A stretch of DNA of 64,000 nucleotides. It comes from Obrimoposthia wandeli (lineage: Eukaryota). Shown piece after piece: positions 1 to 64,000 of the stretch (within the stretch, counting starts at the first letter, position 1; every line of letters starts with the position of its first letter). Location of the stretch: assembly GCA_977020255.1 (NCBI GenBank), contig CDROCS010005599.1, forward strand, positions 1-64,000. Direction: 5' to 3'. The translations under genes and the position numbers were made by a program. Under the pieces are notes generated by a model. It did no database searches. It worked only from the letters and a program-made list of their open reading frames with translations, and was not told the origin of the DNA.

Positions 1-126
1 TTCAGACACTTCACTGATTTCTCCTATACTGGCACGATGTATTTGATTATTAATATCCCTTGCCGCTTCTTCTGGATTACCTGCCAGAATTATAGGCCGA
101 CCGACGATGATATGTGACGCACCACA
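1..126 (-). pseudogene. pyrF: C-terminal fragment of an orotidine-5'-phosphate decarboxylase-like gene, joined out of frame to the truncated aspA; open to the window edge
   Basis: Hand translation of 126->1: CGASHIIVGRPIILAGNPEEAARDINNQIHRASIGEISEVSE. This resembles the OMP decarboxylase C-terminal GxxxxVVGRPI...dP..aa..i motif. No 5' part of the gene is present. Confidence 0.6.
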
Positions 127-1168
127 CGCTATACCAAGCATCGAACTCTTGGCCGAGCGTCATGGGCACCGCGTCTTGTAGTTGGGTGCGCCCCATCTTG
201 ACCACATCTGAGAACTCAACCGCTTTTTGCTTGAATTGATAACACAGAGCAGACAATGCACTGACATACTCTTGATGGCTCAATAAAATAGCTAAGCGAA
301 TGGCAGTGGGGTAAGCGTCATTGGTAGATTGCGACAAGTTAACATGATTATTCGGATGTAAATGCTGATAGTCACCGCGCACATATCCCAGTATTTCTAG
401 GGCGCGGTTAGCGATCACTTCATTGGCGTTCATGTTGGTAGAAGTACCAGCGCCGCCTTGAATAACATCGACCACAAAATGTGAATGCCACTTCCCGGCA
501 ATGATTTCATCACAGGCTTGGCAAATAGCTGTCGCTTTGCTCTCATCGAGCATCCCCAGCTTGCGATTGGCTTTAGCCGCGGCTTTTTTCACCATCGCCA
601 GTGCACTGACCAGTTTTGGAAAATGCTGCAGTTGAATACCGGTGATGGCAAAATTTTCTGTGGCGCGAAGCGTTTGTACACCGTAGAGCGCATGATTTGG
701 GACGTCGCGTTCACCGAGTAAATCTGTCTCTGTGCGAGTGCTATTTTGTTGTAGTGCAGTGAGCTGCCATTGCTGACGTTGCATTTCCCATGCTAATAAA
801 AGTGCTGCCAGAGATGCGGTACGCTGCGAGCTGCTGAGCCACTGCTGTAGGGCACTGCGCTCAATCAGTAACAGAGTCGATTCTGTTATGGTTTGATAGT
901 GTATTGCAGCTGTTGTGCTTGAGCTGGCTGGCTCATTCAGCAGTGAATTAATGAGAGTGGGTGCATTGATTGGCAATGAATTGATCGCACAAGATGTAAC
1001 CTGTCCCTGCAATAAAATAGTGAGCTGCTGCGCTGCTAGCAGAGGCAATGAGGCGTTTTTGGCCAGCGCTGACAAGCGGCAAATCTTTAGCAACTCGCTA
1101 AACTCGCTCTCTTCTAAGTGCTCGCATTTAAGGGCTGTTTTGATTAACTTTTTATTATTGGCGTTCAT
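77..1168 (-). pseudogene. aspA: N-terminal degenerate cNMP-binding-like domain fused to aspartate ammonia-lyase; truncated after GQEFDAWYSV
   Basis: Aspartase motifs RTETDLLGERDVP, YGVQTLRATENF, QGGAGTSTNMNANEVIAN, HPNNHVNLSQSTND and KMGRTQLQDAVPMTLGQEF are present. The SSxMPxKxN signature and C-terminal half are absent. About 140 aa of N-terminal extension contains LTILLQGQV...LLLIERSALQQWL. Confidence 0.85.
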
Positions 1169-1291
1169 TTATTTACTCGTACGCTTGAGCGTATTTAAAC
1201 GATAAAAGAGTGCGTGATTCTTGAACGCAAAGACTGACTGAAAGTAGAGCGCGAACGTGAATGCTGCACTATCAGACTATGAAAAGGTCTT

Positions 1292-1342
1292 GCATATGTA
1301 AAATATTATAAATCTGTTAAAAGGATTTGTTTTTCTGATGCA
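1292..1342 (-). promoter_or_regulatory. Copy 1 of a shared 51-nt element with a LysR-type T-N11-A box, upstream of the aspA fusion
   Basis: Minus strand reads tgcatcagaaaaacaaatccttttaacagatttataatattttacatatgc; it aligns without gaps to copies at 2631 and 5392. Confidence 0.7.
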
Positions 1343-1504
1343 CAGAGGCTGCGCTTGATCGTACCGGTACGACAACTCATTGCCACTTGGCCGTTTATTC
1401 GACAAGTTATAGCAGAGAAATTCCCGAGAGATAAAGGGTAAATGCAGTGGAAAATGACGGCGGGTGACTCTTCCTTGAGTCAGTAGAATGGTGTGTCTAG
1501 GAGA

Positions 1505-2479
1505 CTATTGGGGATTAGTGTCGGGGTCAGTTTGTTGCGCCAGGTTTTTATAAAAACGCTGATCGGTAAAGACTGATTGTGCCAGTTCGGCGGCGCGCGC
1601 TTTCAAGGTATTGATGAACGCATCGGCCACGGGAGTCGAGCGCAAACGTGAAATCTTTGCGACCCCTAAACGTAGTGGTCGCAACTCTTCACGCAGTGGT
1701 ATCGCGACAATCTCACTGCCATCCAACGCTAAGTTATTCACCAGTGGGGTATTAAACAGAGAGTAGCCAAAACCATTGGCCACTAGGCCGCGCACCATGC
1801 CTAAAGATTGTGCGCGATAGGCAAAATTCGGTTCCAAATCTTGGCTGAGAAAGAGCGAAAAGAAGTACTCGCGACTCATGGGCCAATCTAACAACACCAT
1901 AGGGTACTCGACGAGTTCTGCCAGTGATAACTCGGTACTTTCAGCCAGTGGGTGGTCCTTTGCCAATGCGACGTAAGGGGGGAATTCAATGATCGGCTCA
2001 AAGTCGATATCGTTGGGCAGCTGTAAATCATAAGTCAGTGCCAGCTCATAGCGTCCCTCTAGCAAACTCTCGATGATGTCTTTTTGGTGGCTTTCATCAC
2101 ACTGAATATTGACCTCAGGATAGGTTTCAATAAATTTTTTCATCAGCGAGGGCAATAATATTGGGGTAAACGTTGGAAAGCTGACGATCCGCAGCGTGCC
2201 GGCGATGTCTTTGCCTAACGTGCTGGCGTAGTGGCCTAAATTATCGGCATCGAGTAACAGTTGCTTTGATTTGAGAATAAATTGACGCCCAGCGGCCGTC
2301 AGTGAAAGCCCCTGTGCGTGATGACGGACAAATAACTGTAATCCAGTGGCATCTTCTAAATGCAATATAGCCGATGAGATAGAAGGCTGTGAGACATGTA
2401 GCTCTTCAGCAGCGCGAGTGACACTGCTGTGCTCACCGGCTTTGACGAAATAACGTAAGTGTTTCAGTGTGAAATGCAT
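1505..2479 (-). CDS. LysR family transcriptional regulator
   Basis: N-terminal HTH LKHLRYFVKAGEHSSVTRAAEELHVSQPSISSAI plus substrate-binding domain; divergent from the flavoprotein operon. Confidence 0.95.
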   Translation of the reverse strand: MHFTLKHLRYFVKAGEHSSVTRAAEELHVSQPSISSAILHLEDATGLQLFVRHHAQGLSLTAAGRQFILKSKQLLLDADNLGHYASTLGKDIAGTLRIVSFPTFTPILLPSLMKKFIETYPEVNIQCDESHQKDIIESLLEGRYELALTYDLQLPNDIDFEPIIEFPPYVALAKDHPLAESTELSLAELVEYPMVLLDWPMSREYFFSLFLSQDLEPNFAYRAQSLGMVRGLVANGFGYSLFNTPLVNNLALDGSEIVAIPLREELRPLRLGVAKISRLRSTPVADAFINTLKARAAELAQSVFTDQRFYKNLAQQTDPDTNPQ

Positions 2480-2630
2480 CTTGGCAGCCTCTTGTTTGTC
2501 GCAGAATTTATCGCACTGTCCTGCATCAATAATTAATTACTAAAAACCATACTAGATTAAAAATAATTATTCAAAGGTTTCCACCGGCGTTAATTTGTCG
2601 CGGATGGGCAGCGAGTTATCGTTTTATATC

Positions 2631-2681
2631 TGCATAGGTTTTTTTGATCTACTTGTTAAGTTAATAATATTTTAACAATGC
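2631..2681 (+). promoter_or_regulatory. Copy 2 of the shared 51-nt element, upstream of the flavoprotein operon
   Basis: tgcataggtttttttgatctacttgttaagttaataatattttaacaatgc. Confidence 0.75.
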
Positions 2682-2736
2682 AAAGAGTTTTTCTACTCTG
2701 GATCAATCGCTAAAGGAAATAAAACAGGACACAGAG

Positions 2737-3996
2737 ATGACAGTTGAAAACATAGACACTTTGGTTATCGGTGCCGGGCAAGCCGGTGTGGCAATGAGTG
2801 AGCATTTAAGTAAGTTAGAAGTGCCACACATCGTATTAGAACGTGACCGTATTGCCGAGCGCTGGCGCACCGGTCGTTGGGATTCACTAGTGGCAAATGG
2901 CCCGGCGTGGCACGATCGCTTTCCCGGTTTAGAGTTTGAAGGGGTCGATGATGATGCATTCGCCTCTAAAGAGCGGGTCGCCGACTACTTTGTCGAATAC
3001 GCCGCTAAGTTTAAAGCACCAGTGCGTACCGGTGTTGCGGTGACCAAAGTGACACGCAATGCCAATCAGTCAGGTTTTATTGTTGAAACCTCTGCTGGGG
3101 TGATTCACGCCAGCCGTGTTGTGGCGGCAACGGGGCCTTTCCAGCGCCCGGTTATTCCACCGATAGCCCCTAAAGATGGGCAGCTACACCAAATACACTC
3201 GGCGGATTATCGCAACCCAGAGCAGTTGCCAGAAGGAGGAGTGCTGGTGGTAGGCGCAGGCTCTTCAGGCGTGCAAATAGCCGATGAGTTGCGCGGTGCC
3301 GGCAGACAGGTTTATCTCTCCGTTGGCGCACATGATCGTCCACCACGGGCTTATCGCAATCGAGATTTTGTCTGGTGGTTAGGCGTACTGGGTGAATGGG
3401 ATGCGGCGGCGATGAAGCCCGGAGCTGAGCATGTCACTATCGCGGTGAGCGGTGCTAAAGGTGGTCAGACCATCGATTTTAGAAAATTGGCCCATCAGGG
3501 TATTACGCTCACCGGACTGACTGAGTCATTTGCGGATGGCAAGGTGACTTTTCAAGGAGATCTAGTCGGTAATATCGCCCGTGGTGATGCCAACTACAAC
3601 GCGCTGCTAGATGCGGCTGATGCCTATATTACTCGCAATGGTTTAGACCTGCCTGAAGAGCCGCAAGCACGCATTGTTCTAGCAGAACCTGATTGTATGA
3701 CCCATCCAATACGCGAGCTAGATCTAGCGCAAGCCGGTATTAATTCCATTATTTGGGCGACCGGTTTTGCGGTGGATTACAACTGGATGGAAGTAGACGC
3801 CTTCGATGACAAAGGCAAGCCACAGCACCAGCGAGGCGTATCGAGTGAGCCTGGAATTTATTTCATCGGGTTGCCGTGGCAGTCGCGCCGCGGCTCATCT
3901 TTCATCTGGGGAGTGTGGCACGACGCAAAGTATGTCGCCGATCACATTGAGACCCAGCGCAAGTATTTAGAATACCGCGACCCTTCACAGCGCTAA
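2737..3996 (+). CDS. FAD/NAD(P)-dependent oxidoreductase, flavin-containing monooxygenase (class B-like)
   Basis: Two Rossmann motifs (VIGAGQAG, VVGAGSSG), FMO-like QIHSADYRNP and WATGF; RBS GGA upstream. Confidence 0.9.
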   Translation: MTVENIDTLVIGAGQAGVAMSEHLSKLEVPHIVLERDRIAERWRTGRWDSLVANGPAWHDRFPGLEFEGVDDDAFASKERVADYFVEYAAKFKAPVRTGVAVTKVTRNANQSGFIVETSAGVIHASRVVAATGPFQRPVIPPIAPKDGQLHQIHSADYRNPEQLPEGGVLVVGAGSSGVQIADELRGAGRQVYLSVGAHDRPPRAYRNRDFVWWLGVLGEWDAAAMKPGAEHVTIAVSGAKGGQTIDFRKLAHQGITLTGLTESFADGKVTFQGDLVGNIARGDANYNALLDAADAYITRNGLDLPEEPQARIVLAEPDCMTHPIRELDLAQAGINSIIWATGFAVDYNWMEVDAFDDKGKPQHQRGVSSEPGIYFIGLPWQSRRGSSFIWGVWHDAKYVADHIETQRKYLEYRDPSQR

Positions 3997-4009
3997 TCGC
4001 GTTTATCGG

Positions 4010-4029
4010 TGTGGCTCTGTTGAGCCACA
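4010..4029 (+). other. Intergenic stem-loop
   Basis: tgtggctc-tgtt-gagccaca, a perfect 8-bp stem between the monooxygenase and Rid genes. Confidence 0.4.
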
Positions 4030-4075
4030 TCTTTGCTTTTCATAGCGTTTAGCACAGAGTTTTTCGGAGTGAAAA

Positions 4076-4492
4076 ATGGCAACACATACTAGAATTCGCA
4101 TGTTTAACACCAAAGAGACCTACCCTAATCAGAGTCTAGATAATGATCTCTGTCAGGCGGTTCGCGCTGGTAATACGGTGTATGTTCGCGGTCAAGTAGG
4201 CACTGATTTTGATGGTAATTTAGTAGGTTTAGGTGATCCAGGTGCACAAGCTGAGCAGGCGATGAAAAATGTTAAGCAGCTGTTGGAAGAGGCGGGCTCA
4301 GACCTCAGTCACGTGGTCAAGACAACAACGTATATAACTGATCCACGCTATCGCGAAGCGGTATACCGCGAGACCGGGAAATGGTTTAAGGGAGTATTTC
4401 CTATCTCTACCGGCCTAGTGGTGCAAGGTTTAGCACAGCCGCAGTGGTTAATGGAAATCGATATTATCGCGGTGATTCCCGACGGTAATTAG
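4076..4492 (+). CDS. Rid (YjgF/YER057c/UK114) family protein lacking the RidA active-site Arg
   Basis: AVRAGNTVYVRGQVG, QAEQAMKNVKQLLEEAG, PISTGLVVQGLAQPQWLMEIDIIA; PIST sits where RidA has PARS. Confidence 0.9.
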   Translation: MATHTRIRMFNTKETYPNQSLDNDLCQAVRAGNTVYVRGQVGTDFDGNLVGLGDPGAQAEQAMKNVKQLLEEAGSDLSHVVKTTTYITDPRYREAVYRETGKWFKGVFPISTGLVVQGLAQPQWLMEIDIIAVIPDGN

Positions 4493-4519
4493 CGTTAATA
4501 AAATGATCTAGGAGTTGCT

Positions 4520-5191
4520 ATGACTTTTTCAGTCGCTGGAGTTTGCCCAGAAACAGGCATGGTGGGTTGCATCATCACCTCATCAAGCATTTGTGTCACT
4601 AGCCGTTGCGCCTTTACGCGCAGCGGTACGGGTGTCGCCCTCACGCAAAATATAACGAATCCAGATTTGGGGCCTTTGGCGCTGGATTTGCTACAGCGCG
4701 GTGATGATGTGGCCGCGGTGATGCAGGCGCTGGGCAAGGCTGACGCTGACGTGCAGTGGCGCCAGCTCGGCGTACTGAGCTTAGACGGCCAAAGTCAGAC
4801 GTTTAGCGGGGAGCGAGCATTGGGAATACACGCCACCGCAAGCGGAAAAAACTGTATCGCCATGGGTAATTTATTGGCCAACACAGCAGTGCCACAGGTC
4901 ATGGTTGAAGCGTTTGAAGCCAGCACAGGACATTTGGCGCAGCGCTTACTGACCGCTCTAGAGGCTGGATTGGCAGCAGGTGGGGAGATGGGGCCCATTC
5001 ACTCGGCCGGATTGCGAGTGAACGCAGAACCGGCTTGGCCAGTGGTTGACTTACGGGTTGATTGGCACCAGAAGCCTATTGCCGAACTAGGGGCGCTGTG
5101 GCGTAACTATCAACCACAAATGCAGGCTTATATTACCCGCGCCACAGACCCTGCTAATGCCGAGTCTTACGGTGTGCCAGGCGACGAGTAG
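4520..5191 (+). CDS. DUF1028 family protein (Ntn-hydrolase superfamily)
   Basis: Starts MTFSVAG (Thr2), with SQNITNP-like TQNITNP, QWRQLGV, GNLLAN, AGGE...HSAGL and VDLRVDWH motifs. Confidence 0.9.
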   Translation: MTFSVAGVCPETGMVGCIITSSSICVTSRCAFTRSGTGVALTQNITNPDLGPLALDLLQRGDDVAAVMQALGKADADVQWRQLGVLSLDGQSQTFSGERALGIHATASGKNCIAMGNLLANTAVPQVMVEAFEASTGHLAQRLLTALEAGLAAGGEMGPIHSAGLRVNAEPAWPVVDLRVDWHQKPIAELGALWRNYQPQMQAYITRATDPANAESYGVPGDE

Positions 5192-5391
5192 CACTTATCT
5201 ATTAAGGCTCACGCAGTGTCTGGGATATGTTCGTGCCACCACAATCCTTGTGCGAGTGGTGGTTGACAGTCTTAGGGGGAACGACTGGATGCACTTGTAT
5301 TAGCTGTCGAGCGCTATTTTTTGCTGCATATCGATTCGCGCCAGCTTGAGGGTGCTGGCAATGCTGTTTGATGTAGCCAGCTGCTACTTCC

Positions 5392-5442
5392 TGTATTCGT
5401 TTTATTTATTCTAAACCTAAGAATTTAATATTTTACTAATGC
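5392..5442 (+). promoter_or_regulatory. Copy 3 of the shared 51-nt element, upstream of the ABC transporter operon
   Basis: tgtattcgttttatttattctaaacctaagaatttaatattttactaatgc. Confidence 0.7.
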
Positions 5443-5546
5443 TGAGTGAAACCCTAACGTCTTAATAGATTAAACAGTGATCAGCCGAGTTTGCAAAGTA
5501 AAGCTTACAGAGCTGCTATCACGTTAAACCATCGAGAATATACGCC

Positions 5547-6617
5547 ATGAAACACGCTATAAATATAAAAAATGTCAGCAAGTATTACGGCGACTATCGC
5601 GCGATTAAAGATATCTCTTTTGATATCAAAGACAACGAATTTTTTACCTTACTCGGCCCCAGTGGCTGCGGTAAAACAACCTTATTGCGAATGATTGCCG
5701 GTTTTGAAATGCCCAGCGGTGGTGTGATTAAACTACACGGTACGGATATCCAATCACTGCCCGCTCATCAGCGCCGTGTTAATACGGTGTTCCAAAATTA
5801 CGCACTCTTTCCTCATATGAACTTAGCGCAAAACATTGGTTTTGGTTTGCAAATGCTTAATTGGAATGAAGAGAAAATAGCAGCGCGAGTAGATGAAATG
5901 CTCGAGTTGGTCCACATGCGACCGTTTGCAGCGCGTATGCCTTCAGCATTGTCAGGAGGGCAACAGCAGCGCATAGCACTGGCCAGAGCACTGGCACCGC
6001 AACCAGAGGTTTTACTCTTAGATGAACCGCTATCGGCACTGGATTTAAAGCTGCGCCAATCAATGCGTGATGAGTTACAGCAATTACAGCGCGATACTGG
6101 GATTACCTTTATTTTTGTTACTCACGACCAGGAAGAGGCGCTGGCGATGTCGGACAGGATTTGTGTGCTAGCTGAGGGGGAAGTGCAACAACTGAGTAGC
6201 CCTAGTGAAATTTATGAAAATCCGAGTAATAAATTTGTCGCTGACTTTATTGGCGAAACCAACTTTATGCCAGTCACCATTCATTGTGACGATAGTGCAA
6301 CGGCTGCAATTACCAACCCTCTTGGGATTGACCTGAAGGTGCCCAATGAGGGTTATAGCCAAGGGCAAGAAGCGACCATGTCGCTGCGGCCAGAAAAAAT
6401 TTCTATCAACACTGCGGGGCTGGAGGTGAATTTACAAGGTGAGATTGTACAGCGTACCTACATGGGTGGTTATACCCACTATAAGGTTCGCATAGCGAAT
6501 GCCACTGAACTGCGTGTATCCAAGCGCAATACGATTAGTAACGATACCGAGTACAGCCTCAATCAACGGGTAGATATTGGCTTTAGCAAAGCGTCGGTGC
6601 GGGTGTTGTGCCAATGA
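5547..6617 (+). CDS. ABC transporter ATP-binding protein, PotA-like
   Basis: Walker A GPSGCGKT, signature LSGGQQQ, Walker B LLLDEP, C-terminal TOBE-like region. Confidence 0.95.
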   Translation: MKHAINIKNVSKYYGDYRAIKDISFDIKDNEFFTLLGPSGCGKTTLLRMIAGFEMPSGGVIKLHGTDIQSLPAHQRRVNTVFQNYALFPHMNLAQNIGFGLQMLNWNEEKIAARVDEMLELVHMRPFAARMPSALSGGQQQRIALARALAPQPEVLLLDEPLSALDLKLRQSMRDELQQLQRDTGITFIFVTHDQEEALAMSDRICVLAEGEVQQLSSPSEIYENPSNKFVADFIGETNFMPVTIHCDDSATAAITNPLGIDLKVPNEGYSQGQEATMSLRPEKISINTAGLEVNLQGEIVQRTYMGGYTHYKVRIANATELRVSKRNTISNDTEYSLNQRVDIGFSKASVRVLCQ

Positions 6618-7489
6618 AAAAGCTGAGTTGGAATTTTTGGGGTCTGTTACCGGCCTATGTAGTGATGTCACTGTTAATGGTGTTACCGCTGTTAATTATC
6701 TTTTACGTATCACTGATGAGCTCAGATCCCTACGGGGGTTTTAAGGCAGTTTTCTCACTGCAATCGTACAGTCAGATTCTCTATAGCGCAGACTGGGATG
6801 ACAACTTAGTCCTCAATTTACAGTACTTGAAAATCATTGCCAGAACCTTGCTGCTCTCCGGCGGCACCGCGGTGATTTGTCTACTGGTTAGCTTCCCGGT
6901 TGCCTACTATATTTCGCGTCAGAGCCACAACGTAAAAACCTTACTGCTCTACTTAGTCACGCTGCCATTTTGGGTCAGCATGGTGGTACGAGTGTACGCT
7001 TGGGTACTTATTTTAAGTAACGATGGGGTGTTGGAAAACGGGTTGCGCTTTTTTGGTTTGGTTGGCGACATCGACAGCTTACTCTACAACAATACCGCGA
7101 TGATGGTGGGTATGGTGTACACCTATATCCCACTGATGATCTTACCTATCTACGCCAGCATCGAAAAATTAGACACGCGTTTGATTGAGGCCGCTAGCGA
7201 TCTTTACAGTAGTCGGATGAATACGTTAAGAACCATCATTTTACCACTGTGTAAACCCGGGATCGTCGCGGGATTTGTCTTAGTGTTGGTGCCTTGTCTG
7301 GGTACGGTGCTTGAACCGATGTTGTTAGGTGGCGGCAAGACCATGATGTTAGGTAATTTGATTCAAAATCAATTTGGCGTGGCGCGCAACTGGTCTTTCG
7401 GTGCCAGTTTAACCGTATTACTACTGTGTATCGTGTTAGCGTTCTTGATGTTCCAAGCGCGCAGAACTAGCGCGTTGAAGGAGCTGTGA
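6614..7489 (+). CDS. ABC transporter permease, PotB-like
   Basis: LPFWVSMVVRVYAW and EAA motif LIEAASDLY. The ATG at 6614 overlaps the upstream stop (ATGA), so I prefer it to the GTG at 6608. Confidence 0.93.
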   Translation: MKKLSWNFWGLLPAYVVMSLLMVLPLLIIFYVSLMSSDPYGGFKAVFSLQSYSQILYSADWDDNLVLNLQYLKIIARTLLLSGGTAVICLLVSFPVAYYISRQSHNVKTLLLYLVTLPFWVSMVVRVYAWVLILSNDGVLENGLRFFGLVGDIDSLLYNNTAMMVGMVYTYIPLMILPIYASIEKLDTRLIEAASDLYSSRMNTLRTIILPLCKPGIVAGFVLVLVPCLGTVLEPMLLGGGKTMMLGNLIQNQFGVARNWSFGASLTVLLLCIVLAFLMFQARRTSALKEL

Positions 7490-8298
7490 TGAATATCTCA
7501 ACTATGTTTAAGCCCAATCGCGATGCAAAGCACTACCCAGGGTTTGGCGCGATAGGAATACTATTTTTTACTTTCCTCTATGTGCCGATACTAGTGATCA
7601 TCGCCTATTCATTTAACAGTAATCGTATTGTCTCGGTGTGGCAGGAGTTTTCTTGGCAGTGGTACGCCAGTGCGCTGCAAAACGAAGGCTTACTCAATGC
7701 ATTACGCGTCTCATTGACGGTGGCACTGTTTGCTACCTTGATAGCCACCGCGATAGCGATTGCTGCCGCACTAGTCTTGGCGAGAGGAAAAAACGTTAAA
7801 CACGCCAAACTGTCGACGGGAGTGATTAATTTACCGCTGATGTTGCCAGAGATTGTCTTTGCAGTGGCTATCTTGATTCTATTTTCGCAACTGGGAATTC
7901 AAAGTGGCTTGTTAAAACTAATTTTAGCGCACAGTGCTTTTTGTATTCCCTTCGCATTTTTACCTATTCGCGCTCGATTACAGGGAATGGATACCAACTT
8001 AGAACAGGCCGCGCAAGACTTGTACGCTACCCCTTTAGTGACTTTTCGCCGTATTACGCTGCCCTTAATCGCCCCCGGTATTTTTGCTGGCGCCATGCTC
8101 AGTTTTGTTATCTCGATGGATGATTTCATCACCAGCAATATTGTATCTGGTGGTGGTGCAACTACTTTACCGGTCTACATATTCTCTTTGGTAAAGCAGG
8201 GTGTCTCACCTGAGCTAAACGCAATATCGACCTTAATCATGGTGGCATCACTATTGATAGCCACACCTTGTTGGCTCATCGCCAAACGCAGCCGCTGA
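7489..8298 (+). CDS. ABC transporter permease, PotC-like
   Basis: YVPILVIIAYSFN, LEQAAQDLYA, SMDDF, TTLPVYIF; the ATG overlaps the upstream stop. Confidence 0.93.
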   Translation: MNISTMFKPNRDAKHYPGFGAIGILFFTFLYVPILVIIAYSFNSNRIVSVWQEFSWQWYASALQNEGLLNALRVSLTVALFATLIATAIAIAAALVLARGKNVKHAKLSTGVINLPLMLPEIVFAVAILILFSQLGIQSGLLKLILAHSAFCIPFAFLPIRARLQGMDTNLEQAAQDLYATPLVTFRRITLPLIAPGIFAGAMLSFVISMDDFITSNIVSGGGATTLPVYIFSLVKQGVSPELNAISTLIMVASLLIATPCWLIAKRSR

Positions 8299-8356
8299 GT
8301 AGACGCTTGGCTGCGAACCCGCATCACTAAATAGTCAAAATAAAAGGAATAAATCT

Positions 8357-9385
8357 ATGAAGTCTTTTACAAAAATCAGCTTATTGGCACTGAGTATATC
8401 TCTGACAACAGGGGCGAGCGCCGCGGGTAAACAGCTTAATGTTTACACTTGGGCGGAGTCAATTGACCCGGTGCTGATCGAGAATTTTCAAAAAGAAACC
8501 GGGATTGAGATTACTTTAGACAGCTATACCTCAAATGAGGATTTACTGGCAAAGCTGAAGTCGGGTAGTAGCGATTATGATGTGGTGTTCCCCAGCCAGC
8601 ACTTCGTTAAAATTATGATCCAAGAAAATTTGCTCAAAAATATTGATGCCAAGAATATGGCTGCATTTAAGCTGGTAGATGATAAGTGGAAAAACCAATG
8701 GTGGGATGCAACCTCAGAATATTCGATCCCCTTTGTTTATGGCACCGCAGGTTATGCTGTCAATCGCGATAAATATAAGGGGCCGGCAAATTCTTGGAAA
8801 GAATTCTTTGAGCCTACAGGAGCCGCTGTTGGGAACGTTGCAGTATTTAGTACCCCCGATGAGATTATCCCCGCGGCACAGCTTTACTTGGGCATAGACT
8901 TTTGCACTGAAAACAGTGCTGATATGAAAAAAGTTTTCCAGTTGTTAAAGAAACAAAAAGAAGATGTGGCCGTCTACAGCTCCGATAATATTAGCTCGCG
9001 TATTGCCAGCGGTGAAGTTGTGATGCACAACTGGTGGGATGGCGATACGATGCGTGCGCGCAAAAATAACAACGCACCTATCGAGTACGCGCAGCCTAAA
9101 GAAGGTTTAGTCGGTTGGTTAGATTCTATGGTGGTACCAAAGAACTCGCGCAACTCGGATAACGCTAAAACGTTTATTAACTGGATGAGTGAAAAAGACA
9201 ACGCGACAACAGAGTATAACTACTATGCTCACTCTTCTGCGGTGGCGATTGATGCAAGCAAAGCCGTCCACAAAGAAGAGAACTCACCTGAGATATTCCC
9301 CACAGCGCCGATTAAATTTACTCGCGCCTGCTCGCCAGCAGCACAAAAATTAGTTGATAAGGTATGGACGCAGTTACTACAGTAA
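8357..9385 (+). CDS. Periplasmic solute-binding protein, PotD/PotF family
   Basis: Signal peptide; LNVYTW, SNEDLLAKL..G...YDVVFPS, PKEG..GWLD motifs. Confidence 0.92.
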   Translation: MKSFTKISLLALSISLTTGASAAGKQLNVYTWAESIDPVLIENFQKETGIEITLDSYTSNEDLLAKLKSGSSDYDVVFPSQHFVKIMIQENLLKNIDAKNMAAFKLVDDKWKNQWWDATSEYSIPFVYGTAGYAVNRDKYKGPANSWKEFFEPTGAAVGNVAVFSTPDEIIPAAQLYLGIDFCTENSADMKKVFQLLKKQKEDVAVYSSDNISSRIASGEVVMHNWWDGDTMRARKNNNAPIEYAQPKEGLVGWLDSMVVPKNSRNSDNAKTFINWMSEKDNATTEYNYYAHSSAVAIDASKAVHKEENSPEIFPTAPIKFTRACSPAAQKLVDKVWTQLLQ

Positions 9386-9521
9386 ATTAGATAGACTTTA
9401 GGTGACCTCTGTACGATATAGCGAGCATCGTTATGGTGTAGAGGTCAGCTAGCTATAAACGCGGAAAAACACCAAGGCAAGTATTCGGTCTGACAAGAAA
9501 TAGCCATATCTGGCTATGAGT

Positions 9522-10598
9522 TCAAATTGTCTTAGGCAACGATTCAATTTTCCCACCGGCGCTACTGCTCAAAAGTACCATTGCATCACCTATTTTCATG
9601 TTGGCTGCAGAGCCGTGAATGGCCTTTTCAGCGTCCTCTAGCGCTTGATCGAACTGGTTGGCAATACGTTGAAAGCTATCAACCTCCGCCGTTGTTTTAT
9701 CACTTATTTCAGACATTGAACTCAGTAAAGCCTCAATGCGTTGGTAGGCCTCGTTAGTGGTGCTCGCCATACCGCTTTCGCTCTGCGAACCGATAGAGGC
9801 CATTGATGATTCAATCGCTTTAGCCATCGTCGATATTTTTTCCCTCAGTGTCACTTCATTGCTCTGTAATTGTTGCAGGTTATGATTGATGCTTTTGGCA
9901 TCTTTGGTTGAATTCTGTGCCAATGTTTTTATTTCGTCGGCAACCACCGCAAAACCTCTACCCGCTTCACCCGCTCTCGCCGCTTCAATCGCCGCATTTA
10001 GCGCCAGTAAATTAGTTTGGTCTGAGGTGAAAGTGATGGCAGTGGCGAGTTGAGAAATACCGCTTAGATCACTGAGAAAATGATTGAGTTCGCGGTTTAA
10101 ATCTTCAGAAGTGCTAGAGAACTGATGGATTTCTCCACTGAGTGATTGCGTTTTATCACAGATCGTTGAAAACCCCAGTCGTAACTCATTGAGAGCGTGT
10201 TGATCTTTATTGAGTGCTTGCGCAATTATTTTTAGTTCATTAATTGATTGAGTTACCGCACAAGCGAGCTCAGTAAAGAAGAGTAAACGCTCTTTAGACG
10301 CCGCGTTTACTTTTGTGGCGTTTGTCAGTACCTGTTGTGCAAATTGTTGCAATTCACTGATGTCAGCTGATACTGGAGATGTGTCTAACACTGTGGGCTC
10401 GGTGGGCAAAGGCTCTGTTTTAAATATGATAAAAGGAATCAATAAACACAAGAAATACGTCAGTGCGATCAGAGACCAATTAAATGAAGCCCCCTGTGAA
10501 AAAGAGCCCTGCTGATAGCAGGCATTAATGACACTGGCCGCTATTATGCAAGATAAAAGGCTGCTGGCGGTGTAGGCATTACGTAAGCGTAAAAACAT
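9522..10598 (-). CDS. Methyl-accepting chemotaxis protein with minimal sensory region
   Basis: Signalling hairpin [31 protein letters not shown]; two N-terminal hydrophobic segments with a short loop; RBS AAGGA upstream of the ATG. Confidence 0.92.
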
Positions 10599-10994
10599 TT
10601 CAAATCCTTCTCAGAAGTGAATAAAGCGTAGCAGTGAGCGGTAACGCTGATAATCAATGCAACGATGATATGGAAAAGCGAAAATACTAAAGCGTTATCG
10701 TAAGTAAATATTAGTCCAAATAAGACAAAATTCATCAATTTATGATCAGTTATCTATTATCAATGATTTAAATGTGCTGATTAAAAAATAAGCTATATTT
10801 AATGTGAGCTTGATAATACATAAGCAGATACTTTTCTTACGTTGAGTTATTGCTTCAAACGCCATCGGAAATGGACCTAGGGGTCAAAAAAATTAAGTTG
10901 ATATTCATGACTGTTGGCATTATGTTGGTATCTTATAATCTAGGAATAATACCTAGACATTGAGAAGTCGAACGTTCTATATTGAGGTTACATT

Positions 10995-12059
10995 ATGAGC
11001 ATTAGGACTTTTACAGCGTATTATAAGTGGCTGTTTGTAGTAGCTATTGTTTTATTGCAAGGTTGCATCCAGAGCGAGCCAGAAAAATTTAGTTGGCAGC
11101 TACAGTCTCAGGCAAATGAAAATAGCTTGGACTATAAAGAATTACTAGAGTTCTCAGCGCAAGTGAAGCTGATGAGTGCGAATCGTTTTAATATACAGAT
11201 TCACCCCAGCGGTGGTGTGACCGCAGGTGCCGACATTTACACGGCAGTAAAAGATGGTCGGGTTGAAATGGGTAACGGCTGGCCCAATTGGTGGTCGGGT
11301 AATAATCCGGCTTGGGCGCTACTCAACGCTGGCCCTTTCGACTTTATGAATATAGATGCCTCGATGATGTTCTTTATGGCGGGCGAGGGTAGCGCACTGG
11401 CTAATTCACTGTCGCGTCCGCACGGTATTCTATGGCGCCCAGCGTGGTGGCCGGGAATGGAATTTGGCTTGCTAGCGAAAGAACCTATTACTAGCTTGCA
11501 AGATCTAGCGATGAAGAGAGTGCGCATCGGACCTGGATTACCTAGCGAGGTTTTAGCAGCGGCATCAGGTGCTTATACTATCCCCTTGCTACCTGAAGAG
11601 ATTCGCGGTGCTCTAGAGAGTGGTGATCTTGATGCGGTTGAATGGACTACGACTACAGGGGCTTGGGATTTAGGGTTAAGCGATATCAGTAAACACGCGA
11701 TAGTCCCTGCCGTTTGGCAACCATCTGTACTGGCGGACTTTTTAATCAATGAGAAAGCCTACGCGGCGCTGCCGGTAGATCTACAGGCTATCCTTGAGTC
11801 GGCGATTAAAGCTTACACCTTGCAAACAACTTTAAAAGCAAAAGTAGCTGATTTCGCATCACTTAAAAAATTCACTGAAGCTGGCGTTAGCATCACCAAG
11901 TGGAGCGACAGTGATTTGAAAAAATGGCGCGAGGTGACGGAGCGGGTGATGCACAAGTACGCGGAAGAAAGCGCGATTAACAAAGAAATCATTGAGAAAA
12001 AGAAATTGTTTAAACAACAGTACAACGCTTATTACGAGTGGTTTGGCAGTTATGAGTAA
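10995..12059 (+). CDS. TRAP-type (DctP/TakP-like) solute-binding lipoprotein, with no DctQM nearby
   Basis: Lipobox LQGC; AVKDGRVEMG, MKRVRIGPG, ALESGDLDAVEW motifs. Confidence 0.85.
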   Translation: MSIRTFTAYYKWLFVVAIVLLQGCIQSEPEKFSWQLQSQANENSLDYKELLEFSAQVKLMSANRFNIQIHPSGGVTAGADIYTAVKDGRVEMGNGWPNWWSGNNPAWALLNAGPFDFMNIDASMMFFMAGEGSALANSLSRPHGILWRPAWWPGMEFGLLAKEPITSLQDLAMKRVRIGPGLPSEVLAAASGAYTIPLLPEEIRGALESGDLDAVEWTTTTGAWDLGLSDISKHAIVPAVWQPSVLADFLINEKAYAALPVDLQAILESAIKAYTLQTTLKAKVADFASLKKFTEAGVSITKWSDSDLKKWREVTERVMHKYAEESAINKEIIEKKKLFKQQYNAYYEWFGSYE

Positions 12060-12065
12060 CACGCT

Positions 12066-14315
12066 TTGAATGCACTAACTTCTCGGTTATTTGTTATTCT
12101 CAGTGTTATTACCATTGTTGTAATGTCTAGCTTTGTGGCGCTGCGTTATCAATCTAACGCGCAACTAATGGGCACGGCACTGGAAGAGCGCAGCGAGGCT
12201 GTTGCCAAACGCGTCGCCAGTTCGATTCAACTGACGATCTGGAATATCTATCGTAAAACTTACGATAGACGATTCTCTGTTGAGTTTGCCTCGGGCATTC
12301 TCAATGCTGAAATGCAATCTTCTTTTGTTAAAGGGATCAAAGTATTCGGTAATTTTGGTCACCTTTACACCGGTAAAATAAAGGTAGATAACCAGGTCGT
12401 TACTTATGTGCCATCGCTGCACGACACGATGTGGAGCCGTGATGAAAATGTGCACCGTTATCCTATCCGCGAAGGGGTCATGACGATAGGTAATGTCGAA
12501 GTGACTTACAGTGATGATGAATTCTCCGCAAACTTACGCCAAAGTTTAATTTTAGATATCACTCAAATAGCGGTTATCAGCTTGCTGTTTGTGCTCTCTC
12601 TCTATTTAGTTTTACATCGTGCTTTAGTATCGCCACTGAAGTCTTTACAAGTGGCGGAGCGCGCGTTGCGCTCACTTGATGAGGCCGTTTTTGTATTGGA
12701 TTACCAAGGTTTTTTAATTGATATAAACCCCAGCTTTAGCAAGATGACCAAGTACTCATTGGAAAGTATTAAAGGTGAAATTGCCCCTGTTTTTGCCAAA
12801 GAGCATCCACACAAGAGCATTATAGAATTACTTGAACTCAATGACGGTAAAAGTTGGGCGGGAGAAGTGATTGGGAAAAGGCGCTGCGGTAAAAAATTTC
12901 CAGGCTGGTTGAATGTACATAAGGTGACAGGGCGAGATCAATCGGTCACTTACGTAGCGGTCTTGAATGATATTGCCGAAAAGCAAAAGGCTGAGGAAAA
13001 ATTACATCAATTAGCCTACTTTGATACGTTAACTAACGTGGCGAATCGCTATTCGTTTTTGCAAAATTTAGAACATGATACTCATCAGGCTCGTCGTACT
13101 GAGAGGCAAGTAGCCCTACTTTACATCGATTTGGATAACTTTAAATGGGTCAACGATAGCTTTGGCCATGAAGTAGGTGACAAATTACTGATCGAACTCA
13201 GTCAGCGTTTTAATAACCGACTGCGAGCCAGTGATGTACTTTACCGAATAGGCGGTGATGAATTCACAGTGATCGTTAAAGATTATGACGATGACGTTAG
13301 TTTGGCCGGATTTGCCGCTAATCTGGCCAGTTTGGCGGCCATGCCAATGAGTATTGAAAACCATGTGATTCACCCAGGGGTTAGCATTGGTATAGCAACT
13401 TATCCTCAGGATGCTGAAGACGCACAGCTGTTGATAAAACGTGCCGATGCCGCAATGTTTCAGGCAAAGCAGGAAGGGCGAGGCCAAGTGTGCTTTTTCT
13501 CCTCTGAGCTAGAAAAATTACGTGTGCAAGATCAGTTGATTGTCGAGGGATTACAGCAGGCGTTGGCGCAAGATGAGTTTAGCTTGTACTTGCAGCCCAA
13601 AGTCAGTTTAGGGGGCAGTAACTTTGTCACCCACAGTGTTGAGGCATTGTTACGCTGGCACCGTGAAGGTGAAATTGTCTACCCGCCGGATGTCTTTATA
13701 CCGGTAGCCGAACGGCATAATTTAATCTGTGATATAGGTTATTGGGTCATAGAACAAGCTTGTTCTCAGCTGGCTAAGTGGCGTGAGCAAGATGTTACAG
13801 ATATTAGTATTGCGATTAATTTATCCCCTAAGCAGCTCAAAGATGACAAACTGTTTTTCTTTCTCAGCCAGCAGATAAGCGACTACCATATTCGCCCCGG
13901 TGAACTGGAAGTTGAAATTACTGAAAGTGCAGTGATCGAGGATATCAAAAGCTCCATTTATACTTTGAACCGATTGCGCTCGTTGGGTGTCAGTGTCTCC
14001 ATGGATGATTTTGGCACCGGCTATTCATCTTTGAGTTATTTGAAGCAGCTGCCTATCGATGTGCTAAAAATAGATCGCTCTTTTATCGATACCATCCCTC
14101 ACGACCCCGATGATGTGGCTATCGTCAAAGCGATATTTTCGATGGCCCAAGCACTCGGTATTGAAGTCGTTGCCGAGGGCATTGAAACGCGTGAGCAATT
14201 GCAGTTCCTGATCGATAATAACTGTCAGATGGGGCAGGGATATTTCTTCTCAAAACCTCTGTCCAGTGATGCATTTCTGCAGTGGCATCGCGCAGAACAC
14301 TTATACGCTCACTAA
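12066..14315 (+). CDS. Membrane-anchored PAS-GGDEF-EAL c-di-GMP enzyme
   Basis: Two TM segments flanking a periplasmic region; PAS; RASD I-site five residues before GGDEF; VEALLRW and DDFGTGYSS; TTG start 6 nt after the SBP stop. Confidence 0.93.
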   Translation: MNALTSRLFVILSVITIVVMSSFVALRYQSNAQLMGTALEERSEAVAKRVASSIQLTIWNIYRKTYDRRFSVEFASGILNAEMQSSFVKGIKVFGNFGHLYTGKIKVDNQVVTYVPSLHDTMWSRDENVHRYPIREGVMTIGNVEVTYSDDEFSANLRQSLILDITQIAVISLLFVLSLYLVLHRALVSPLKSLQVAERALRSLDEAVFVLDYQGFLIDINPSFSKMTKYSLESIKGEIAPVFAKEHPHKSIIELLELNDGKSWAGEVIGKRRCGKKFPGWLNVHKVTGRDQSVTYVAVLNDIAEKQKAEEKLHQLAYFDTLTNVANRYSFLQNLEHDTHQARRTERQVALLYIDLDNFKWVNDSFGHEVGDKLLIELSQRFNNRLRASDVLYRIGGDEFTVIVKDYDDDVSLAGFAANLASLAAMPMSIENHVIHPGVSIGIATYPQDAEDAQLLIKRADAAMFQAKQEGRGQVCFFSSELEKLRVQDQLIVEGLQQALAQDEFSLYLQPKVSLGGSNFVTHSVEALLRWHREGEIVYPPDVFIPVAERHNLICDIGYWVIEQACSQLAKWREQDVTDISIAINLSPKQLKDDKLFFFLSQQISDYHIRPGELEVEITESAVIEDIKSSIYTLNRLRSLGVSVSMDDFGTGYSSLSYLKQLPIDVLKIDRSFIDTIPHDPDDVAIVKAIFSMAQALGIEVVAEGIETREQLQFLIDNNCQMGQGYFFSKPLSSDAFLQWHRAEHLYAH

Positions 14316-14335
14316 AGTCTAGCGTCCTGTTTACC

Positions 14336-14362
14336 AAGCGCTCATTTACCCGTTGAGCGCTT
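14336..14362. terminator. Probable terminator hairpin between convergent genes
   Basis: aagcgctca-N9-tgagcgctt followed by a T-rich run. Confidence 0.5.
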
Positions 14363-15239
14363 TTGTCTTCTCACAATACTGATGCATATAATCGCGCAAG
14401 CACTTTGCCCTAGCGCTTAATAACTTACCACTTGGCCACACTGTATAAAGATCGCGGTTGGGCCCCTGCCAAGCTTGTAACACTTGCACTAGATCTCCTT
14501 GTTCGATGAAGTGCTGAACTTCACTGGTGGGTAATAGTGAAATGCCAAGATCATCGCAAACTAGTTGTGTCACAAGGTTTACGTCGTTGGCTAAAGAGGT
14601 GAATCGCGGATGCAGTTGCTGCGACTTAGTGCCATCTACTTTAGACATTGACCAGGTCGATAATGTATTGGTGCCTATTAAACGATGGCCGCTGAGTAAT
14701 TCTAAGTTCTGTGGAACGCCGTGCTGCGCTAAGTAGTGAGGAGTGGCGACCAAAATGGTCTTTAATGATCCCAAGCGTTTTTGATAGAGTAGAGAGGACT
14801 CTTGCGGGCCTATGCGCAACGCAATATCGGCCCCTGTCGACAATAGGTTCTCCACACTGTTACTTAAACTCAATTCAAGTTTGATAGCGGGATAGGTTTT
14901 AATAAAATCGGACCACATAGGCTGTAATAGGCCAGTAGATATATTGGTAGGTGCCAATACTTTCAATGGGCCGGCTAATGCATTGAGTTCAGTATTGAGT
15001 TTAAGTTGAGTTTGTTCCAGCTGCTCGACTAACCCCGCATAAGCTTGATAAAAACTCTCTCCGGCAGGTGTCAGGATAAATTGCCGAGCAGATCTATGAA
15101 TGAGTTTACGCGCAACCTGCTCTTCTAGCCGCTTTAGGCGTCGGGTCACAGTGGCCGCTGGAAGGTTGAGCTTGTGTGCCGCCGCCGCCAGCCCTTGTTG
15201 CTGCACAATGTGAATAAATAAAACGATATTATCGTACAT
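14346..15239 (-). CDS. LysR family regulator (CrgA/DmlR-like)
   Basis: HTH AAAAHKLNLPAATVTRRLKRLEE; ADIALRIG; likely start at the ATG at 15239. Confidence 0.92.
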   Translation of the reverse strand: MYDNIVLFIHIVQQQGLAAAAHKLNLPAATVTRRLKRLEEQVARKLIHRSARQFILTPAGESFYQAYAGLVEQLEQTQLKLNTELNALAGPLKVLAPTNISTGLLQPMWSDFIKTYPAIKLELSLSNSVENLLSTGADIALRIGPQESSLLYQKRLGSLKTILVATPHYLAQHGVPQNLELLSGHRLIGTNTLSTWSMSKVDGTKSQQLHPRFTSLANDVNLVTQLVCDDLGISLLPTSEVQHFIEQGDLVQVLQAWQGPNRDLYTVWPSGKLLSARAKCLRDYMHQYCEKTKALNG

Positions 15240-15337
15240 GATTTCGTATCTGGAATTTATGATTGAATTAATCAATATATATTTCATTTATGCAAGTGTC
15301 TATGCTGTTTTTTCCAAAACATACAGCAGAGAAGCAA

Positions 15338-15625
15338 ATGACGAAATTATGGATTAGTGCCGGTCTTAAGGTTAACCCCGGTAAATCAGCGAGCTATGTA
15401 AAAGACGCCCTTATCATATTACAGCAGCAAACGTGCCTAGAAGAGGGATGCATATATTTTGATGTGTTACACAACATAGAAGATCCCAGTAAATTCACGC
15501 TCTGGGAAGAGTGGATAAACGAAGCCGCACTGGCGGAACACTTTGCTAAAGATCACACTAAAGCGTATATCAAGCAGGGATTAACCGAGGTTTTATACGT
15601 TGAAAAGCTGGAGAAACTATCATGA
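15338..15625 (+). CDS. Antibiotic biosynthesis monooxygenase (ABM)/putative quinol monooxygenase
   Basis: EEGCIYFDV...FTLWEEW...AL.EHF...HT pattern; likely start at 15338. Confidence 0.85.
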   Translation: MTKLWISAGLKVNPGKSASYVKDALIILQQQTCLEEGCIYFDVLHNIEDPSKFTLWEEWINEAALAEHFAKDHTKAYIKQGLTEVLYVEKLEKLS

Positions 15626-15864
15626 TTCATCGCCTTATTTTTGCGTTTATAATGTCCTTACTCTTATCTTCTCTGATGACAGCGTGGGTCACTTGGCTGA
15701 ATCTCGGTTGGTCGGGGCAATACTTACAACAGTGGCTACATGCCTTTGTTTTAGCTTGGCCTGTCGCTGCGCTGATTTCATTATTCAGCGCACCTGAAAT
15801 TCATAAGCTGGCCACCTCGCTCAGCCTTAGAGTCAGTGCCGGTTTGCGGACAAATAATATATGA
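15622..15864 (+). CDS. DUF2798-like small membrane protein
   Basis: FAFIMSLLLSSLMT...WLHAFVLAWPVA pattern; overlaps both neighbours by 4 nt. Confidence 0.8.
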   Translation: MIHRLIFAFIMSLLLSSLMTAWVTWLNLGWSGQYLQQWLHAFVLAWPVAALISLFSAPEIHKLATSLSLRVSAGLRTNNI

Positions 15865-16238
15865 GTACTCTACAGCGCTTGAATTATAGCCAGCTGGGCG
15901 AAGCGGTGGGTCCGTATTCTCATGCAGTGATTCATCAAAAGGTGTTATATACCTCTGGGCTTACAGCGTATGGAAGTGACGCGCAGCATAAAGAGATAGT
16001 TGCACAAACTAAGGAGATATTTACGCAACTTTCTCATATTTGCCAGAGTCATCAAGTGACGTTGGATCATCTTATAAAAGTTACAATCTTTATCACTGAT
16101 ATGAGGGATGTCGCGCAGTTAAGGTCAGCATTATTTGAACTTTACGGGGAGAACTTTCCAGCGAGTACACTTATTAAGGTGGACTCATTATTTAGTCAGG
16201 AATTACTGATAGAAGTCGAAGCGACCATTGGTTTGTAA
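15861..16238 (+). CDS. Rid family protein
   Basis: GPYSHAV..LYTSG, LIKVTIFITD, FPASTLIKV...IEVEA; lacks the RidA Arg. Confidence 0.88.
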   Translation: MSTLQRLNYSQLGEAVGPYSHAVIHQKVLYTSGLTAYGSDAQHKEIVAQTKEIFTQLSHICQSHQVTLDHLIKVTIFITDMRDVAQLRSALFELYGENFPASTLIKVDSLFSQELLIEVEATIGL

Positions 16239-16425
16239 CTTGATCTAGTCATCAGTATTGAATGATACCAATGCAGCGCTGGCTATCTGGTGAGTAAGTG
16301 AGACATAGATCACACTATTAAACAGCGCTTTAATCTCCTACCAAAAGTAATTCAGCCCTAGGCTCATCCTTTGTTAGATGATCACTAGAGCTTCATTATC
16401 AAGATTCTATGATACATTTATTGTC

Positions 16426-17364
16426 TTATAATATGCCTTGTTTTGCTCTACGTTTGACTATCCACTCTGTCATCGCAATGCCACCAAGCACCAAGCTCAA
16501 GCCGTAAAAGTGGTAGCTGTGGAACTGCTCACGCAGAACGACAACCGCGAGCAGTGCACCAAAAATAGGAACCAGATTGATGAATACCCCGCCACGGTTG
16601 GCACCTATTTGGGCTATTCCTTTGGCGTAAAAAAGCTGTGCAAAAAATGAAGGAAAAACGGCAACGTACAAAATGATGGCAATACTTTCCCAACTCATTT
16701 CTGGCAGAGAGTACTGAACGATACTCCATAACATTAATGGAATCATACTGACTAGCGAGGCGAGGCCGAGTGCAAAGATAAAACTGGCATCGCTGATCGC
16801 GGGGCGATAGCGCAGTGATAAGCTGTAGCAAGCATAGCAGACCACAGCAAAGAGCATCATCGCATCCCCGCGATTTAAATCCCCTTGCAACAGACTGACA
16901 AGATCACCCCGAGCGACAGTCAGTATCACCCCAAAGATAGCGAGGGAGACACCGAATAGCTGTAGGGCGAATACCCGCTGGCCAAACACGATTTTGTTGA
17001 GGCCGATGATCACCATAGGGATTGCCGCTTGGGAGATGGCAACATTGATGGCACTGGTGTAATGGAGCGCGCCGTATAAGGTGAGATTAAAGCCGACAAA
17101 ACCGACCAGGGCCATGGCACCTAGCCGGCGCCAGTATTTACAAATGATGGGCCAGTCATTACGTAAATGTGGCCTAGCGATAAAAAAAATGAAAATCACG
17201 GCGATAAACCAGCGGAAAAAAGTTAATTCAATCGCACTGAGCTGATCAGTTGCCAGTTTACCGACAACGGCGTTAGCACCCCAAAATAATGGAGCTAAGG
17301 TCAAAAAAAGGTAGGCGTTGTTAAAAGGCGTTGATTTAGTGATCGCCGGTTTTTGGCTATTCAT
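16426..17364 (-). CDS. DMT/EamA family transporter
   Basis: About 10 hydrophobic segments with two EamA repeats (FWGANAVVGK ... GANRGGVFINLVP). Confidence 0.9.
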   Translation of the reverse strand: MNSQKPAITKSTPFNNAYLFLTLAPLFWGANAVVGKLATDQLSAIELTFFRWFIAVIFIFFIARPHLRNDWPIICKYWRRLGAMALVGFVGFNLTLYGALHYTSAINVAISQAAIPMVIIGLNKIVFGQRVFALQLFGVSLAIFGVILTVARGDLVSLLQGDLNRGDAMMLFAVVCYACYSLSLRYRPAISDASFIFALGLASLVSMIPLMLWSIVQYSLPEMSWESIAIILYVAVFPSFFAQLFYAKGIAQIGANRGGVFINLVPIFGALLAVVVLREQFHSYHFYGLSLVLGGIAMTEWIVKRRAKQGIL

Positions 17365-17630
17365 GACACAGTACCATTGAAAAGAGCGAGTGCGGCAGTA
17401 TAGCGATAGCTGATTGAGCGAGATAGCATACTTTTGTCTTTACCCAATATTATCATCACGTGATTCACGTTAAGAGGCCTTATTTCTAGCAGTGAGTAAG
17501 CGCCTGAGAAAATTGTATTGACACTTCCTCGACAGTGTGGAGAATTGTTATCTATGGGGCACTCGGATGCCTCGTGAGGCGCCAGCCAAATTCCGCATCC
17601 ATTAATCCTAAATACCAGGAGGATGCCCAG

Positions 17631-18458
17631 ATGGCGTCACCAACAGAAATTACTTGCGCGCAATTATCTCGTTTGATCGGTACCCCAGAATGCCCGACGA
17701 TTATTGATGTACGTACCGATGAAGATTTTTCCGCAGATCCTGAATTTATTCCCAGCGCGATAAAAGTCCCCTTTACTGACATGCAACAATTAGCCACGCG
17801 ACTTAGTGGTGGAAAAGTAATTGTCTACTGCCAAAAAGGTTTCAAGATAAGTCAGGGTGCTGCAGCGGTGCTGCGCAGCCTAGGGGTAAATGCTGAAACT
17901 TTGCAAGGAGGACACTTTGCTTGGCGCGATGCGAATTTACCGCTAATTATCGCCTCTGCACCCCCGGTACGCTCACCTGAAGGCCACACCGTTTGGGTCA
18001 CTAGAGCGAGACCAAAAATAGATCGTATTGCATGCCCTTGGTTGATCAAACGCTTTGTTGATCCCAATGCGCAATTTTTATTTGTCTCTTCGAGTCAAGT
18101 TGAGGCCGTTGCCGAAAGATTCAACGCCACTCCTTTTGATATAGAAGGTGTTTTTTGGAGTCACCGCGGCGATAACTGTACTTTTGATACTATGCTCGAA
18201 GAATTTGGCCTGCACACTAAAGCGCTTGATCACCTGGCAAAAATTATTCGAGGTGCAGATACCGACAACTGCGATCTTACGCCACAATCTGCAGGTTTAT
18301 TAGCCGCCTCCCTAGGTTACTCAAGAATGTATCGTGATGACTTGGCGCAGTTAGAGGCGAGCTTGCCGCTTTACGATGCCTTTTATCGCTGGTCTAGAGA
18401 TGCGGTCAATGAAACGCATACTTGGCCAATGAACAAGGGGGTTAATAATGCTAGCTAA
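17631..18458 (+). CDS. chrB: Chromate resistance protein ChrB (rhodanese-like plus chromate-resistance domain)
   Basis: IIDVR, VIVYCQKG, WVTRARPKIDRIACPWLIKRFVD, CTFD; strong RBS GGAGG before the ATG at 17631. Confidence 0.9.
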   Translation: MASPTEITCAQLSRLIGTPECPTIIDVRTDEDFSADPEFIPSAIKVPFTDMQQLATRLSGGKVIVYCQKGFKISQGAAAVLRSLGVNAETLQGGHFAWRDANLPLIIASAPPVRSPEGHTVWVTRARPKIDRIACPWLIKRFVDPNAQFLFVSSSQVEAVAERFNATPFDIEGVFWSHRGDNCTFDTMLEEFGLHTKALDHLAKIIRGADTDNCDLTPQSAGLLAASLGYSRMYRDDLAQLEASLPLYDAFYRWSRDAVNETHTWPMNKGVNNAS

Positions 18459-19755
18459 TACGATCAAACAGCCTGCGATTGCCACCGTTTCTCTGGTTGA
18501 ATTATTCCGTGTTTTCTTAAAGATAGGGTTGCTCTCTTTCGGTGGACCCGCCGCGCAAATCTCTTTAATGCATAGCACTTTAGTTGACAACAAAAAGTGG
18601 CTCACTGAGGCTCAGTTTCTCAATGCCTTAGGTTTTTGTATGCTCTTGCCAGGTCCAGAGGCAATGCAGCTGGCAACTTATGCGGGGTGGCGGCTGCGAG
18701 GTATTGTTGGCGGATTGATTGCGGGTCTACTCTTCGTGATTCCAGGTGCCTTGGTTATTCTGACACTGGCGATTCTCTACATGCGATACGCTGATTTATA
18801 TCTTGTTGATACTTTATTCCTCGGAGTTAAAGCGGCAGTCATTGCAATCGTCCTGCAGGCGCTGTTACGTATAGCGGGAAAGGCTTTGCATCATAAGGCT
18901 CACTGGGCGATAGCGCTGAGTGCCTTTGTGGCGCTGTTCTTTTTTGCACTGCCCTTTCCGTTGGTCATTTTATTTGCGGGGCTCTATGGCTTCTGCTTTT
19001 ATGATCGACAGCAAATTACGCCAGATGCTAAGACCTGCCAAGCGGTTAGTGTACGCTCAAGTATTGTAACAGCGGGATTGGGATCAATTATTTGGCTATT
19101 GCCGTTAGTGTTACTTGCGCAGTTTAGTGATAGTCCTTTATTGGTGGAGCTGGGAAGCTTCTTTGCCAAGTTAGCGGTGGTTACCTTTGGTGGTGCCTAT
19201 GCGGTATTGGTTTATATGGCACAAGATGTCGTCACAAACTTTGGCTGGCTGAGTGCCGGGGAGATGATAGACGGATTAGGATTGGCGGAGACGACCCCTG
19301 GGCCACTAATTTTAGTGACGGAATTTGTCGCTTTTATCACCGGCTTTAATGAAGGCGGAATAGGGCTGGGGATAGCGGCGGCAAGCTTGACACTTTGGGT
19401 GACATTTGTGCCCTGTTTTATCTGGATTTTCGTTGGGGCCCCCTATATCGAATGGCTATTTAGTCAGTCTCGGCTAAAATCCGCATTGGCGGCAATTACG
19501 GCAGCAGTGGTGGGCGTGATAATGAACTTATCACTCTGGTTTAGCTTGCACGTGCTTTTCTCGCATGTCAGTCAAAGCACCTTTGGCCCCATTGTGTTGT
19601 GGCAGCCACAGCTGAGCAGTATTAATTTACTGGCGCTGGGGCTGTCTCTTTTAAGTGTTTTTTTACTCTTCAAGCTACGCTTCTCTGTGTTGCAGTTACT
19701 CGCCTGTGGCGCAATATTAAGCTGGGGTTTTAGCAGTGTGAGTACTTTTGCCTGA
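18448..19755 (+). CDS. chrA: Chromate efflux transporter ChrA (long-chain)
   Basis: SFGGPAAQI, LPGPEAMQLA, TFGGAYAVL, ETTPGPLI duplicated CHR motifs; overlaps chrB. Confidence 0.95.
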   Translation: MLANTIKQPAIATVSLVELFRVFLKIGLLSFGGPAAQISLMHSTLVDNKKWLTEAQFLNALGFCMLLPGPEAMQLATYAGWRLRGIVGGLIAGLLFVIPGALVILTLAILYMRYADLYLVDTLFLGVKAAVIAIVLQALLRIAGKALHHKAHWAIALSAFVALFFFALPFPLVILFAGLYGFCFYDRQQITPDAKTCQAVSVRSSIVTAGLGSIIWLLPLVLLAQFSDSPLLVELGSFFAKLAVVTFGGAYAVLVYMAQDVVTNFGWLSAGEMIDGLGLAETTPGPLILVTEFVAFITGFNEGGIGLGIAAASLTLWVTFVPCFIWIFVGAPYIEWLFSQSRLKSALAAITAAVVGVIMNLSLWFSLHVLFSHVSQSTFGPIVLWQPQLSSINLLALGLSLLSVFLLFKLRFSVLQLLACGAILSWGFSSVSTFA

Positions 19756-19798
19756 GAGGGTCAACAGCAGATAGTTGTGGTCTTGATTGGTTTTACGG

Positions 19799-20707
19799 TT
19801 AAAGATCGAGCGCCTGCATTTTTTGTTTAATAGCGGCTATGCTGAATTTCACGGCCAACGGTGGGTTACGTTGGAAGGCATGCAGTGCGTAAACGGGATT
19901 CGGCGCTAGTTTAAATGCATGACTTAAATTGATCAGTTCCTGTTGGTGAGGATTGAGCATAAAGCAGGGAATTAAACCCATACCCGCGCCTTGTGTGATC
20001 ATCGCGAGCACCGCATTGATCGAATTGGCGAAACGATTAGCGTTTAAGGTGAGTTGTATTATCTCGCCGTTGTCATGCGTTAGGGTGTGTGAAATATGGC
20101 GCCCCTGCCAACTGTTGGCGATATAGTCGCACTGGCTCAATTGAGAGGGCTCTGCTATTAGCTGTTCAGCGCAGAGGCCGCGAGCGGTTAAGTATTGCTG
20201 GCTGACACAGAGTTGGTCAGAGAAACTGCCAATCTTTTGCTGTCGATACTCACTGTCTTTTAATGTGCCCACTCGAATAGCCAAGTCAATCTTTTGCTCG
20301 ATCAGATCCACTCGCTCTTCCTGCGCTTGGATAAAGGGAGTTATACGCGGATGCTCGGCCACAAGTGCGCCGATAGCGGGAGCAACGATATGATCAATTA
20401 AGGCGTGAGGTGCGCTGATTGTTAATTGCCCCATCGCCTGTTGCTGAGCTTCGCGAGCTTCACTCCATGCCTGTTTATTCAGTGCGTCGATCTGTTGGCA
20501 TTGTTGATAGAAAGTACGCCCGGCAGGCGTTAACACTTGTCGGCGAGTGGTACGGCTGAGTAATTGGACTTGTAATGCTTGTTCAAGGGCATGTAGTTGC
20601 TGGCTAACGACAGATTTTGACAGCGCCAATTGAGTGGCGGCTGCACTGATAGAACCTGCATCAACAACGGCGTTGAATACCATCATGTGGCGTAAATATT
20701 TCATCAT
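19799..20707 (-). CDS. LysR family regulator
   Basis: GSISAAATQLALSKSVVSQQL HTH; IDLAIRVG. Confidence 0.93.
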   Translation of the reverse strand: MMKYLRHMMVFNAVVDAGSISAAATQLALSKSVVSQQLHALEQALQVQLLSRTTRRQVLTPAGRTFYQQCQQIDALNKQAWSEAREAQQQAMGQLTISAPHALIDHIVAPAIGALVAEHPRITPFIQAQEERVDLIEQKIDLAIRVGTLKDSEYRQQKIGSFSDQLCVSQQYLTARGLCAEQLIAEPSQLSQCDYIANSWQGRHISHTLTHDNGEIIQLTLNANRFANSINAVLAMITQGAGMGLIPCFMLNPHQQELINLSHAFKLAPNPVYALHAFQRNPPLAVKFSIAAIKQKMQALDL

Positions 20708-20809
20708 AATGTTCGTAATTATAGAACAGTCTTTATGGTTTTGATCTGTTTTTCTTTAATAATAACTACTTTATTCTAGAGTCATTCTCACACCTAGAAG
20801 GAAAAAATC

Positions 20810-21187
20810 ATGAGCGATGTAAACAACGAAGTAGTAATGACAGCGGTTAAACAGGCGAGTGCAAGCTGGAAAGATGCGTTTAACTCAGGGAATGCAGCAG
20901 GTTGTGCTGCACAGTACGAGGCGAATGCTGTAATGCATGCTCGCCCTTTTGGCACCTTTACTGGCACCGCCGAGATCACTGCTTTCTGGCAGCAATTGAT
21001 AGAAGGTGGTTACACTGATGTCGAGTACATTGAGCCTAAATTTACCGTAGTCGATGATCAGAGTGTGCTGTTGACTTCAGGCTGGAAAATGAACAAGGCC
21101 GCCGGTGTGATTCACCGCGAGCTATGGGTATTACAAGATGATGGCAGTGCCCAATTGCGTGAAGATGATTTTGAAGCGATCAGTTAG
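20810..21187 (+). CDS. NTF2/SnoaL-like protein (YybH-like)
   Basis: WKDAFNSGNAAGCAAQY...G..EI..FW..L pattern; divergent from a LysR gene. Confidence 0.75.
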   Translation: MSDVNNEVVMTAVKQASASWKDAFNSGNAAGCAAQYEANAVMHARPFGTFTGTAEITAFWQQLIEGGYTDVEYIEPKFTVVDDQSVLLTSGWKMNKAAGVIHRELWVLQDDGSAQLREDDFEAIS

Positions 21188-21385
21188 CAAATCAAGCTTT
21201 ATGCCGCTAAAAGGAGACTAACAAAAATGCGTATTCAGCTGTCGATTAATTGACTTCATAAGTTAAAGAATAATGCTGCAACCTTTTGATATTAATATAC
21301 TAAAATATTTTATTTTCGATATACTCGACGCGCTTTTCTGTCGTTTAGATAGGGATTGGAATAATTTAATAATCAAGGATGTTAC

Positions 21386-21904
21386 ATGAAAAAATTAATC
21401 ATTAGCGGCGCTGTTTACGCTTTACTGAGTTCTCCTCTAGTACTAGCCGCTGAAGATCATGGAGTTTACGTGGGCGCCTCAGTCGGGCGTATGTCAATAG
21501 ATTTTGACGAAGCAAGTGTTAGCGATAAAACAACTAATGCTAGTAAACTATTTTTGGGTTATAACTTTAATCCATATTTTGCGCTAGAAGGTTCTTATTA
21601 CGATACATCTTCCTATAAACTCAATAATGATACCACCGCTGAAATCAGTGGATTTTCTGTGGCAGTATTAGCAGGTTACCCAATAAGCGAACACGCTAAA
21701 GTGTTTGCCAAGTTAGGTTATATAGATGGTAAAAGTGAGTGGGAAGACTCTTCAGTAAAAGGCACTTTGGATAGAAACTCAGTACTCTACGGTATAGGCG
21801 CTAGCTATAGCTTTGGAGACTTTGCAGTTCGTGCGGAGTACGAACGAGCGAAAGATGAAGATGCTTTGGATATATATACATTAGGTCTACAGTACAGTTT
21901 CTAA
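21386..21904 (+). CDS. Outer-membrane beta-barrel protein (OmpA-like transmembrane domain)
   Basis: Signal peptide, GYNFNPYFALEG, alternating strands, C-terminal LGLQYSF. Confidence 0.88.
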   Translation: MKKLIISGAVYALLSSPLVLAAEDHGVYVGASVGRMSIDFDEASVSDKTTNASKLFLGYNFNPYFALEGSYYDTSSYKLNNDTTAEISGFSVAVLAGYPISEHAKVFAKLGYIDGKSEWEDSSVKGTLDRNSVLYGIGASYSFGDFAVRAEYERAKDEDALDIYTLGLQYSF

Positions 21905-21972
21905 AGCGTAAAATAGCGAGCTATCTATTGATAGAAGGCTCGCCTATAGCGGTGCACTGCACCGCATTCATG

Positions 21973-23631
21973 TTAAGCGCTCTGTTGTGTATTGGTAGTG
22001 ACAACGGGATCTTTGGCCGCGCGGCGCAAATCATTGATCAGTGCCTTGAGCAGCGAGATGGTCATCAGTGCCATGATGATAGAGAAAGGAACCGCGGCGA
22101 TAATCATCGCTGACTTAATGGCCCCTAACCCCCCTGCGATTAACAACACGGCGATAACCGCAGTGAACATCACACCCCAAATCACGATATGTGTTTTACT
22201 GCGATTGGGCAGTACACCAACCGAATTGATAGTGTTGACACATAAAATGGCCGAATCCGCAGAAGTCACCAAGAAAGTGGTGAGTAGGACTAATACGATT
22301 AAGGTCAGAATTGGGTAAATAGCGTCGGATACTAATAACTTAAGCATCATGAACAGTTGCGCTTCTTGGCCTGCGCCACTGATAGTGCCCGCAGCCTGTC
22401 CGCTTAGTTCTAGGTCAATAGCAGTACCACCTAGTACAGCGAACCAAATACAAGAGACGATGGTAGGTGCTAGCATTGCACCAACAATGAATTCACGAAT
22501 AGTACGTCCCTTTGAGATACGCGCTAAGAACAAGCCGACAAAAGGAGCAAAGGCAATCCACCACGCCCAGATAAACACAGTCCACCAACCTGATTGCCAA
22601 GAATTTAAGGCGTTAGCAGTGGGCTCGTCGCTGGCAGACCAATAAGTAAATAACTGGGTGGGTAGTTCAGCCAGATAAAGCAGCATACCCTCCAAGAACG
22701 CATTGAAAGCCAGTGCTGTGGCACCGAAAATTAGCACGAAGGCGATCAGAGCAACAGAGAGCACCATATTGATATTGGATAGCCACTTAATCCCTTTACC
22801 CACACCCGACATCGCTGAAATAATGGATAGTCCCATTACAATGACCAGCGCGAAAATCATGCCGATAGTCGAAGGTGATTTATCTGCGTTGAGTAGCCAT
22901 TCAAAGCCAAATACTTCGTAAATTCCCGAAGCGTACTGGCTGACGCCAAAGCCAACGGTGACAGCGACACCCAGTACCGTCGCAATAACCGCCGAAATAT
23001 CGACGATATGACCCAGGGGTCCCTCAAGCGCGCGACCGAATAAAGGTGTTAGCGCTGAGCGAATAGTCAGTGGTAGGCCGCGGTTGTAACTGAAAAAAGC
23101 CAGGCAAACACCGATCAATGCGTAGCAACCCCAAGCACTTAGGCCCCAGTGAAAGAAGGCCCACTTCATTGATGGCAGTACGTTACTCGCCGTGCCAGCA
23201 GTTGCCAAACCACGAATGGTATCCGGGTTATTGGCAAAGTGATAAAGAGGCTCTGCGGTGGCGTAAGTCATCATGCCAATGCCGATACCAGCACCGAACA
23301 TCATCGAGACCCAAGAGAAATAAGAGAACTCTGGTTTATCATCCACTTGACCCAGTTTGACACGTCCCAAACTCGGTACCAGCGCCAGTATGAAACACAC
23401 CAGTACAAATAGGCCCATGACATAAATGTACCAGGCACCTAAGTTGGTGAATGACCAGTTTTTGATAGCACTAAGCACATTGCCAGCACCTTCAGGATTC
23501 ATCGCCGCCCAAATGACCAGCAAGATAACCAGTATCTTGGCGCCCAGAGTAACGAATTGGTTAAAACCTTGGTAGAAACCGCTGGAGGAGGTTTCTACAT
23601 TGAGGTCAGTAATAGCTTTTTTTATTGTCAT
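21973..23631 (-). CDS. BCCT family transporter, probable trigonelline/betaine importer
   Basis: PEFSYFSWVSMMFGAGIGIG, HWGLSAW, WWTVFIWAWWIAFAPFVGLFLARISKGRTIREF, TSADS; last gene in the tgn direction. Confidence 0.93.
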   Translation of the reverse strand: MTIKKAITDLNVETSSSGFYQGFNQFVTLGAKILVILLVIWAAMNPEGAGNVLSAIKNWSFTNLGAWYIYVMGLFVLVCFILALVPSLGRVKLGQVDDKPEFSYFSWVSMMFGAGIGIGMMTYATAEPLYHFANNPDTIRGLATAGTASNVLPSMKWAFFHWGLSAWGCYALIGVCLAFFSYNRGLPLTIRSALTPLFGRALEGPLGHIVDISAVIATVLGVAVTVGFGVSQYASGIYEVFGFEWLLNADKSPSTIGMIFALVIVMGLSIISAMSGVGKGIKWLSNINMVLSVALIAFVLIFGATALAFNAFLEGMLLYLAELPTQLFTYWSASDEPTANALNSWQSGWWTVFIWAWWIAFAPFVGLFLARISKGRTIREFIVGAMLAPTIVSCIWFAVLGGTAIDLELSGQAAGTISGAGQEAQLFMMLKLLVSDAIYPILTLIVLVLLTTFLVTSADSAILCVNTINSVGVLPNRSKTHIVIWGVMFTAVIAVLLIAGGLGAIKSAMIIAAVPFSIIMALMTISLLKALINDLRRAAKDPVVTTNTQQSA

Positions 23632-23850
23632 AACACTTCCATGATTGAAAAAATCCCAATATTTATGCCGCTACTGCATCTCGATACGAGAGGTAAGCCA
23701 GCGCTAGCTAAATTTTGGACGAGCGAATACCTACTCAGAAAATTGAGCAAAAAGTATTCAGGTTAATGTGAGAGGGAATCCTCTCGGGGAGTCACCCGTC
23801 TATTCGAGCAGTCGTGGTCATGACGGCGGCTCGAACGGGTGATTTACTAC

Positions 23851-25341
23851 TTATCTGATCACAAAAGGATTACTCATAGGTTCAGATGAGGTATTAATCC
23901 ACGTGGTTTTAGTGCGGATGTAATCTTGGATGCCCTGTAATCCCGCTTCACGGCCGTAACCAGACTGGTTTATGCCGCCAAATGGGGCGATAGGAGAGGT
24001 GACACGATAGGTATTAACCCAGCAGATACCGGCGTTTATTTTGCTAGAAACGCGATGGGCACGAGCAATGTTTTGGGTGAAGACACCCGAGCCCAAACCG
24101 TAGATGCTGTCGTTAGCCATCTCAATAGCTTCGTCTTCAGTATCAAAAGTGACAATCGACATCACGGGGCCAAACATTTCTTGCTTGAGGGTTTCAATCT
24201 GGTGATTTGGGCATTCAACCATGGTCGGTTCAAAGTAGTTTTGCGAACCGAACTGGGGTGCGCGCTTACCGCCAAAACGAATAGTCGCGCCCTGCTCAAT
24301 GGATGTAGCCAACGTGCGCTCGATACATTCAACTTGGGCTACGGTACATAGTGGGCCGATGTGGGTCGCGCTATCTTGCGGGTCCCCGATAACAATATGC
24401 TTGGCTTTTTCTTCGATCAATGCAGTGATTTTAGCGACGACAGAGCGCTGGATGAAAGCGCGAGAACCAGCGACACAAGACTGACCAGAGGCACCAAAGT
24501 TACCCGCGATCAACGCATTGGCTGCACTTTCTAAATCGGCATCTTCAAACACGATCATCGGTGATTTACCACCGAGCTCTAGTGAGGTCACCGCGAAGTT
24601 TTCCGCAGTGTTACGGATCACGTGTTTAGCGGTTTCTGGACCACCGGTAAAGGCTAGGCGGTCAATATCAGGATGGGAAGTCAGTGGGATAGCACAGTTT
24701 TGTGCATCGCCGCTGATGATCGAGACGACCCCATCGGGGATTCCCGCTTGCTGAATCAATTTACCGAGTTCGAACATCGGTGCCGGTGCTTGCTCAGACG
24801 CTTTAAGGACGACCGTACAACCTGCTGCTAGGGCAGGGCCTAGCTTAGAGGCCGTGAGGAACATCTGTGCGTTCCAGGGAACAACAGCGGCAACTACGCC
24901 AATAGGCACAGGGGTGGTGAAGACGTGCATATCAGGTTTATCAATAGGCAGTACAGCGCCTTCAACTTTATCGGCAAGACCTGCATAGTAGCGATAATAG
25001 CTGGCAACATAGCGCGACTGACTCACTGTTTCTGCCGCGAGTTTACCGCTGTCAGTTGTTTCTATTTCACCGAGCGTTGCTGCGTTTGCTTCAACTAAAT
25101 CAGCCAATTTGTAGAGTAGTGCACCACGCTGGGTTGCATTCATTGCCGCCCACGGGCCTTTATTTAAATTGCGACGTGCCGCTTTGACTGCACGATCTAC
25201 GTCGTCTTTACTGGCGCAGGCAAAGGTAGCCCACTGTTCGCCGTTAGCTGGGTTTTCACTGCCCATAATTTGCTTTTCACTGCCCTCGACCCACTGGCCA
25301 TCGATCAGCAATTGAAAGTGAGGTAAGTTTTTATTTGTCAT
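23851..25341 (-). CDS. tgnC: Aldehyde dehydrogenase, TgnC-like (trigonelline pathway)
   Basis: FTGG, LELGGKSP, GQSCVAGSR, EMFGPV; context in the tgn cluster. Confidence 0.8.
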   Translation of the reverse strand: MTNKNLPHFQLLIDGQWVEGSEKQIMGSENPANGEQWATFACASKDDVDRAVKAARRNLNKGPWAAMNATQRGALLYKLADLVEANAATLGEIETTDSGKLAAETVSQSRYVASYYRYYAGLADKVEGAVLPIDKPDMHVFTTPVPIGVVAAVVPWNAQMFLTASKLGPALAAGCTVVLKASEQAPAPMFELGKLIQQAGIPDGVVSIISGDAQNCAIPLTSHPDIDRLAFTGGPETAKHVIRNTAENFAVTSLELGGKSPMIVFEDADLESAANALIAGNFGASGQSCVAGSRAFIQRSVVAKITALIEEKAKHIVIGDPQDSATHIGPLCTVAQVECIERTLATSIEQGATIRFGGKRAPQFGSQNYFEPTMVECPNHQIETLKQEMFGPVMSIVTFDTEDEAIEMANDSIYGLGSGVFTQNIARAHRVSSKINAGICWVNTYRVTSPIAPFGGINQSGYGREAGLQGIQDYIRTKTTWINTSSEPMSNPFVIR

Positions 25342-25417
25342 TGTCGTTACTCTCTAATTGTTAGTCTTACAGGGCGATATGAATCTCTGGGTACCTTGTA
25401 AAACACGGTATTCTTAA

Positions 25418-26452
25418 TCAGCTAAAGGCCGGCATTACTTCGTCGATAAAGCGCTTGAGCGACGTCTCTTTTTGCTCGCGATTCATTCCCGAATCACTCC
25501 AGTAAGAGAATTCGTCATAACCTAAATCCTGATAGTGCTTCAAGCGGTCAATAATCTGCTTGGATGTACCAATCATCAAGTCTTTGCGTATTTTATCGGC
25601 ACTGTAGAACGGGTGCGCAGCAACTTCTTCAGGGCTCAAGCGTTTAATTAAACCTTGATCGACTTCGCGCTCATTTTTAAACCAAGCGCCGAAATAGCAA
25701 TAGAATTCGTTTAACTGCTTGGCGGCAAGGGCCAATTCAGCTTCGTCTTTACCGACATAAGCGTGTTGTAAGATCATGATCTTAGGACGCTTTTTATGTG
25801 TTTCACAAGCTTGGTCAAATTTTTCGATTAAGCTCTCTACTTCTTCTAACCCTTGCCATAACGGTGTCACTTGGACATTACAGTCGTTTTCAACAGCAAA
25901 TTCATGGCTGTTAATATCGCGTGCAGCAACCCAAATAGGAGGACCTGTAGGGGTAGTGGGTTTTGGTGAAGAGCTAGTTTTAGGGAACTGGTAGTACTTA
26001 CTATCTTGCGTGTGGTTACCTGCCCATAGGCCTTTGATAGCGGGGATTATTTCACGTAAACGCTCACCTGCCTCCCACGCATCCATACCGCCTTGCATCA
26101 TTCGCTCGTATTCAAAAGAATATGCGCCGCGTGCAATACCCAGCTCTAGTCGTCCTTGAGTGATGATGTCAGTCATCGCCGCTTCACCGGCCAGTTTGAT
26201 GGGATTCCAAAAGGGAGCGACAATAGTGCCAGTGCCCAAGCGCGCATTTTTGGTGCGGTGCGCTAGATCAATCAAATTGAGGAAGGGGTTGGGGGCAATG
26301 GTAAAGTTCATACCGTGATGCTCACCGGTCCAAATGGTACACATGCCACCCTTATCCGCCATGTCGCAGAGCGATAAAAATTCTTGATAGAGATCAGTTT
26401 GGGTTTGCTCGTCGCTAACGCGTTCCATATGAGCAAATAGAGAAAATTTCAT
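25418..26452 (-). CDS. tgnB: Luciferase-like FMNH2-dependent monooxygenase TgnB (trigonelline ring cleavage)
   Basis: MKFSLFAHMERVSD...WTGEHHGMNFTIAPNPF...IARGAYSFEYERM...FGAWFKNERE closely matches my recollection of Acinetobacter baylyi TgnB. Confidence 0.88.
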   Translation of the reverse strand: MKFSLFAHMERVSDEQTQTDLYQEFLSLCDMADKGGMCTIWTGEHHGMNFTIAPNPFLNLIDLAHRTKNARLGTGTIVAPFWNPIKLAGEAAMTDIITQGRLELGIARGAYSFEYERMMQGGMDAWEAGERLREIIPAIKGLWAGNHTQDSKYYQFPKTSSSPKPTTPTGPPIWVAARDINSHEFAVENDCNVQVTPLWQGLEEVESLIEKFDQACETHKKRPKIMILQHAYVGKDEAELALAAKQLNEFYCYFGAWFKNEREVDQGLIKRLSPEEVAAHPFYSADKIRKDLMIGTSKQIIDRLKHYQDLGYDEFSYWSDSGMNREQKETSLKRFIDEVMPAFS

Positions 26453-26604
26453 CGTAGAGTTCTCCAGTGTTTATCGTCAGAGAGGGAACACATCCCAGCG
26501 TTTACGTTAGCCATGTCGCAGAGCGATAAAAATTCTTGGTAGAGGTTAACTTGAGCTTGCTCGTCGCTAACTCGTGCTATATGAGCAAATAGAGAAAATT
26601 TCAT
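26449..26604 (-). repeat. Diverged 152-bp-period tandem duplicate of the tgnB 5' end, forming a 51-aa ORF
   Basis: Translates as MKFSLFAHIARVSDEQAQVNLYQEFLSLCDMANVNAGMCSLSDDKHWRTLR*; has a GAGGAG RBS; its TGA overlaps the tgnB ATG. Confidence 0.9.
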
Positions 26605-26615
26605 GTCATCGCTCC

Positions 26616-27521
26616 TCAGTGAATATCGCCAGTTTGGTTGTCGCCGACGTAAACGCGGAACACACCATTTTGTTTTTCCATCGCGTAGCGCTGCATCATG
26701 CTTTGAATATCGCTAGTGGCAAAATCTAATGCCGCTAATTGATCGATTGTGATGAATTCACCCAGCTCAGCATGTTTATCGCTGTTGGCGGTAGCGCGAT
26801 AAAAAGTGCTGAAGCGTTTATCCGCTAGATTTTCGTAGATTGAAAATACCGAGCCGATTTCTAAGGCGAGACCTTTATCGATGAAGTATTGGCGTACCGC
26901 TTCTAATGAACCTTGACCTACTTTGCTCTGTACTTGTGGCAAGGTGTAACCTTTATCACTCTTTTGCAGAAGTACACTGTCTTGGTACTCGATAATTGCG
27001 CCGACCATGCCCGCTTGTTTTTGGCTCAGCTCTTCAGCGCGATGCTCTAGCCCTAAACTAAAGTAGCCGCCTTTCGCGTAGCCCAACCCCAACTTATCAC
27101 TGGTATTGAAAGCCTTCACCTCACCGATCAGTACAATGTGATCACCGGCATCGACATTGTTGTGGGTCGAGCAGGAGAAATGCGCCACAGCACCGTCGAT
27201 CAAAGGCACACCATTTTCATCGCTGTGCCAATTGATATCGGCGAAGCGATCGCCTTTACCGCCGGCAAAGGTATTGGAAATATCCTGCTGATCTTCGGCT
27301 AGAACATTGACTGCAAAATGACTGCAGCTGTTGAAAATATCAAAGCTAGATAAATTCTTGGCAGGGCAGACCAACAGCAGAGCTGGATCGACAGAAACGG
27401 AGGTGAATGAATTGGCAGTAAAACCAATTTTTTCACCGCTCTTGCTGATGGCAGTCACCACAGTGACGCCCGTCATAAAAGAGCCGAAGGCGTTGCGTAA
27501 TTCTCGAGTATCAAAAGCCAT
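26616..27521 (-). CDS. tgnA: Flavin reductase TgnA-like with a C-terminal extension
   Basis: RNAFGSFMTGVTVVT, GFTANSFTSVS, AGDHIVLIG; adjacent to tgnB. Confidence 0.82.
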   Translation of the reverse strand: MAFDTRELRNAFGSFMTGVTVVTAISKSGEKIGFTANSFTSVSVDPALLLVCPAKNLSSFDIFNSCSHFAVNVLAEDQQDISNTFAGGKGDRFADINWHSDENGVPLIDGAVAHFSCSTHNNVDAGDHIVLIGEVKAFNTSDKLGLGYAKGGYFSLGLEHRAEELSQKQAGMVGAIIEYQDSVLLQKSDKGYTLPQVQSKVGQGSLEAVRQYFIDKGLALEIGSVFSIYENLADKRFSTFYRATANSDKHAELGEFITIDQLAALDFATSDIQSMMQRYAMEKQNGVFRVYVGDNQTGDIH

Positions 27522-27523
27522 GA

Positions 27524-28351
27524 CTAATTACCTATGTTTTCTTGTGTGCATTGTTTGGTGAAATCAAGCAGTAGTGCGTTGACCTCACTAGGATGTGTCA
27601 GTTGTACCATGTGACGTGAATTATCGATCACATGCGCGCTGCCTTTAGGCGTTAGCGCCGCCATCTGCTGCGACATCGAGGCAGATGAATTACTGTCCAT
27701 GTCGCCCGTAATAAAAGCGACGGGTACATTTATACGGGCTAATTCATTATCTAATGGCCCATCGTTGCGACTAAAGATTGCGTAAGCTTTAGCATAGCCT
27801 AATGCGGGAGCCGCACGCAGCCAGCTGGCACAAAGCTCGGCCATTTCCTTCTCAAACCCTTGTGGGGCTTCGCTAAACCAGCGGGCGATCGGTGTACTGA
27901 CTCGATCTAACTGCGGGTTGTCGAGCATGCTTTTAGCGCGCTGCTGCACGGAGTCGCGCGCTATATCTGTACGTCTGTAAACAGAATTGAGTGCCACAGC
28001 GCCACGACACCACTGTGGGTAGCGCACGGCAAATTGCAGCGCAATCATCGAACCCATAGAGTGGCCCATCATAATGACAGGAGCTTTAACGTCGCGCTCA
28101 ATCCACTGTGCGATGGTATCGACGTATTCGCTGAGACCTGCGTGCTCATCGGCAAGTAAATCGCTCTCGCCGTGACCTGGCATATCGATCGCGTACACGG
28201 TGTTGTCTTGGCTCAGCGCATCACTTTGATGTAACCAAGCTGCTGCGCATAAACCGACACCGTGCACGAGTACGATAGCGGGACCGCTACCGCACTTGCT
28301 ATAGGCCAGACCGCAGTTAGCTTTAAACTGCTGCTGGGTTTTCAACGTCAT
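27524..28351 (-). CDS. tgnD: Alpha/beta hydrolase, TgnD-like
   Basis: HGVG oxyanion motif, GHSMG nucleophile elbow, late Asp/His (GDMD, RHM). Confidence 0.78.
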   Translation of the reverse strand: MTLKTQQQFKANCGLAYSKCGSGPAIVLVHGVGLCAAAWLHQSDALSQDNTVYAIDMPGHGESDLLADEHAGLSEYVDTIAQWIERDVKAPVIMMGHSMGSMIALQFAVRYPQWCRGAVALNSVYRRTDIARDSVQQRAKSMLDNPQLDRVSTPIARWFSEAPQGFEKEMAELCASWLRAAPALGYAKAYAIFSRNDGPLDNELARINVPVAFITGDMDSNSSASMSQQMAALTPKGSAHVIDNSRHMVQLTHPSEVNALLLDFTKQCTQENIGN

Positions 28352-28922
28352 GACCCAACTCCTTTAGTTCTTGATAGCGATCGCCGATACGGTGATGCGG
28401 ACGTCCACCTGTTGCGCCACCCAATACAATAACGACTTCATCGGGACCCGGTGCATCGGCAATGTTGAACTGCAATGTCAGATAATGTGAGCGCTTGCCG
28501 CCATCATTCTTATCCATCATCGGCACCATGATAGTGGCGTTGGCTGGCCCACGGGTATTAGTGAATGAGAGGAATGATTTTGCTTCTACAGCTTCGCGGA
28601 AAATATTACCAAAGTGCAGTGTGTGAATCAGTGCAGAGGCGTGTTCAATCTCACCGTTCATACCGACAACTGCCGCTTTACCGAATGCTTCGATATTGAG
28701 AGCGCCACCGGCCATCTGGCTAATTTTATCCGTCAAGATTTGGCCGAGAATAGGACCAAAGGCCTTAATTTCAGGGCGCAAATCTTCGACATACTTACCC
28801 GCCCATGGATTAGTAACAACCGCTGCAACGGCAAACATGCGTACCGGTGTTGCTACTTCTTTGAAGCCTTCGATCAAAGTTTCTTCTTCATAACTAACGA
28901 TTTTTCTAATTTGTGGTTTCAT
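28323..28922 (-). CDS. tgnF: Amino-acid-synthesis family (DUF1185) protein, TgnF-like
   Basis: NPWAG, EAFGKAAVVGMNGEIEHASA, DAPGPDEVV..GGRPHHRIGDR motifs. Confidence 0.78.
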   Translation of the reverse strand: MKPQIRKIVSYEEETLIEGFKEVATPVRMFAVAAVVTNPWAGKYVEDLRPEIKAFGPILGQILTDKISQMAGGALNIEAFGKAAVVGMNGEIEHASALIHTLHFGNIFREAVEAKSFLSFTNTRGPANATIMVPMMDKNDGGKRSHYLTLQFNIADAPGPDEVVIVLGGATGGRPHHRIGDRYQELKELGHDVENPAAV

Positions 28923-28953
28923 TATATGCTCGCAATTTAATCAATAATCAATG

Positions 28954-28971
28954 TTGTATAATGGTATACAA
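28954..28971. promoter_or_regulatory. Candidate GntR (TgnR) operator
   Basis: Perfect inverted repeat TTGTATA-atgg-TATACAA in the divergent tgnF/tgnR promoter region. Confidence 0.6.
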
Positions 28972-29183
28972 TCATATAATCTTTCGATATGCAAACAAAA
29001 CGACAGTAAATAGAGTAAGATTTGGGGTCATTTATGTGGCTGAAAATAGCGTGGATCAATAACAATAAACCACGAACTGCACTGAGATATATGGCAGGTG
29101 ATTATTCACCCACTCGCGTTTATAGCGATATATTGATACTGCAGCGCCATTGCCTAGAACCTGAGCTGGAGTTAGCAATTATT

Positions 29184-29831
29184 ATGTTAAAGGTAGATAG
29201 ACCTAAGACACTGAAAGAGAATGCGTTGGAATCACTACGCGATGCGATCACTAAAGGATTATTAAAACCCGGAGAGCGTCTAGTAGAGCGCAGCTTGTGT
29301 GAATCGATGGCTGTGAGTCGCACAGTGGTACGTGAATGTATTCGTCACTTAGAGAGCGAGTGGTTGATTGTTGGTATTCCCAACTCGGGTTTTGCAGTGG
29401 CGACAATCAATAGTGAAGAAGTGACTGAAATTTACCAAATTCGCAGCATGTTAGAGTGCGCTGCGGTGCAAAGTTGTGCTTTAAAGTGTGATGAGAACAC
29501 CGTCAGTCAGTTGCGTGAATTGAGTGAAAAAATAGCGCAGTGTCTACAGCGAGAAGATGTGACACAAGCACTCAAATACACCACTGAGTTTTATCACCTT
29601 ATATTTACCACAGGAGGCAAAATAGTCTCCTGGGCGCTGGTTGAACGTTTGAATGGACGCATTTCACGCTTGCGCGCACTAACGTTGAGTTCAAGGGAGC
29701 GCAAGAGCAAGGGACCGGCAAATTTATCGAGCATCGTCGATGCTATTGAACAGCGTGACACTGAGCGCGCACAGGAAATTTGTGCCAGGCATTTAAACGA
29801 AGCGGCACAGATTGCACTACAACTAATTTAA
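29184..29831 (+). CDS. tgnR: GntR/FCD family regulator, TgnR-like
   Basis: LKPGERLVERSLCESMAVSRTVVRE wHTH plus FCD domain; GGAG RBS before the ATG at 29184 (the track start 29022 is probably too long). Confidence 0.85.
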   Translation: MLKVDRPKTLKENALESLRDAITKGLLKPGERLVERSLCESMAVSRTVVRECIRHLESEWLIVGIPNSGFAVATINSEEVTEIYQIRSMLECAAVQSCALKCDENTVSQLRELSEKIAQCLQREDVTQALKYTTEFYHLIFTTGGKIVSWALVERLNGRISRLRALTLSSRERKSKGPANLSSIVDAIEQRDTERAQEICARHLNEAAQIALQLI

Positions 29832-29843
29832 CGGAACACAGTG

Positions 29844-30224
29844 ATGGACAACGAATTATTTGAATTGGGCATGAGCAAGCGCAAAGCGACTTTGGGCGAA
29901 GAGTATGTCAACGCTAACTTGGCCAAAGCCGATGCTTTTAACCTGCCTTTCCAAGAGGCAATGACCCAGTGGTGCTGGGGTTTTGGTTGGGGTGATGAAA
30001 CCATTGATGCCAAAACTCGTTCACTGATGAACCTGACGATGATAGCGGCACTGGGCAAAATGCACGAGTGGGAATTACATTTGCGCGGCGCGATTACCAA
30101 TGGTGTTAGTGTCGATGAGATTCGCTCAGCCATCCACGCCATCGCTATCTACTGTGGTGTGCCACAGGGTGTCGAATGTTTCCGCATTGCCCGTGGTGTT
30201 CTGACTGAGTTAGAACTTATTTAA
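29844..30224 (+). CDS. Carboxymuconolactone decarboxylase (PcaC/AhpD-like) family protein
   Basis: G...RKATLG.EYV, WG..W, TRSLMNLTMIAALG, HLRGAITNG, YCGVP. Confidence 0.9.
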   Translation: MDNELFELGMSKRKATLGEEYVNANLAKADAFNLPFQEAMTQWCWGFGWGDETIDAKTRSLMNLTMIAALGKMHEWELHLRGAITNGVSVDEIRSAIHAIAIYCGVPQGVECFRIARGVLTELELI

Positions 30225-30371
30225 GAGAAAATATTAAGCTGGCACCATCGCGCCAGTGAATGAGGCTCTATCGTGATTTGTTGTCCACAGCAATGATGTA
30301 AAGAGAGCTAAATTTATCCCACTGCGGCGATACGCAGCGTATTTTTTATTGCGCGTACAACCTGCAGCATA

Positions 30372-31853
30372 ATGTTAGAGAGTAAAATAATGCCTATATC
30401 AGCGTTAAAAGATAGTTCACTACTAAAAACCCAAGCCTACATTAATGGCCTGTGGGTCGATGCCGACAGCGGCGCCACTTTCGATGTTACAGACCCAGGT
30501 ACCGGTAAAGTGATCGCGCAAGTGGCCGATTTAGGCGCTGCACAGACACGTCTGGCGATTGAAGCTGCCGATATCGCGATGCAATCTTGGAAGAAAAAAA
30601 CCGCCAAAGAACGCGCTAATACTTTACGCAAGTGGTTTGAATTAATGATGGCCAATCAAGAAGATTTGGCCATCATAATGACCGCAGAGCAGGGTAAGGT
30701 GATTGCTGAGTCACGTGGTGAAGTAGGTTACGGCGCTTCTTTCATTGAATGGTTTGCAGAAGAGGGTAAACGTATCTACGGCGATATTATTCCCAATACG
30801 ACCGCAGATCGCCGCTCTATAGTGATTAAGCAGCCAATCGGGGTGGTGGCAGCAGTAACGCCTTGGAACTTCCCAAATGCCATGATCACACGTAAAGCGG
30901 CCCCCGCTTTAGTGACTGGTTGCGCTATTGTCTTAAAGCCCGCCGCTGAAACACCGCTATCTGCCTTGGCCATGGCTGAATTGGCTGATCGTGCTGGTAT
31001 ACCCGCAGGTTTGTTTAACGTAGTCACTGGCATGAACGCACCTGAAATTGGTGAAGAGCTGACGTCTAACCCCATTGTAAAGAAGTTTACTTTTACCGGC
31101 TCTACACCCGTGGGCAAGTTATTGATGGCACAGTGTGCAAAAACAGTTAAGCGCACTTCGATGGAGCTTGGCGGCAACGCACCTGTCATTGTCTTTGACG
31201 ATGCTGATATCGACAAGGCAGTCGCCGGTGCTATCGGCACCAAGTTTCGCAATGCAGGACAAACCTGTATTTGCGCCAACCGTATCATCGTACAAGATAC
31301 TATCTACGATGAGTTTGTTGCTAAGCTAGCGGCTAAAGTGAGTGAATTCACTGTAGGTAATGGTTTTGATGCAGCGACCACTATCGGACCACTTATTACT
31401 GAACAAGCAGTCGCTAAAGTTGATTCACTAGTTAGCGATGCAATAGCCAAAGGAGCGACAGTTAATACCGGTGGCCAAAAAGATAGCGCAGGTGCTAACT
31501 TCTACCAGCCAACAGTACTGTCCAACTTAAGCGCTGATATGCGCATCGCTAAAGAAGAGATCTTTGGCCCAGTGGCACCGGTATTTAAGTTCAGCACTGA
31601 AGCCGAGGCAATTGCGATGGCCAATGATACTGAGTTTGGTTTGGCCTCGTATTTATTTACCGAGAATCTGTCGCGTATTTGGCGTGTATCAGAAGCGATT
31701 GATTATGGCATGGTCGGGGTTAACGAAGTGGCGATCAGCTCTGAAGTTATTCCATTCGGTGGCATGAAGCAGTCAGGTCAAGGCCGCGAAGGTTCTAAGT
31801 ACGGCCTAGATGATTACTTGGAAATTAAGTACATCTGCATGGGTGGCTTGTAA
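30372..31853 (+). CDS. gabD: NAD(P)-dependent succinate-semialdehyde dehydrogenase (TgnE role inferred)
   Basis: TPWNFPNAMITRKAAPAL, SMELGGNAP, FRNAGQTCICANR, EEIFGPVA, GREGSKYG. Confidence 0.95.
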   Translation: MLESKIMPISALKDSSLLKTQAYINGLWVDADSGATFDVTDPGTGKVIAQVADLGAAQTRLAIEAADIAMQSWKKKTAKERANTLRKWFELMMANQEDLAIIMTAEQGKVIAESRGEVGYGASFIEWFAEEGKRIYGDIIPNTTADRRSIVIKQPIGVVAAVTPWNFPNAMITRKAAPALVTGCAIVLKPAAETPLSALAMAELADRAGIPAGLFNVVTGMNAPEIGEELTSNPIVKKFTFTGSTPVGKLLMAQCAKTVKRTSMELGGNAPVIVFDDADIDKAVAGAIGTKFRNAGQTCICANRIIVQDTIYDEFVAKLAAKVSEFTVGNGFDAATTIGPLITEQAVAKVDSLVSDAIAKGATVNTGGQKDSAGANFYQPTVLSNLSADMRIAKEEIFGPVAPVFKFSTEAEAIAMANDTEFGLASYLFTENLSRIWRVSEAIDYGMVGVNEVAISSEVIPFGGMKQSGQGREGSKYGLDDYLEIKYICMGGL

Positions 31854-31893
31854 GCACTAGCTTAAGCATTACTTATAACGTTACTTGATTAAA

Positions 31894-31922
31894 GCGCTCC
31901 GCAACAACGGGGCGTTTTTTTT
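31894..31922 (+). terminator. Rho-independent terminator after gabD
   Basis: cgctccg-N6-cggggcg followed by T8. Confidence 0.75.
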
Positions 31923-32016
31923 GTTTTAAGGAAAGTTTCCAGTAGGTGGTGAATAAATCTAAAGGGAGTCGTTGTGAAGCTCTAGATATATCTAGATAGA
32001 AGCTTTGATTGCCAAT

Positions 32017-32044
32017 AAAAAAGCAGCCTCTAAGGCCGCTTTTT
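32017..32044 (-). terminator. Rho-independent terminator after catalase
   Basis: aaaaaagcagcct-ct-aaggccgcttttt, a hairpin flanked by A and T runs. Confidence 0.65.
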
Positions 32045-32057
32045 ATATGTCAGTATA

Positions 32058-33503
32058 TTACATATCGGCTAAATCGATGTTTAGCGCCTTTGCAATGCCG
32101 GCCCCGTAAGCGGGATCTGCCGCTAGGCAGTGTGCTATATGACGTTTTTGAATATCGACACTGGCACCGCCAACTGAGGCCGCAGTGTTGTTGAACAATG
32201 CGTTGCGCTGTGTTTCATTCATTAACCTGAATAAATCACCTGCCTGCGAAAAATAATCTTCATCTTCGCGGTGATCCCAATGTCCCGCTTCACCGTTGAG
32301 TGCGAGTTTCGGTTCAGCGTATTCTGGCTGCTCCTGCCACTCACCTTGACTGTTTGGCTGATAGCCAACCGTACTGCCAAAGTTGCCGTCGGTACGCATG
32401 GCGCCATCTCTGTGATAGCTGTGTACAGGGCAACGTGGTGCATTGACCGGGATATGCTGGTGGTTGACCCCTAGACGGTAGCGCTGGGCATCCCCGTAGG
32501 CAAAGAGCCTTCCCTGCAGCATTTTATCTGGGGAGAAACTAATACCAGGCACAACATTGGCAGGGTTAAAGGCCGCCTGTTCTACTTCAGCATAAAAGTT
32601 TTGTGGATTTCTATTGAGCTCAAGCACGCCAACTTCGATCAATGGATAGTCTTTTTGTGACCATACCTTGGTTAAATCAAAAGGGTTAAAAGGGGAGTTA
32701 TCTGCTTGTTCTTGGCTCATCACTTGAATCTTTAAAGCCCAAGAAGGATTATTACCCTCCTCGATAGCGTCATATAAGTCAGCCTGGTGACTCTCGCGAT
32801 CTTGGCCAATCACTGCTGCTGCTTCCGCATCTGTTAAATTGACGATCCCCTGATTAGATTTGAAGTGGAATTTTACCCACACTCGCTCGCCTTTATCATT
32901 GATTAAACTAAAGGTATGGCTGCCAAAACCGTGCATTTGACGATAGCTGGCGGGAATGCCACGATCACTCATCACAATAGTAATTTGATGTAGTGCCTCG
33001 GGGAGAGACGTCCAAAAATCCCAGTTGTTTTGCGCGCTGCGTCTGTTGGTGCGCGGGTCGCGTTTGACTGCATGATTTAAATCGGGAAACTTAATAGGGT
33101 CGCGCAGAAAAAATACCGGCGTGTTATTGCCGACTAAATCCCAGTTGCCCTGTTGAGTGTAGAACTTGAGCGAAAAACCGCGAATATCTCGCTCGGCATC
33201 AGCGGCACCACGCTCACCAGCCACGGTGGTAAAGCGGGCGAAAACCTCCGTTTGTTTACCCACCTGAGAAAATATATCGGCCATTGAATATTGGCTGATA
33301 TCTTGAGTCACCGTAAAGGTGCCGTAAGCCCCAGAGCCTTTAGCATGCATGCGTCGTTCGGGAATGACTTCGCGGTTGAAGTGCGCGAGCTTTTCCAAAA
33401 ACCAGGCGTCTTGCAGTAATTGTGGACCACGTGGACCTGCAGTCATTACATTCTGGTTGTCGGCTACAGGGCAGCCAGCGGCAGTGGTTAGTTTCTTTGT
33501 CAT
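32058..33503 (-). CDS. katA: Monofunctional small-subunit heme catalase
   Basis: [43 protein letters not shown]. Confidence 0.95.
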
Positions 33504-33564
33504 CTCTCTATCCTCTTGGTGGGGGGCTTAGAATTAGATTAGCAAGCTTAGAGTTTTAGTTTAA

Positions 33565-33601
33565 CTCAATTAAAGCTATAGCTTTTATAGTTTTAAGCAA
33601 T
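33565..33601 (-). promoter_or_regulatory. Candidate OxyR site upstream of catalase
   Basis: Minus strand ATTG-N7-CTAT-N7-ATAG-N7-TGAG versus consensus ATAG-N7-CTAT-N7-ATAG-N7-CTAT. Confidence 0.5.
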
Positions 33602-33702
33602 TGATAGGTTGTACACAAAGCATATAGCGCTGGTATCTAGATTTAACAGGGACTATATTTCGAGCCTAAGATTATGTTTTTAAAAAGTTATTAAAGGACT
33701 AT

Positions 33703-34749
33703 ATGGATCAACCTATTGTAGTAAAAGCAGGTTCGGAAACGCCAGATCCCATTAGTGGAACCAGCTTTCCTATACCTGAGTGTTTAGCGATATTACGCTC
33801 GCGGTGTCAGGTTATTGTCACTGAAGATGAAGATCCAGAGACATTAATCGGTGTGTTAGCAGGGGCAAGTATCTTGATGTACACCTATGCAGCTATTACT
33901 CGTGAGGTACTTGAAGCGGGACAGCCTACCCTTAAAACCGTGATAAAAATGGGCACAGGTATTGATTCGGTTGATTTTGTTGCCGCCAGAGAGCTTGGCG
34001 TTCGTATCGTCAATTGTCCGGATTATGCACGCTTTGCTGTGGCAGAGACTGCTTTTTTATTGTTGATTAATTGTTTCAAAAAATTCGTGCCGATTAACAC
34101 TGCAATGCGTCAATCTGGCTGGAGTGCCCCCAGTGCGCAAAATCAAGGGCGAGAACTACAAGGTAAAACAGTAGGTCTAATAGGTCTTGGTCATGTTAAT
34201 ACTCAACTGGCCCAAATGTGTCGGGGCTTTGGGATGAGTATACAGGCCTACAGTCCGCGAATGGATCGAGCAACCATGGCTGAACGCGGTGCGCAAAAAG
34301 TAGATTCGCTATTGGCGTTGGCCGCTTCAGTTGATGTGCTGTGTATCTGTGTGCCTTTAACACAAGAGACCACAGGGCTGATTAGTCGCCAAGTGTTAGC
34401 GGCAATGAAACCAAGTGCTTTTTTAATCAATGTAGGTCGTGGCGCCACGGTAGACGAAGGTGCTCTGGTGGAAAGTATTGAAAATGGCCGATTGGCAGGA
34501 TGTGGTTTGGATGTGTATTCCCAAGAGCCATTAAATAAGCAAACACATCCCATGGCAAAATTATTAACGATGGACAATGCCGTGCTTTCGCCCCATTTAG
34601 CTGCGTGGACCAGTGATACTTGGCAGCGGTTACAAAGCGATATTGTGGCGCATGTATCTGATGCAATTGATGACAAGCCGCTGACTATTCGCTCGACAGA
34701 TTCTCGCTTAGAGAATCAGCTAGGTTGTATTTATGAGAGCGCTGTTTAG
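33703..34749 (+). CDS. D-isomer-specific 2-hydroxyacid dehydrogenase family protein
   Basis: GTGIDSVD, GLIGLGHV, LINVGRG, GLDVYSQEP, SPHLA. Confidence 0.92.
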   Translation: MDQPIVVKAGSETPDPISGTSFPIPECLAILRSRCQVIVTEDEDPETLIGVLAGASILMYTYAAITREVLEAGQPTLKTVIKMGTGIDSVDFVAARELGVRIVNCPDYARFAVAETAFLLLINCFKKFVPINTAMRQSGWSAPSAQNQGRELQGKTVGLIGLGHVNTQLAQMCRGFGMSIQAYSPRMDRATMAERGAQKVDSLLALAASVDVLCICVPLTQETTGLISRQVLAAMKPSAFLINVGRGATVDEGALVESIENGRLAGCGLDVYSQEPLNKQTHPMAKLLTMDNAVLSPHLAAWTSDTWQRLQSDIVAHVSDAIDDKPLTIRSTDSRLENQLGCIYESAV

Positions 34750-34956
34750 CAGTGTTTAAAATAGGGCGCTGAGTGATGCTGTCGCAAGGTAGAAGTGTGT
34801 TATACGCTAATCATCACACGCGCAGAACAGATATTAGAGGCAGCAGGTGTTCGGGTTTGGCTGATGGTAGCGAAAAAGTAGATAATATGGCCAAATACTG
34901 ATTTCTCGTAATAGATTCAAGCTCAACAATATTTAGCAGCTGGAGTAATACATTAA

Positions 34957-35865
34957 GTGCAAAAAATCCAATATAAGAACACTGATTTACATTCGTCTCG
35001 TCTTATTTACGGCTGTATGCGTATAGCGGGTGATAACTCAACCCAGGACAGAACAAAGGGAAAACTAGCGCTAAGAGCTGCCCTTGAGGCGGGTTATACA
35101 CACTTTGACCATGCTGATATTTACGGTGATGGCCATTGTGAAAGTTTGTTTGGCGAGCTATTAACAGAGCTTCAACAAGAGACGCCCGCATTGCGTGATC
35201 AACTTATTATCACCTCAAAAGCTGGAATACGCCGTGATCCTCAGCGCTACGATTTTACACCTGAGTATTTGATCTCTAGTGTCGAGCGCTCACTCAAGCG
35301 CTTAAACATAGATACTTTAGATATGTTTTTGTTACACCGTCCTGATTATCTTTTAGATGCAGAGCAGGTAGCGCAAACTTTTGAGCAGTTAAAAAAGAGC
35401 GGTAAGGTTAAGCATTTTGGTGTTAGTAACTTTAGTGCCTCCCAAGTTAGCTTGTTACAAGCAGCTTTAGATGAGCCGTTACTGGTCAATCAAATAGAAA
35501 TTAACATCCATAATATTAACGGCTTTAGCGATGGTAGTTTAGATCAATGCCAGCAACTTGGCATAACGCCTATTGCGTGGTGCCCACTGGGTGGCGTTGC
35601 TTATCCAGCATGGGGCAATACTTTTTCAAAAGCTGACGAACAGCGTATTGAAACAGAACTATCACAGCAAGCTGAGAAATATAACTGCTTACCATGGCAG
35701 CTAATTTTAGCTTGGTTACTTAAACACCCCGCACATATCAGTCCTATTATTGGCTCTACGACACCGCAGCGGATTGTCGCAGCTAAACAAGCTTTAGCGA
35801 TTTCATATAGCCATGCTGATTGGTATCGTTTACTTGAAGCTAGAAACGGTTATGCACAGCCATAA
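34957..35865 (+). CDS. Aldo/keto reductase (YdhF-like)
   Basis: FDHADIYG, ITSKAGI, LLHRPD, GVSNFS, PIIGSTT. Confidence 0.92.
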   Translation: MQKIQYKNTDLHSSRLIYGCMRIAGDNSTQDRTKGKLALRAALEAGYTHFDHADIYGDGHCESLFGELLTELQQETPALRDQLIITSKAGIRRDPQRYDFTPEYLISSVERSLKRLNIDTLDMFLLHRPDYLLDAEQVAQTFEQLKKSGKVKHFGVSNFSASQVSLLQAALDEPLLVNQIEINIHNINGFSDGSLDQCQQLGITPIAWCPLGGVAYPAWGNTFSKADEQRIETELSQQAEKYNCLPWQLILAWLLKHPAHISPIIGSTTPQRIVAAKQALAISYSHADWYRLLEARNGYAQP

Positions 35866-36050
35866 ATGCAGTGGGACTAATAATAGGCTAGGCAAAGTAT
35901 TTAGCTGAGCCTAGGCCGTCCTAATAGATACCCACTCGTTAGTAGCATAATGCTAGTAGTTTGTTCGACAGTCTCCTAGACTTACAGACGTAATGTTTTG
36001 CCGTTGATAGGTGCTGTGGCACGGGTGATAACAGATAAAGGAAGTTGTTT

Positions 36051-36827
36051 ATGGTGGTGTTATGTGTCGCAAACACTCAGGTAAAAATAGATCGTGGTGA
36101 ATTGGTTTCTTTTGTACAAGATGGCGAAGAGGTTATTCATCAAAAGGGCGCACCTGGCTGGGGGGCTTCAGATATAGAAATGTTTCCCGTCATCGGCCCA
36201 ACGGTGGGCTCTCATTATAAAGTGCAGACGGCAAAGGGCGTAGCTACTTTGGAGCAGCACGGCTTGTTAAGAGAATTGAGCTATAGCAAGGTAACGCAAT
36301 CTGACAGGCAAGTGGTTTTCAAAAAAAGCTATCGGGCAAACAGTGGTGTTGCAAACTCTAAGTTTCCTGAGAGATCTAGCGAAGCACTGCTTTCTTGGCC
36401 CTATGATTTTGAATTTGTAAAACGTTTCACTCTCAGTGAAGATGGCCTGCAAATTGATTTTGAAGTAATTGCTGAAGAGGGGATGCCTTTTATGTTGGGT
36501 TATCATCCGGCTTTTGCCATCAATACAGCAGCGGCTTATGTTCTAGCAGGGGATAGGCGTATCACGCTTGCAGAGGTACTGGCTGTTGGAGACAATGCTT
36601 ATGAGCTAAGTAATGTCACAGCAATACAGTTACACGATCAAAAGAAGGTGGATATTCGCAGCAGCGGTTTTAATCATTTTATGCTCTGGACCCCTACCGC
36701 TAATATGTTGTGTATAGAGCCCATAACCTTTTATCCCTATGTAAAATCACAGCAAAGATTAGAGCAAGGTTTTCAGGCACTGCAAGCATCGGTAGATAAC
36801 TTCAGTGTGCACATCTCAGTTAGCTAG
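36051..36827 (+). CDS. Aldose 1-epimerase-like (galactose mutarotase fold) protein
   Basis: MFPVIGP, QHGLLR, WPYDF, FMLGYHPAF, LCIEP; AAGGA RBS before the ATG at 36051. Confidence 0.8.
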   Translation: MVVLCVANTQVKIDRGELVSFVQDGEEVIHQKGAPGWGASDIEMFPVIGPTVGSHYKVQTAKGVATLEQHGLLRELSYSKVTQSDRQVVFKKSYRANSGVANSKFPERSSEALLSWPYDFEFVKRFTLSEDGLQIDFEVIAEEGMPFMLGYHPAFAINTAAAYVLAGDRRITLAEVLAVGDNAYELSNVTAIQLHDQKKVDIRSSGFNHFMLWTPTANMLCIEPITFYPYVKSQQRLEQGFQALQASVDNFSVHISVS

Positions 36828-36842
36828 CTGTTGCGGGTGACA

Positions 36843-37724
36843 TTATTTAATATTACCCACCACTGATTCAGTAAATGCACGAATGCTCGGTTTGAATGAG
36901 TCCTTGCGCCAGATGAAGTGGGTGATTGACTTGGCCCAACCCTTATCTACTGGATGTATTTGAATACTATCGGCGAAAGGGTAGTTATCTAACAGTGCGA
37001 TAGGTACCAAACCTATGCCCATACCGCCGGCAACACAGCTTAGTAAAGTGTGGTAAGAGTTTATTTCTATAACCTTAGTATGGTTGCCGCCATCTTTGAC
37101 CCACGCGGTGAGCTTACCGCGATAGGCACAGCTAGCGCTGAATCCCATAAAAGTTGGATCGCTGGTTAAATCTTGTGCGCAGGTGATCGGTGGGTGACTC
37201 AAATCTGAAACGATAACTAGCTGCTCTTGAAAGATCGGCACTTGTTCAAGTCGGCTATCGGGTTGTGGGTCGGCGACTAGCGCCATGTCCAAATCGCCAC
37301 AGAGAACTTGAGAGATTAAATCTCCAGTTGGCGCTGTTTTTATTTCTAAATTGACTTGTGGATGATTCTTGTGAAAAAGCATCACCGGCTCAACTAAGCG
37401 GGTGGCCGCCACAGCTTCCATAGAACCTAAGCGTAATGCACCGCTTGGTGCTTGGTCGGTAACGGCATTTAATGTTTCTTGGGCCAGCGCGATCAAGCGC
37501 TTGGCAAAGGGCAGTAATAACTCTCCGGAAGGTGAAATACGCAGGCGATTTTTTTCGCGAAGAAAGAGAGACTGACCAAGTTTGTGCTCTAAGGTTTTGA
37601 TTCTGGCAGTGACATTTGAGGGCACACGATGCAGTTTATCGGCGGCGGCACTCACTCCACCGCTTTCGACCACTTGGACAAATATTCTTAAATCCGACAG
37701 CTGCAAAATAAACTCCTTATTCAT
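36843..37724 (-). CDS. LysR family regulator
   Basis: GGVSAAADKLHRVPSNVTARIKTLE. Confidence 0.93.
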   Translation of the reverse strand: MNKEFILQLSDLRIFVQVVESGGVSAAADKLHRVPSNVTARIKTLEHKLGQSLFLREKNRLRISPSGELLLPFAKRLIALAQETLNAVTDQAPSGALRLGSMEAVAATRLVEPVMLFHKNHPQVNLEIKTAPTGDLISQVLCGDLDMALVADPQPDSRLEQVPIFQEQLVIVSDLSHPPITCAQDLTSDPTFMGFSASCAYRGKLTAWVKDGGNHTKVIEINSYHTLLSCVAGGMGIGLVPIALLDNYPFADSIQIHPVDKGWAKSITHFIWRKDSFKPSIRAFTESVVGNIK

Positions 37725-37797
37725 AAAAAGTGAACGCTTTCTTCTTAATTATTCACTATTAATGCATGAAAGGCTAGCCTAAACTTGCTCTATTGAT

Positions 37798-38709
37798 ATG
37801 AGGAAGCAGACATTGAAAACAATAAATTCGGGATATTATTTTGCACTCGCTGCGGCGTTGATATGGTCAGGCTTTATCTTGGTTTCGCGCTTGGGTGGTA
37901 TCAGTGACCTCAACGGCTATGATGTGATCGCCATTCGCTATGCTACCTGCGCGCTACTGGTGCTTCCTATCTGGTGGTTCAAGCTGCGGTTTAAGTTATT
38001 CAGTTTAAAAATGTGGACCTGTGCGCTTGTGGGAGGTCTGGGTTATGCATTATTTACCTTTCAGGGCTTTCAGTTGGCCAGTGCTGCACACGCAGCTATT
38101 TTATTGCCGGGCTTGATGCCGCTGTTTATTTTACTCAGTGCCGTATTGATTAACGGTGAGCGGCCTAAAATGCAAAAATGGCTTGGCGTTGGGGTAATTA
38201 CCTTAGGAGTCGCTGCGTTGTTTTGGCCTATATTACAGAGCATGGGGAGCTTATCCCAAGGGCATCTTCTGCTCATTGGTGGCTCTCTTTGCTGGGCGCT
38301 ATTCTCGGTATTAGTTAAGCGTTGGGAGGTCACTCCCTGGCAGGCAACGGTTAGTTTAGCCGTGCTGACTTGTTTGATTTACCTTCCTTTTTATCTCGCT
38401 TATGCGCCCAAAAATATTGTTGCAACGCCGTGGCGCGATATCGCGTTGCAAGCATTCTATCAAGGGTTTATGGCCACGATAGTGCAGATGATTCTCTACG
38501 TTAGGGCAGTACAGTTAATAGGTCCTTCTTCGATGGGTGCGGTGATGGCAATTGTCCCTTTGATCTCTGGATTATCCGCTATCTATTTCTTCGATGAACC
38601 TGCTAGTAGCTCACTTTTTAGCGGTTTACTGTTAGTAAGTTTAGGATCCCTTTTAGTACATATGAAATTAAAATTATGGAGAAAAAATAATGCCTTACGT
38701 CAATATTAA
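37798..38709 (+). CDS. DMT/EamA family transporter
   Basis: IWSGFILVSRLG and about 10 TM segments. Confidence 0.9.
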   Translation: MRKQTLKTINSGYYFALAAALIWSGFILVSRLGGISDLNGYDVIAIRYATCALLVLPIWWFKLRFKLFSLKMWTCALVGGLGYALFTFQGFQLASAAHAAILLPGLMPLFILLSAVLINGERPKMQKWLGVGVITLGVAALFWPILQSMGSLSQGHLLLIGGSLCWALFSVLVKRWEVTPWQATVSLAVLTCLIYLPFYLAYAPKNIVATPWRDIALQAFYQGFMATIVQMILYVRAVQLIGPSSMGAVMAIVPLISGLSAIYFFDEPASSSLFSGLLLVSLGSLLVHMKLKLWRKNNALRQY

Positions 38710-38893
38710 AATAACTGATGAGAATGTCACCGCCGAGCAGAAAGCACAACTTATTAGCGGAGCCACCCAGTTACTGGTTGATGTGCTCAATAAAAACCCG
38801 GCGACTACTGTGGTCGTGATCGATGAGATCAACACCGATAACTGGGGAATCGGCGGAAAAGTAGTCACCGATTTACGCCGCCAGACAGAGTAA
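38690..38893 (+). CDS. 4-oxalocrotonate tautomerase family protein
   Basis: MPYVNIKI (catalytic Pro after Met removal), EQKAQLISG.T, WGIGG. Confidence 0.92.
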   Translation: MPYVNIKITDENVTAEQKAQLISGATQLLVDVLNKNPATTVVVIDEINTDNWGIGGKVVTDLRRQTE

Positions 38894-39095
38894 AACGCGG
38901 GCTTTAACGCAGCTCAGATATGAATAATGCTGTGGTATCGGGTTCTAGCGCTTTAAATATATGGCGTTCATCACTTGGATAGCTGGTGTCATACGCTTTT
39001 TGAGAGCAGCGTAGCTGTAAGAGTTTTCAGTGTAAGTAGTTGTTTATTAAGGTTGTATAGTACGTAATGCGCCATTGATAGATGATTATCAATCA

Positions 39096-39998
39096 CTACA
39101 GCTGCTGTGCCATCTGTTGCTGTAACCAAACGGAAAATAGGTCGAAATCAGGATTTTTTGAACGACCTCTTGGGGACACTAAATAGTAACTGTAATCGGT
39201 CTGAAGTTCTTGATCGCCGATGCGTACCAATTGTTTGGTGGCTAACGCGTGTGATGAAATTTTTTGCCAACACAGCGTAATACCTTGTTTGTGCTGTGCC
39301 GCATTCATCGTCATATCAACTTGGTTGTACCAAGATTGGCGCATCGCCTTTGGCTGGGCTAAATCAAAATGAGTGAGCCAGTCACTCCAGCCTATTCCGC
39401 CAGGTGCATCTTCGACGCCTGCGTTGTAATGTAATAAGCCATAATTTTCTATGTGCTTGATAATATTGTCATCTGTATTGAGCAAGCTTGGGTGGCACAC
39501 AGGGAAAACAGTTTCACCACATAAAAAAGTGGCTTCTAAATTACGGTACTCACCGCTGCCAAAGTGAATGTGCCCATCGATTTGGTCTAGGCGAAAGTCA
39601 GCAATTTGATTAAGGGCTATGACTTCTAGGTCAACGTGGGGGCATTCGCTGAAAAAATGGTTTAATCGGGGGATTAACCAATGCTGTCCCAGTGAGGGTA
39701 TAACAGCAATTCTCAGTTTGCGTCCGCTGGCGTGAAATTGACTTTGCTGGATACCGTGTTGAATATTTTTCATTGCTATTGTGGTGTGTTGTTGTAACGC
39801 CTCACCTGCTGCGGTCAGCTTAACGCCCTGTGGTAGACGTTCAAACAAGATAGTTCCCATTTGTTCCTCCAAGCGTTTAATCCTGTGACTAACGGCACTT
39901 GGAGTAATATGTAAAACCTCTGCGGCGCGACTTAAGTTTAAATTTTGCGCAACCACACTAAAAGTTTCAATGGCACTAAGAGATATATTGTTTTGCAT
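39096..39998 (-). CDS. LysR family regulator (GcvA-like)
   Basis: LNLSRAAEVLHITPSAVSHRIKRLEE. Confidence 0.92.
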   Translation of the reverse strand: MQNNISLSAIETFSVVAQNLNLSRAAEVLHITPSAVSHRIKRLEEQMGTILFERLPQGVKLTAAGEALQQHTTIAMKNIQHGIQQSQFHASGRKLRIAVIPSLGQHWLIPRLNHFFSECPHVDLEVIALNQIADFRLDQIDGHIHFGSGEYRNLEATFLCGETVFPVCHPSLLNTDDNIIKHIENYGLLHYNAGVEDAPGGIGWSDWLTHFDLAQPKAMRQSWYNQVDMTMNAAQHKQGITLCWQKISSHALATKQLVRIGDQELQTDYSYYLVSPRGRSKNPDFDLFSVWLQQQMAQQL

Positions 39999-40093
39999 AG
40001 CTATGAACTCAATTCATAAGGTGTTGATAGATTATCGCTATCTTAACGACTAAAGTAAAAGTGATAATGGGTAAAAATACAGAGGAAATAATA

Positions 40094-40567
40094 ATGGCCC
40101 AATACAGTGCAGTAGTCACATGGCAGCGCGATGATGATGAAGCGTTTATCGATAACCAATACAGTCGCGCTCATCAGTGGCAGTTTGATGGCGGTGCCAT
40201 AATCGCTGCATCCTCCTCACCACATATTGTGCCGCTACCTTACTCAGTAGCGGCGAATGTCGATCCAGAAGAGGCTTTTATTGCGGCGCTCTCAAGCTGT
40301 CATATGTTGTTTTTTCTAGGTATAGCGGCGAAAAAGCGCTACTTAGTCAAGAGCTACACAGATGAAGCATTAGGTGTTATGGAGACGGATGAGAAAGGAA
40401 CGATTAGCATGACCAAAGTGACTCTACGGCCCTATGTTGAATTTGACGGTGAGCGCCAGCCCAGCTTACAGCAGCTGGAAAAAATACATCACCAAGCACA
40501 TCAACAGTGCTTCATTGCCAATTCAGTAAAAAGTGAAGTGGTGACTGAAATAAGGACTGCATTATAA
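40094..40567 (+). CDS. OsmC/Ohr family protein
   Basis: YSRAHQWQFDGG, VDPEEAFIAALSSCHML, HQQCFIANSV (two conserved Cys); likely start 40094. Confidence 0.92.
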   Translation: MAQYSAVVTWQRDDDEAFIDNQYSRAHQWQFDGGAIIAASSSPHIVPLPYSVAANVDPEEAFIAALSSCHMLFFLGIAAKKRYLVKSYTDEALGVMETDEKGTISMTKVTLRPYVEFDGERQPSLQQLEKIHHQAHQQCFIANSVKSEVVTEIRTAL

Positions 40568-40860
40568 CGTCGTAAATTACAGTTAATGCTTGTGGTGATA
40601 AGTGGTTTATCAGGCCTGTGGATAATATTTTTGAGTTGTTTATCCCAGTCAGCGCTTGCAAGCAAGCTCTGACTGGAAATGATCAATAGTCTCTATTGTC
40701 TGTGATAGTCAGTTGATTAATAGCTAAATACCTAAAAATACCTCAAACATGTCTTAAAATAGCGGCCCGTTTTCTCAGTATTGTCACGATATAGGGCATT
40801 ACTTGAACGTTTATCAAGTGATTATTCATCTCATTAGAGCATGTTGGCGGAGGCGCTGTT

Positions 40861-41250
40861 TCAAATGGGCCGATCTATGCTGTGCTCCGTCGGCTGCGGC
40901 GTTATCGTCATGACTTTAACGCCATCGGGGGATTCAAAGCGGTGCCAAATATTTTTTGGCACTACTAATATTTGTCCAGCTGTCAGATCATTACGCTGCT
41001 CTTGATTATTTTCCAGCAAAATTAATGTGGTGTTCCCCGCAAGGACTTGGACGAATTCGTCCCCTTGATGGTGCCTTTCCCATTCGCTAAAGCCCGAATA
41101 ATGGCCGATATACACGCCGCCATCACGGTACTCAGTCAGTATGGCAAACGCATCTTTAGCCTCGTCCTCTGTGGTTGTTGGAGTTCTTCCATTGAGGAAG
41201 GTTGTTTTTGAAAACGCATTGCTAATACTGATAGGCACTGATTTTGGCAT
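40861..41250 (-). CDS. Cupin domain protein
   Basis: WERHHQGDEFVQVLAG and VVPKNIWHRF cupin motifs. Confidence 0.88.
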   Translation of the reverse strand: MPKSVPISISNAFSKTTFLNGRTPTTTEDEAKDAFAILTEYRDGGVYIGHYSGFSEWERHHQGDEFVQVLAGNTTLILLENNQEQRNDLTAGQILVVPKNIWHRFESPDGVKVMTITPQPTEHSIDRPI

Positions 41251-41320
41251 TAAATATTTCCTTTGAATATAAGGCGATAGCCGTTGATTACAGTCACAAC
41301 AACAAAAGAGATTGCTTCAG

Positions 41321-42214
41321 TTAGAAGTACAGGGTGTCTTGGTTTAGCTCACCTAGCAGCCACTGGCGAAACGCAGCTATTTTTTGGCTGTTATCATGGG
41401 GTCTTGTGGTCAACATATAGTAGGTAAATCCTTCTAAGTATTCACCATTGGGGTGCTTTTCAAGCCATCCTTGCTTCAATGCAGTTTGCACTAATAAGGC
41501 ACTAACAAGTGCAATTCCCTGTCCTGCTAAAGTTGCTTGGATTACATGATGTTCTTGATCATAGGATTGTATATTTAAGGTGTGTTTATTGAACTCTTTA
41601 TGTTGAAAATACTGTTGCCATGAGATTGGCTGCAAACTAGGGTTTTTCCACGTTGTTTCTATTAACCTAGCCTTCTCAATCAGAGGAGAGCCTTGGAGGT
41701 ACTGCTTTGTTGCATACATACCAAAATGCTCAGTCACAAGCTTGGTTGCATTTTTTGTGGCTGTATCAAACGGACCATATCTGATCGCTAAATCTATTCG
41801 CCGGTCTTGCTGTAAATCGTCAAGATGCTCGCCTGTTTTGACAACCACGCGAATCTTAGGGTGACGACGGCGAAAACTCTCCAGTTTAGGTACCAGCCAT
41901 TGGGCGGCAAAAGAAGCGGTGGTGCTCACTGTTAGTACCGTTTTATTATCTGATATTTCTTCCAGAACCGCAGCTATTTGCTGTAGAGAATGGTGGGCCA
42001 CCGGCGCAAGCTTTTCTCCCTCTGGTGTGAGTGTGATGGCGCGTGTTTGTCGCTCGAAAAGTAACGTGCCAAGCTTTTCTTCCAGCGTTCGTATTTGGTG
42101 AGAGACTGCTGTGGGAGTTACGTTTAGCTCTAAAGCCGCCGCCTTAAAACTTTTTAATCTCGCCGCTGCATCAAAGACTTTAAAACTATTTAGTTGAGGT
42201 AAATGGGAAAACAT
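41321..42214 (-). CDS. LysR family regulator (GcvA-like)
   Basis: LPQLNSFKVFDAAARLKSFKAAALELNVTPTAVSHQI; likely start 42214. Confidence 0.92.
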   Translation of the reverse strand: MFSHLPQLNSFKVFDAAARLKSFKAAALELNVTPTAVSHQIRTLEEKLGTLLFERQTRAITLTPEGEKLAPVAHHSLQQIAAVLEEISDNKTVLTVSTTASFAAQWLVPKLESFRRRHPKIRVVVKTGEHLDDLQQDRRIDLAIRYGPFDTATKNATKLVTEHFGMYATKQYLQGSPLIEKARLIETTWKNPSLQPISWQQYFQHKEFNKHTLNIQSYDQEHHVIQATLAGQGIALVSALLVQTALKQGWLEKHPNGEYLEGFTYYMLTTRPHDNSQKIAAFRQWLLGELNQDTLYF

Positions 42215-42334
42215 ATATATCCATACAGATGAAATTATCTCATCTATAATCAACTAATGATCGTTTGTCAATGTATTATATTCACGGCAACATCAGGCCT
42301 TCATAAATATATTTCGTATAACCTAGAAGGTCCC

Positions 42335-43015
42335 ATGACAACAATACTCCATTTAGATACCAGTGCACGGACATTAGATAAAACCAGAGCCAATCGCAAT
42401 TCGATATCAAGAACCCTTGCCGGCAGTTTTAGGGAGCAGTGGCATAGTAAGTCACCTACTACTAAATTCATCTATAGAGACCTTGCTGAAAGCCCCCCTG
42501 ACTTTATTAATGAGGCTTGGATTGCGGCAGTCTTTACCCCAGATACAAAAAGGACTGCCGAGCAAAATGGACTCATAGCGCTCTCTGATGAGCTAATCGA
42601 TGAAGTGACCGATGCTGACATCATCTTGCTCTCAACACCTATGTACAATTATGGAATGCCTGCGGTGTTAAAGGCTTGGTTTGACCAAGTGATAAGAGTG
42701 AATAAAACATTCACTTTTGACTTAGCGCGAGGTGATTTTCCACTGCAGCCAACCCTTGGAGGAAAAACGATGATCCTTATCGCCTCTTGCGGTGAATTTG
42801 GTTTTCACCCAGGTGGGATAAGAGAGGCAATGAATCATTTAGGTCCACATATTGAGGTGGCGAGCCAGTATCTTGGTGTAGAAACGTTTCATGAAATTCG
42901 CTGTGAATATCAGGAATTTAATGATCAGCGGCATGCAAAGTCACTTAAAGATGCACATGCTGAAGTGACAAATCTGATTGCGCAGCTGGCTTGCGAAGAT
43001 GTGCCAAGCGTATAG
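42335..43015 (+). CDS. azoR: FMN-dependent NADH-azoreductase/quinone reductase
   Basis: ILHLDTSAR, TPMYNYGMPAVLKAWFDQVIR; likely start 42335. Confidence 0.85.
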   Translation: MTTILHLDTSARTLDKTRANRNSISRTLAGSFREQWHSKSPTTKFIYRDLAESPPDFINEAWIAAVFTPDTKRTAEQNGLIALSDELIDEVTDADIILLSTPMYNYGMPAVLKAWFDQVIRVNKTFTFDLARGDFPLQPTLGGKTMILIASCGEFGFHPGGIREAMNHLGPHIEVASQYLGVETFHEIRCEYQEFNDQRHAKSLKDAHAEVTNLIAQLACEDVPSV

Positions 43016-43271
43016 CTATTTAGTTTGAAGTTGTGGCAGGGAAGTATTGTCTGCCTTTTAGGTGCTTCTTTGGGTGTAAATGCCTATAAAGAATCACTGG
43101 CTGTAGGTGCTTACAAAGAGATAAACGTTGAAGCCAGCGATTAGCTAATGACATTTGCGTCGTTAAATTGGTATGTATAAATAATCAATTATTGGATATT
43201 TATAGAGCGCCAATATTGATATAGATTTGTGGACATTGTTATTAACCACTTTAAAAAGTATGGAGAGAGAT

Positions 43272-43988
43272 ATGGAGAAGGTAAATGCTAATGAACACGG
43301 ACAACCTATAGGGTCAGAAGTAGCCAATTGGAGTCCCCGTTCTTATCCACCTAAAACGCCAATGATTGGCCGCTATTGTGACGTTGTTGCTTTAGATTTT
43401 GATCAACATGCACAAGCATTATTTAACGTTTACTGTGAAGATAACAAAGGGATAAATTGGACCTACCTTTTTTCAGAGCCGCATAATGATTTCGATGGGT
43501 TTAAGCAGTGGCTAACCGATACATGCTTGGGTGCAGACCCGCTTTTTCACGTTGTCATAGACAAGTCTGATGGTAAAGCGGTTGGAATGGCTTCCTTTAT
43601 GCGAATAGAGCCTGCTATAGGTGTCATTGAGGTGGGAAATATTCACTTTTCATCACGGCTGCAAAGAACACCGCTATCAACAGAAGCTATGTTTTTAATG
43701 ATGCAACGTGTCTTTGATGAGCTTGGGTATAGGCGTTATGAGTGGAAATGCGATAACTTAAATGCGCCCTCAAAAAAGACAGCCAATAGATTGGGCTTTA
43801 CTTTTGAAGGCGTATTCAGGCAAGCGCTTATATATAAAAACAGGAATAGAGATACAGCATGGTTTTCTATCATCGACACAGAATGGCCACAGCAAAAAGA
43901 TGCTTTTGAACGATGGCTTTCAGCTGATAATTTTGATCAGGATGGCCTCCAAATGCAGAGCCTACAAGGTTTTTATACTAGCAGTTAG
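43272..43988 (+). CDS. GNAT acetyltransferase (RimJ/RimL-like)
   Basis: GVIEVGNI, GYRRYEWKCDNLN, RLGFTFEGVFRQ, RNRDTAWFS. Confidence 0.9.
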   Translation: MEKVNANEHGQPIGSEVANWSPRSYPPKTPMIGRYCDVVALDFDQHAQALFNVYCEDNKGINWTYLFSEPHNDFDGFKQWLTDTCLGADPLFHVVIDKSDGKAVGMASFMRIEPAIGVIEVGNIHFSSRLQRTPLSTEAMFLMMQRVFDELGYRRYEWKCDNLNAPSKKTANRLGFTFEGVFRQALIYKNRNRDTAWFSIIDTEWPQQKDAFERWLSADNFDQDGLQMQSLQGFYTSS

Positions 43989-44064
43989 TGCGCATTAATT
44001 TGACAAGTGATAACCAACAACTGTCAGTATAAATATGGTTTTCGGGTAATTGAAGTGTAGGGAC

Positions 44065-44679
44065 ATGTATATGCTAGCAGCATTTTTGCAGTTAGGTTTA
44101 ATGGCAGTTTTATTGATAGGTGCGCCTGGACCCGCAGCGATGGCGCTTATTGCGACAGGCTCCTCTAGCCGTTTTCGCCAAGGGCTGCCCTTAATTATCG
44201 GTTTAGTTGTAGGCGTTCTCTTAACTGGCCTATTAACTAATATTGGAATGTCAGCTCTATTAAGTCGTTGGCCAGATGCACGATTAATCATGCAGATTAT
44301 CGGCGCTGTGTTTATTCTCATTATGGCGATAAAACTAATTCGTCCGCCTCCCATAGGAGCTCTTGATACAACTCAGATTGTATTTGGGTTTAAATCTGGG
44401 GTTTTGATGAATATTCTCAATCCTAAAGCTTACGCCGTGTTTATGTTACTTATCTCCAAATTCATGCCAGCGTTAAGCACAAAGCTTTTATCAATCATCA
44501 TGCTTGAAATGGTAACGTCGCTCGCAACGATTACTGTCGGTTTTGGATGGTTGCTCGTTGGTCGGTTTTTAGGACGTATCGCCAATAGCTCTAATGGGGA
44601 GAAATACATTCGATTTATCTCGGCTGGATTAATGATAGTTTTTGTTATGCCAATCATTATCTCTATGCCTAGTCATTAA
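44065..44679 (+). CDS. LysE/RhtB family translocator
   Basis: APGPA motif and G..MNILNPKAY; six hydrophobic segments. Confidence 0.88.
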   Translation: MYMLAAFLQLGLMAVLLIGAPGPAAMALIATGSSSRFRQGLPLIIGLVVGVLLTGLLTNIGMSALLSRWPDARLIMQIIGAVFILIMAIKLIRPPPIGALDTTQIVFGFKSGVLMNILNPKAYAVFMLLISKFMPALSTKLLSIIMLEMVTSLATITVGFGWLLVGRFLGRIANSSNGEKYIRFISAGLMIVFVMPIIISMPSH

Positions 44680-45095
44680 TTTAAGGCGTTATAAATAGAT
44701 AATGCTTATGGTTAATAGTGGATTAGCTTTTATATGTATTTCAGTGGCGAGTTAATCAAGATTAAATAACGATATCACAGTAATCGGCATTAAGTGTTGT
44801 TACCGGAATAAAAGAACTGGCATTATTGGCGTAAAATTGTGCAGGGCCTTTTCGCCTTCCATAAAAGGTAACAATGCTGATATATTTTTAAAAATATTAC
44901 CATTGTTAGCTGTGGCGACGGAGTGAAAATGGCAATAAGTTACGTCAGAATTTCTCAAAAATTATGCAGGTAAAAAGCTATCGAGTAAGAATCATAAAAG
45001 TAATCATGTATTATATATACGGCAGCTAGATGAGACCAAACTAGCCACCACGTCATAATTACTTAGCGGCAGGTGTGTATCGCAGGTACGGATGT

Positions 45096-46040
45096 TTAAG
45101 ATATCTTCTCATATTTAGATGAATTTCTTCCTTGTTGCTTTACCGCGTACAATAAACGATCAGCTTCATTCAAAATGGTTGACAAATCAAGTCTCAAATT
45201 TGGCGTTACATTAACGGCGCCAACACTGATAGATAAGTTCTCAGATACATCACTACTCTTGTTTTCTAAGTTTAAGCTCAGTACTCGCTCTGTCATTTCA
45301 TTTAAAACAGACTGTATGTCAATTTTCCCAGCATTAGGAAAATAAAAATAAAACTCCTCACCGCCACAACGATAGACTTCGCCATTATACTCATATAGAC
45401 ACCGTTTTAAGACGCTAGAAATCAGTCTTAAAGCAGTGTCGCCCTTCTGGTGACCATAAGTATCATTATATCCTTTAAAGTAGTCGATATCACAAATACC
45501 AAATACTAGTGAGGTTTTCGTTATTTTAGCTTCTTGCCATATCAAAGCAGAATCTAGATCCCATTTTCTTCTATTTGCTAACTCAGTCAGGCTATCAATA
45601 TTCGCAATGCGCTCTAATAGCTTTCTTTGACGCACCAGTTCTATGTGTGTATTGACACGAGCTTTGACAATACTGTGATGAAAAGGTTTTTGTATATAAT
45701 CGCAACCACCAAGTAAAAGTCCTTTCTCTTCATCTTCTACACTCTGTAGCCCTGATATAAAAATAACAGGAATATGATTAATAGTGGGATTGTTTTTCAA
45801 TTCTACAATCATTTCAAATCCAGTCATGCTCGGCATTATTACATCTAGTATAATAAGGTCAGGTTGTAATTCGACTGCTTTTGATAAGCCTGCATAAGCA
45901 GATTTAGCTAAAAAAATAGTATAGTCTTGGCTAAGTATAGAGCTTAATACTTTTAAATTATAACTTTCATCGTCAATACAGAGAATACTGAACTCTAATT
46001 CACTGCCTCTGCGTTTTTTAATTATATCGCCGCTATTCAT
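45096..46040 (-). CDS. Response regulator diguanylate cyclase (REC-GGEEF)
   Basis: REC with LDVIMP; DIDYFKGYNDTYGH and RCGGEEF; no RxxD I-site; starts 1 nt after the hybrid kinase stop. Confidence 0.93.
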   Translation of the reverse strand: MNSGDIIKKRRGSELEFSILCIDDESYNLKVLSSILSQDYTIFLAKSAYAGLSKAVELQPDLIILDVIMPSMTGFEMIVELKNNPTINHIPVIFISGLQSVEDEEKGLLLGGCDYIQKPFHHSIVKARVNTHIELVRQRKLLERIANIDSLTELANRRKWDLDSALIWQEAKITKTSLVFGICDIDYFKGYNDTYGHQKGDTALRLISSVLKRCLYEYNGEVYRCGGEEFYFYFPNAGKIDIQSVLNEMTERVLSLNLENKSSDVSENLSISVGAVNVTPNLRLDLSTILNEADRLLYAVKQQGRNSSKYEKIS

Positions 46041-46041
46041 T

Positions 46042-49000
46042 CTATCTTCCGATTATTGATTTTTCTAAGTTATCTAGTTCTACAGTAGCTGATTCAAATT
46101 CAAAATCACAAATCAAATAATGCACATTACTAATTTGCTTTTCATACACAGTGCCTCTAGATAAATCATGTAATGACCATGAAACGCTTTCAGAAGCCGC
46201 TTCAGCTCTCGCTAATAATAGTCTAAGTTGATTGATTAATAGTATAGCAGCTGGGTAATTTAATATTTTATCAATTTCACTTTTTTCTGTTTTTGCGAAC
46301 AAAGGTGATAATTGAGAAATTATTGAATATAGCTCTGATAATAAATCAGATACTTGGATGGGGGTTATTTTCTGATGTTTAGTAGACTCTTGCAAAACTG
46401 ACGCATATTGCGCTAATTTGTTTGCTCCAATATATTGCGCTGTAGATTTCAGAGAATGAGTGATTAAAAATAATTCATCATATTCATTCGCATCTAAATA
46501 TTTTTCTATTTTTTCATATAAACACTTATTCTTAGTCCAAAAATCTTTAACTAGTGACAAATAAAGACTCGCTTTATTCTGTAATCTATAGATTGATTTG
46601 TCTACTTCTAATTGCTCTATATTATAAAGATATTCAAGAGTTTTTTTCTCTATCTCTAATGTTTCAAAGTCGACTAAAACAGGAGGTCTCTCTAATTTTT
46701 TTTCTATGTTTAATAATTTAGCCAATGTGTGATATAAAATATCTGGATCAATCGGTTTTGTTATATGGGCATTCATACCGGAATCAAAACTTAATTCTAC
46801 ATCACTTCGTAAAGCATGTGCTGTCATTGCTATAATAGGTAATTGTTCTTTATTAAAGTTTTTTCTTATTTCTTGCGTAGCAGTGATACCATCCATAACA
46901 GGCATTTGAATATCCATGAGGATACAGTCAAAACTACTTTGTTCTACTTTATGTATAGCCTCTCTACCATTTTCTGCGATAGTGACATTAATCATGGTGT
47001 CCATTAAAAAGCCTTGAGCAACTTGTTGATTAATTTCATTATCTTCTACCAATAATAGGTGGTAATCACTTAAATCAGGAGGAGTAACCTCTTCCTTTAA
47101 TGTAGTCGTAGCTAAACGGGTATCTTTTTTACCAAACATTAGTACATTGATATTATCTATTAATGAAGAGGCATTTAATGGCTTTTCTATAAAACTTTTA
47201 ATCTCAGTGTTACTTGCCAAGGCCATTGCTTCATTTTTATCATATGCCGATATCATAAGCATGAAAGGTGTTGCTCGATTAGACTTCGCTGTTATTTTTT
47301 TACATGTCTCTATACCGTCTAACTGTGGCATTTTCCAATCCATGATAACCAAATCAAAAGGCTCATCAATTTCATCGGCTATTTCAAATCGTCTAATTGC
47401 TGCAAGACCGCTGGTTTCACTTTTAGCTGAAATTCCGAATGATGAGAGTACATCCAATATGACTTGTATTGCTGTTTCATTGTCATCTACGACTAATACA
47501 TTCAAGTTACTTAACAGTGCTAGATCAATATATTCGGTACTATCAGCGACTATATTTGCTGGTCTAAATATAGCATTAAACGTAAAACAAGAACCTTTAT
47601 CTTTAATACTAGTTGCCCGTAATTCGCCGCCCATTAATTGAGCTAGCTCTTTACTAATAGCAAGGCCTAAACCCGTACCACCGTATTTTCTTGTGGTGGA
47701 AGCATCCACCTGATAAAAAGAAGAGAATAGCCTTTTTTGTTCTTCTTCTCCTATACCGATACCTGTATCCATTATCTCGAACACAAGATCATGACCTTGA
47801 TCTACAGAGGGCCCAGAATGTATTGAAATTTTGATAAAGCCTTCATCGGTAAATTTAACTGCATTATTTATTAAATTAACCAATATTTGTTGAAGTCTTA
47901 AAGGGTCACCAATAAGTAGCATAGGGATGCTACGATCAACCTCTATAATGAATTCTAGGTCTTTCTCATATATAATTTGTCCGCAAATAGCGGTTACTTT
48001 CTGTAAAACATCATCTAAATTAAATTTTATTCTTTCGAGAGATAATTTATGCGCTTCTATTTTTGAAAAGTCCAGAATATTATTAATCAAACTTAATAGG
48101 GAATCAGATGAATCAGATACTTTACTAACAAGGCTTTGCTGCTCTATAGACAAAGGTGTTCTTTTAAGAAGTCTATTTAGGCCTATAACTGCATTCATCG
48201 GTGTACGTATTTCATGACTCATATTCGCTAAGAAGTTTGACTTAGCGATCGTTGATTCTTCAGCCTTTAACTTAGCAGAGGCTAACGCTTCTGTTCTTGC
48301 TATTACTCTCTTTTCTAAACTTTGATATAAAAAGGCATGTGAAAGCGATATAGCTGCCTGAGATGCTATAACATTCAATAATGAAATATGCTCTTGACTG
48401 AATGCATTTTCAATTAAGTCATTTTCTAAGTAGACAACGGCTATCATGTTACCCTGATGAATAACCGGTAATCCAGCGACTGTTAAAGGTGACTTACGCT
48501 GAAAATAAACATCATGATAAAATTCAGTGTGTTCAAAAGGTCTGTTAATAATACATAGTTCTTGTGAATCAATGACGCGTTTAACGATACTTTCGGGGAT
48601 TTTTTGTTTTGTAGCTGCATCGATCAACGGTTGATGTAATAACACGCCAATATGATCTTTGTCACCAGCAGCTTCAAGCCATAATTCTTTATTAATATCG
48701 TTTGTTTGTATCAATGCACCCCAGCCAGCGCCCGCATTTTTCAACAAAATAAACATCAGTTTCTCTAATAAGCTATCTAAGTGTATTTCACTAGAAATCA
48801 AAAGATTGATGTCTTGAACCGTTTGTAAGTTTATCGAGTCTTGTGGCTTATAAATTTTATTAAAAGAGTGATCGTCAATAAAATTAATATTTGACCAATA
48901 TTCTCTTAGTTGCTGTAGTTTAGTAATAGCACCCCACTGTCGGTATTCTTGATATGAAACAGTGATGAAGGTTTTAGCTAATACATATTTATTTTTAGCA

Positions 49001-52000
49001 TGCCAATAGTTAGCAAAACATTCATTGCAGATGGCCAATATATTATTAAAACCGCTATTGGACGCTTCTTCTATGGCTCTGCTATATAAATCAATTATTT
49101 GAGTGTCATTACCACACACTCTGTCCGACTCTGCTTTTAAAAGTAAGTATTTATGCAGATAATTGTGTGGGCAAGCTTCAGACCACTCTTCGAACATTGC
49201 CAGCTTAGCCTGTGATAGTAGAAATAATGGATCATTTTCGTTATCAGCAAACCTTAAAGCAATGAGTGCTGCGAAAAAAGTAGACTCTGGTATTTTATTT
49301 TGACCTGGTACTGATGCCGAGATTAGTTCTGCCTTTTCCAATAAAGATAATTGTATATTTTTCGACGAGTTGGTTAAATATGCATGTCGTAATTTAGCAT
49401 TATAAAAATAGCCTAAATGTAATGGAGCATGTTCATAGTTTTTAAGAAAAATATTTTCGTTGAAGTCATCATCATCAAAACTATCTAAAGAATGGGTCAA
49501 ACCCAATAAGGCCTTAACTGATTGTAGTGCGCCAACTGTAACGCAGTCTTTCATATCTAACTGCTTATGTTTACTTAATAATTGAATATCATCTGTCAAT
49601 GTTTCATGTACGGATTGTAGTTTTTCGCCTAATGCTAATGTATCACTACCTCTCACAGCACATATATAACCAAGTGTGGCTAAGTCACCAGACTGTAATG
49701 CAAGGTCATAGCTCATATTATAGTAAGGAACTGTTTTTTGTAGCGGATGATTCCAATGCTGAGTAAATGTCGCGTATAAAAAGTATGTGCTTGCTTTAAT
49801 CAGTTTGTTTTTTCTATTCTCAGCCAGTTTAACCGCAAGTAATCCAAATTTGTCCGCTTGTTTATAACGATTATATACGCTGATAATTGCTAATGAATAA
49901 TTAACATAGGCGAAAGGAGATATATCATCATGGCCATGCTCTAAAGAAAGCTGTGTCATTATAATAGTGGATAGTAAGTTCAGAGGAGTTTTACCGCTAA
50001 GATAGCTAGCGTACCACATTCCCATTAAGAGTTTCATTGCCGCTTTTTGGTTATCATTTTCCATTGAACTATGATCTATCAAATCATCAATATTATGGGT
50101 TGATATGAAACTATCTATTGATTTAAACCCTTCCATGAACTGTGCTTCAATCTCTGTTGTATCATCTGGTATTCGTATGCTCAAAACGCCAAGGCCTTTC
50201 TTTTGTAAGGCTATAGCCTCAGCGAATCGCCCTTGAATTTGATACTGAGCAGTTTGAATAGCAATCACTGATACGATTTCTAACGCAGTATTGGCCACTT
50301 TCATTGCTTGTATATACAGTTTCTCAGCTAGCTCAAAATCACCGATTAAATAACTTACCTCCGCCAGTGTATTAAACACATCCAAGCGACGATAGTCTAA
50401 ATCCTCACACGAAAACTGATAAACATTAAGCATAGTTTTTTGTGCATACGTAAAGGCGGTTGATCTTTTCGCTTTACGGGCAGCCAGCAGATTAAGATCA
50501 ACAAGTACCTTCTTTTCATTGATGCTGGCATAATATTTACCTGCATTCAGTTGATCTGTAATTTCGAATATATTACTTTCTAGATTTTCTTTGAGAGTAC
50601 CTTTTAATAATCTCATACCAAACTGCCATTTGAATTCCGCCAAATGCTCTTGTGGAATTAATTGGAAGGCAGCTTGTTGTACTCTATCGTGAAGGAACAT
50701 AAAACTTGCCTGTGATAGCAAGTCTTCACTGCTCGAAAATCTGTAGTTTTCATTCACTGGAAGAATATAACCGTTTGATATCATCGGCCATAATCGTTTA
50801 TAAACGTCTTGTAAACCAAGGTGGGCAACTTTTTGTAACTTTTCCAATGAAAATTGGTTACCTAAATTAGCCGCAAGCTTTAAAATTTCCAAGCTTTCAT
50901 TCGAAAATTTCTTCAACTTATCAATCATAAGATCCACAATGTTCGAAGTAACATTTACCACGTCTATTGCTTGTTGATCCCAGTGCCAAGCACCTTTTTC
51001 ATAGGAATAAAAAATATATCCCTCTTCATTTAGCATTGTAATGAACTGATTAACGTAAAATGGATTTCCCTGTGTCTTTTTAATACAAGTAGCGGCAAGC
51101 GGCTCGGCTTGATCTAATGTTAACCATAAACTATCAGCTAGTAATCTTTTAATGTCTTGTAAGTTAAGTGGATGTAAATGAATTTCACCGAACTTTATTT
51201 TTTTTGATTTTAAATCTCGAATGATTTTTGATAATAAATGTGTTTCATCTATTTCATTATCTCGATAGGTGCCAATTATCATTAAATAAGAATTTTGATC
51301 AAGCAGTTCGTTTATCAATCTAAGGGAGGCGGTATCTGCCCATTGCAAATCATCTAAGAAAATGACTAAAGGATTATTTTGCGAGGTGAATGCGTTGACA
51401 AATTTAACAAATGTCATCATGAACTGGCGGTCACTTACTAGGGTATTCTGCTCTGGGGATGTTGTAATTTTTGTATCAAAAAAAGGTGCTAACTCGGGGA
51501 CTAATTCTGTTAATAGAGTAAAGTTTTCACCTATTTTGGTTTGAAAAATATCTCTCCACTTGTTTTGTTGATCATTTTGTAAATTTGAAATTTGCCGCAG
51601 TAGTAAGCGTAAGGCTTGTGAAAAAACATAAAATGGTTGATCCGTACTAAATTGTTCGCATTTGCCGGAGGTGAATAGCCCTTTGTTTTCACTGATTTTC
51701 TTTTGTGCTTCTTTTATAAGTGCCGATTTTCCTACGCCAGAATAACCACTGACGAGAACAATTTTATTTTGTCCAGAGGCTACTATTTGAAATCCGTCCA
51801 TTAACTGCGATATTTGTTTTTCTCTACCGTATAGTTTTCTTGATAACTGTAATTTTTCAGGTGAATCTTCTTGCCCTATATCGAAATGCGATATTTCGCT
51901 CGTTTCCAGCCATTCTTTTTCTATTCGTTTGAGATCCTGTAGTAGACCAAAACTACTTTGATAGCGATTATTTGGAGATTTTTCTAGCAAACGAGCAACT

Positions 52001-52719
52001 ATTTCAGACGCTTTTTGCGCAATGCTGCTATCTAGTTCATAGAGTGGTTTAACTTTTTGTGTGAGTTGTTTATAAACAATCGATAGTTGATCTTGTTCAC
52101 CATCAGCATAAATTTGTTGTCCACTAAATACTTCATATAAAGTGGCACCTAAAGAGTATAAATCACTGCGGTTATCTGTCGGTAAATTTGAGCGGCCAGT
52201 TTGCTCAGGCGAAGTATAAGCGGCTTGGCCTATTAGTATATTATTTAAAGATGATACTTCATCTTGCTGTAATTTGGTGGCAAGCGAAAGATCTACTATT
52301 GAAATATTACTGTCATTTTTCGATATAAAAAATGCATGTGGGTTAATATTTCTATGTAATAAACCATTAGTGTGTAGATAATGAACAGCTTCGGTCATTA
52401 AAGTTGCAATACGTAGTTTTTCACTAAATGTCGTTGGATTCTGTAATCTGTCCGACAAAAGATCACCGCCATTATCCTCATATATTATGGCACTATGGTA
52501 GTCTTCAGTATTAAAAGATAGCGCCGATAGTACTTTTGCTGGGTCCAGCGACCTAGTCAGCTCATATTCCGATTTTAGCTCCGCATTCATGTAGCGGTTA
52601 GATGACATTTTTTTATTATATTTTACTAGAACTTTTTTACCACGGTTATCACAAGCTCTGGCTAAGCTTGCTTTGTTACATGATTTAAGAACCTCTAGTA
52701 TCTTAAAATTGGCAATCAT
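46042..52719 (-). CDS. Giant hybrid sensor: Ser/Thr-kinase-like domain, AAA/STAND ATPase, helical repeats, GAF, HisKA, HATPase, REC, REC, Hpt
   Basis: HRNINP/DLS/SPEQ kinase-like motifs; Walker A SGYSGVGKS and FLDDLQWAD; GAF (YLENDL); H-box FLANMSHEIRTPMN; GGTGLGLAI; two REC domains (MDWKMP, MDIQMP); Hpt HSLKS. Confidence 0.93.
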   Translation of the reverse strand: MIANFKILEVLKSCNKASLARACDNRGKKVLVKYNKKMSSNRYMNAELKSEYELTRSLDPAKVLSALSFNTEDYHSAIIYEDNGGDLLSDRLQNPTTFSEKLRIATLMTEAVHYLHTNGLLHRNINPHAFFISKNDSNISIVDLSLATKLQQDEVSSLNNILIGQAAYTSPEQTGRSNLPTDNRSDLYSLGATLYEVFSGQQIYADGEQDQLSIVYKQLTQKVKPLYELDSSIAQKASEIVARLLEKSPNNRYQSSFGLLQDLKRIEKEWLETSEISHFDIGQEDSPEKLQLSRKLYGREKQISQLMDGFQIVASGQNKIVLVSGYSGVGKSALIKEAQKKISENKGLFTSGKCEQFSTDQPFYVFSQALRLLLRQISNLQNDQQNKWRDIFQTKIGENFTLLTELVPELAPFFDTKITTSPEQNTLVSDRQFMMTFVKFVNAFTSQNNPLVIFLDDLQWADTASLRLINELLDQNSYLMIIGTYRDNEIDETHLLSKIIRDLKSKKIKFGEIHLHPLNLQDIKRLLADSLWLTLDQAEPLAATCIKKTQGNPFYVNQFITMLNEEGYIFYSYEKGAWHWDQQAIDVVNVTSNIVDLMIDKLKKFSNESLEILKLAANLGNQFSLEKLQKVAHLGLQDVYKRLWPMISNGYILPVNENYRFSSSEDLLSQASFMFLHDRVQQAAFQLIPQEHLAEFKWQFGMRLLKGTLKENLESNIFEITDQLNAGKYYASINEKKVLVDLNLLAARKAKRSTAFTYAQKTMLNVYQFSCEDLDYRRLDVFNTLAEVSYLIGDFELAEKLYIQAMKVANTALEIVSVIAIQTAQYQIQGRFAEAIALQKKGLGVLSIRIPDDTTEIEAQFMEGFKSIDSFISTHNIDDLIDHSSMENDNQKAAMKLLMGMWYASYLSGKTPLNLLSTIIMTQLSLEHGHDDISPFAYVNYSLAIISVYNRYKQADKFGLLAVKLAENRKNKLIKASTYFLYATFTQHWNHPLQKTVPYYNMSYDLALQSGDLATLGYICAVRGSDTLALGEKLQSVHETLTDDIQLLSKHKQLDMKDCVTVGALQSVKALLGLTHSLDSFDDDDFNENIFLKNYEHAPLHLGYFYNAKLRHAYLTNSSKNIQLSLLEKAELISASVPGQNKIPESTFFAALIALRFADNENDPLFLLSQAKLAMFEEWSEACPHNYLHKYLLLKAESDRVCGNDTQIIDLYSRAIEEASNSGFNNILAICNECFANYWHAKNKYVLAKTFITVSYQEYRQWGAITKLQQLREYWSNINFIDDHSFNKIYKPQDSINLQTVQDINLLISSEIHLDSLLEKLMFILLKNAGAGWGALIQTNDINKELWLEAAGDKDHIGVLLHQPLIDAATKQKIPESIVKRVIDSQELCIINRPFEHTEFYHDVYFQRKSPLTVAGLPVIHQGNMIAVVYLENDLIENAFSQEHISLLNVIASQAAISLSHAFLYQSLEKRVIARTEALASAKLKAEESTIAKSNFLANMSHEIRTPMNAVIGLNRLLKRTPLSIEQQSLVSKVSDSSDSLLSLINNILDFSKIEAHKLSLERIKFNLDDVLQKVTAICGQIIYEKDLEFIIEVDRSIPMLLIGDPLRLQQILVNLINNAVKFTDEGFIKISIHSGPSVDQGHDLVFEIMDTGIGIGEEEQKRLFSSFYQVDASTTRKYGGTGLGLAISKELAQLMGGELRATSIKDKGSCFTFNAIFRPANIVADSTEYIDLALLSNLNVLVVDDNETAIQVILDVLSSFGISAKSETSGLAAIRRFEIADEIDEPFDLVIMDWKMPQLDGIETCKKITAKSNRATPFMLMISAYDKNEAMALASNTEIKSFIEKPLNASSLIDNINVLMFGKKDTRLATTTLKEEVTPPDLSDYHLLLVEDNEINQQVAQGFLMDTMINVTIAENGREAIHKVEQSSFDCILMDIQMPVMDGITATQEIRKNFNKEQLPIIAMTAHALRSDVELSFDSGMNAHITKPIDPDILYHTLAKLLNIEKKLERPPVLVDFETLEIEKKTLEYLYNIEQLEVDKSIYRLQNKASLYLSLVKDFWTKNKCLYEKIEKYLDANEYDELFLITHSLKSTAQYIGANKLAQYASVLQESTKHQKITPIQVSDLLSELYSIISQLSPLFAKTEKSEIDKILNYPAAILLINQLRLLLARAEAASESVSWSLHDLSRGTVYEKQISNVHYLICDFEFESATVELDNLEKSIIGR

Positions 52720-53631
52720 CGTAATATTTCCAAATTATCCCAAGAGAGTATGCTTTTTATTATAGTTTCAGGGCATAAATCAATATTTTTCCCTCATCGC
52801 TTTTTGCGTATTTAAGAATAATCGCAGCATAACGGGAGATCATTAATAATACGGCGCTGAAGTTATGATTTTTATGGGAATCTCGAGTGTATTAGATTCG
52901 AGAGACCTTGGTGCTTTGTAGCGTTAATGGTGAAAGCCTCTCTAAACTTAGATGAGCCCTAGTTCCATAATAATATTTCTTAAAAGCCTATATGAACGTA
53001 TAATTAATTTCGATGTTTTCAAACGCTTTGATAATAATATAACTCTGACTAAGAAAAATAAATTCTTACAAATATATGTTTTTATTGTTTATTTACAAGT
53101 AGTTGAGATTTTTCATGGATATTTACATCTATCGTAAAATAGCAGTTACTAAACAGTATATCCAGCTTCTCTAGGATATTTTTCTTCTCTTAGCGTCGAA
53201 AACAGTTTCGTTCTTATTAATATGTAACTCCATATCAATTTAGCTGCTTGGTTTAGTCGTTATAAAAGGCTAGACCCTGGAAGAAGAGTTTTCTGGTTTT
53301 GATAGGGTACTATTGTTGGAGTGGCTAATAAGGTTTGTTCTCTCAATGTTTATAAGCACAACGGCTACTCGTCAAAATACGTATTTAGCAAAAAATGATG
53401 GAATCTAACCTTGGAAAATTCATAATTTTAATTGTTGTCCAACACAGATAGTGGTTATAGCTATTATTCATTAGCAGCTTTGGGCAAGGTAGATAGTATG
53501 AGCGCTCAAGGACCTCGTTTGCTTACACGACCGGGCAGTTCCTGCGCTTATCTTGAACCTTTCATTGAGGGGATACTTCATGGTACTTGAGTTACGCGCT
53601 GGATCTTCACGCAGTCCTTTGGACAATGGTG

Positions 53632-53667
53632 TATCTATCTATCTATCTATCTGCCTGCCTATCCATC
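53632..53667 (+). repeat. Tetranucleotide microsatellite (TATC)5 plus degenerate units
   Basis: tatctatctatctatctatc-tgcc-tgcc-tatc-catc. Confidence 0.8.
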
Positions 53668-53669
53668 TA

Positions 53670-54176
53670 GGCGTTAGTGCATTACTCTGTTCCCTGGCAG
53701 GATAAGCGTTAGCCAATGATTGTGTGAACTCAATCACTGCCTTTTTAGAGGCGGAATAAGTCGATACTATACTGGCATCAAAATTACTTAACATGAGGGG
53801 GGCTGTTGATGCCGCTTTTGTTTAAAGTAAACTTGGTGCGTGCACTGCTACAAGAGCTGATTGCCCCATTAAAATTAATATATCAAAAATATAACAGGCT
53901 TTGATCCTTCTCTGTATTTCAGCACACCTGGGGGATTTATAAACAGCTAAATGGAAGACGATCGTCTATTCGCTATCTCAATTTACTGCATATCAAATAC
54001 GTTAACTTGTTTGAAAGTGATGTTGTCGGTTTTATTAGATGGCTCAACTAGACCTATTGCCATGGCTTTATAATTTGCAGCGGAGAATCCTCTGGTTAAG
54101 AGAGATCTTTACCAATAGCTCCTCCACCGCTAAACGCTATTTTAGTTGCGTGCTAGGTAAGTTGATCAATGATCAT
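53670..54176 (-). pseudogene. Degraded short-chain dehydrogenase (SDR) remnant at the end of the cupin operon
   Basis: Hand translation finds ordered fragments with stops and frameshifts: MIIDQLT*HATKIAFSGGGAIGKDLS, KQVNVFDMQ*IEIA, I*LFINPPGV, YSASKKAVIEFTQSLA...SNALTP. An RBS precedes the ATG at 54176. Confidence 0.6.
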
Positions 54177-54191
54177 GTAATGCTCCCGCTC

Positions 54192-55394
54192 TCAGTTTTC
54201 TTTTGCTTCTATTGGGCTTGTGCCTGTAGGATTTCTAAAATATTGATCGAGCCTTGCCAATGCTTGATCTAGTATTTCGGGAGTTTGGGCGAAACATAAT
54301 CTAAACCAACCATTACTGGGTGCACAGAAGGCTTCACCAGGGGCGAGACCTACTTTGGCTTCATTGATTAGCATTTGTGAGAAGGCGATTGCATCTTCTA
54401 CTTCAGGGATACGAAAGAAGGCATAGAAAGTTGACTCTATTTTTGGGCACTCCACCTTTGGGTACTTAGCTAGCGTACTTTCAACCTTTTCTTTCGCTAA
54501 GCGATAGTTCTCACAGCTGTTAGCGATAAAATCTTCGCCTTGTTCAAGTGCTGCAACAGCGGCACGTTGTGAAAAGGGAGGGGCGCAGGCAATGGAAAAT
54601 TCAGCAATTTTCTCGATGGTTGGTACTAAACTTTCGGGCAAAGTTAACCATCCCAAACGCCAGCCGGTCATGGCCCAACTCTTGGAGAAACTATTGACGA
54701 CTAGTAATTTATCTTCCGGTTGTGCCACTTGCAAAAATGAAGGCGCAACAGAATTGTCAAAAGTAGTTCTGCTGTAAACTTCATCTGCGATTAGCCAAAT
54801 ATCGAGGCGGCGCAATTCATCAAGTACACGACGCTGTTGTGCAGTGTTCATTGTCCAGCCAGTAGGATTCGAGGGGGAGTTTATCAGCACTACCTTTGCC
54901 TGGGCTGCTTTGGCAATGAAAGCATCGATATCCAGAGACCATTTGCCATCGACTATATCCAGAGAATGCGTGATCAGCTCTGCGTTCTGCAGCTGTGGAA
55001 TACGCAATAAATTAGGGAAAGCAGGGATTATCGTTGCGACTTTATCACCAGGTTGGAGCAGTGATTGAAATGCTAGATGCAGGGCATTCCCCCCAGATAC
55101 AGTAACTGCGATACGCTCGCTACTGATAGGCATATCGTAAAGCTCGCTTGTGTACTTGGCGATCGCCTCACGCAAGAAAGGACGGCCCAATCCTTCAGAG
55201 TAAAAAGTTTCACCGTTTGCCATTGCCTGTGCGGCGGCCTCACAGATGAAGCTGGGTGTCGGCTGATTTGGCTCACCAAACCACAGCGGGATAAGCCCTT
55301 CAATCCCCATGGCTTTATTTGCCAGCACACGGGTGATTGATGGTGGGACATCAATCGCATTTGACTGAAGATGATCGCTGGCTCGTTTTGTCAT
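54192..55394 (-). CDS. PLP-dependent aminotransferase class I/II
   Basis: FGEP, INSPSNPTG, ADEVY, NSFSKSWAMTGWRLGW, GLAPGEAF, WFRLCFA. Confidence 0.93.
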   Translation of the reverse strand: MTKRASDHLQSNAIDVPPSITRVLANKAMGIEGLIPLWFGEPNQPTPSFICEAAAQAMANGETFYSEGLGRPFLREAIAKYTSELYDMPISSERIAVTVSGGNALHLAFQSLLQPGDKVATIIPAFPNLLRIPQLQNAELITHSLDIVDGKWSLDIDAFIAKAAQAKVVLINSPSNPTGWTMNTAQQRRVLDELRRLDIWLIADEVYSRTTFDNSVAPSFLQVAQPEDKLLVVNSFSKSWAMTGWRLGWLTLPESLVPTIEKIAEFSIACAPPFSQRAAVAALEQGEDFIANSCENYRLAKEKVESTLAKYPKVECPKIESTFYAFFRIPEVEDAIAFSQMLINEAKVGLAPGEAFCAPSNGWFRLCFAQTPEILDQALARLDQYFRNPTGTSPIEAKEN

Positions 55395-55444
55395 GGCAGG
55401 GTCTCTATTGTTATTTGAGTGGAGGCTCTTTGTCTTAATGTCGC

Positions 55445-56170
55445 TTAATAAGTAGCGCGGCCACCTGAGAGATCAAACACAGCACCACTATTAAAAGTAC
55501 AGGCGCCGGAGCATAACCACAGCACCATTTGTGCCACTTCAGCTACTTCACCGAGGCGTTTCATTGGCGATTTGTCGATCATTATTTGCACGTGCTCAGG
55601 GCTCATTTGCTGTAAAATACTGGTATCTACCGCAGCGGGGGCGAGGCAATTAACGCGGATGTCAGTCATTGCCAATTCTTTGCCAAGTGACTTAGTCATC
55701 GCGATGATACCGCCTTTTGCCGCACTATAAGCCGATGCATTGGGTGTGCCTTCTTTGCCTGCAAGGGAGGCTAAGTTGACGATTCTACCGTAATTTTGTT
55801 GCTGCATTATAGGCACCAATGCACGGCTGACTTTGAAAGCTCCGACTAAATTAACGTCGATAATACGCTGCCACATATCGATGTCGTATTCGGTCAATGG
55901 CATGGTAGGTCCAGTAAAGCCGGCACTGTTGATTAAAAAGTCAATCTTGCCAAAGCGGGCTTCTAACGCGTTAGCTGCCGCACTAATTTGCTCATTATTG
56001 GTTATATCGACAGCGAAATACTCATCATCGGCAACTTTACCCTGCTGCATATCCCAGACGGCAACTGTTGCACCAGCACTGCGTAATTGTTTGGCAATAT
56101 CGGCGCCTATACCATTGGCACCACCTGTGACGACCGCGACACGGCCAGAAAAATCATAACTAATATCCAT
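55445..56170 (-). CDS. Short-chain dehydrogenase/reductase
   Basis: TGGANGIG, INSAG, YSAAKGG, VNCLAP. Confidence 0.95.
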   Translation of the reverse strand: MDISYDFSGRVAVVTGGANGIGADIAKQLRSAGATVAVWDMQQGKVADDEYFAVDITNNEQISAAANALEARFGKIDFLINSAGFTGPTMPLTEYDIDMWQRIIDVNLVGAFKVSRALVPIMQQQNYGRIVNLASLAGKEGTPNASAYSAAKGGIIAMTKSLGKELAMTDIRVNCLAPAAVDTSILQQMSPEHVQIMIDKSPMKRLGEVAEVAQMVLWLCSGACTFNSGAVFDLSGGRATY

Positions 56171-56218
56171 AATTCTCTGCTCTACAAATCAACTTTATCT
56201 GGAGGAAGAACTGCTGCA

Positions 56219-56478
56219 CCTACTTCTTAGAAGTGCCAGCGGTACCTGTCTATCTTGGTAAATACGTCTTCGTAGCCCGTGGGTTTATTGTAGGGGCCGT
56301 ATCTTAGAGGTCACATGGCGCCTAGCGAATAAACTGCTTAACGAAGTCCGCTCCTAAGCCTACTTCTTCGAAGTGCTTGCGGCACATGTCTATTTTGGTA
56401 AACACGTCTTCGTTTCAAATGACGCTATCCGCACTACTGTCTTGCGGCACATGTCTATTTTGGTAAATACGTCTTCGT
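56219..56478 (-). repeat. Three copies of the cupin gene 3' segment
   Basis: 38-bp direct repeats at 56376-56413 and 56441-56478 (1 mismatch) flank a 27-nt unique insert; a degenerate copy of about 80 bp lies at 56219-56298. Confidence 0.9.
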
Positions 56479-56914
56479 AGCCCATCGGTTTACCGTAGGG
56501 GTCTACGTAGCTCATGACACCATTAACTTGGAACAATGTGATCATCTCATCGACATCATCCGGTACCACTAAAGTGTGAGTTTCACCTGGCGGCTCAAAC
56601 ACATAGCTGCCCTCAGTCGCTTCCCAATCGTGTTCTAAGTAGTGCCAGCGGCCTTTGAGGACAAAGCCGTGTACTGGGTTGGGATGACGGTGACGCGATA
56701 GCACACCGGATTTAGTCACTTTGAGTAAGTTGACCCAATATCCTTGAGATGCATTGAGACAAAGTGGGCGGAAGTAGACATTCTCTGTTTGCTTAACCCA
56801 CATCCGGTCATCTTCTGGAATGGCGTGGGGAATGACTATCTCTGGCAAGGCATCTTGTGGCATTGCATATTGATAGGGGATACGAGGGTTATCTTCCTTT
56901 TCCGTAACGGGCAT
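56322..56914 (-). pseudogene. 2,4'-dihydroxyacetophenone dioxygenase (DAD) family cupin, frameshifted near the C-terminus by a 65-nt insertion
   Basis: RHRHP...GRWHYLEHDW...EPPGETHTL. The native tail HFEEVGLGADFVKQFIR* (stop at 56322) is out of frame with the ORF that ends at 56390. Confidence 0.8.
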
Positions 56915-56945
56915 GGCGTACTCTCAAGGTTGCTATTTTATTTAA

Positions 56946-56966
56946 AATGTCCATAATGTGGATATT
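56946..56966. promoter_or_regulatory. Candidate IclR operator
   Basis: AATGTCCA-taatg-TGGATATT inverted repeat (7/8 pairs) between the divergent cupin and IclR genes. Confidence 0.5.
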
Positions 56967-57107
56967 ATTCCATTTAATGATAATTATGTTAATTTCTCCA
57001 GCAGCTAATAGCAATACTTCCTGCTAATTTTTTATGAGCTGTTATGATGCGGGCGCGCTTTAAAACGTATTAGTGCTAGTTAAAAGGAATGTATTGGAGA
57101 ACAGACA

Positions 57108-57875
57108 ATGTCAGAAGTAGTGCAGGGGGCGAAGAGCTTCTCGCGCAGTATCAGTGTATTGCAGCTCATCGCAGATAGTGCTCAACCTGTAGGTGTCGCC
57201 CAGCTGCTTGAAGTAAGCGAGCTTACTCGGCCAACACTCTATCGTATTCTAGCGGCGCTCGAACTCGAAGGGCTAGTGCTGCAGAACAGTGATAAACGTT
57301 ACCAGTTGGGTAGTCGGGTGATTTCACTGGCGCACCGTGCATTGGCGCAAACGGATATCCGTGATATCGCGCGTACTGCATTAGAGCAATTGCGTGATAC
57401 CTTAGGTGAAACGGTTCACTTGGCAATTCGCAATCGCGATGAGTTGGTTTATGTCGATAAGATAGAGAGTCGTGAAGTCGTACGTATGGCTTCTACCATC
57501 GGGACGCGAGTGCCTTTTCACAGCAGTTCGGTGGGTAAAGCCTTTCTCGCCGCACTAGATATATCACAGGCAGAAGTACTCATCGATGGCTTACCGATGT
57601 CATCGATTACCGAGCACAGCGCGACCGATCGAGAAAGTTTGAAACGTTACCTAGGGCAAGCGCGCCAACAGGGATATGCTTTTGAAAGTGAAGAGAACGA
57701 AAAGGGAATCGTTTGCTTTGGTGCTGCCATTTTAAATGCCCAGCAACAGCCGATAGCGAGCGTCAGTGTCAGTGTGCCGATGTTTAGGTTAGCGGCAGAT
57801 CACAGTCAATACTCAGCGGCATTGTTGGCGGCTTGCGAAGCTATTTCGCGTCAGTTGGGATATGTCGCAAAGTAG
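57108..57875 (+). CDS. IclR family regulator
   Basis: LTRPTLYRILAAL HTH; GETVHLA, SSVGKAFLA, CFGAAI, SVSVSVP. Confidence 0.95.
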   Translation: MSEVVQGAKSFSRSISVLQLIADSAQPVGVAQLLEVSELTRPTLYRILAALELEGLVLQNSDKRYQLGSRVISLAHRALAQTDIRDIARTALEQLRDTLGETVHLAIRNRDELVYVDKIESREVVRMASTIGTRVPFHSSSVGKAFLAALDISQAEVLIDGLPMSSITEHSATDRESLKRYLGQARQQGYAFESEENEKGIVCFGAAILNAQQQPIASVSVSVPMFRLAADHSQYSAALLAACEAISRQLGYVAK

Positions 57876-57917
57876 TTTATAACGATGCGCCAAAACGCAT
57901 AATAGGTCACGACAAAG

Positions 57918-57943
57918 TAACGAGGGCGCAATGGCCCTCGTTA
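57918..57943. terminator. Hairpin between convergent genes
   Basis: taacgagggc-gcaatg-gccctcgtta, a perfect 10-bp stem. Confidence 0.6.
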
Positions 57944-57951
57944 TCAGAACA

Positions 57952-58693
57952 TTAAGACAGTTCACTCAACTCGCGGTTGCCCGCACTTTGAATGTCAGTG
58001 TCATCTTGCGCTTGATCCAAACCCTCTTGATGCAGCGATTTCAGCAGGCCAATGATCACGAAAGTGAAGGGTAGTGCGCCGGCAATCGAGGCGGCTTGCA
58101 GTGCTTTGAGTGCTTCTTTACCCCCGAGCAGTAAAATGACTAAAGTGACAAAGCCGAGCAGCATACCCCAAATAATACGTTGCTGTATTGGGGGTCTGCG
58201 ACCAAATGACAGCAAGCATCCGAGTACTAAAGTACCAGAGTCAGCAGAGGTAACGAAGAACACCACGACCATGAACAGAGCTACTATTTTAGCTAGAGTG
58301 GCTGGAATGCCTGGGGATAATACATCGAAGGCAGTGTAAATTGTTCCGGCGTAATCCCAGTTATTAACTGCGGTATTGTAGATCGTCATATCGGCACCGT
58401 AAATTGACTCATAAATACCGGCCGAACCGATAATTCCGAACCAGACGATGGCGACGACTGAAGGTACTAACATGACTCCGAGCACGAACTCACCTCAGGT
58501 CTGTCGCTGTCTTGGCCGAGGCGAATACGCCCCGCTTTAGACATCGCTACATAAGTACAAACTACAAATGCAGACATCATAACTAGAATAAATACCGCGA
58601 CCATGACAATATCGGTGATGCGAGAGCCGCATTGAGGCCCTTTAATATACCTCGTTTTTCAATGAACTGATTAAGCTCCTTTTCGCTGTACAT
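57952..58693 (-). pseudogene. BCCT transporter pseudogene (DddT-like position) with internal deletions
   Basis: AAGGA RBS plus MYSEKELNQFIEKRGILKGLNA; then, in another frame, IVMVAVF...KAGRIRLGQDSDRPE; joined at 58494/58493 out of frame to EFVLGVMLVPS...TSADSG...IWG. Only 742 bp in total. Confidence 0.85.
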
Positions 58694-58751
58694 AATGTTT
58701 CCTTTATTGTTTTCGTTTTAGTTTATTTAAGGGTATTTACCACTGTGTTCT

Positions 58752-59663
58752 CTATGTCAGTGATGGTATTGGTGGTGTGAGAGGGTGTTTCACTTGGTTA
58801 ATCAGCCAAGTACGAAAGGTATCTGCATTGGGATGTTCGTATTGATGGTCTGGGTAAGCGAGGTAAAATGCCTCATCGGTATCAACGCATTGCTCGAATG
58901 GGGCAATCAAGCGCCCACTTCGTATTAAATGCTCGACCAGTGAGCTTCTTCCCAATGCCACACCTTGCCCTAGTGCCGCTAATTCAAGTGCTGAAACTAA
59001 TGTATCGAGTTGAATACTGTGTGCTGCCTTTAACTCACAATGACCGGTTTTGGTAAGCCAGTATCCCCAACCTTCTTTATAGCCAATAACATGAAGTAAT
59101 GTGCTTTGTGCTAGTGCTGCTGGCTGTCGTGGGGTTGCATCATCGAAATAGTCAGGACTGCATACGGGAATGAGTTGATCATAACTGAGACGATGCGATT
59201 TAAAACCGCGCCAATTACCTTGTCCATAGCGGATTTCCATGTCGGCATCTTTTTGTTTTTCATCGAGCCAAATATTACTACTAAAGCGTAAATCTATATC
59301 GGGGTATTGGCTGCGGAAATCACAGAGCCTTGGGGCTAACCAAGTCGTGAAAAAAACTAAATTCACCCGAATGTTCAAAGCGCGATTGCGATTTTGACCG
59401 AATATTTCATCGGTGGCGACAACCATCCGCTCGATAGATTCGTGTACTACTGGGATATAGGCTTTTCCCGCCTCCGTTAGTTCTAAACCACGGGGTAAAC
59501 GCTTAAACAGAGCGACACCCAGCTGGGATTCCAGCGCTTTAATCTGCTGGCTGATCGCTGCTTGGGTCAAGTTTAGCTCGCTCGCCGCCTGAGTGAAGTT
59601 TAGGTGCAGCGCCGATACTTCAAATGAACGTAACCAGTTCAATGGGGGGAGTCTTTTTTTCAT
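58752..59663 (-). CDS. dddR: LysR family regulator, DddR-like
   Basis: LPPLNWLRSFEVSALHLNFTQAASEL; follows dddB-dddC as in known ddd clusters. The symbol rests on context. Confidence 0.7.
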   Translation of the reverse strand: MKKRLPPLNWLRSFEVSALHLNFTQAASELNLTQAAISQQIKALESQLGVALFKRLPRGLELTEAGKAYIPVVHESIERMVVATDEIFGQNRNRALNIRVNLVFFTTWLAPRLCDFRSQYPDIDLRFSSNIWLDEKQKDADMEIRYGQGNWRGFKSHRLSYDQLIPVCSPDYFDDATPRQPAALAQSTLLHVIGYKEGWGYWLTKTGHCELKAAHSIQLDTLVSALELAALGQGVALGRSSLVEHLIRSGRLIAPFEQCVDTDEAFYLAYPDHQYEHPNADTFRTWLINQVKHPLTPPIPSLT

Positions 59664-59817
59664 GACACACTCTTTGCACTATGTTGAATAGAATTAATGA
59701 CAACCTAACAGTTCTTCTAAAGATAAATTGCCAATGAGCGGCTGTCGTTGTCTGTTCCATAACTCTAGCTGTCAGTTGCTCCAAGTCAAGAGTACAACTC
59801 AGAGCAACTGGATGTGT

Positions 59818-61308
59818 TTAGCTTGGGAAAGAGAATGACGCGCCCTCTCGAACGCCTGTAGATGGCCAGCGCTGAGTGATGGTCTTGCGCTTAGTGTAAA
59901 AGCGAACCGCATCGGGGCCATAAGCGTGTAAATCACCGAACAGTGAACGCTTCCAACCGCCGAAACTATGATAAGCCACAGGTACGGGTAGGGGTACGTT
60001 AATGCCGACCATGCCGACCAGTATATTGTCACTGAAATAGCGTGCAGCCTCTCCATCGCGAGTGAAGATACAGGTGCCATTACCATATTCATGATCGTTG
60101 ATGATCTGCATCGCCTGATCCATGCTGTCAACGCGTACAATCTGTAGCACAGGACCGAAAATTTCCTCGCGATAGCTGTTCATTTCTGTGGTCACTTGAT
60201 CGATCAAGGTTGCTCCAACAAAGAAGCCCTCTGCGTATCCCGCCACTTGTGGGTTGCGCCCATCGACGACAATCTGCGCACCATCTTGTTCAGCACTGTC
60301 GATGTAACCGACAACTTTTTGCTGGTGAGCACGCGTAATAACGGGGCCAAAGTCGTTACTGCTGTCGGTGTAGGCACCGACTTTAAGGTTTTGCATTGCC
60401 AGCTGCATCTTGGCAACCAGTTCATCCGCCGCAGTATCACCGACAGCTACCGCCACAGAAAGCGCCATGCAACGCTCTCCTGAGGATCCAAATGCCGCGC
60501 CAAGTAATTGATTGACTGCATTATCCATATCGGCATCTGGCATGATGATGGCATGGTTTTTGGCGCCCCCTAAGGCTTGGCAACGTTTACCGTTGGCGCT
60601 CGCGGTGTGGTAAATGTATTCGGCAATCGGTGTCGAGCCTACAAAGCTTACCGCTTGAACTCGAGGGTCATTGAGTAGGGTGTCTACCGCTTCTTTATCG
60701 CCATTGACCACATTCATGACGCCATCGGGAAGGCCTGCTTCCTTGAGCAATTCGGCAATGAATAAGGTTGAGCTAGGATCGCGTTCAGAAGGTTTAAGAA
60801 TAAAGGTGTTACCGCAGGCGATCGCCATAGGGTACATCCACAATGGGACCATCGCCGGGAAATTAAAAGGGGTGATACCGGTGACAACGCCCAGCGCTTG
60901 GAACTCACTCCACGAGTCTATCCCGGGACCGACATTACGGCTGTGTTCACCTTTTAAATGCTCGGCGACACCGCAGGCATACTCGACGCATTCTATGCCA
61001 CGCATCAACTCTCCAGCGGCATCGTGGCTGATCTTTCCGTGTTCTTCGCCGATCAATTGGCAGATTTTGTCGCTATTCTTCTCAAGTAGTGCCTTGAAGC
61101 GAAACATCACTGCGGCGCGCTTGCCCACGGGCAGATTGCGCCAGGCGGGAAAGGCTGCTTGCGCCGCCGCGATGGCTTCTTCAACTGTCTCTTTACCGGC
61201 CAGTGCGACACGCTTTGTCACCGCGCCAGTGGCTGGATTGTAAACGTCTTGATTACGTACTGCGTCGCTGCGCAATTCGCCGTTGATTAAGTGACCTACT
61301 GTATTCAT
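59818..61308 (-). CDS. dddC: CoA-acylating (methyl)malonate-semialdehyde dehydrogenase, DddC
   Basis: TPFNFPAMVPLW, KPSERDP, FVGSTPIA, GGAKNH, SSGERCMA, GINVPLPVP. Confidence 0.88.
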   Translation of the reverse strand: MNTVGHLINGELRSDAVRNQDVYNPATGAVTKRVALAGKETVEEAIAAAQAAFPAWRNLPVGKRAAVMFRFKALLEKNSDKICQLIGEEHGKISHDAAGELMRGIECVEYACGVAEHLKGEHSRNVGPGIDSWSEFQALGVVTGITPFNFPAMVPLWMYPMAIACGNTFILKPSERDPSSTLFIAELLKEAGLPDGVMNVVNGDKEAVDTLLNDPRVQAVSFVGSTPIAEYIYHTASANGKRCQALGGAKNHAIIMPDADMDNAVNQLLGAAFGSSGERCMALSVAVAVGDTAADELVAKMQLAMQNLKVGAYTDSSNDFGPVITRAHQQKVVGYIDSAEQDGAQIVVDGRNPQVAGYAEGFFVGATLIDQVTTEMNSYREEIFGPVLQIVRVDSMDQAMQIINDHEYGNGTCIFTRDGEAARYFSDNILVGMVGINVPLPVPVAYHSFGGWKRSLFGDLHAYGPDAVRFYTKRKTITQRWPSTGVREGASFSFPS

Positions 61309-61345
61309 TATTTTTATCCTAAAAGAGTTAAAAAGTGGGCGGCGC

Positions 61346-62503
61346 TTACCAGAGTTTACGATAGAGCGTTATCAGTTCTTCACTGTCGGGGACCCGCGGA
61401 TTATTTCCAGGGGAGCCCGAGGCTAATGCTTGCTCAGCCATTTGCGGTAGCAAATCCATAAAGGTTTGTCGGTCGATACCAAATTGCTCTGGGGTAGGTA
61501 CTTGCAGTTCATCATTGATGGCAATCAGCTCGGCGAGCAATTTTTGATTGGCGCTATCAATACTATCGGTTTGCTCAGCCACGCCCATGGCACGTGCGCA
61601 ATCGGCGTAGCGCTCTGGTGCAGCAGGGATAGAATACTGTGTGACACAAGGTAGTAGCATGGCATTTGATAAGCCGTGGGGCACATGAAAAGCGGCGCCA
61701 ATAGGGCGGCTCATGCCGTGAACTAAGGCAACGGAAGCGTTGGAAAAGGCAATCCCCGCTAAGGTTGAACCCAGCATCATCTCCTCGCGCGCTTTTATAT
61801 TGCTGCCATCGTGGTAAGCGGTGCGCAGGTTGGGGGCAATTAATTTCATCGCCGCTAGCGCCTGAGTATCACTATAGGCGTTAGCTTTCTTACTCACATA
61901 TGCTTCCATCGCGTGGGTGAGTGCATCAATACCGGTGTCCGCAGTGGTACGCGCAGGTACCGATATGGTTAGTTCGTAGTCAATCAGTGCGGCGCTGGGC
62001 ATAAACCCGGTACCGACACAGAGCATTTTTTCATCGCTAATTTCGTCGGTAATAATAGTGACACGTGTCGCCTCGGAGCCTGTGCCAGCGGTTGTTGGTA
62101 TCGCAATAATAGGCAGCCCCGCCTCGGTGACAATACGCGGAAATTTGTAGTCTTTCATCTCGCCGCCAAACTTACCCAAGATACCGATGGCCTTGGCGCT
62201 GTCGATTGGGCTGCCGCCACCGAGAGCGATAATGCAGTCGTAATTCCCCGCCTGTACTTTGGCAACGCCCGCTTGGATAGAGGCAACAGTAGGTTCTGGA
62301 ACGGTGTCATCAAAGACATCTGCGGGCATATTAGCCAATGCGAGATGATCGACAATGTGAGTGGCATAGCCTAGTTGCACCATCATTTTATCGGTAATGA
62401 TCAGTGGGCGTTCGCAATGTAAGCTCTTTAAGACAGTCGCGATTTCTGCGCTCGCACCTGCACCGACTTGAAGTATCCGTGGCAAAATTATTTGACTAGA
62501 CAT
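61346..62503 (-). CDS. dddB: Iron-containing alcohol dehydrogenase, DddB
   Basis: LGGGSPIDSAK, PTTAGTGSE, DALTHAMEAY, HGMSRPIG...PHG; likely start at the ATG at 62503 (MSSQIILP). Confidence 0.85.
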   Translation of the reverse strand: MSSQIILPRILQVGAGASAEIATVLKSLHCERPLIITDKMMVQLGYATHIVDHLALANMPADVFDDTVPEPTVASIQAGVAKVQAGNYDCIIALGGGSPIDSAKAIGILGKFGGEMKDYKFPRIVTEAGLPIIAIPTTAGTGSEATRVTIITDEISDEKMLCVGTGFMPSAALIDYELTISVPARTTADTGIDALTHAMEAYVSKKANAYSDTQALAAMKLIAPNLRTAYHDGSNIKAREEMMLGSTLAGIAFSNASVALVHGMSRPIGAAFHVPHGLSNAMLLPCVTQYSIPAAPERYADCARAMGVAEQTDSIDSANQKLLAELIAINDELQVPTPEQFGIDRQTFMDLLPQMAEQALASGSPGNNPRVPDSEELITLYRKLW

Positions 62504-62684
62504 GATATTCCCATTTTTGTTTTTCAATACGCACTTATTTATACACAGAGCATCGTGCTGAGTGCGGTCACTGATCGTATCCCGAGGTTTATTTGTGTTT
62601 CTCAGCGCGAAAGGATGAAAAACTCGAACGCTATTGTTATCAATGAACAGGGTGATGAGAAGCAATGAAAATAAACCCTAAGAC

Positions 62685-62699
62685 CATAGTATTTTTATG
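62685..62699. promoter_or_regulatory. Candidate LysR (DddR) box in the dddB/dddD divergent region
   Basis: CATA-N7-TATG, a perfect T-N11-A palindrome. Confidence 0.4.
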
Positions 62700-63145
62700 C
62701 ATTGAAAAAGATCTCTCTTGAAGTTAGTCAATTATGTATTTCTCAAGAGTTACTATTTACGGTGTTGTTTTATTATTGTGCGCTACCGAATAAAATTTCA
62801 AAGCGCATGAATAGAATATGTTTCTATTTCAACTTGTTGTTTTATTGGAATTTAATATATTTAATTAAACGAGACAAAGTGAGGTTGTGTTTTTTGTTTG
62901 GCTGAAAGCGACAAATTATTATCTAATATTATTTATTTTCCACTTAATTACGAAAAGGATTCTAAATTCTAGCCATAAGAAAAATGACATCTCAGGCCTA
63001 TTTTATATTGCTGGTTACTGGCGTTTTTGAAAATTACTATTGCGCTCAATTAAGGCGTGCTGTCGGAAAACATTGTTTGCGATAGCAGTGATCAAAAACA
63101 ATAAATAGTTTTGTGCCAGACACACGAAGCAGTGAGGATAGACCC

Positions 63146-64000
63146 ATGAATAATGTAACTCAATTACCTTTGGCAGGAGTGCGGGTTGTCGATTTTGGTC
63201 AGCAAATAGCAGGGCCAGCGATAGCAATGACATTGGCAGATTTAGGGGCGACAGTAGTTCATATAGACCCGCCAACAGGGCCGCAATGGGATCACCCAGC
63301 CAATGCAGTTTTACATCGAAATAAAAGCTGCTTACGGATTGACCTTAAATGTGAGACCGGACTAACCAAAGCATTACGATTAATTGAGCATGCGGATATC
63401 GTTCTAGAAAGTTTTCGTCCAGGAGTGATGAAACGCTTAGGTATTGATTTTACGGCATTGCGTACTGAGCGCCCTGAATTAATTACCTTGAGCGTGCCAG
63501 GTTTTGCCAGCAATGATACATTGCGTCGTGAATGGAAAGCGACGGAATCCATTGTCGCGGCTACGTCGGGAGCCTATACCGATATGGGCTTTAATCGAAT
63601 ATTAATGGGGCTAAATCCCAGTTACTCTCCCCTGCCACTAGGCTCATCATATGCTATTTCTCTGGCAACTAGTTCTGTTGTTTTAGCATTGTTGAACCGT
63701 GAAAAAACAGGGCGCGGTGATGAGATTGAAGTGCCGGTAGTCGCCGCATTAATGGAGGGATTATCTTACAACTCATATGTGATTGAAAATCTGCCTGATC
63801 GTTACAAAACGATGCGTGAACATGAAATAGAACACCGCAAGAGCAGCGGGATTGAGATGGACCTAAGTTACCCTGATTTGCAAGAATACTTAGATCCTTT
63901 CTATCGTACTTATAAGTGTGCAGATGGACGCATGTTTTATTGTGTTTGCCCATCTCATCGAAATCATGCCAAACGTGCACTTAAAGCGCTGGGTGTTTAT
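63146..64000 (+). CDS. dddD: DMSP CoA-transferase/lyase DddD (class III CoA-transferase), partial, runs off the window and is absent from the ORF track
   Basis: Hand translation MNNVTQLPLAGVRVVDFGQQIAGPAIAMTLADLGATVVHIDPP...TDMGFNRILMGLNPSYSPLPLGSSY...LDPFYRTY closely matches my recollection of Marinomonas DddD; GAGGA RBS. Confidence 0.92.
   Translation, partial: MNNVTQLPLAGVRVVDFGQQIAGPAIAMTLADLGATVVHIDPPTGPQWDHPANAVLHRNKSCLRIDLKCETGLTKALRLIEHADIVLESFRPGVMKRLGIDFTALRTERPELITLSVPGFASNDTLRREWKATESIVAATSGAYTDMGFNRILMGLNPSYSPLPLGSSYAISLATSSVVLALLNREKTGRGDEIEVPVVAALMEGLSYNSYVIENLPDRYKTMREHEIEHRKSSGIEMDLSYPDLQEYLDPFYRTYKCADGRMFYCVCPSHRNHAKRALKALGVY

What the first reader, a model, noticed from the sequence alone, without database searches (positions are those of the whole stretch)
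1292..9385. Three gap-free copies of a 51-nt element define a hidden LysR regulon: monooxygenase operon, 'polyamine' ABC importer and cNMP-aspartase
Seen in sequence: 1292-1342 (-), 2631-2681 (+) and 5392-5442 (+) share TGYAT-N2-G-N8-ATY-N15-TAATATTTTA-N3-ATGC at identical spacing. At least 21 positions are invariant. Each copy faces a gene start, 124, 56 and 105 nt away. Established: T-N11-A is the LysR recognition box. Inference: the LysR at 1505-2479 co-activates three transcription units that annotation alone would treat as unrelated, making one uptake-plus-catabolism system for a single N-containing substrate.
Basis: partly seen in the sequence, partly recalled or inferred. Interest (0 to 1): 0.85.

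Follow-up and report, generated by a model that had tools for sequence, protein, structure and literature searches.

The report
Histamine-catabolism LysR (HinK-type) operator-promoter sites
The three 51-nt copies are real, conserved promoter-operator modules of a LysR regulator related to Pseudomonas HinK, and they most likely tie together a bacterial regulon for taking up and breaking down histamine: a known kind of system found here in a marine bacterial lineage.

Summary
Observation confirmed. Three gap-free copies share 22 invariant positions, and none is expected by chance. Each really extends to about 70 nt, because a TAnnnT -10-like hexamer follows at a fixed distance.

The element reads as a textbook LysR-type activated promoter. 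It has a dyad TGCAT-N11-ATGCA centred near -66, a second AT-rich dyad overlapping a -35-like TTTACA, and a weak -10.

The same module occurs at 56 unique sites in the fetched loci of about 25 genomes. Every site found, bar two with an unassigned ORF downstream, sits upstream of one of eight gene families: FMO, RidA, M20 deacylase, ω-aminotransferase, aldehyde dehydrogenase, long aspartase, APC permease and PotA-like ABC. Among 61 related genomes, well-formed sites occur only in the 8 that carry the LysR orthologue, and they lie next to it. Elsewhere the pattern hits at control level.

The LysR is closest to P. aeruginosa HinK (PDB 6M5F/3FZV, E 1e-59). The gene set equals the published Hin histamine pathway (HinF/L/H/G/I/D/C/A).

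Binding and induction remain untested.

Verdict: a new member of a known kind, of moderate interest. The untested extras are a HinK-controlled PotABCD-like importer and an aspartase with a CAP-like N-terminal domain.

The parts
1273..1342 (-). Copy 1 plus its -10: operator-promoter module of the aspartase (hinI-like) gene. Dyad 1322-1342, AT-rich second site 1299-1312, -35-like TTTACA 1297-1302, -10-like TAGTCT 1274-1279, predicted start about 1267.
   Evidence: Conserved at the orthologous place in L013, C4052, Marinomonas, L028 and L029, while the flanks are not.
2631..2700 (+). Copy 2 plus its -10: operator-promoter module of hinF-hinL-hinH, divergent from the LysR gene. Dyad 2631-2651, AT-rich site 2661-2674, -35-like TTTAAC 2671-2676, -10-like TACTCT 2694-2699, predicted start about 2706.
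   Evidence: It is one of two conserved islands in the six-genome intergenic alignment A1.
5392..5461 (+). Copy 3 plus its -10: operator-promoter module of the PotABCD-like importer. Dyad 5392-5412, AT-rich site 5422-5435, -35-like TTTACT 5432-5437, -10-like TAACGT 5455-5460, predicted start about 5467.
   Evidence: It is the only conserved block in alignment A3 with L013 and L014.
1505..2479 (-). LysR-type regulator, HinK-like (324 aa).
   Evidence: HTH_1 + LysR_substrate. Best solved relatives are 3FZV/6M5F, P. aeruginosa HinK, at E 1.5e-59 over the full length; the next is CysB at 6e-26. There is a single family member per marine genome, always next to site-bearing operons.
131..1168 (-). 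5' part (347 codons) of a long aspartate ammonia-lyase (HinI-like). It has a 145-aa N-terminal extension. It is cut at the contig start.
   Evidence: Lyase_1 covers only 1-179 of 312 profile positions. Full-length orthologues are 612-643 aa and pass the aspA equivalog cut-off. Homology ends at base 131.
2737..3996 (+). Flavin monooxygenase, HinF-like (imidazoleacetate monooxygenase by homology).
   Evidence: Pfam Pyr_redox_3/FMO-like. It is 76-79% identical to Pseudomonas proteins that head FMO-RidA-DUF1028-M20 clusters next to HinK orthologues. HinF is listed as FAD-monooxygenase EC 1.14.13.5 in PMC6467879.
4076..4492 (+). RidA-family protein, HinL-like (enamine/imine deaminase).
   Evidence: Ribonuc_L-PSP. 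87-90% identical in the Pseudomonas loci. HinL is listed as 'enamine deaminase'.
4520..5191 (+). DUF1028 Ntn-hydrolase-fold protein, HinH-like amidase.
   Evidence: PF06267, E 1e-59. PDB 2IMH. It holds the third position of the F-L-H(-G) cluster. HinH is listed as 'amidase'.
5547..9385 (+). PotABCD-like ABC importer: ATPase 5547-6617, permeases 6608-7489 and 7486-8298, binding protein 8357-9385. Predicted carrier of the regulon's substrate.
   Evidence: Pfam. The binding protein scores far below the PotD/PotF equivalog cut-offs, at about E 1e-42 to SpuE/PotD/PotF structures. A site lies upstream in the window, L013 and L014, and upstream of hinG-potABCD in Marinomonas.
2522..2576 (-). Second conserved island in the hinK-hinF spacer. 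It probably holds the hinK promoter and leader, with a sigma-70-like pair at 2593-2566 (-).
   Evidence: Alignment A1; promoter scan. Function is inferred only.

Best explanation
Each copy is the operator-plus-promoter of a LysR-type activated sigma-70 promoter.

A HinK-like LysR tetramer, encoded at 1505-2479, is proposed to occupy about 52 bp:
- a recognition dyad TGCAT-N11-ATGCA. This is the T-N11-A box, element positions 1-21, centred about 66 bp upstream of the predicted start;
- a second, AT-rich dyad TTAAT-N12-ATGCA, positions 31-52. It lies three helical turns away and overlaps a -35-like TTTACA.

A weak -10 (TAnnCT, positions 64-69) makes the promoter dependent on the activator.

By analogy with Pseudomonas HinK, the inducer is imidazole-4-acetate, made from histamine. 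The activated regulator then switches on three units:
- hinF-hinL-hinH, which opens and degrades the imidazole-acetate ring towards aspartate;
- the aspartase gene hinI, followed in relatives by the aldehyde dehydrogenase hinD;
- a PotABCD-like importer.

In relatives the same module also precedes hinG (M20 deformylase), hinC (ω-aminotransferase) and hinA (APC permease).

Shown: sequence conservation, genome-wide specificity, co-occurrence with the regulator, and homology to the Hin system. Inferred: binding, transcription start sites, the inducer, and the importer's ligand.
For: 1. Three exact-register copies; none expected by chance.

2. The module is conserved at orthologous promoters while the flanking intergenic DNA is not.

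3. Iterative PWM scanning of the fetched loci gave 56 unique sites. Of the 56 hits scoring 33 bits or more, 54 lie upstream of, and oriented towards, a homologue of FMO (22), aminotransferase (9), long aspartase (9), M20 (7), PotA (3), aldehyde dehydrogenase (2), RidA (1) or APC permease (1). Two have no assigned ORF.

4. In 48 strong sites, positions 5, 18, 38, 40-44, 64, 65 and 69 are invariant. The half-sites TGcAT/ATnCA recur at both ends.

5. Whole-genome pattern scans of five roughly 5-Mb genomes gave 3-6 well-formed sites each, all clustered at hin loci. The reversed-pattern control gave 0-3.

6. In Marinomonas PE14-40 the FMO gene lies 3.3 Mb from the main cluster, yet it keeps the site. 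This argues for a trans-acting regulator.

7. Among 61 relatives, the 8 genomes with a LysR orthologue of at least 66% identity are exactly the 8 with well-formed sites. Of their 27 hits, 22 lie near the LysR gene. The other 53 genomes have 41 hits against 33 control hits.

8. The LysR is closest to HinK. HinK binds the hinD and hinF promoters, responds to imidazole-4-acetate, and controls hinDAC and hinFLHG (PMC8231116).

9. The enzyme list of the P. putida U Hin pathway matches family for family (PMC6467879; Pfam and NCBIfam).

10. Regulator and operator vary together between lineages. Pseudomonas HinK orthologues have a different recognition region and a different dyad (CTAG-N11-CTAG) at hinF.
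Against: - There is no direct evidence of binding, induction or transcription starts. No RNA runs hold this DNA.
- The consensus sigma-70 scan does not call the predicted promoters, because their -10 matches only 3 of 6. That fits activator dependence but is not proof.
- Identity to P. aeruginosa HinK is only about 37-45%, so strict orthology is not proven.
- One Pseudomonas (L022) carries the marine-type module upstream of its FMO gene. It has only Pseudomonas-type HinK paralogues, which breaks the regulator-operator covariation.
- P. putida uses two further regulators (HinB, HinJ), so a second factor cannot be excluded.
- The published HinK operator could not be read.
- In this window hinG, hinC, hinD and hinA are absent and hinI is truncated. 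The pathway is therefore complete only by reference to relatives and to sister contigs.
- The PWM-selected site set is partly circular for the positions used in selection.
Confidence: 0.8

Rival explanations
1. The modules are real cis-regulatory sites, but another factor reads them. Candidates are a second LysR, a HinB/HinJ-like regulator or a global nitrogen/carbon regulator. The adjacent LysR would be coincidental or would control only hinF.
For: P. putida U needs three regulators (HinB, HinJ, HinK) for histamine use. The most conserved part of the element is the AT-rich right half rather than the T-N11-A dyad. A Pseudomonas genome without a marine-type LysR still has the module.
Against: No other regulator gene is conserved in the clusters. 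Well-formed sites are found only in genomes with the LysR orthologue, and they lie within about 30 kb of it. Both ends of the element carry the same half-site, as expected for one dimer-of-dimers protein.
Confidence: 0.07
2. The LysR regulon is real, but it serves a substrate other than histamine. Candidates are another imidazole amine or derivative (N-acetylhistamine, carnosine/anserine products, histaminol) or a polyamine-like compound brought in by the PotABCD-like importer.
For: Identity to Pseudomonas HinK is moderate. The importer is of the polyamine type, and the histamine-induced binding protein PA0222 of P. aeruginosa binds GABA, not histamine. A histidinol-dehydrogenase paralogue sits in two of the clusters. 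No growth data exist for these bacteria.
Against: The catabolic core is 76-90% (FMO, RidA) and about 50% (DUF1028) identical to that of Pseudomonas hin loci. The full enzyme set maps one-to-one onto the published histamine-to-fumarate route: aminotransferase, aldehyde dehydrogenase, monooxygenase, two amidases, enamine deaminase and aspartase. Any alternative feed would probably still converge on imidazole-4-acetate.
Confidence: 0.12
3. The copies are a short dispersed repeat (REP/MITE-like) or chance AT-rich similarity, with no regulatory meaning.
For: The sequence is AT-rich, and the loose 17-nt core is common in the 1.35-Gb host assembly.
Against: Zero matches in shuffles. There are only 3-6 sites per 5-Mb genome, all at hin promoters and all correctly oriented. 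Conservation is position-specific, with variable spacers, rather than a repeat-like identity. The pattern is absent beyond background from 53 genomes that lack the regulator.
Confidence: 0.01

Closest known systems
HinK regulon of Pseudomonas aeruginosa PAO1 and P. putida U (histamine utilisation: hinDAC, hinFLHG, hinI; Wang et al. 2021 Sci Bull; de la Torre et al. 2018; reviewed in PMC8231116)
   Same: A LysR-type regulator of the same subfamily (best PDB hit 6M5F/3FZV). The same enzyme families in the same F-L-H(-G) order. Aspartase as the last step. An aminotransferase, aldehyde dehydrogenase and APC permease module. Several unlinked promoters sharing one operator.
   Different: - The dyad differs: TGCAT-N11-ATGCA here, against CTAG-N11-CTAG upstream of Pseudomonas hinF.
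- A complete PotABCD-type ABC importer is under the operator.
- The aspartase carries a 145-aa N-terminal CAP-like domain and is directly under the same operator. In P. putida, hinI is paired with another regulator, HinJ.
- No link to virulence is known here.
- Nothing has been tested experimentally.
Classical LysR-type activated promoters (for example CbnR/cbnA, BenM/benA, AtzR/atzDEF)
   Same: A T-N11-A recognition dyad near -65. An activation site overlapping -35. A weak -10. Divergent transcription of the regulator gene. A footprint-sized element of about 50-55 bp.
   Different: Here the activation-site half is better conserved than the recognition dyad. The start sites are only predicted.
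PotABCD / PotFGHI / SpuDEFGH polyamine importers
   Same: Four-component architecture with a TOBE-domain ATPase. The binding protein has the PotD/PotF fold family (E about 1e-42 to SpuE, PotD and PotF).
   Different: The binding protein scores far below the PotD and PotF equivalog cut-offs: 154 against 582 and 138 against 636 bits. It is regulated with histamine-catabolic genes. Its ligand is unknown.

Membership tests
HinK (LysR-type regulator of histamine utilisation) | LTTR architecture: N-terminal HTH_1 plus LysR substrate-binding domain | tested here: met
   PF00126 at E 1.5e-19 and PF03466 at E 2.4e-38.
HinK (LysR-type regulator of histamine utilisation) | Closer in sequence to HinK than to other characterised LTTRs | tested here: met
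   3FZV/6M5F at E 1.5e-59 over residues 3-301. The next is CysB at 6e-26. 6M5F is listed as HinK. No NCBIfam LTTR equivalog reaches its cut-off.
HinK (LysR-type regulator of histamine utilisation) | One-to-one orthology with PA0218 | tested here: inconclusive
   There is a single family member per marine genome at E<=1e-50. Identity to Pseudomonas HinK orthologues is only 36-38% in BLASTP. No reciprocal search in P. aeruginosa was possible.
HinK (LysR-type regulator of histamine utilisation) | Gene linked to hin catabolic and transport genes | tested here: met
   It lies next to hinF-L-H and hinI in the window, L013 and C4052. It lies next to hinI-hinD in Marinomonas and M. jannaschii.
HinK (LysR-type regulator of histamine utilisation) | [quoted passage not shown] | not testable with these tools
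   Known for P. aeruginosa only. Here it is inferred from the shared operator.
Hin histamine catabolic pathway | HinF monooxygenase, HinL RidA-type deaminase and HinH amidase encoded together | tested here: met
   Window 2737-5191. The names and EC numbers come from PMC6467879.
Hin histamine catabolic pathway | HinC aminotransferase, HinD aldehyde dehydrogenase, HinA permease and HinG deformylase present | tested here: not met
   There are no close homologues in the 64-kb window. They are present under the same operator in relatives and on sister contig C4052. The window's own genome cannot be completed, because the contig ends inside hinI.
Hin histamine catabolic pathway | Aspartate ammonia-lyase (HinI) as the terminal step | tested here: met
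   The full-length orthologue passes the aspA equivalog cut-off: 706.5 bits against 681.2. The window copy is truncated.
Hin histamine catabolic pathway | Growth on, or induction by, histamine | not testable with these tools
   No RNA data and no cultures.
LysR-type activated promoter | T-N11-A dyad about 65 bp upstream of the start, plus a second site at -35 | tested here: inconclusive
   The dyad and second site are conserved. Their positions are relative to a predicted -10, not a mapped one.
PotD/PotF polyamine-binding protein | Score above the NCBIfam equivalog cut-off | tested here: not met
   154 bits against 582 (PotD) and 138 against 636 (PotF).
cNMP-binding domain (aspartase N-terminus) | Match to PF00027 | tested here: not met
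   No Pfam hit at E<=5 for three orthologues. There are only predicted-structure neighbours, TM 0.64-0.73.

The most novel reading that the evidence does not exclude
In this marine lineage the HinK regulon has recruited two parts not described for Pseudomonas. The first is a complete PotABCD-type ABC importer, which would be the first ABC-type histamine (or imidazole-acetate) uptake system. The second is an aspartase fused to a CAP/cNMP-like sensor domain, which would put the last pathway step under allosteric small-molecule control.
Probability: 0.35. Interest if true: 0.5.

Novelty: new member of a known kind. Interest (0 to 1): 0.4.

Why it matters
- The work turns generically annotated genes ('flavoprotein involved in K+ transport', DUF1028, RidA, 'spermidine/putrescine' transporter) into a coherent, testable histamine-catabolic regulon. 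The bacteria are Oceanospirillales-like and associated with an animal-scale assembly. The nearest named relative is an Osedax symbiont.
- It gives a precise operator model for this branch of the HinK family, with half-sites, spacing and promoter geometry. The model can be used for regulon prediction or for an imidazole-acetate or histamine biosensor.
- It nominates a candidate ABC importer for a biogenic amine.
- It does not reveal a new regulatory principle.

Tried and rejected
- Scanning the window's own assembly was uninformative. G000 is a 1.35-Gb, 6912-contig mixed or eukaryotic assembly, and the short core hits thousands of times at control level.
- Before the HinK link appeared, I considered polyamine, β-alanine, ectoine/diaminobutyrate, pyrimidine (Rut-like) and nitrosuccinate pathways for the gene set. 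I dropped them because the Hin pathway accounts for every family at once.
- Another first-stage note guessed homarine (s1-241168). That does not fit the homology.
- A literature search for DUF1028 found nothing useful.
- The Wang et al. 2021 paper is not held, so the published HinK operator could not be compared.
- A hinF/hinDAC term search added nothing.
- Source names of FMO homologues are generic.
- Rfam found no RNA family in 1-12000.
- No RNA-seq run holds the locus.
- The consensus promoter scan does not detect the predicted weak promoters.
Contig C4052 was therefore read only in part.
- No clean T-N11-A dyad could be found in the second conserved island, 2522-2576.

Full report
**1. The observation**

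None has a mismatch. In 100 dinucleotide-preserving shuffles there were no matches even with three mismatches allowed. The 17-nt core alone occurs three times, with 1.5 two-mismatch matches expected.

I count 22 invariant positions in the 51 nt. All three copies are intergenic and face a start codon at 123, 55 and 104 intervening nt.

When the copies are aligned with their flanks, the shared register continues. A TAnnnT hexamer sits at element positions 64-69 in all three: TAGTCT, TACTCT and TAACGT. It lies 17 nt after a -35-like TTTACA, TTTAAC or TTTACT at positions 41-46. The unit is therefore about 70 nt and looks like a complete, weak sigma-70 promoter with upstream protein-binding sites.

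**2. The genes**

Pfam and NCBIfam give the following:
- a LysR-type regulator at 1505-2479 (-);
- a flavin monooxygenase at 2737-3996;
- a RidA-family protein at 4076-4492;
- a DUF1028 Ntn-hydrolase-fold protein at 4520-5191;
- a four-gene PotABCD-like ABC importer at 5547-9385. Its binding protein scores far below the PotD and PotF cut-offs;
- on the minus strand downstream of the regulator, the first 347 codons of an aspartate ammonia-lyase.

Full-length orthologues of that lyase are 612-643 aa. They pass the aspA equivalog threshold and carry an extra 145 N-terminal residues. In the window the gene stops being aspartase at base 131. Bases 1-130 encode the C-terminal tail of an OMP-decarboxylase-like protein in another frame. 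Because this is the very start of the contig, either an assembly junction or a real rearrangement is possible.

**3. Where the window comes from**

The window's assembly is 1.35 Gb in 6912 contigs, and the window contig is bacterial. The nearest monooxygenase (89%) belongs to a Nitrincola-like MAG and is also recorded as 'Osedax symbiont Rs1'. The same assembly holds at least three other contigs (C4052, C1089, C4584) with sister versions of the cluster, at about 75% DNA identity and with the same element.

**4. Comparative evidence for function**

Eighty loci encoding the monooxygenase were fetched.

- *Orthologous positions.* In the two closest relatives, all three elements are present at the orthologous positions, and the surrounding intergenic DNA has diverged. 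The six-genome alignment of the regulator-monooxygenase spacer shows just two conserved islands. One is the 70-nt element. The other is a block next to the regulator gene that probably holds its own promoter.
- *Gene families marked.* An iterated weight-matrix scan of the fetched loci found 56 unique sites. Of the 56 hits scoring 33 bits or more, 54 lie upstream of, and oriented towards, a homologue of one of eight families. Two have no assigned ORF downstream. The counts are monooxygenase 22, class-III aminotransferase 9, long aspartase 9, M20 ArgE-like deacylase 7, PotA 3, aldehyde dehydrogenase 2, RidA 1 and APC permease 1.
- *Consensus.* In 48 strong sites the consensus is TGcAT, a W-only tract, AT-n-Ca, a variable spacer, ttaaTAATATTTTA, N2, aAT-n-ca, a variable spacer, then c-n-TA-N2-cT. 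Positions 5, 18, 38, 40-44, 64, 65 and 69 are invariant. This site set was selected with a matrix that included those positions, so the invariance is partly circular. A site lacking them would still have passed the threshold.

**5. Specificity and link to the regulator**

A loose 14.5-base pattern was searched in five whole genomes of about 5 Mb. It gave 3-6 well-formed sites per genome, all clustered at these loci, plus scattered hits at the level of the reversed-pattern control.

In Marinomonas sp. PE14-40 the main cluster carries five sites. They precede:
- RidA-DUF1028;
- M20-PotABCD;
- the permease;
- the aminotransferase;
- aspartase-aldehyde dehydrogenase, which lies next to the regulator.

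The monooxygenase gene lies 3.3 Mb away and still has its own site. That arrangement is what a trans-acting regulon predicts.

In 61 genomes sampled around the Nitrincola MAG, eight have an orthologue of the LysR at 66-90% identity. These are exactly the eight with well-formed sites. Of their 27 pattern hits, 22 lie within about 30 kb of the regulator gene. The other 53 genomes have 41 hits against 33 for the control.

**6. What the regulon is**

The LysR's best solved relatives, by a wide margin, are 3FZV and 6M5F (E 1.5e-59, full length). 6M5F is HinK of P. aeruginosa.

HinK (PA0218) is the LysR-type regulator of histamine utilisation. It senses imidazole-4-acetate, binds the hinD and hinF promoters through a shared operator, and controls hinDAC and hinFLHG (PMC8231116). 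hinDAC encodes the aldehyde dehydrogenase, permease and aminotransferase.

The P. putida U pathway enzymes are listed as follows (PMC6467879):
- HinF, FAD-monooxygenase, EC 1.14.13.5;
- HinL, enamine deaminase;
- HinH, amidase;
- HinG, amidase, EC 3.5.1.8;
- HinI, aspartate ammonia-lyase;
- HinD, aldehyde dehydrogenase;
- HinA, permease.

This maps one-to-one onto the eight site-marked families here. The Pseudomonas loci in my set have the order monooxygenase-RidA-DUF1028-M20, with 76-90% identity for the first two. Beside them sits a LysR whose helix-turn-helix is essentially identical to PA0218. The window cluster is therefore hinI(truncated)-hinK-hinFLH plus an ABC importer.

**7. Mechanism**

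The element fits the standard LysR-type layout (established knowledge of the family).

- Positions 1-21 form the dyad TGCAT-N11-ATGCA, which contains T-N11-A.
- Positions 31-52 can be read as a second dyad with the same right half-site (TTAAT-N12-ATGCA). Its centre lies 30.5 bp, or three helical turns, from the first.
- The -35-like hexamer lies inside this second site.
- The -10 matches the consensus only at the three key positions, which explains why the generic promoter scan misses it.
- With a start about 7 nt after the -10, the first dyad is centred near -66.

All of this is inference from sequence. No start site or binding has been measured.

**8. Regulator and operator vary together, with one exception**

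Upstream of Pseudomonas hinF the conserved block has the same geometry but a different dyad, CTAG-N11-CTAG, followed by an A/T-rich block. Burkholderiaceae carry a version closer to the marine one. The recognition regions of the three regulator groups differ correspondingly.

The exception is Pseudomonas sp. H11T01 (L022). It has the marine-type module upstream of its monooxygenase gene but only Pseudomonas-type HinK paralogues. I cannot explain this beyond promoter exchange or relaxed specificity.

**9. What differs from the known system**

- A complete PotABCD-type importer is under the operator in the window, L013, L014 and Marinomonas. In P. aeruginosa only an orphan PotF-like binding protein, PA0222, is histamine-induced, and it binds GABA rather than histamine. 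The ligand here is open.
- The aspartase is directly under the operator. It carries a 145-aa N-terminal domain with no Pfam match.
- A histidinol-dehydrogenase paralogue accompanies the aspartase operon in two genera.

**10. Limits**

- No RNA data exist for this DNA.
- The published operator could not be read.
- hinG, hinC, hinD and hinA are not in the window.
- Contig assignment within the mixed assembly prevents completing this bacterium's regulon.

**Verdict**

The system is a new member of a known kind, the HinK histamine regulon, with an untested importer and a fused aspartase as its most original parts.

Noticed in passing
window 1-130: The contig starts with the 3' tail of an OMP-decarboxylase (pyrF-like) gene on the minus strand (PF00215 C-terminus, E 2.6e-5). 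It abuts the aspartase gene, out of frame, at codon 347. This is either an assembly junction at the contig end or a real rearrangement.
   Followed up: partly
window 733-1168 (-); L013 7636-8070 (-): The aspartase has a conserved 145-aa N-terminal extension with no Pfam match. Its predicted structure resembles cNMP/CAP-type β-barrels (TM 0.64-0.73). It may be an allosteric sensor domain on a catabolic aspartase.
   Followed up: partly
window 2522-2576: A second conserved island in the hinK-hinF spacer, invariant at about 23 positions across six genomes. It overlaps a sigma-70-like pair on the minus strand (2593-2566) and is probably the hinK promoter and leader. No clean LysR box was seen in it.
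   Followed up: partly
G000 contigs C4052 (L133, L134, L136, L138), C1089 (L137), C4584 (L139): The 1.35-Gb assembly holds several related bacteria. At least three other contigs carry sister hin clusters at about 75% DNA identity, with 84-89% identical proteins and the same operator. C4052 also has permease-site-aminotransferase.
   Followed up: partly
L124 460-1779 (-); L122 12358-13677 (+): A histidinol-dehydrogenase paralogue (439 aa) lies beside the aspartase-aldehyde dehydrogenase operon in Marinomonas and Marinobacterium jannaschii. It could feed imidazole alcohols or aldehydes into the pathway.
   Followed up: no
L013 9547-9946; L014 about 1000-1198: In the Nitrincola MAG about 420 nt (about 200 nt in L014) separate the promoter module from the hinF start, against 55 nt in the window. 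It is an unexplained long leader or insertion.
   Followed up: no
L022 9869-9938: Pseudomonas sp. H11T01 has the marine-type operator-promoter upstream of hinF, but only Pseudomonas-type HinK paralogues in its genome. This may be a promoter exchange.
   Followed up: partly
window 4008-4031 and 5340-5359: Terminator-like hairpins lie just after hinF (before hinL) and between hinH and copy 3. The latter fits a separate importer transcript, and the former may attenuate within the operon.
   Followed up: no
window 9522-10598 (-): A short methyl-accepting chemotaxis protein gene (358 aa) converges on the importer's binding-protein gene. No operator lies upstream. A link to histamine chemotaxis is pure speculation.
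   Followed up: no

What the first reader, a model, noticed from the sequence alone, without database searches (positions are those of the whole stretch)
2737..5191. Flavin monooxygenase, Arg-less Rid and Ntn-hydrolase (DUF1028): candidate N-heterocycle (possibly homarine) catabolic operon
Seen: a co-oriented FMO-type oxygenase, a Rid lacking the deaminase Arg (PIST for PARS) and DUF1028 with a potential N-terminal Thr nucleophile. Inference: oxygenation or ring opening followed by amide hydrolysis. From memory, the gene set resembles the reported homarine operon (homABCDER) of Ruegeria/Cobetia, but I am unsure of its exact gene content. No ArgE-like or Ldh-like partner is present here. The nearby trigonelline and DMSP clusters fit an algal-osmolyte substrate.
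Basis: partly seen in the sequence, partly recalled or inferred. Interest (0 to 1): 0.75.

Follow-up and report, generated by a model that had tools for sequence, protein, structure and literature searches.

The report
Histamine (imidazole-acetate) breakdown genes, not homarine
The three genes are a marine bacterium's copy of the known Pseudomonas hinF-hinL-hinH genes, which open the imidazole ring of imidazole-4-acetate (made from histamine) on the way to aspartate; it is an ordinary new member of a known pathway, not a homarine operon.

Summary
Window 2737-5191 holds a co-oriented FMO-type flavoprotein, a Rid protein without the deaminase arginine, and a DUF1028 protein with an Ntn-hydrolase fold and an invariant Thr2.

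The homarine reading fails. In R. pomeroyi, HomC (SPO3190) is a renal-dipeptidase-family protein and HomA and HomB were listed as hypothetical proteins. R. pomeroyi is absent from the best hits for this flavoprotein.

The trio is orthologous to Pseudomonas hinF, hinL and hinH. These are the first three genes of hinFLHG (PA5393-PA5390), which converts imidazole-4-acetate to aspartate. Identity to P. aeruginosa is 74%, 90% and 52%, in the same order.

- In other genomes the trio sits beside histamine dehydrogenase, a PuuC-like aldehyde dehydrogenase and an ArgE-like M20 hydrolase.
- The divergent LysR is a HinK homologue.
- The same 17-nt motif precedes hinF, the PotABCD-like importer and a truncated aspartase-like gene.

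The window lacks hinG, hinC or histamine dehydrogenase, and hinD, so the local module is partial.

This scan had already noted hin-type clusters on other DNA (s1-225563, s1-225568, s1-225599).

Verdict: new member of a known kind, low to moderate interest.

The parts
77..1168 (-). Remnant of a hinI-like aspartate ammonia-lyase gene with an N-terminal extension of about 150 aa. Homology runs only over 131-1168.
   Evidence: Lyase_1 and aspA models cover only the first half of the enzyme. The gene is 80% identical to residues 1-347 of the intact 617-aa protein of the Nitrincola MAG (L048:4217-6070). Homology stops at window 131. Window 1-129(-) reads, in another frame, like the C-terminus of an OMP-decarboxylase-type protein (family assignment from memory).
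1292..1308 (-). Copy 1 of the shared 17-nt operator-like motif, upstream of the hinI-like gene.
   Evidence: The pattern has 3 matches in 64 kb against 0.01 expected. It is also found upstream of the same gene in L048.
1505..2479 (-). Divergent LysR-type regulator, a HinK-family homologue.
   Evidence: HTH_1 plus LysR_substrate. Best PDB matches are 3FZV and 6M5F at 205 bits; the next is CysB at 95 bits. The LysR beside hinFLHG in a P. putida-group locus hits the same two entries at 544 bits.
2665..2681 (+). Copy 2 of the motif, 56 nt upstream of the hinF start codon.
   Evidence: Conserved upstream of hinF in L048 and L004.
2737..3996 (+). HinF orthologue: FAD/NAD(P)H flavoprotein monooxygenase, predicted imidazoleacetate 4-monooxygenase.
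   Evidence: Domains. 74% identical to the P. aeruginosa protein encoded between cls and cdhR. In the tree it falls inside the gamma/beta clade that holds P. aeruginosa HinF.
4076..4492 (+). HinL orthologue: Rid-family protein without the RidA arginine.
   Evidence: 90% identical to the P. aeruginosa protein. 84-96% identity across the best 120 protein hits, which include Halomonas, Vibrio, Colwellia and Klebsiella.
4520..5191 (+). HinH orthologue: DUF1028 protein with an Ntn-hydrolase fold and Thr2.
   Evidence: 52% identical to the P. aeruginosa protein.
5426..5442 (+). Copy 3 of the motif, upstream of potA.
5547..9385 (+). PotABCD-like ABC importer: ATPase 5547-6617, permeases 6608-7489 and 7486-8298, binding protein 8357-9385. 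Probable importer of the pathway's substrate, histamine favoured.
   Evidence: Domains. The binding protein resembles SpuD/SpuE, PotF and PotD structures. Homologues at 57-64% identity lie directly beside hinF in Mesorhizobium, Agrobacterium and Pseudaminobacter loci that also encode histamine dehydrogenase.

Best explanation
Window 1505-9385 is a partial hin-type regulon for catabolism of histamine and imidazole-4-acetate (ImAA).

**Shown by homology and synteny**
- The FMO, Rid and DUF1028 genes are orthologues of Pseudomonas hinF, hinL and hinH. These are the first three genes of the hinFLHG operon, which converts ImAA to aspartate.
- The divergent LysR is a HinK homologue.

**Inferred mechanism**
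1. HinF uses FAD, NAD(P)H and O2 to hydroxylate C5 of the imidazole ring (EC 1.14.13.5). The product tautomerises to 4-imidazolone-5-acetate.
2. HinH (Ntn hydrolase, Thr2 nucleophile) opens the lactam to give N-formiminoaspartate.
3. HinL hydrolyses the C=N of the formimino group to give N-formylaspartate and ammonia (EC 3.5.3.5). It is a Rid imine hydrolase. It lacks the arginine that holds a 2-imino-acid carboxylate, and the formimino carbon carries no carboxylate.

The two roles in steps 2 and 3 could be swapped.

**Steps not encoded here**
- Deformylation to aspartate (HinG, an M20 hydrolase).
- The first two steps from histamine (an aminotransferase or histamine dehydrogenase, then an aldehyde dehydrogenase).
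- The aspartase-like gene next to the regulator is truncated.

The PotABCD-like importer carries the same upstream motif as hinF. It probably brings in histamine. The regulator probably responds to ImAA, as HinK does in P. aeruginosa.
For: 1. **Histamine dehydrogenase in the cluster.** The roughly 690-aa flavoprotein inside many alphaproteobacterial FMO-Rid-DUF1028 clusters scores 1259 bits to PDB 6DE6 and 834 bits to 3K30, both histamine dehydrogenase. It is present in 23 of 61 loci that have at least 6 kb on both sides.
2. **Match to P. aeruginosa.** A contig carrying a protein that NCBI names as a P. aeruginosa flavin-containing monooxygenase has exactly four co-directional genes (FMO, Rid, DUF1028, M20). 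They lie between a PLDc gene and an AraC gene that is followed by OpuAC, BKACE and 3HCDH genes; dgcAB-like genes are upstream. This is the PA5394 to PA5385 neighbourhood, so the four genes are PA5393-PA5390. The review PMC8231116 lists these as hinF, hinL, hinH and hinG ('probable peptidic bond hydrolase'), induced up to about 2200-fold by histamine, and describes HinFLHG as the enzymes converting ImAA to aspartic acid.
3. **Identity.** Window proteins are 74%, 90% and 52% identical to the P. aeruginosa proteins, in the same order. The window flavoprotein branches inside the clade holding P. aeruginosa HinF.
4. **Conserved partners in 61 loci.** Rid plus DUF1028 in 55, M20 in 46, LysR in 47, PuuC-like aldehyde dehydrogenase in 26.
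5. **Regulator.** The LysR is a HinK homologue.
6. **Closest relative.** The Nitrincola MAG L048 has an intact aspartase-like gene and a PuuC-like aldehyde dehydrogenase next to the regulator. This fits HinI and HinD.
7. **Shared motif.** It occurs three times in 64 kb against 0.01 expected, upstream of hinF, potA and the aspartase-like gene. It is also upstream of hinF in L048 and L004.
8. **Other transporter.** In Pontibacterium, a TRAP system related to the ectoine binding proteins 3FXB and 2VPN sits between hinH and the M20 gene. This fits a carboxylate bearing a cyclic amidine, such as ImAA.
Against: - No hinG-type M20, histamine dehydrogenase, class-III aminotransferase or hin-type aldehyde dehydrogenase lies anywhere in the 64 kb.
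- The aspartase-like gene is cut after residue 347. The local pathway is therefore incomplete, and the rest of the genome could not be examined.
- In P. aeruginosa the histamine-induced PotF-like binding protein PA0222 binds GABA, not histamine (PMC8231116). The importer's substrate is therefore open.
- The step assignments of HinL and HinH are my inference. The primary paper (de la Torre et al. 2018) is not held.
- Mapping the P. aeruginosa genes to PA numbers rests partly on my memory of the flanking carnitine and dimethylglycine genes.
Confidence: 0.85

Rival explanations
1. The genes are homA, homB and homC of the homarine (N-methylpicolinate) catabolic operon.
For: - There is a superficial likeness. 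HomA has an FAD motif, HomC is called a peptidase, HomD is an aldehyde dehydrogenase and the regulator is adjacent.
- In alphaproteobacteria the order FMO-Rid-DUF1028-aldehyde dehydrogenase-LysR mimics homABCD-R.
Against: - R. pomeroyi SPO3190 (homC) is a 'renal dipeptidase family protein'. SPO3188 and SPO3189 are 'hypothetical proteins', not an FMO and a Rid.
- R. pomeroyi is absent from the best 80 genome loci and from the best 120 proteins for a Ruegeria FMO query.
- The locus has no BCCT transporter, M19 peptidase or aldehyde dehydrogenase.
- The histamine link explains all partners.
Confidence: 0.02
2. This is a hin-derived module re-used for a different imported substrate: another imidazole compound, or an amine taken up by the PotABCD-like system. 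In this lineage it has lost hinG, hinD and hinI from the locus.
For: - The window lacks hinG, hinC and hinD, and has a truncated hinI-like gene.
- The importer type differs from the transporters next to the Pseudomonas clusters (NCS1).
- HinH is only 52% identical to the P. aeruginosa protein.
- PA0222 binds GABA, not histamine.
Against: - HinF (74%) and HinL (90%) are highly conserved, and the window branches among ordinary hinF genes.
- The same importer type sits beside histamine dehydrogenase in alphaproteobacterial hin loci.
- In P. putida U the hin genes are spread over four loci, so missing genes may simply be elsewhere.
Confidence: 0.08
3. This is a decaying, non-functional remnant of a hin cluster.
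For: The adjacent aspartase-like gene is truncated at a junction with an unrelated gene fragment. Several pathway genes are missing from the window.
Against: - The three catabolic ORFs, the regulator and all four importer genes are intact.
- All invariant residues of their families are kept.
- The closest relative, L048, keeps the same intact arrangement.
Confidence: 0.05

Closest known systems
Pseudomonas hin pathway: hinFLHG (P. aeruginosa PA5393-PA5390) with hinK, hinDAC and hinI; described in P. putida U (de la Torre et al. 2018) and P. aeruginosa (Wang et al. 2021), as summarised in PMC8231116
   Same: - Same three families in the same order: FMO, Arg-less Rid, DUF1028.
- 74%, 90% and 52% identity.
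- A HinK-type LysR regulator.
- An aspartase-like gene in the regulon.
- A shared promoter motif, as reported for the hinD and hinF promoters.
   Different: - No hinG (M20) after hinH, and no hinC or hinD in the window.
- The regulator is divergent from hinF, whereas in PAO1 hinK lies next to hinDAC.
- A PotABCD-like ABC importer takes the place of the HinA permease.
- The aspartase-like gene is truncated.
Histidine utilisation (Hut) lower pathway: HutI imidazolonepropionase, HutF formiminoglutamate deiminase, HutG N-formylglutamate deformylase (established biochemistry, from my own knowledge)
   Same: Same chemical logic, one carbon shorter: imidazolone ring opening to an N-formimino amino acid, deimination to the N-formyl amino acid, then deformylation.
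   Different: The enzymes are not homologous. Hut uses amidohydrolase-superfamily enzymes and an FGase. The hin route uses a DUF1028 Ntn hydrolase, a Rid protein and an M20 hydrolase. It also needs a monooxygenase to make the imidazolone.
Homarine operon homABCDER (PMC13236597)
   Same: A small catabolic operon for an N-heterocyclic metabolite with an FAD-motif protein, a hydrolase, an aldehyde dehydrogenase and an adjacent regulator. Marine bacteria carry both.
   Different: HomC is an M19 renal-dipeptidase-family protein. HomA and HomB are not FMO or Rid by annotation. The transporter is of BCCT type and the products are N-methylglutamate and glutamate. No homology was shown.
MSMEG_0569 family flavin-dependent oxidoreductases (NCBIfam TIGR04046)
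   Same: Full-length similarity of the flavoprotein: 375 bits, about 36-42% identity to plasmid-borne members.
   Different: The score is below the family cutoff of 498, and the gene context is different. It is a sister family, not a member.

Membership tests
hin (histamine / imidazole-4-acetate) catabolic system | HinF-type flavoprotein monooxygenase orthologue | tested here: met
   74% identity to the P. aeruginosa protein, and placed inside the same clade.
hin (histamine / imidazole-4-acetate) catabolic system | HinL (Rid) and HinH (DUF1028) immediately downstream of hinF | tested here: met
   90% and 52% identity, same order. The trio is kept in 55 of 61 loci.
hin (histamine / imidazole-4-acetate) catabolic system | HinG, the M20 'peptidic bond hydrolase' (formylaspartate deformylase) | tested here: not met
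   tblastn finds no match in the 64 kb window. It may lie elsewhere in the genome.
hin (histamine / imidazole-4-acetate) catabolic system | Enzymes converting histamine to ImAA: HinC aminotransferase or histamine dehydrogenase, plus HinD aldehyde dehydrogenase | tested here: not met
   None in the window. The closest relative, L048, has a PuuC-like aldehyde dehydrogenase two genes upstream, a region the window has lost or does not cover.
hin (histamine / imidazole-4-acetate) catabolic system | HinK-type LysR regulator | tested here: met
   Best PDB hits are 3FZV and 6M5F at 205 bits. The same entries score 544 bits with the LysR beside hinFLHG in a P. putida-group locus. That these entries are PA0218 (HinK) is from memory.
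hin (histamine / imidazole-4-acetate) catabolic system | Induction by, and growth on, histamine or ImAA | not testable with these tools
No culture data.
homABCDER homarine operon | HomC, an M19 renal-dipeptidase-family hydrolase, next to a HomD aldehyde dehydrogenase | tested here: not met
   Annotations of SPO3190 and SPO3191. The window has DUF1028 instead and no adjacent aldehyde dehydrogenase.
homABCDER homarine operon | HomA/HomB pair orthologous to SPO3188/SPO3189 | tested here: inconclusive
   Both were annotated 'hypothetical protein'. R. pomeroyi is absent from the best hits. Their sequences could not be fetched for a direct comparison.
RidA imine/enamine deaminases (canonical) | Active-site arginine (E. 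coli R105, human R107) that binds the 2-imino-acid carboxylate | tested here: not met
   A serine takes its place, invariant in 72 of 72 orthologues. It belongs to the Rid superfamily but is not a canonical RidA.
Ntn hydrolases | Proteasome-beta-like fold with the nucleophile at the mature N-terminus | tested here: met
   The model matches 2IMH and then 20S beta and Anbu subunits. The first strand starts at residue 2, and Thr2 is invariant. Catalysis itself was not tested.
Class B flavoprotein monooxygenases | Two Rossmann GxGxxG motifs (FAD and NAD(P)H) in one chain | tested here: met
   GAGQAG at residue 12 and GAGSSG at residue 173 are kept across 86 homologues, fully or nearly so. N-terminal half resembles the 4USR, 4USQ and 4A9W monooxygenases.
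MSMEG_0569 family (TIGR04046) | Score at or above the curated cutoff | tested here: not met
   375.5 bits against a cutoff of 498.35.

The most novel reading that the evidence does not exclude
In this pathway, DUF1028 (HinH) is the ring-opening imidazolone-acetate amidohydrolase. The Arg-less Rid (HinL) is the N-formiminoaspartate deiminase (EC 3.5.3.5). That would give a first defined chemistry to Pfam DUF1028 and to an arginine-less Rid subfamily. In this Oceanospirillaceae lineage the module has also been re-wired to a PotABCD-type histamine importer under one HinK-like operator.
Probability: 0.35. Interest if true: 0.45.

Novelty: new member of a known kind. Interest (0 to 1): 0.25.

Why it matters
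- The result corrects an attractive but wrong label. The cluster handles the imidazole ring of histamine-derived imidazole-4-acetate, not homarine.
- The hin lower pathway (FMO, Rid, DUF1028) is very widely and tightly conserved. HinL stays at 84-96% identity across the best 120 protein hits, and genome loci span Alpha-, Beta- and Gammaproteobacteria and one actinomycete.
- It is linked with at least three transporter types and two alternative first enzymes.
- Histamine is plentiful around decaying animal tissue and fish. A marine Oceanospirillales relative of an Osedax bone-worm symbiont carrying an importer-coupled hin module therefore makes ecological sense.
- The practical value is modest. 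DUF1028 and this Rid subfamily still carry no functional name in the Pfam and NCBIfam libraries searched here. This locus and its many relatives give a clear, testable assignment for them.

Tried and rejected
**Readings rejected**
1. Homarine hom operon. Rejected on gene content and on the absence of R. pomeroyi among the best hits.
2. MSMEG_0569 family membership. Rejected because the score is below cutoff and the context differs.
3. A trigonelline-linked function. This was suggested by a tgn-like cluster directly beside the trio on a Leisingera plasmid and 17 kb away in the window. I dropped it because the tgn set is absent from nearly all other loci.
4. Demethylation of a betaine. This was suggested while I took the 690-aa OYE-plus-FAD protein for a StcD/DgcA-like demethylase. 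I dropped it when the protein proved to be histamine dehydrogenase.
5. An ectoine route. This was suggested by the TeaA/UehA-like TRAP binding protein in Pontibacterium. I now read it as an importer for a similar cyclic-amidine carboxylate (ImAA).
6. Puu-like polyamine or Rut-like pyrimidine routes, considered from the Pot-like and NCS1 transporters. These are superseded.

**Dead ends**
- The supplements of the homarine paper are not held.
- Two other R. pomeroyi papers had no SPO3188-SPO3192 rows.
- Text searches for DUF1028 or old annotation phrases found nothing useful.
- The primary hin paper is not held.
- None of the three word-index protein searches listed R. pomeroyi or P. aeruginosa directly. 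P. aeruginosa was reached through cluster members.
Full report
**Observation**

- The first is a Pyr_redox_3/FMO-type flavoprotein. It resembles the MSMEG_0569 family over its full length but scores 375 bits against a cutoff of 498. Two GxGxxG motifs and an HS..Y motif are kept across 86 homologues, fully or nearly so.
- The second is a Rid (L-PSP) protein. Aligned with human UK114 and T. thermophilus TTHA0137, P-I-S-T lies opposite P-A-R-A, so the RidA arginine is replaced by serine. P-[IVC]-S-T-G is kept in 72 of 72 orthologues, so this is a family trait.
- The third is DUF1028 (1.1e-59), homologous to PDB 2IMH. Thr2 and Ser4 are invariant. An AlphaFold model (pLDDT 89.6) matches 2IMH at TM 0.84 and then proteasome beta and Anbu subunits. 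Its first strand begins at residue 2. The Ntn-hydrolase reading is therefore supported.
- A LysR gene lies divergently at 1505-2479. A PotABCD-like importer follows at 5547-9385.

**The homarine hypothesis**

The homarine paper (PMC13236597) defines homABCDER in Cobetia sp. OBi1 and R. pomeroyi SPO3188-SPO3192. HomA carries an FAD motif, HomC is a predicted peptidase and HomD is an aldehyde dehydrogenase. The text gives no protein families, and its supplements are not held.

Older R. pomeroyi tables settle the point:
- SPO3188 and SPO3189 are 'hypothetical protein'.
- SPO3190 is 'renal dipeptidase family protein'.
- SPO3191 is 'aldehyde dehydrogenase family protein'.

A DUF1028 protein is not a renal dipeptidase.

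R. pomeroyi is missing from two lists although several other Ruegeria species are present: the best 80 genome loci found with a Roseobacter query, and the best 120 proteins for a Ruegeria arenilitoris query.

I could not fetch the hom sequences for a direct alignment. Non-homology of HomA and HomB is therefore inferred, not shown.

**What the neighbours say**

I fetched 80 genome loci and several assemblies, then mapped partners by tblastn. Among the 61 genome loci with at least 6 kb on both sides of the flavoprotein:

| Partner | Loci (of 61) |
|---|---|
| Rid plus DUF1028 | 55 |
| ArgE-like M20 hydrolase | 46 |
| LysR | 47 |
| PuuC-like aldehyde dehydrogenase | 26 |
| ~690-aa OYE-plus-FAD protein | 23 |
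| PotABC-like genes | 13 |
| NCS1 permease | 8 |

- Pseudomonas and Burkholderiaceae show FMO-Rid-DUF1028-M20, then LysR and NCS1.
- Alphaproteobacteria show FMO-Rid-DUF1028-aldehyde dehydrogenase-LysR, with M20, the 690-aa protein and Pot-like genes nearby.
- I first took the 690-aa protein for a StcD/DgcA-like demethylase. Against the PDB it scores 1259 bits to 6DE6 and 834 bits to 3K30, both histamine dehydrogenase. That result turned the reading to histamine.

**Link to the published hin genes**

The review PMC8231116 summarises de la Torre et al. 2018 and Wang et al. 2021:
- In P. putida U and P. aeruginosa, histamine goes to imidazole-4-acetate through HinC and HinD.
- HinFLHG convert imidazole-4-acetate to aspartate.
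- Aspartate then goes to fumarate.
- The LysR regulator HinK senses imidazole-4-acetate and binds a motif shared by the hinD and hinF promoters.
- In PAO1, hinF, hinL, hinH and hinG are PA5393-PA5390, and PA5390 is a 'probable peptidic bond hydrolase'.

Through cluster members of the Rid protein I reached a protein that NCBI names as a P. aeruginosa flavin-containing monooxygenase. Its contigs carry PLDc, FMO, Rid, DUF1028, M20, AraC, OpuAC, BKACE and 3HCDH genes, with dgcAB-like and M19 genes upstream.

From my own knowledge of the PAO1 map this is cls (PA5394), four genes, then cdhR-caiX-cdhCAB (PA5389-PA5385). The four genes are therefore hinFLHG.

The window proteins are 74%, 90% and 52% identical to them, in the same order. 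In a quick tree of 87 flavoproteins, the window pairs with a Nitrincola MAG (support 100). It lies inside the gamma/beta clade that contains the P. aeruginosa protein. Only a Klebsiella plasmid paralogue that lacks Rid and DUF1028 sits on a long separate branch.

**Regulator and regulon**

- The window LysR has 3FZV and 6M5F as its best solved relatives, at 205 bits; the next is CysB at 95 bits.
- The LysR beside hinFLHG in a P. putida-group locus hits the same two entries at 544 bits.
- I believe these entries are PA0218 (HinK), but that is from memory.
- The 17-nt motif TAATATTTTAMNWATGC occurs three times in the 64 kb (0.01 expected) and nowhere else. The copies lie upstream of hinF, potA and the aspartase-like gene.
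- The pattern was derived from these same three copies, so the count is partly circular. However, its core recurs upstream of hinF and of the aspartase-like gene in the Nitrincola MAG, and upstream of hinF in Pontibacterium.

**What is missing here**

- The window has no M20 hinG, histamine dehydrogenase, class-III aminotransferase or hin-type aldehyde dehydrogenase.
- The aspartase-like gene (77-1168, minus strand) matches only residues 1-347 of the intact 617-aa protein of the Nitrincola MAG. Homology ends at position 131.
- In the MAG a PuuC-like aldehyde dehydrogenase follows that gene.
- Window 1-129 reads, in another frame, like the C-terminus of an OMP-decarboxylase-type protein (family assignment from memory).
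- Either a deletion removed the rest, or the assembly is chimeric at that point.
- hin genes are scattered over four loci in P. putida U. The missing steps may therefore be encoded elsewhere, which I could not check.

**Mechanism**

Homology shows the three genes are hinF, hinL and hinH. The rest is inferred from established biochemistry: the classical imidazoleacetate pathway (EC 1.14.13.5, 3.5.3.5, 3.5.1.8) and its close parallel, the Hut pathway.

1. HinF hydroxylates the imidazole ring, and the product tautomerises to imidazolone-acetate.
2. A hydrolase opens the lactam to N-formiminoaspartate.
3. A deiminase gives N-formylaspartate and ammonia.
4. HinG releases aspartate and formate.

I favour HinH (Ntn amidohydrolase) for the ring opening and HinL for the deimination. 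Rid proteins hydrolyse C=N bonds. The lost arginine normally binds a carboxylate on the imine carbon, and a formimino carbon has none. The opposite assignment is not excluded.

**Transporters**

- Pot-like systems 57-64% identical to the window's lie beside hinF in Mesorhizobium, Agrobacterium and Pseudaminobacter loci that also carry histamine dehydrogenase. This favours histamine as cargo.
- Against this, the review reports that the histamine-induced PA0222 binding protein binds GABA, not histamine.
- In Pontibacterium, a TRAP system related to the ectoine binders 3FXB and 2VPN, plus a Usp gene, is inserted between hinH and the M20 gene. This fits uptake of imidazole-4-acetate itself.

**Earlier notes of this scan**

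After I reached the histamine reading, I found that the scan had already described hin-type clusters on other pieces:
- s1-225563, a hin-type cluster.
- s1-225568, a shared LysR operator.
- s1-225599, a PotABCD-like importer.

These agree with my reading but are not independent evidence.

Notes on hom operons elsewhere (s1-214806, s1-241127) made me doubt the hom reading. I then tested it through.

**Verdict**

The genes are a new, locally incomplete member of the known hin system in a marine Oceanospirillaceae bacterium related to Osedax symbiont Rs1 and Nitrincola. They are coupled to a Pot-type importer. Interest is low to moderate.

Noticed in passing
window 21973-31853: Trigonelline-type (tgn-like) cluster: BCCT transporter, aldehyde dehydrogenase, luciferase-like monooxygenase, flavin reductase, alpha/beta hydrolase, AA_synth (DUF1185), then a divergent GntR, a CMD-family protein and a second aldehyde dehydrogenase. 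The same core set (no BCCT, CMD or second aldehyde dehydrogenase seen there) lies directly upstream of the hin trio on a Leisingera aquaemixtae plasmid (L005).
   Followed up: partly
window 1-131: Homology of the aspartase-like gene to its intact Nitrincola counterpart stops at 131. Window 1-129 (minus strand, other frame) reads like the C-terminus of an OMP-decarboxylase-type protein. This is either a deletion junction or an assembly join.
   Followed up: partly
window 58752-62665: LysR, aldehyde dehydrogenase and iron-containing alcohol dehydrogenase in a row. Only domains were checked.
   Followed up: no
window 9522-10598 (-): Short methyl-accepting chemotaxis protein (358 aa, signalling domain only) directly after the importer's binding-protein gene. 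P. aeruginosa shows chemotaxis to histamine through TlpQ. No link was tested here.
   Followed up: no
L013:9290-10432, L014:9254-10441, L073:9097-10428; L009:9308-10840: In some Roseobacter-group loci a GbcA-like Rieske oxygenase gene is inserted between hinF and hinL. In one locus (L009) it is an HpaB-like hydroxylase gene instead. Its role in a histamine cluster is unexplained; N-methylhistamine or another substituted imidazole is a guess.
   Followed up: no
L004:12832-16320: In Pontibacterium granulatum a TeaABC/UehABC-like TRAP transporter plus a Usp gene sits between hinH and the M20 gene. The binding protein scores 233 bits to the ectoine binder 3FXB. It is a candidate imidazole-4-acetate importer.
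   Followed up: partly
L006 (Klebsiella pneumoniae plasmid NZ_CP020903.1): Klebsiella plasmids carry a paralogous flavoprotein (63% identity) with no Rid or DUF1028. It lies next to Pot-like ABC genes, an alpha-hydroxy acid oxidase and an ArgE gene, and sits on a long branch in the tree. Function unknown. Klebsiella accounts for 474 of the 718 matching plasmid records, but most of those listed are MSMEG_0569-family proteins at about 42% identity.
   Followed up: no
L048:545-2493: In the Nitrincola MAG an AAA_21 (AbiEii-like) ATPase and an RloB-like protein, a possible defence pair, flank the hin cluster.
   Followed up: no

Follow-up and report, generated by a model that had tools for sequence, protein, structure and literature searches.

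An orphan TRAP-type solute-binding lipoprotein encoded beside a membrane PAS-GGDEF-EAL enzyme: a possible binding-protein-gated c-di-GMP sensor

Within the window, that is, the whole stretch of 64,000 nucleotides that was analysed, a gene for a solute-binding protein (SBP) is directly followed by a gene for a membrane-bound sensor enzyme, and ORF list and translations place both genes exactly as they were first described (Table 1). Six nucleotides separate the stop codon TAA of the SBP gene (12057-12059) from the TTG start codon of the sensor gene, a start position that is common to the homologues of the sensor. The flanking genes, encoding an MCP (9522-10598) and a LysR regulator (14346-15287), are both located on the minus strand, and the SBP and sensor genes therefore constitute a self-contained two-gene unit. 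A riboswitch or leader RNA was rejected after positions 10400-14500 yielded no Rfam match at E≤1. Promoter-like hexamers at 10898-10926 and 10954-10983 are consensus matches only (3 found vs. 7.4 expected); the scan for promoters and terminators returned fewer matches than shuffled sequence and was not taken as evidence.

Table 1. Features of the SBP-sensor locus (positions counted from the first nucleotide of the window)
Feature	Position	Strand	Basis
Shine-Dalgarno-like GAGG, 7 nt 5' of the ATG of the SBP gene	10984..10987	+	read from sequence
DctP/TakP-type solute-binding lipoprotein gene, 354 aa; proposed ligand-binding co-receptor	10995..12059	+	Pfam, AF2, Foldseek
Signal peptide with lipobox LLQGC; Cys24 codon 11064-11066	10995..11066	+	translation
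Ligand-site region: GWPNWW 95-100, GMEFG 154-158 (E156), VRIG (R177), VEWT (E216, W217), WQPS (Q242)	11277..11726	+	alignment
Membrane PAS-GGDEF-EAL enzyme gene, 749 aa, TTG start; proposed signal transducer	12066..14315	+	ORF list, translation, Pfam
Transmembrane helix 1, residues 8-27	12087..12146	+	hydropathy; within long AF2 helix 3-62
Single PAS/Cache-like periplasmic domain, residues 29-164; proposed SBP docking site	12150..12557	+	AF2, fold match
Transmembrane helix 2, residues 165-187	12558..12626	+	hydropathy; AF2 helix 151-194
Cytoplasmic PAS, residues 198-305	12657..12980	+	Pfam PAS_9, PAS, PAS_8
GGDEF domain, residues 317-473; I-site RASD 13224-13235, GGDEF 13251-13265	13014..13484	+	Pfam, E 1e-44
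EAL phosphodiesterase domain, residues 496-731, with EALLR, DDFGTGYS, EGIE	13551..14258	+	Pfam, E 1.6e-74

The initial annotation read the first gene product as a DctP/TakP-like SBP with an LQGC lipobox, and both parts of this description hold. The SBP matches the Pfam family DctP (PF03480) over residues 39-324 with an E value of 4.5e-29 (102 bits at a cut-off of 23.4) and also scores above the cut-off of NCBIfam TRAP_S1. Its AF2 model (pLDDT 88) includes the long C-terminal helices and was aligned by Foldseek with TM values of 0.82-0.90 to 7UG8, 2ZZV, 4PET, 5CM6 and TakP (2HZK), at a sequence identity of only 21-27%. The PF03480 match and the fold place the SBP in the DctP family and its TakP-like subfamily. 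The N-terminus consists of a basic n-region, a hydrophobic core and the sequence LLQGC, whose Cys24 is invariant and preceded by L-x-[GAS] in 41 aligned members of the SBP family, and we predict the SBP to be a bacterial lipoprotein. With a mean column identity of 63% across Pseudomonadota, Verrucomicrobiota and Bdellovibrionota, the constraint on the SBP is unusually strong.

Residues W100, E156, R177, E216/W217 and Q242 as well as the ligand-site motifs around them are all invariant in the alignment of the SBP family. Their equivalents in TakP, namely Y100, Q156, R177, E214/W215 and E240, are ligands of pyruvate and its cation; this mapping is based on near-matching numbering and on printed alignments to 7UG8, 4PET, 5CM6 and 2ZZV, with TakP itself not residue-aligned. 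Judged by its sequence, the SBP appears to possess the carboxylate-pairing arginine and the cation-ligand positions of TakP, and the closest structures carry 2-oxovalerate with Ca, lactate with Ca or pyruvate with Na. Fold and site residues are common to the SBP, TakP of Rhodobacter sphaeroides, the ketoacid receptor of Synechococcus CC9311 (7UG8) and TTHA0766 (2ZZV). Unlike these three proteins, the SBP is a predicted lipoprotein with a Trp-rich signature (GWPNWW, AWWPGMEFG) and its gene sits with a sensor instead of dctQM; compared to TakP, Glu and Gln are exchanged at two of the cation ligands (E156, Q242). Since the carboxylate-plus-cation site of TakP is retained, the ligand of the SBP is probably a carboxylate.

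Sequence, hydropathy and motifs bear out what had been stated about the second gene, namely that it encodes, 6 nt after the SBP gene, a protein with two transmembrane helices and intact GGDEF, I-site and EAL motifs. The cyclase side contains DLDNFK (355-360), RASD (387-390, with five residues between it and GGDEF) and GGDEF (396-400), and the phosphodiesterase side EALLR (526-530), INLS, EVEITE, DDFGTGYS (647-654), VLKID, EGIE (704-707) and QGYFF. The GGDEF motif is kept in 28/28 cyclase-type family members and the upstream RxxD I-site in 26 of them, while the main EAL motifs are kept across the GGDEF-EAL members. By these motifs, the sensor is a predicted bifunctional diguanylate cyclase/phosphodiesterase whose catalytic motifs are intact. 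Pfam gave no HAMP match before the cytoplasmic PAS.

The periplasmic domain of the sensor comprises ~135 residues and was modelled by AF2 (pLDDT 83) with two helices and five strands. Scans of 39 members detected no Pfam family in this domain and no PDB sequence matched it at E≤10; therefore, it was placed by fold alone. By fold, it comes closest to the LapD-type periplasmic domain 4u64 of the LapG-binding LapD orthologue CdgS9 (Z 11.3, rmsd 3.0 Å, 117/131 residues), and the extracellular domain of WalK also ranks high among the matches. Residues R49, W59, E82, F97 and G142 are invariant in the family. The periplasmic domain of LapD works by binding a periplasmic protein, and the model of the window's domain likewise looks like a protein-docking module.

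For comparison we used 54 loci with a relative of the SBP from one-genome-per-species contigs, which were picked via SBP peptide patterns and many of which are MAG contigs. They represent marine bacteria from the three phyla named above, with an SBP identity of about 49-75% in 53 of the 54 loci. Checked across these loci as the initial annotation had suggested, the pair recurs: a sensor gene is located immediately downstream of the SBP gene in 49 of 51 assessable loci, mostly at a distance of -1 to +43 nt, and the N-terminal domain encoded by each of the 49 ORFs is homologous to residues 1-195 of the window's sensor (26-69% identity). Of the remaining five loci, two are truncated at a contig end and one carries the 28%-identical outlier; L015 and L040 have no adjacent sensor, and in neither did tblastn reveal a concealed or decayed sensor downstream of the SBP. 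The 47 complete pairs end in 26 PAS-GGDEF-EAL proteins, one PAS-GGDEF protein, 11 histidine kinases and nine hybrid kinases. The proposed tie of the module to c-di-GMP enzymes is hence borne out for the 27 cyclase-type pairs but not for the 20 that end in histidine kinases. In the SBP tree, the starred branches require at least two changes of the GGDEF-EAL label. As the output domain is swapped among pairs, only the periplasmic domain accompanies the SBP throughout.

The same association emerged from the sensor side. A profile of the periplasmic domain retrieved 45 clusters at E≤1e-30 among 1.84 billion representatives; a PF03480 gene is situated directly upstream in 3/3 sensors with informative contigs, and for a fourth sensor on a short contig the upstream ORF ends in the C-terminal motif of the SBP family. 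The adjacency of the SBP family and the sensor-domain family is near-obligate across three phyla, whatever the output. Distant relatives of the periplasmic domain (E 1e-19 to 1e-11) have an SBP_bac_3-like gene upstream in 4/5 informative contexts.

The SBP gene had also been described as lacking dctQM, and tblastn with Pfam-verified probes detected no DctQ or DctM homologue anywhere in the window, which accordingly does not encode an SBP together with DctQ and DctM as in a functional TRAP transporter. The initial annotation had named orthologous SBPs that normally sit with dctQM as the observation that would speak against its reading, but these genes occur within 7 kb of only one of the 54 loci (L016), and at the other 53 the same probes match nothing by BLAST. 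Within 7 kb, the 54 loci contain 40 multi-TM ORFs, all of which were examined, 37 of them by Pfam; the rest are the sensor of L053 and two large unscanned ORFs. At L016, DctQ and DctM adjoin the pair, which is inserted between a TakP-like dctP and dctQM. The transporter at this locus has its own canonical dctP that is just 21% identical to the sensor-type SBP. A carboxylate or 2-oxoacid as ligand would fit both the retained TakP site and the embedding of the L016 pair in a TakP-like TRAP operon.

Our main reading, to which we assign a probability of roughly 0.7, is that the gene pair is an operon encoding an extracytoplasmic sensor of two components, in which the SBP acts on the c-di-GMP enzyme. 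A lipid-anchored DctP/TakP-type protein, no longer part of a TRAP transporter, would bind a small periplasmic carboxylate, probably along with a cation as in TakP-like proteins, and in one of its conformations would dock on the PAS/Cache-like periplasmic domain of the sensor. This contact could be relayed to GGDEF and EAL by way of transmembrane helix 2 and the cytoplasmic PAS, shifting the balance between c-di-GMP synthesis and degradation and thereby surface-versus-swimming behaviour. The direction of the switch would depend on which state activates the cyclase or the phosphodiesterase. What suggests physical contact between SBP and sensor is gene order. The distances of the SBP and the sensor domain correlate with r 0.87 (Mantel), which is also expected from the co-inheritance of neighbours, and this correlation is not taken to prove contact, as linked genes have a common history. 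Counting against the main reading are the SBP genes without a neighbouring sensor gene at L015 and L040, the dctQM genes beside the pair at L016, and a feature of the lipoprotein. In E. coli, lipoproteins with a residue other than Asp after the lipid-modified Cys are sorted to the outer membrane. This residue is almost never Asp in the 41 aligned SBP family members, and by the E. coli rule the SBP would reside in the outer membrane; host taxa may, however, sort by other rules. With a tether of only ~8-10 residues, an SBP in the outer membrane could hardly reach a small domain at the inner membrane. In the main reading, the lipoprotein would instead reside in the inner membrane.

Alternatively, the SBP could still be the transport component for a DctQM that is encoded elsewhere, and its adjacency to the sensor would reflect co-regulation or a dual role. 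The maltose-binding protein, which signals through Tar in addition to its role in transport, is a precedent for the latter. Although the SBP keeps the full TakP-like fold and ligand site and the L016 pair lies amid transporter genes, we consider this explanation unlikely given that dctQM is missing from the whole window and from 53/54 loci and that the L016 transporter is provided with a dctP of its own. The invariant lipid anchor and the high mean column identity also suggest a constraint beyond ligand binding. Moreover, a review places kinase-stimulating SBPs in clusters of signalling genes and dual-use SBPs in clusters of transporter genes (PMC8050422).

It is also conceivable that the PAS/Cache-like domain binds the signal itself and that the lipoprotein has an accessory role instead of being the ligand-dependent switch, either in buffering, enriching or clearing the ligand or in stabilising the sensor. 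Ligand-binding single Cache/PDC domains such as those of CitA and DctB are among the fold matches (Z 8.4-9.4), and the invariant polar residues R49, E82 and D80 could line a pocket. However, the best match is a protein-binding domain, and SBPs, here of another family, also accompany its distant relatives. The periplasmic domain also diverges much faster than the SBP (mean p-distance 0.61 vs. 0.37), which is the reverse of what would be expected if the conserved ligand site lay in it. We consider this reading quite improbable. Finally, information could flow in the opposite direction. LapD, a HAMP-domain protein whose GGDEF and EAL domains are degenerate, signals inside-out and has the protease LapG as its binding partner. 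By analogy, the c-di-GMP status might cause the periplasmic domain to capture or release the lipoprotein, which in turn would control another envelope function. The sensor resembles LapD/CdgS9 in having a small periplasmic domain between the two transmembrane helices of a GGDEF-EAL protein, and its nearest fold is that of a LapD-type periplasmic output domain. Yet this fold alone is shared with LapD-type receptors: the window's sensor lacks a HAMP domain, shows no degeneration in its GGDEF, I-site or EAL motifs, and has as its partner a ligand-binding protein and not a protease. In 20/47 family sensors this domain stands at the head of a histidine kinase, an enzyme driven by its input. We therefore regard inside-out signalling as very improbable.

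A binding protein that acts on a c-di-GMP enzyme has precedents in NspS-MbaA and ScrB-ScrC, where SBPs of other families control GGDEF-EAL membrane proteins (PMC8050422). NspS of Vibrio cholerae is a PotD-like SBP_bac_8 protein, and the periplasmic domain of MbaA has been described as dCache-like (PMC8050422). As in NspS-MbaA, the window's SBP gene lies directly 5' of a gene for a two-TM GGDEF-EAL protein and is not linked to a transporter. In contrast to that system, the SBP is a DctP/TakP-type lipoprotein, its predicted ligand is a carboxylate instead of a polyamine, and its partner, a small domain of the single PAS/Cache-like type, comes from an unannotated family. The analogy to NspS-MbaA drawn by the initial annotation is thus supported by the pairing, but does not extend to a double-Cache-like partner. 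ScrB of Vibrio parahaemolyticus switches the membrane GGDEF-EAL enzyme ScrC between cyclase and phosphodiesterase modes (PMC8050422), and we propose that the window's SBP may govern its GGDEF-EAL enzyme similarly. The two systems differ in that ScrB belongs to SBP_bac_3 and its operon is headed by the signal-synthesis gene scrA, whereas the window pair has no scrA-type gene and its upstream neighbour is the divergent MCP gene. SBP_bac_3 is, on the other hand, the family that also accompanies the distant relatives of the window's periplasmic domain. Overall, the window pair shares with the known SBP-dependent c-di-GMP enzymes a transporter-independent SBP next to a membrane GGDEF-EAL protein, but not an SBP of the SBP_bac_8 or SBP_bac_3 family with a dCache-like partner.

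Activation of membrane receptors by SBPs is thought to be widespread, but few such systems have been characterised and only two of them involve c-di-GMP enzymes. No DctP-family SBP is described in reviews up to 2023 as acting on a signalling receptor. We tentatively propose, at somewhat less than even odds, that the periplasmic domain defines an unrecognised superfamily that reads out a separately encoded SBP. Its DctP branch would employ transport-free lipoproteins and report one specific carboxylate of importance to marine bacteria in all three phyla, other branches would employ SBP_bac_3 proteins, and the outputs would include cyclase/phosphodiesterase, kinase, chemoreceptor and phosphatase. 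If the main reading holds, the pair would bring another SBP family into signalling, account for a class of 'orphan' TRAP binding proteins and provide a new partner sensor domain for annotation. Since the SBP family is sharply delimited and highly conserved, the ligand of one member would probably be the signal for all, in cyclase-type and kinase-type systems alike, and this signal would presumably govern biofilm-versus-motility decisions in marine Oceanospirillaceae and their relatives. A conformationally switching, high-affinity SBP could also become a biosensor scaffold, like its lactate-binding relative (9ebw/7e9y). As a side observation, BCCT transporters are encoded near 4/54 loci, which gives a weak lead only toward a betaine-like ligand.

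The initial annotation had described a solute-binding protein (SBP) of the DctP/TakP type with an LQGC lipobox, encoded 6 nt upstream of a two-TM sensor with intact GGDEF and EAL motifs and without dctQM, and this description is right on every point. The SBP matches Pfam DctP (PF03480, E 4.5e-29) and NCBIfam TRAP_S1, and its translated N-terminal signal peptide closes with LLQGC. The sensor's TTG start lies six bases past the TAA stop of the SBP gene. The periplasmic domain of the sensor (residues 29-164) lies between hydrophobic helices at residues 8-27 and 165-187, and Pfam detects PAS, GGDEF and EAL domains; the RASD I-site, GGDEF, EAL, DDFGTGYS, EGIE and the remaining catalytic motifs are all present. 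BLAST with DctQ and DctM, the TRAP membrane subunits of locus L016, found no homologues across the whole 64-kb window.

Features of the window and of the compared loci (L0xx)
Feature	Location	Strand	Remarks
DctP-type SBP gene	window 10995-12059	+	ORF, 354 aa; Pfam and NCBIfam matches
PAS-GGDEF-EAL sensor gene	window 12066-14315	+	ORF, 749 aa, TTG start
MCP gene	window 9522-10598	-	flanking, opposite strand to pair
LysR regulator gene	window 14346-15287	-	flanking, opposite strand to pair
Three small genes	window 15290-16238	+	tightly overlapping
Low-G+C block	window 44000-54000		G+C 0.33-0.37
SBP_bac_3-like gene	L061:3141-3905	as sensor	before second-tier sensor
SBP_bac_3-like gene	L062:2971-3729	as sensor	before second-tier sensor
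SBP_bac_3-like gene	L065:918-1700	as sensor	before second-tier sensor
SBP_bac_3-like gene	L067:2108-2968	as sensor	before second-tier sensor
BCCT transporter gene	L004:10414-12036		near pair
BCCT transporter gene	L043:4291-5874		near pair
BCCT transporter gene	L044:799-2367		near pair
TRAP gene region	L016:6-5957		
Split SBP and sensor	L050:6929-8870		two ORFs each
Split SBP	L048:7399-8001		

As a check, the initial annotation had suggested looking for recurrence of the pair without dctQM across genomes. In a scan with one genome per species, 54 loci were compared from Gamma- and Alphaproteobacteria, Verrucomicrobiota (Opitutaceae, Pelagicoccus) and Bdellovibrionota, and in 53 of them the SBP is 49-74% identical to that of the window. 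At 49 loci the N-terminal domain of the next downstream ORF is a homologue of the window sensor's residues 1-195 (26-69% identity), and the intergenic distances are mostly -1 to +43 nt. The other five comprise two loci truncated at a contig end, an outlier with 28% identity, and L015 and L040, where no sensor lies nearby, by tblastn either. The opposite pattern, in which orthologous SBPs would normally sit beside dctQM, is not observed, as DctQ and DctM occur within 7 kb at one of the 54 loci, L016 from a Rhodospirillales MAG. This check covered 40 ORFs with at least four hydrophobic segments, 37 of them scanned with Pfam and the other three being the L053 sensor itself and two large ORFs (L002, L014); the L016 probes gave no BLAST match at the remaining loci. 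Genes of the pair are split at L050, which is the chromosome record of Aliamphritea spongicola JCM 16668, and at L048. Since the protein database contains intact A. spongicola versions (P0010, P0126), these splits reflect frameshifts or assembly errors and not decay throughout the family.

The outputs of the sensors vary. Counting the window, 47 pairs are complete, and their sensors are 26 PAS-GGDEF-EAL proteins, one PAS-GGDEF protein, 11 histidine kinases and nine hybrid kinases; the other genes around the pair are unrelated between loci. What is conserved is therefore the SBP with the periplasmic domain and not the SBP with a c-di-GMP enzyme per se. Output types cluster in the SBP tree, where the window SBP falls within a GGDEF-EAL clade of Oceanospirillaceae, yet the starred branches require at least two changes of the GGDEF-EAL label. 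Distances of SBPs and sensor domains correlate strongly (r 0.87), as expected for linked genes in any case. A search in the reverse direction, starting from the sensors, compared a profile built on 39 periplasmic domains (alignment A1) with 1.84 billion representatives; it retrieved 45 clusters at E<=1e-30 and, beyond a gap, a second tier with E values of about 1e-19 to 1e-11. All three core-family sensors with informative contigs (P0196, P0198, P0183), each a hybrid kinase, have a PF03480 gene directly upstream, and on the 1.7-kb contig of a fourth the upstream ORF ends in the SBP family's C-terminal motif YYxxFGPYD.

For the periplasmic domain of the window sensor and 38 relatives Pfam holds no family, and a PDB sequence search found no match. 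According to the AF2 model (pLDDT 83), the domain is a single PAS/Cache (PDC) fold, in which TM1 extends into a long helix followed by a second helix, a five-stranded sheet with one inserted helix, and TM2. In a search independent of Foldseek, the fold of this model comes closest to that of CdgS9, a LapD orthologue, in its periplasmic output domain (Z 11.3, rmsd 3.0 Å, 117 residues); Cache sensor domains, both single and double, WalK and CitA rank next. The LapD periplasmic domain acts through binding of a periplasmic protein. R49, W59, E82, F97 and G142 are invariant within the conserved motifs PTIWNIY, ILDSEL, YGNFGH and MTIGNVEV. Second-tier relatives include HAMP-containing kinases, chemoreceptors and SpoIIE phosphatases, one with a weak sCache_4 match. 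An SBP_bac_3-like gene, in two cases scoring under the Pfam cut-off, precedes the sensor in four of five informative contexts, the sensors being HAMP-containing kinases, a chemoreceptor and PAS proteins; the fifth (L055) has no such gene. Recurrence of the pairing with SBPs from an unrelated family is an independent argument that this type of domain reads out binding proteins, and suggests a wider superfamily of SBP-docking domains that would include the second tier.

By analogy to NspS-MbaA and ScrB-ScrC, the lipid-tethered SBP would dock in a ligand-dependent manner onto the periplasmic domain, and docking would act through TM2 and the PAS domain to shift the balance of GGDEF and EAL activities; we consider this sequence of events likely. 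Cyclase-type members all keep their GGDEF and EAL-domain motifs, and 26 of 28 the I-site, so both activities are under selection. A difficulty lies in the lipoprotein sorting rule of E. coli, where a residue other than Asp after the lipidated Cys means an outer-membrane destination. This residue is almost never Asp in 41 aligned SBPs, and outer-membrane sorting is hard to reconcile with the short tether and small inner-membrane partner.

These 41 SBPs share 63% mean column identity, with the lipobox Cys and the Trp-rich blocks MGNGWPNWW, RPAWWPGMEFGL, DAVEWTT and VPAxWQP invariant. The AF2 model (pLDDT 88) superposes at TM 0.82-0.90 on 7UG8 (Synechococcus 2-oxovalerate/Ca receptor), 2ZZV (lactate/Ca protein), 4PET, 5CM6 and TakP. 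In TakP, R177 and Y100 hold pyruvate, which is also bound via a cation coordinated by Q156, E214, the W215 carbonyl and E240 (PMC1839085). Mapped by numbering and alignments of other TakP-like structures, the family invariably carries R177, W100, E156, E216, W217 and Q242, Glu and Gln thus being swapped at two sites relative to TakP. Given these residues, a carboxylate bound together with a cation is the most economical prediction. L016 also points to a carboxylate: a canonical TakP/7UG8-like dctP, the sensor-type SBP, a histidine kinase, dctQ and dctM follow each other there. With only 21% identity between the two SBPs, this transporter has a binding protein of its own, and the SBP of the sensor type comes in addition; the arrangement hints that kinase versions regulate TRAP uptake of the 2-oxoacid type. 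A weaker alternative to the carboxylate-cation ligand is a zwitterionic carboxylate, e.g. a betaine, because of the many invariant tryptophans and of BCCT (betaine/carnitine/choline) transporter genes within 7 kb of the pair at four loci (three tabulated, one more in alignment A3), somewhat above chance by a rough estimate.

A 2021 review names 13 families of SBPs that act on receptors, with only NspS (SBP_bac_8) and ScrB (SBP_bac_3) acting on c-di-GMP enzymes and DctP/PF03480 solely as transporter component (PMC8050422). Later surveys, a c-di-GMP sensory review and further full-text searches yielded no TRAP-type SBP acting on a receptor. The pair, whose SBP is of the DctP family unlike those of NspS-MbaA and ScrB-ScrC, would thus bring a further SBP family into a known sort of system.

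In the window, an AT-rich spacer of 396 nt separates the pair from the divergent MCP gene. The product of this gene has an MCP signalling domain and, at 358 aa, is too small to hold an extracytoplasmic ligand-binding domain as well. The three small genes (ABM monooxygenase-like, DUF2798 and RidA/L-PSP-like), which diverge from the LysR gene, are probably the target operon of this adjoining regulator. The low-G+C block stands out from about 0.45-0.49 in the rest of the window.
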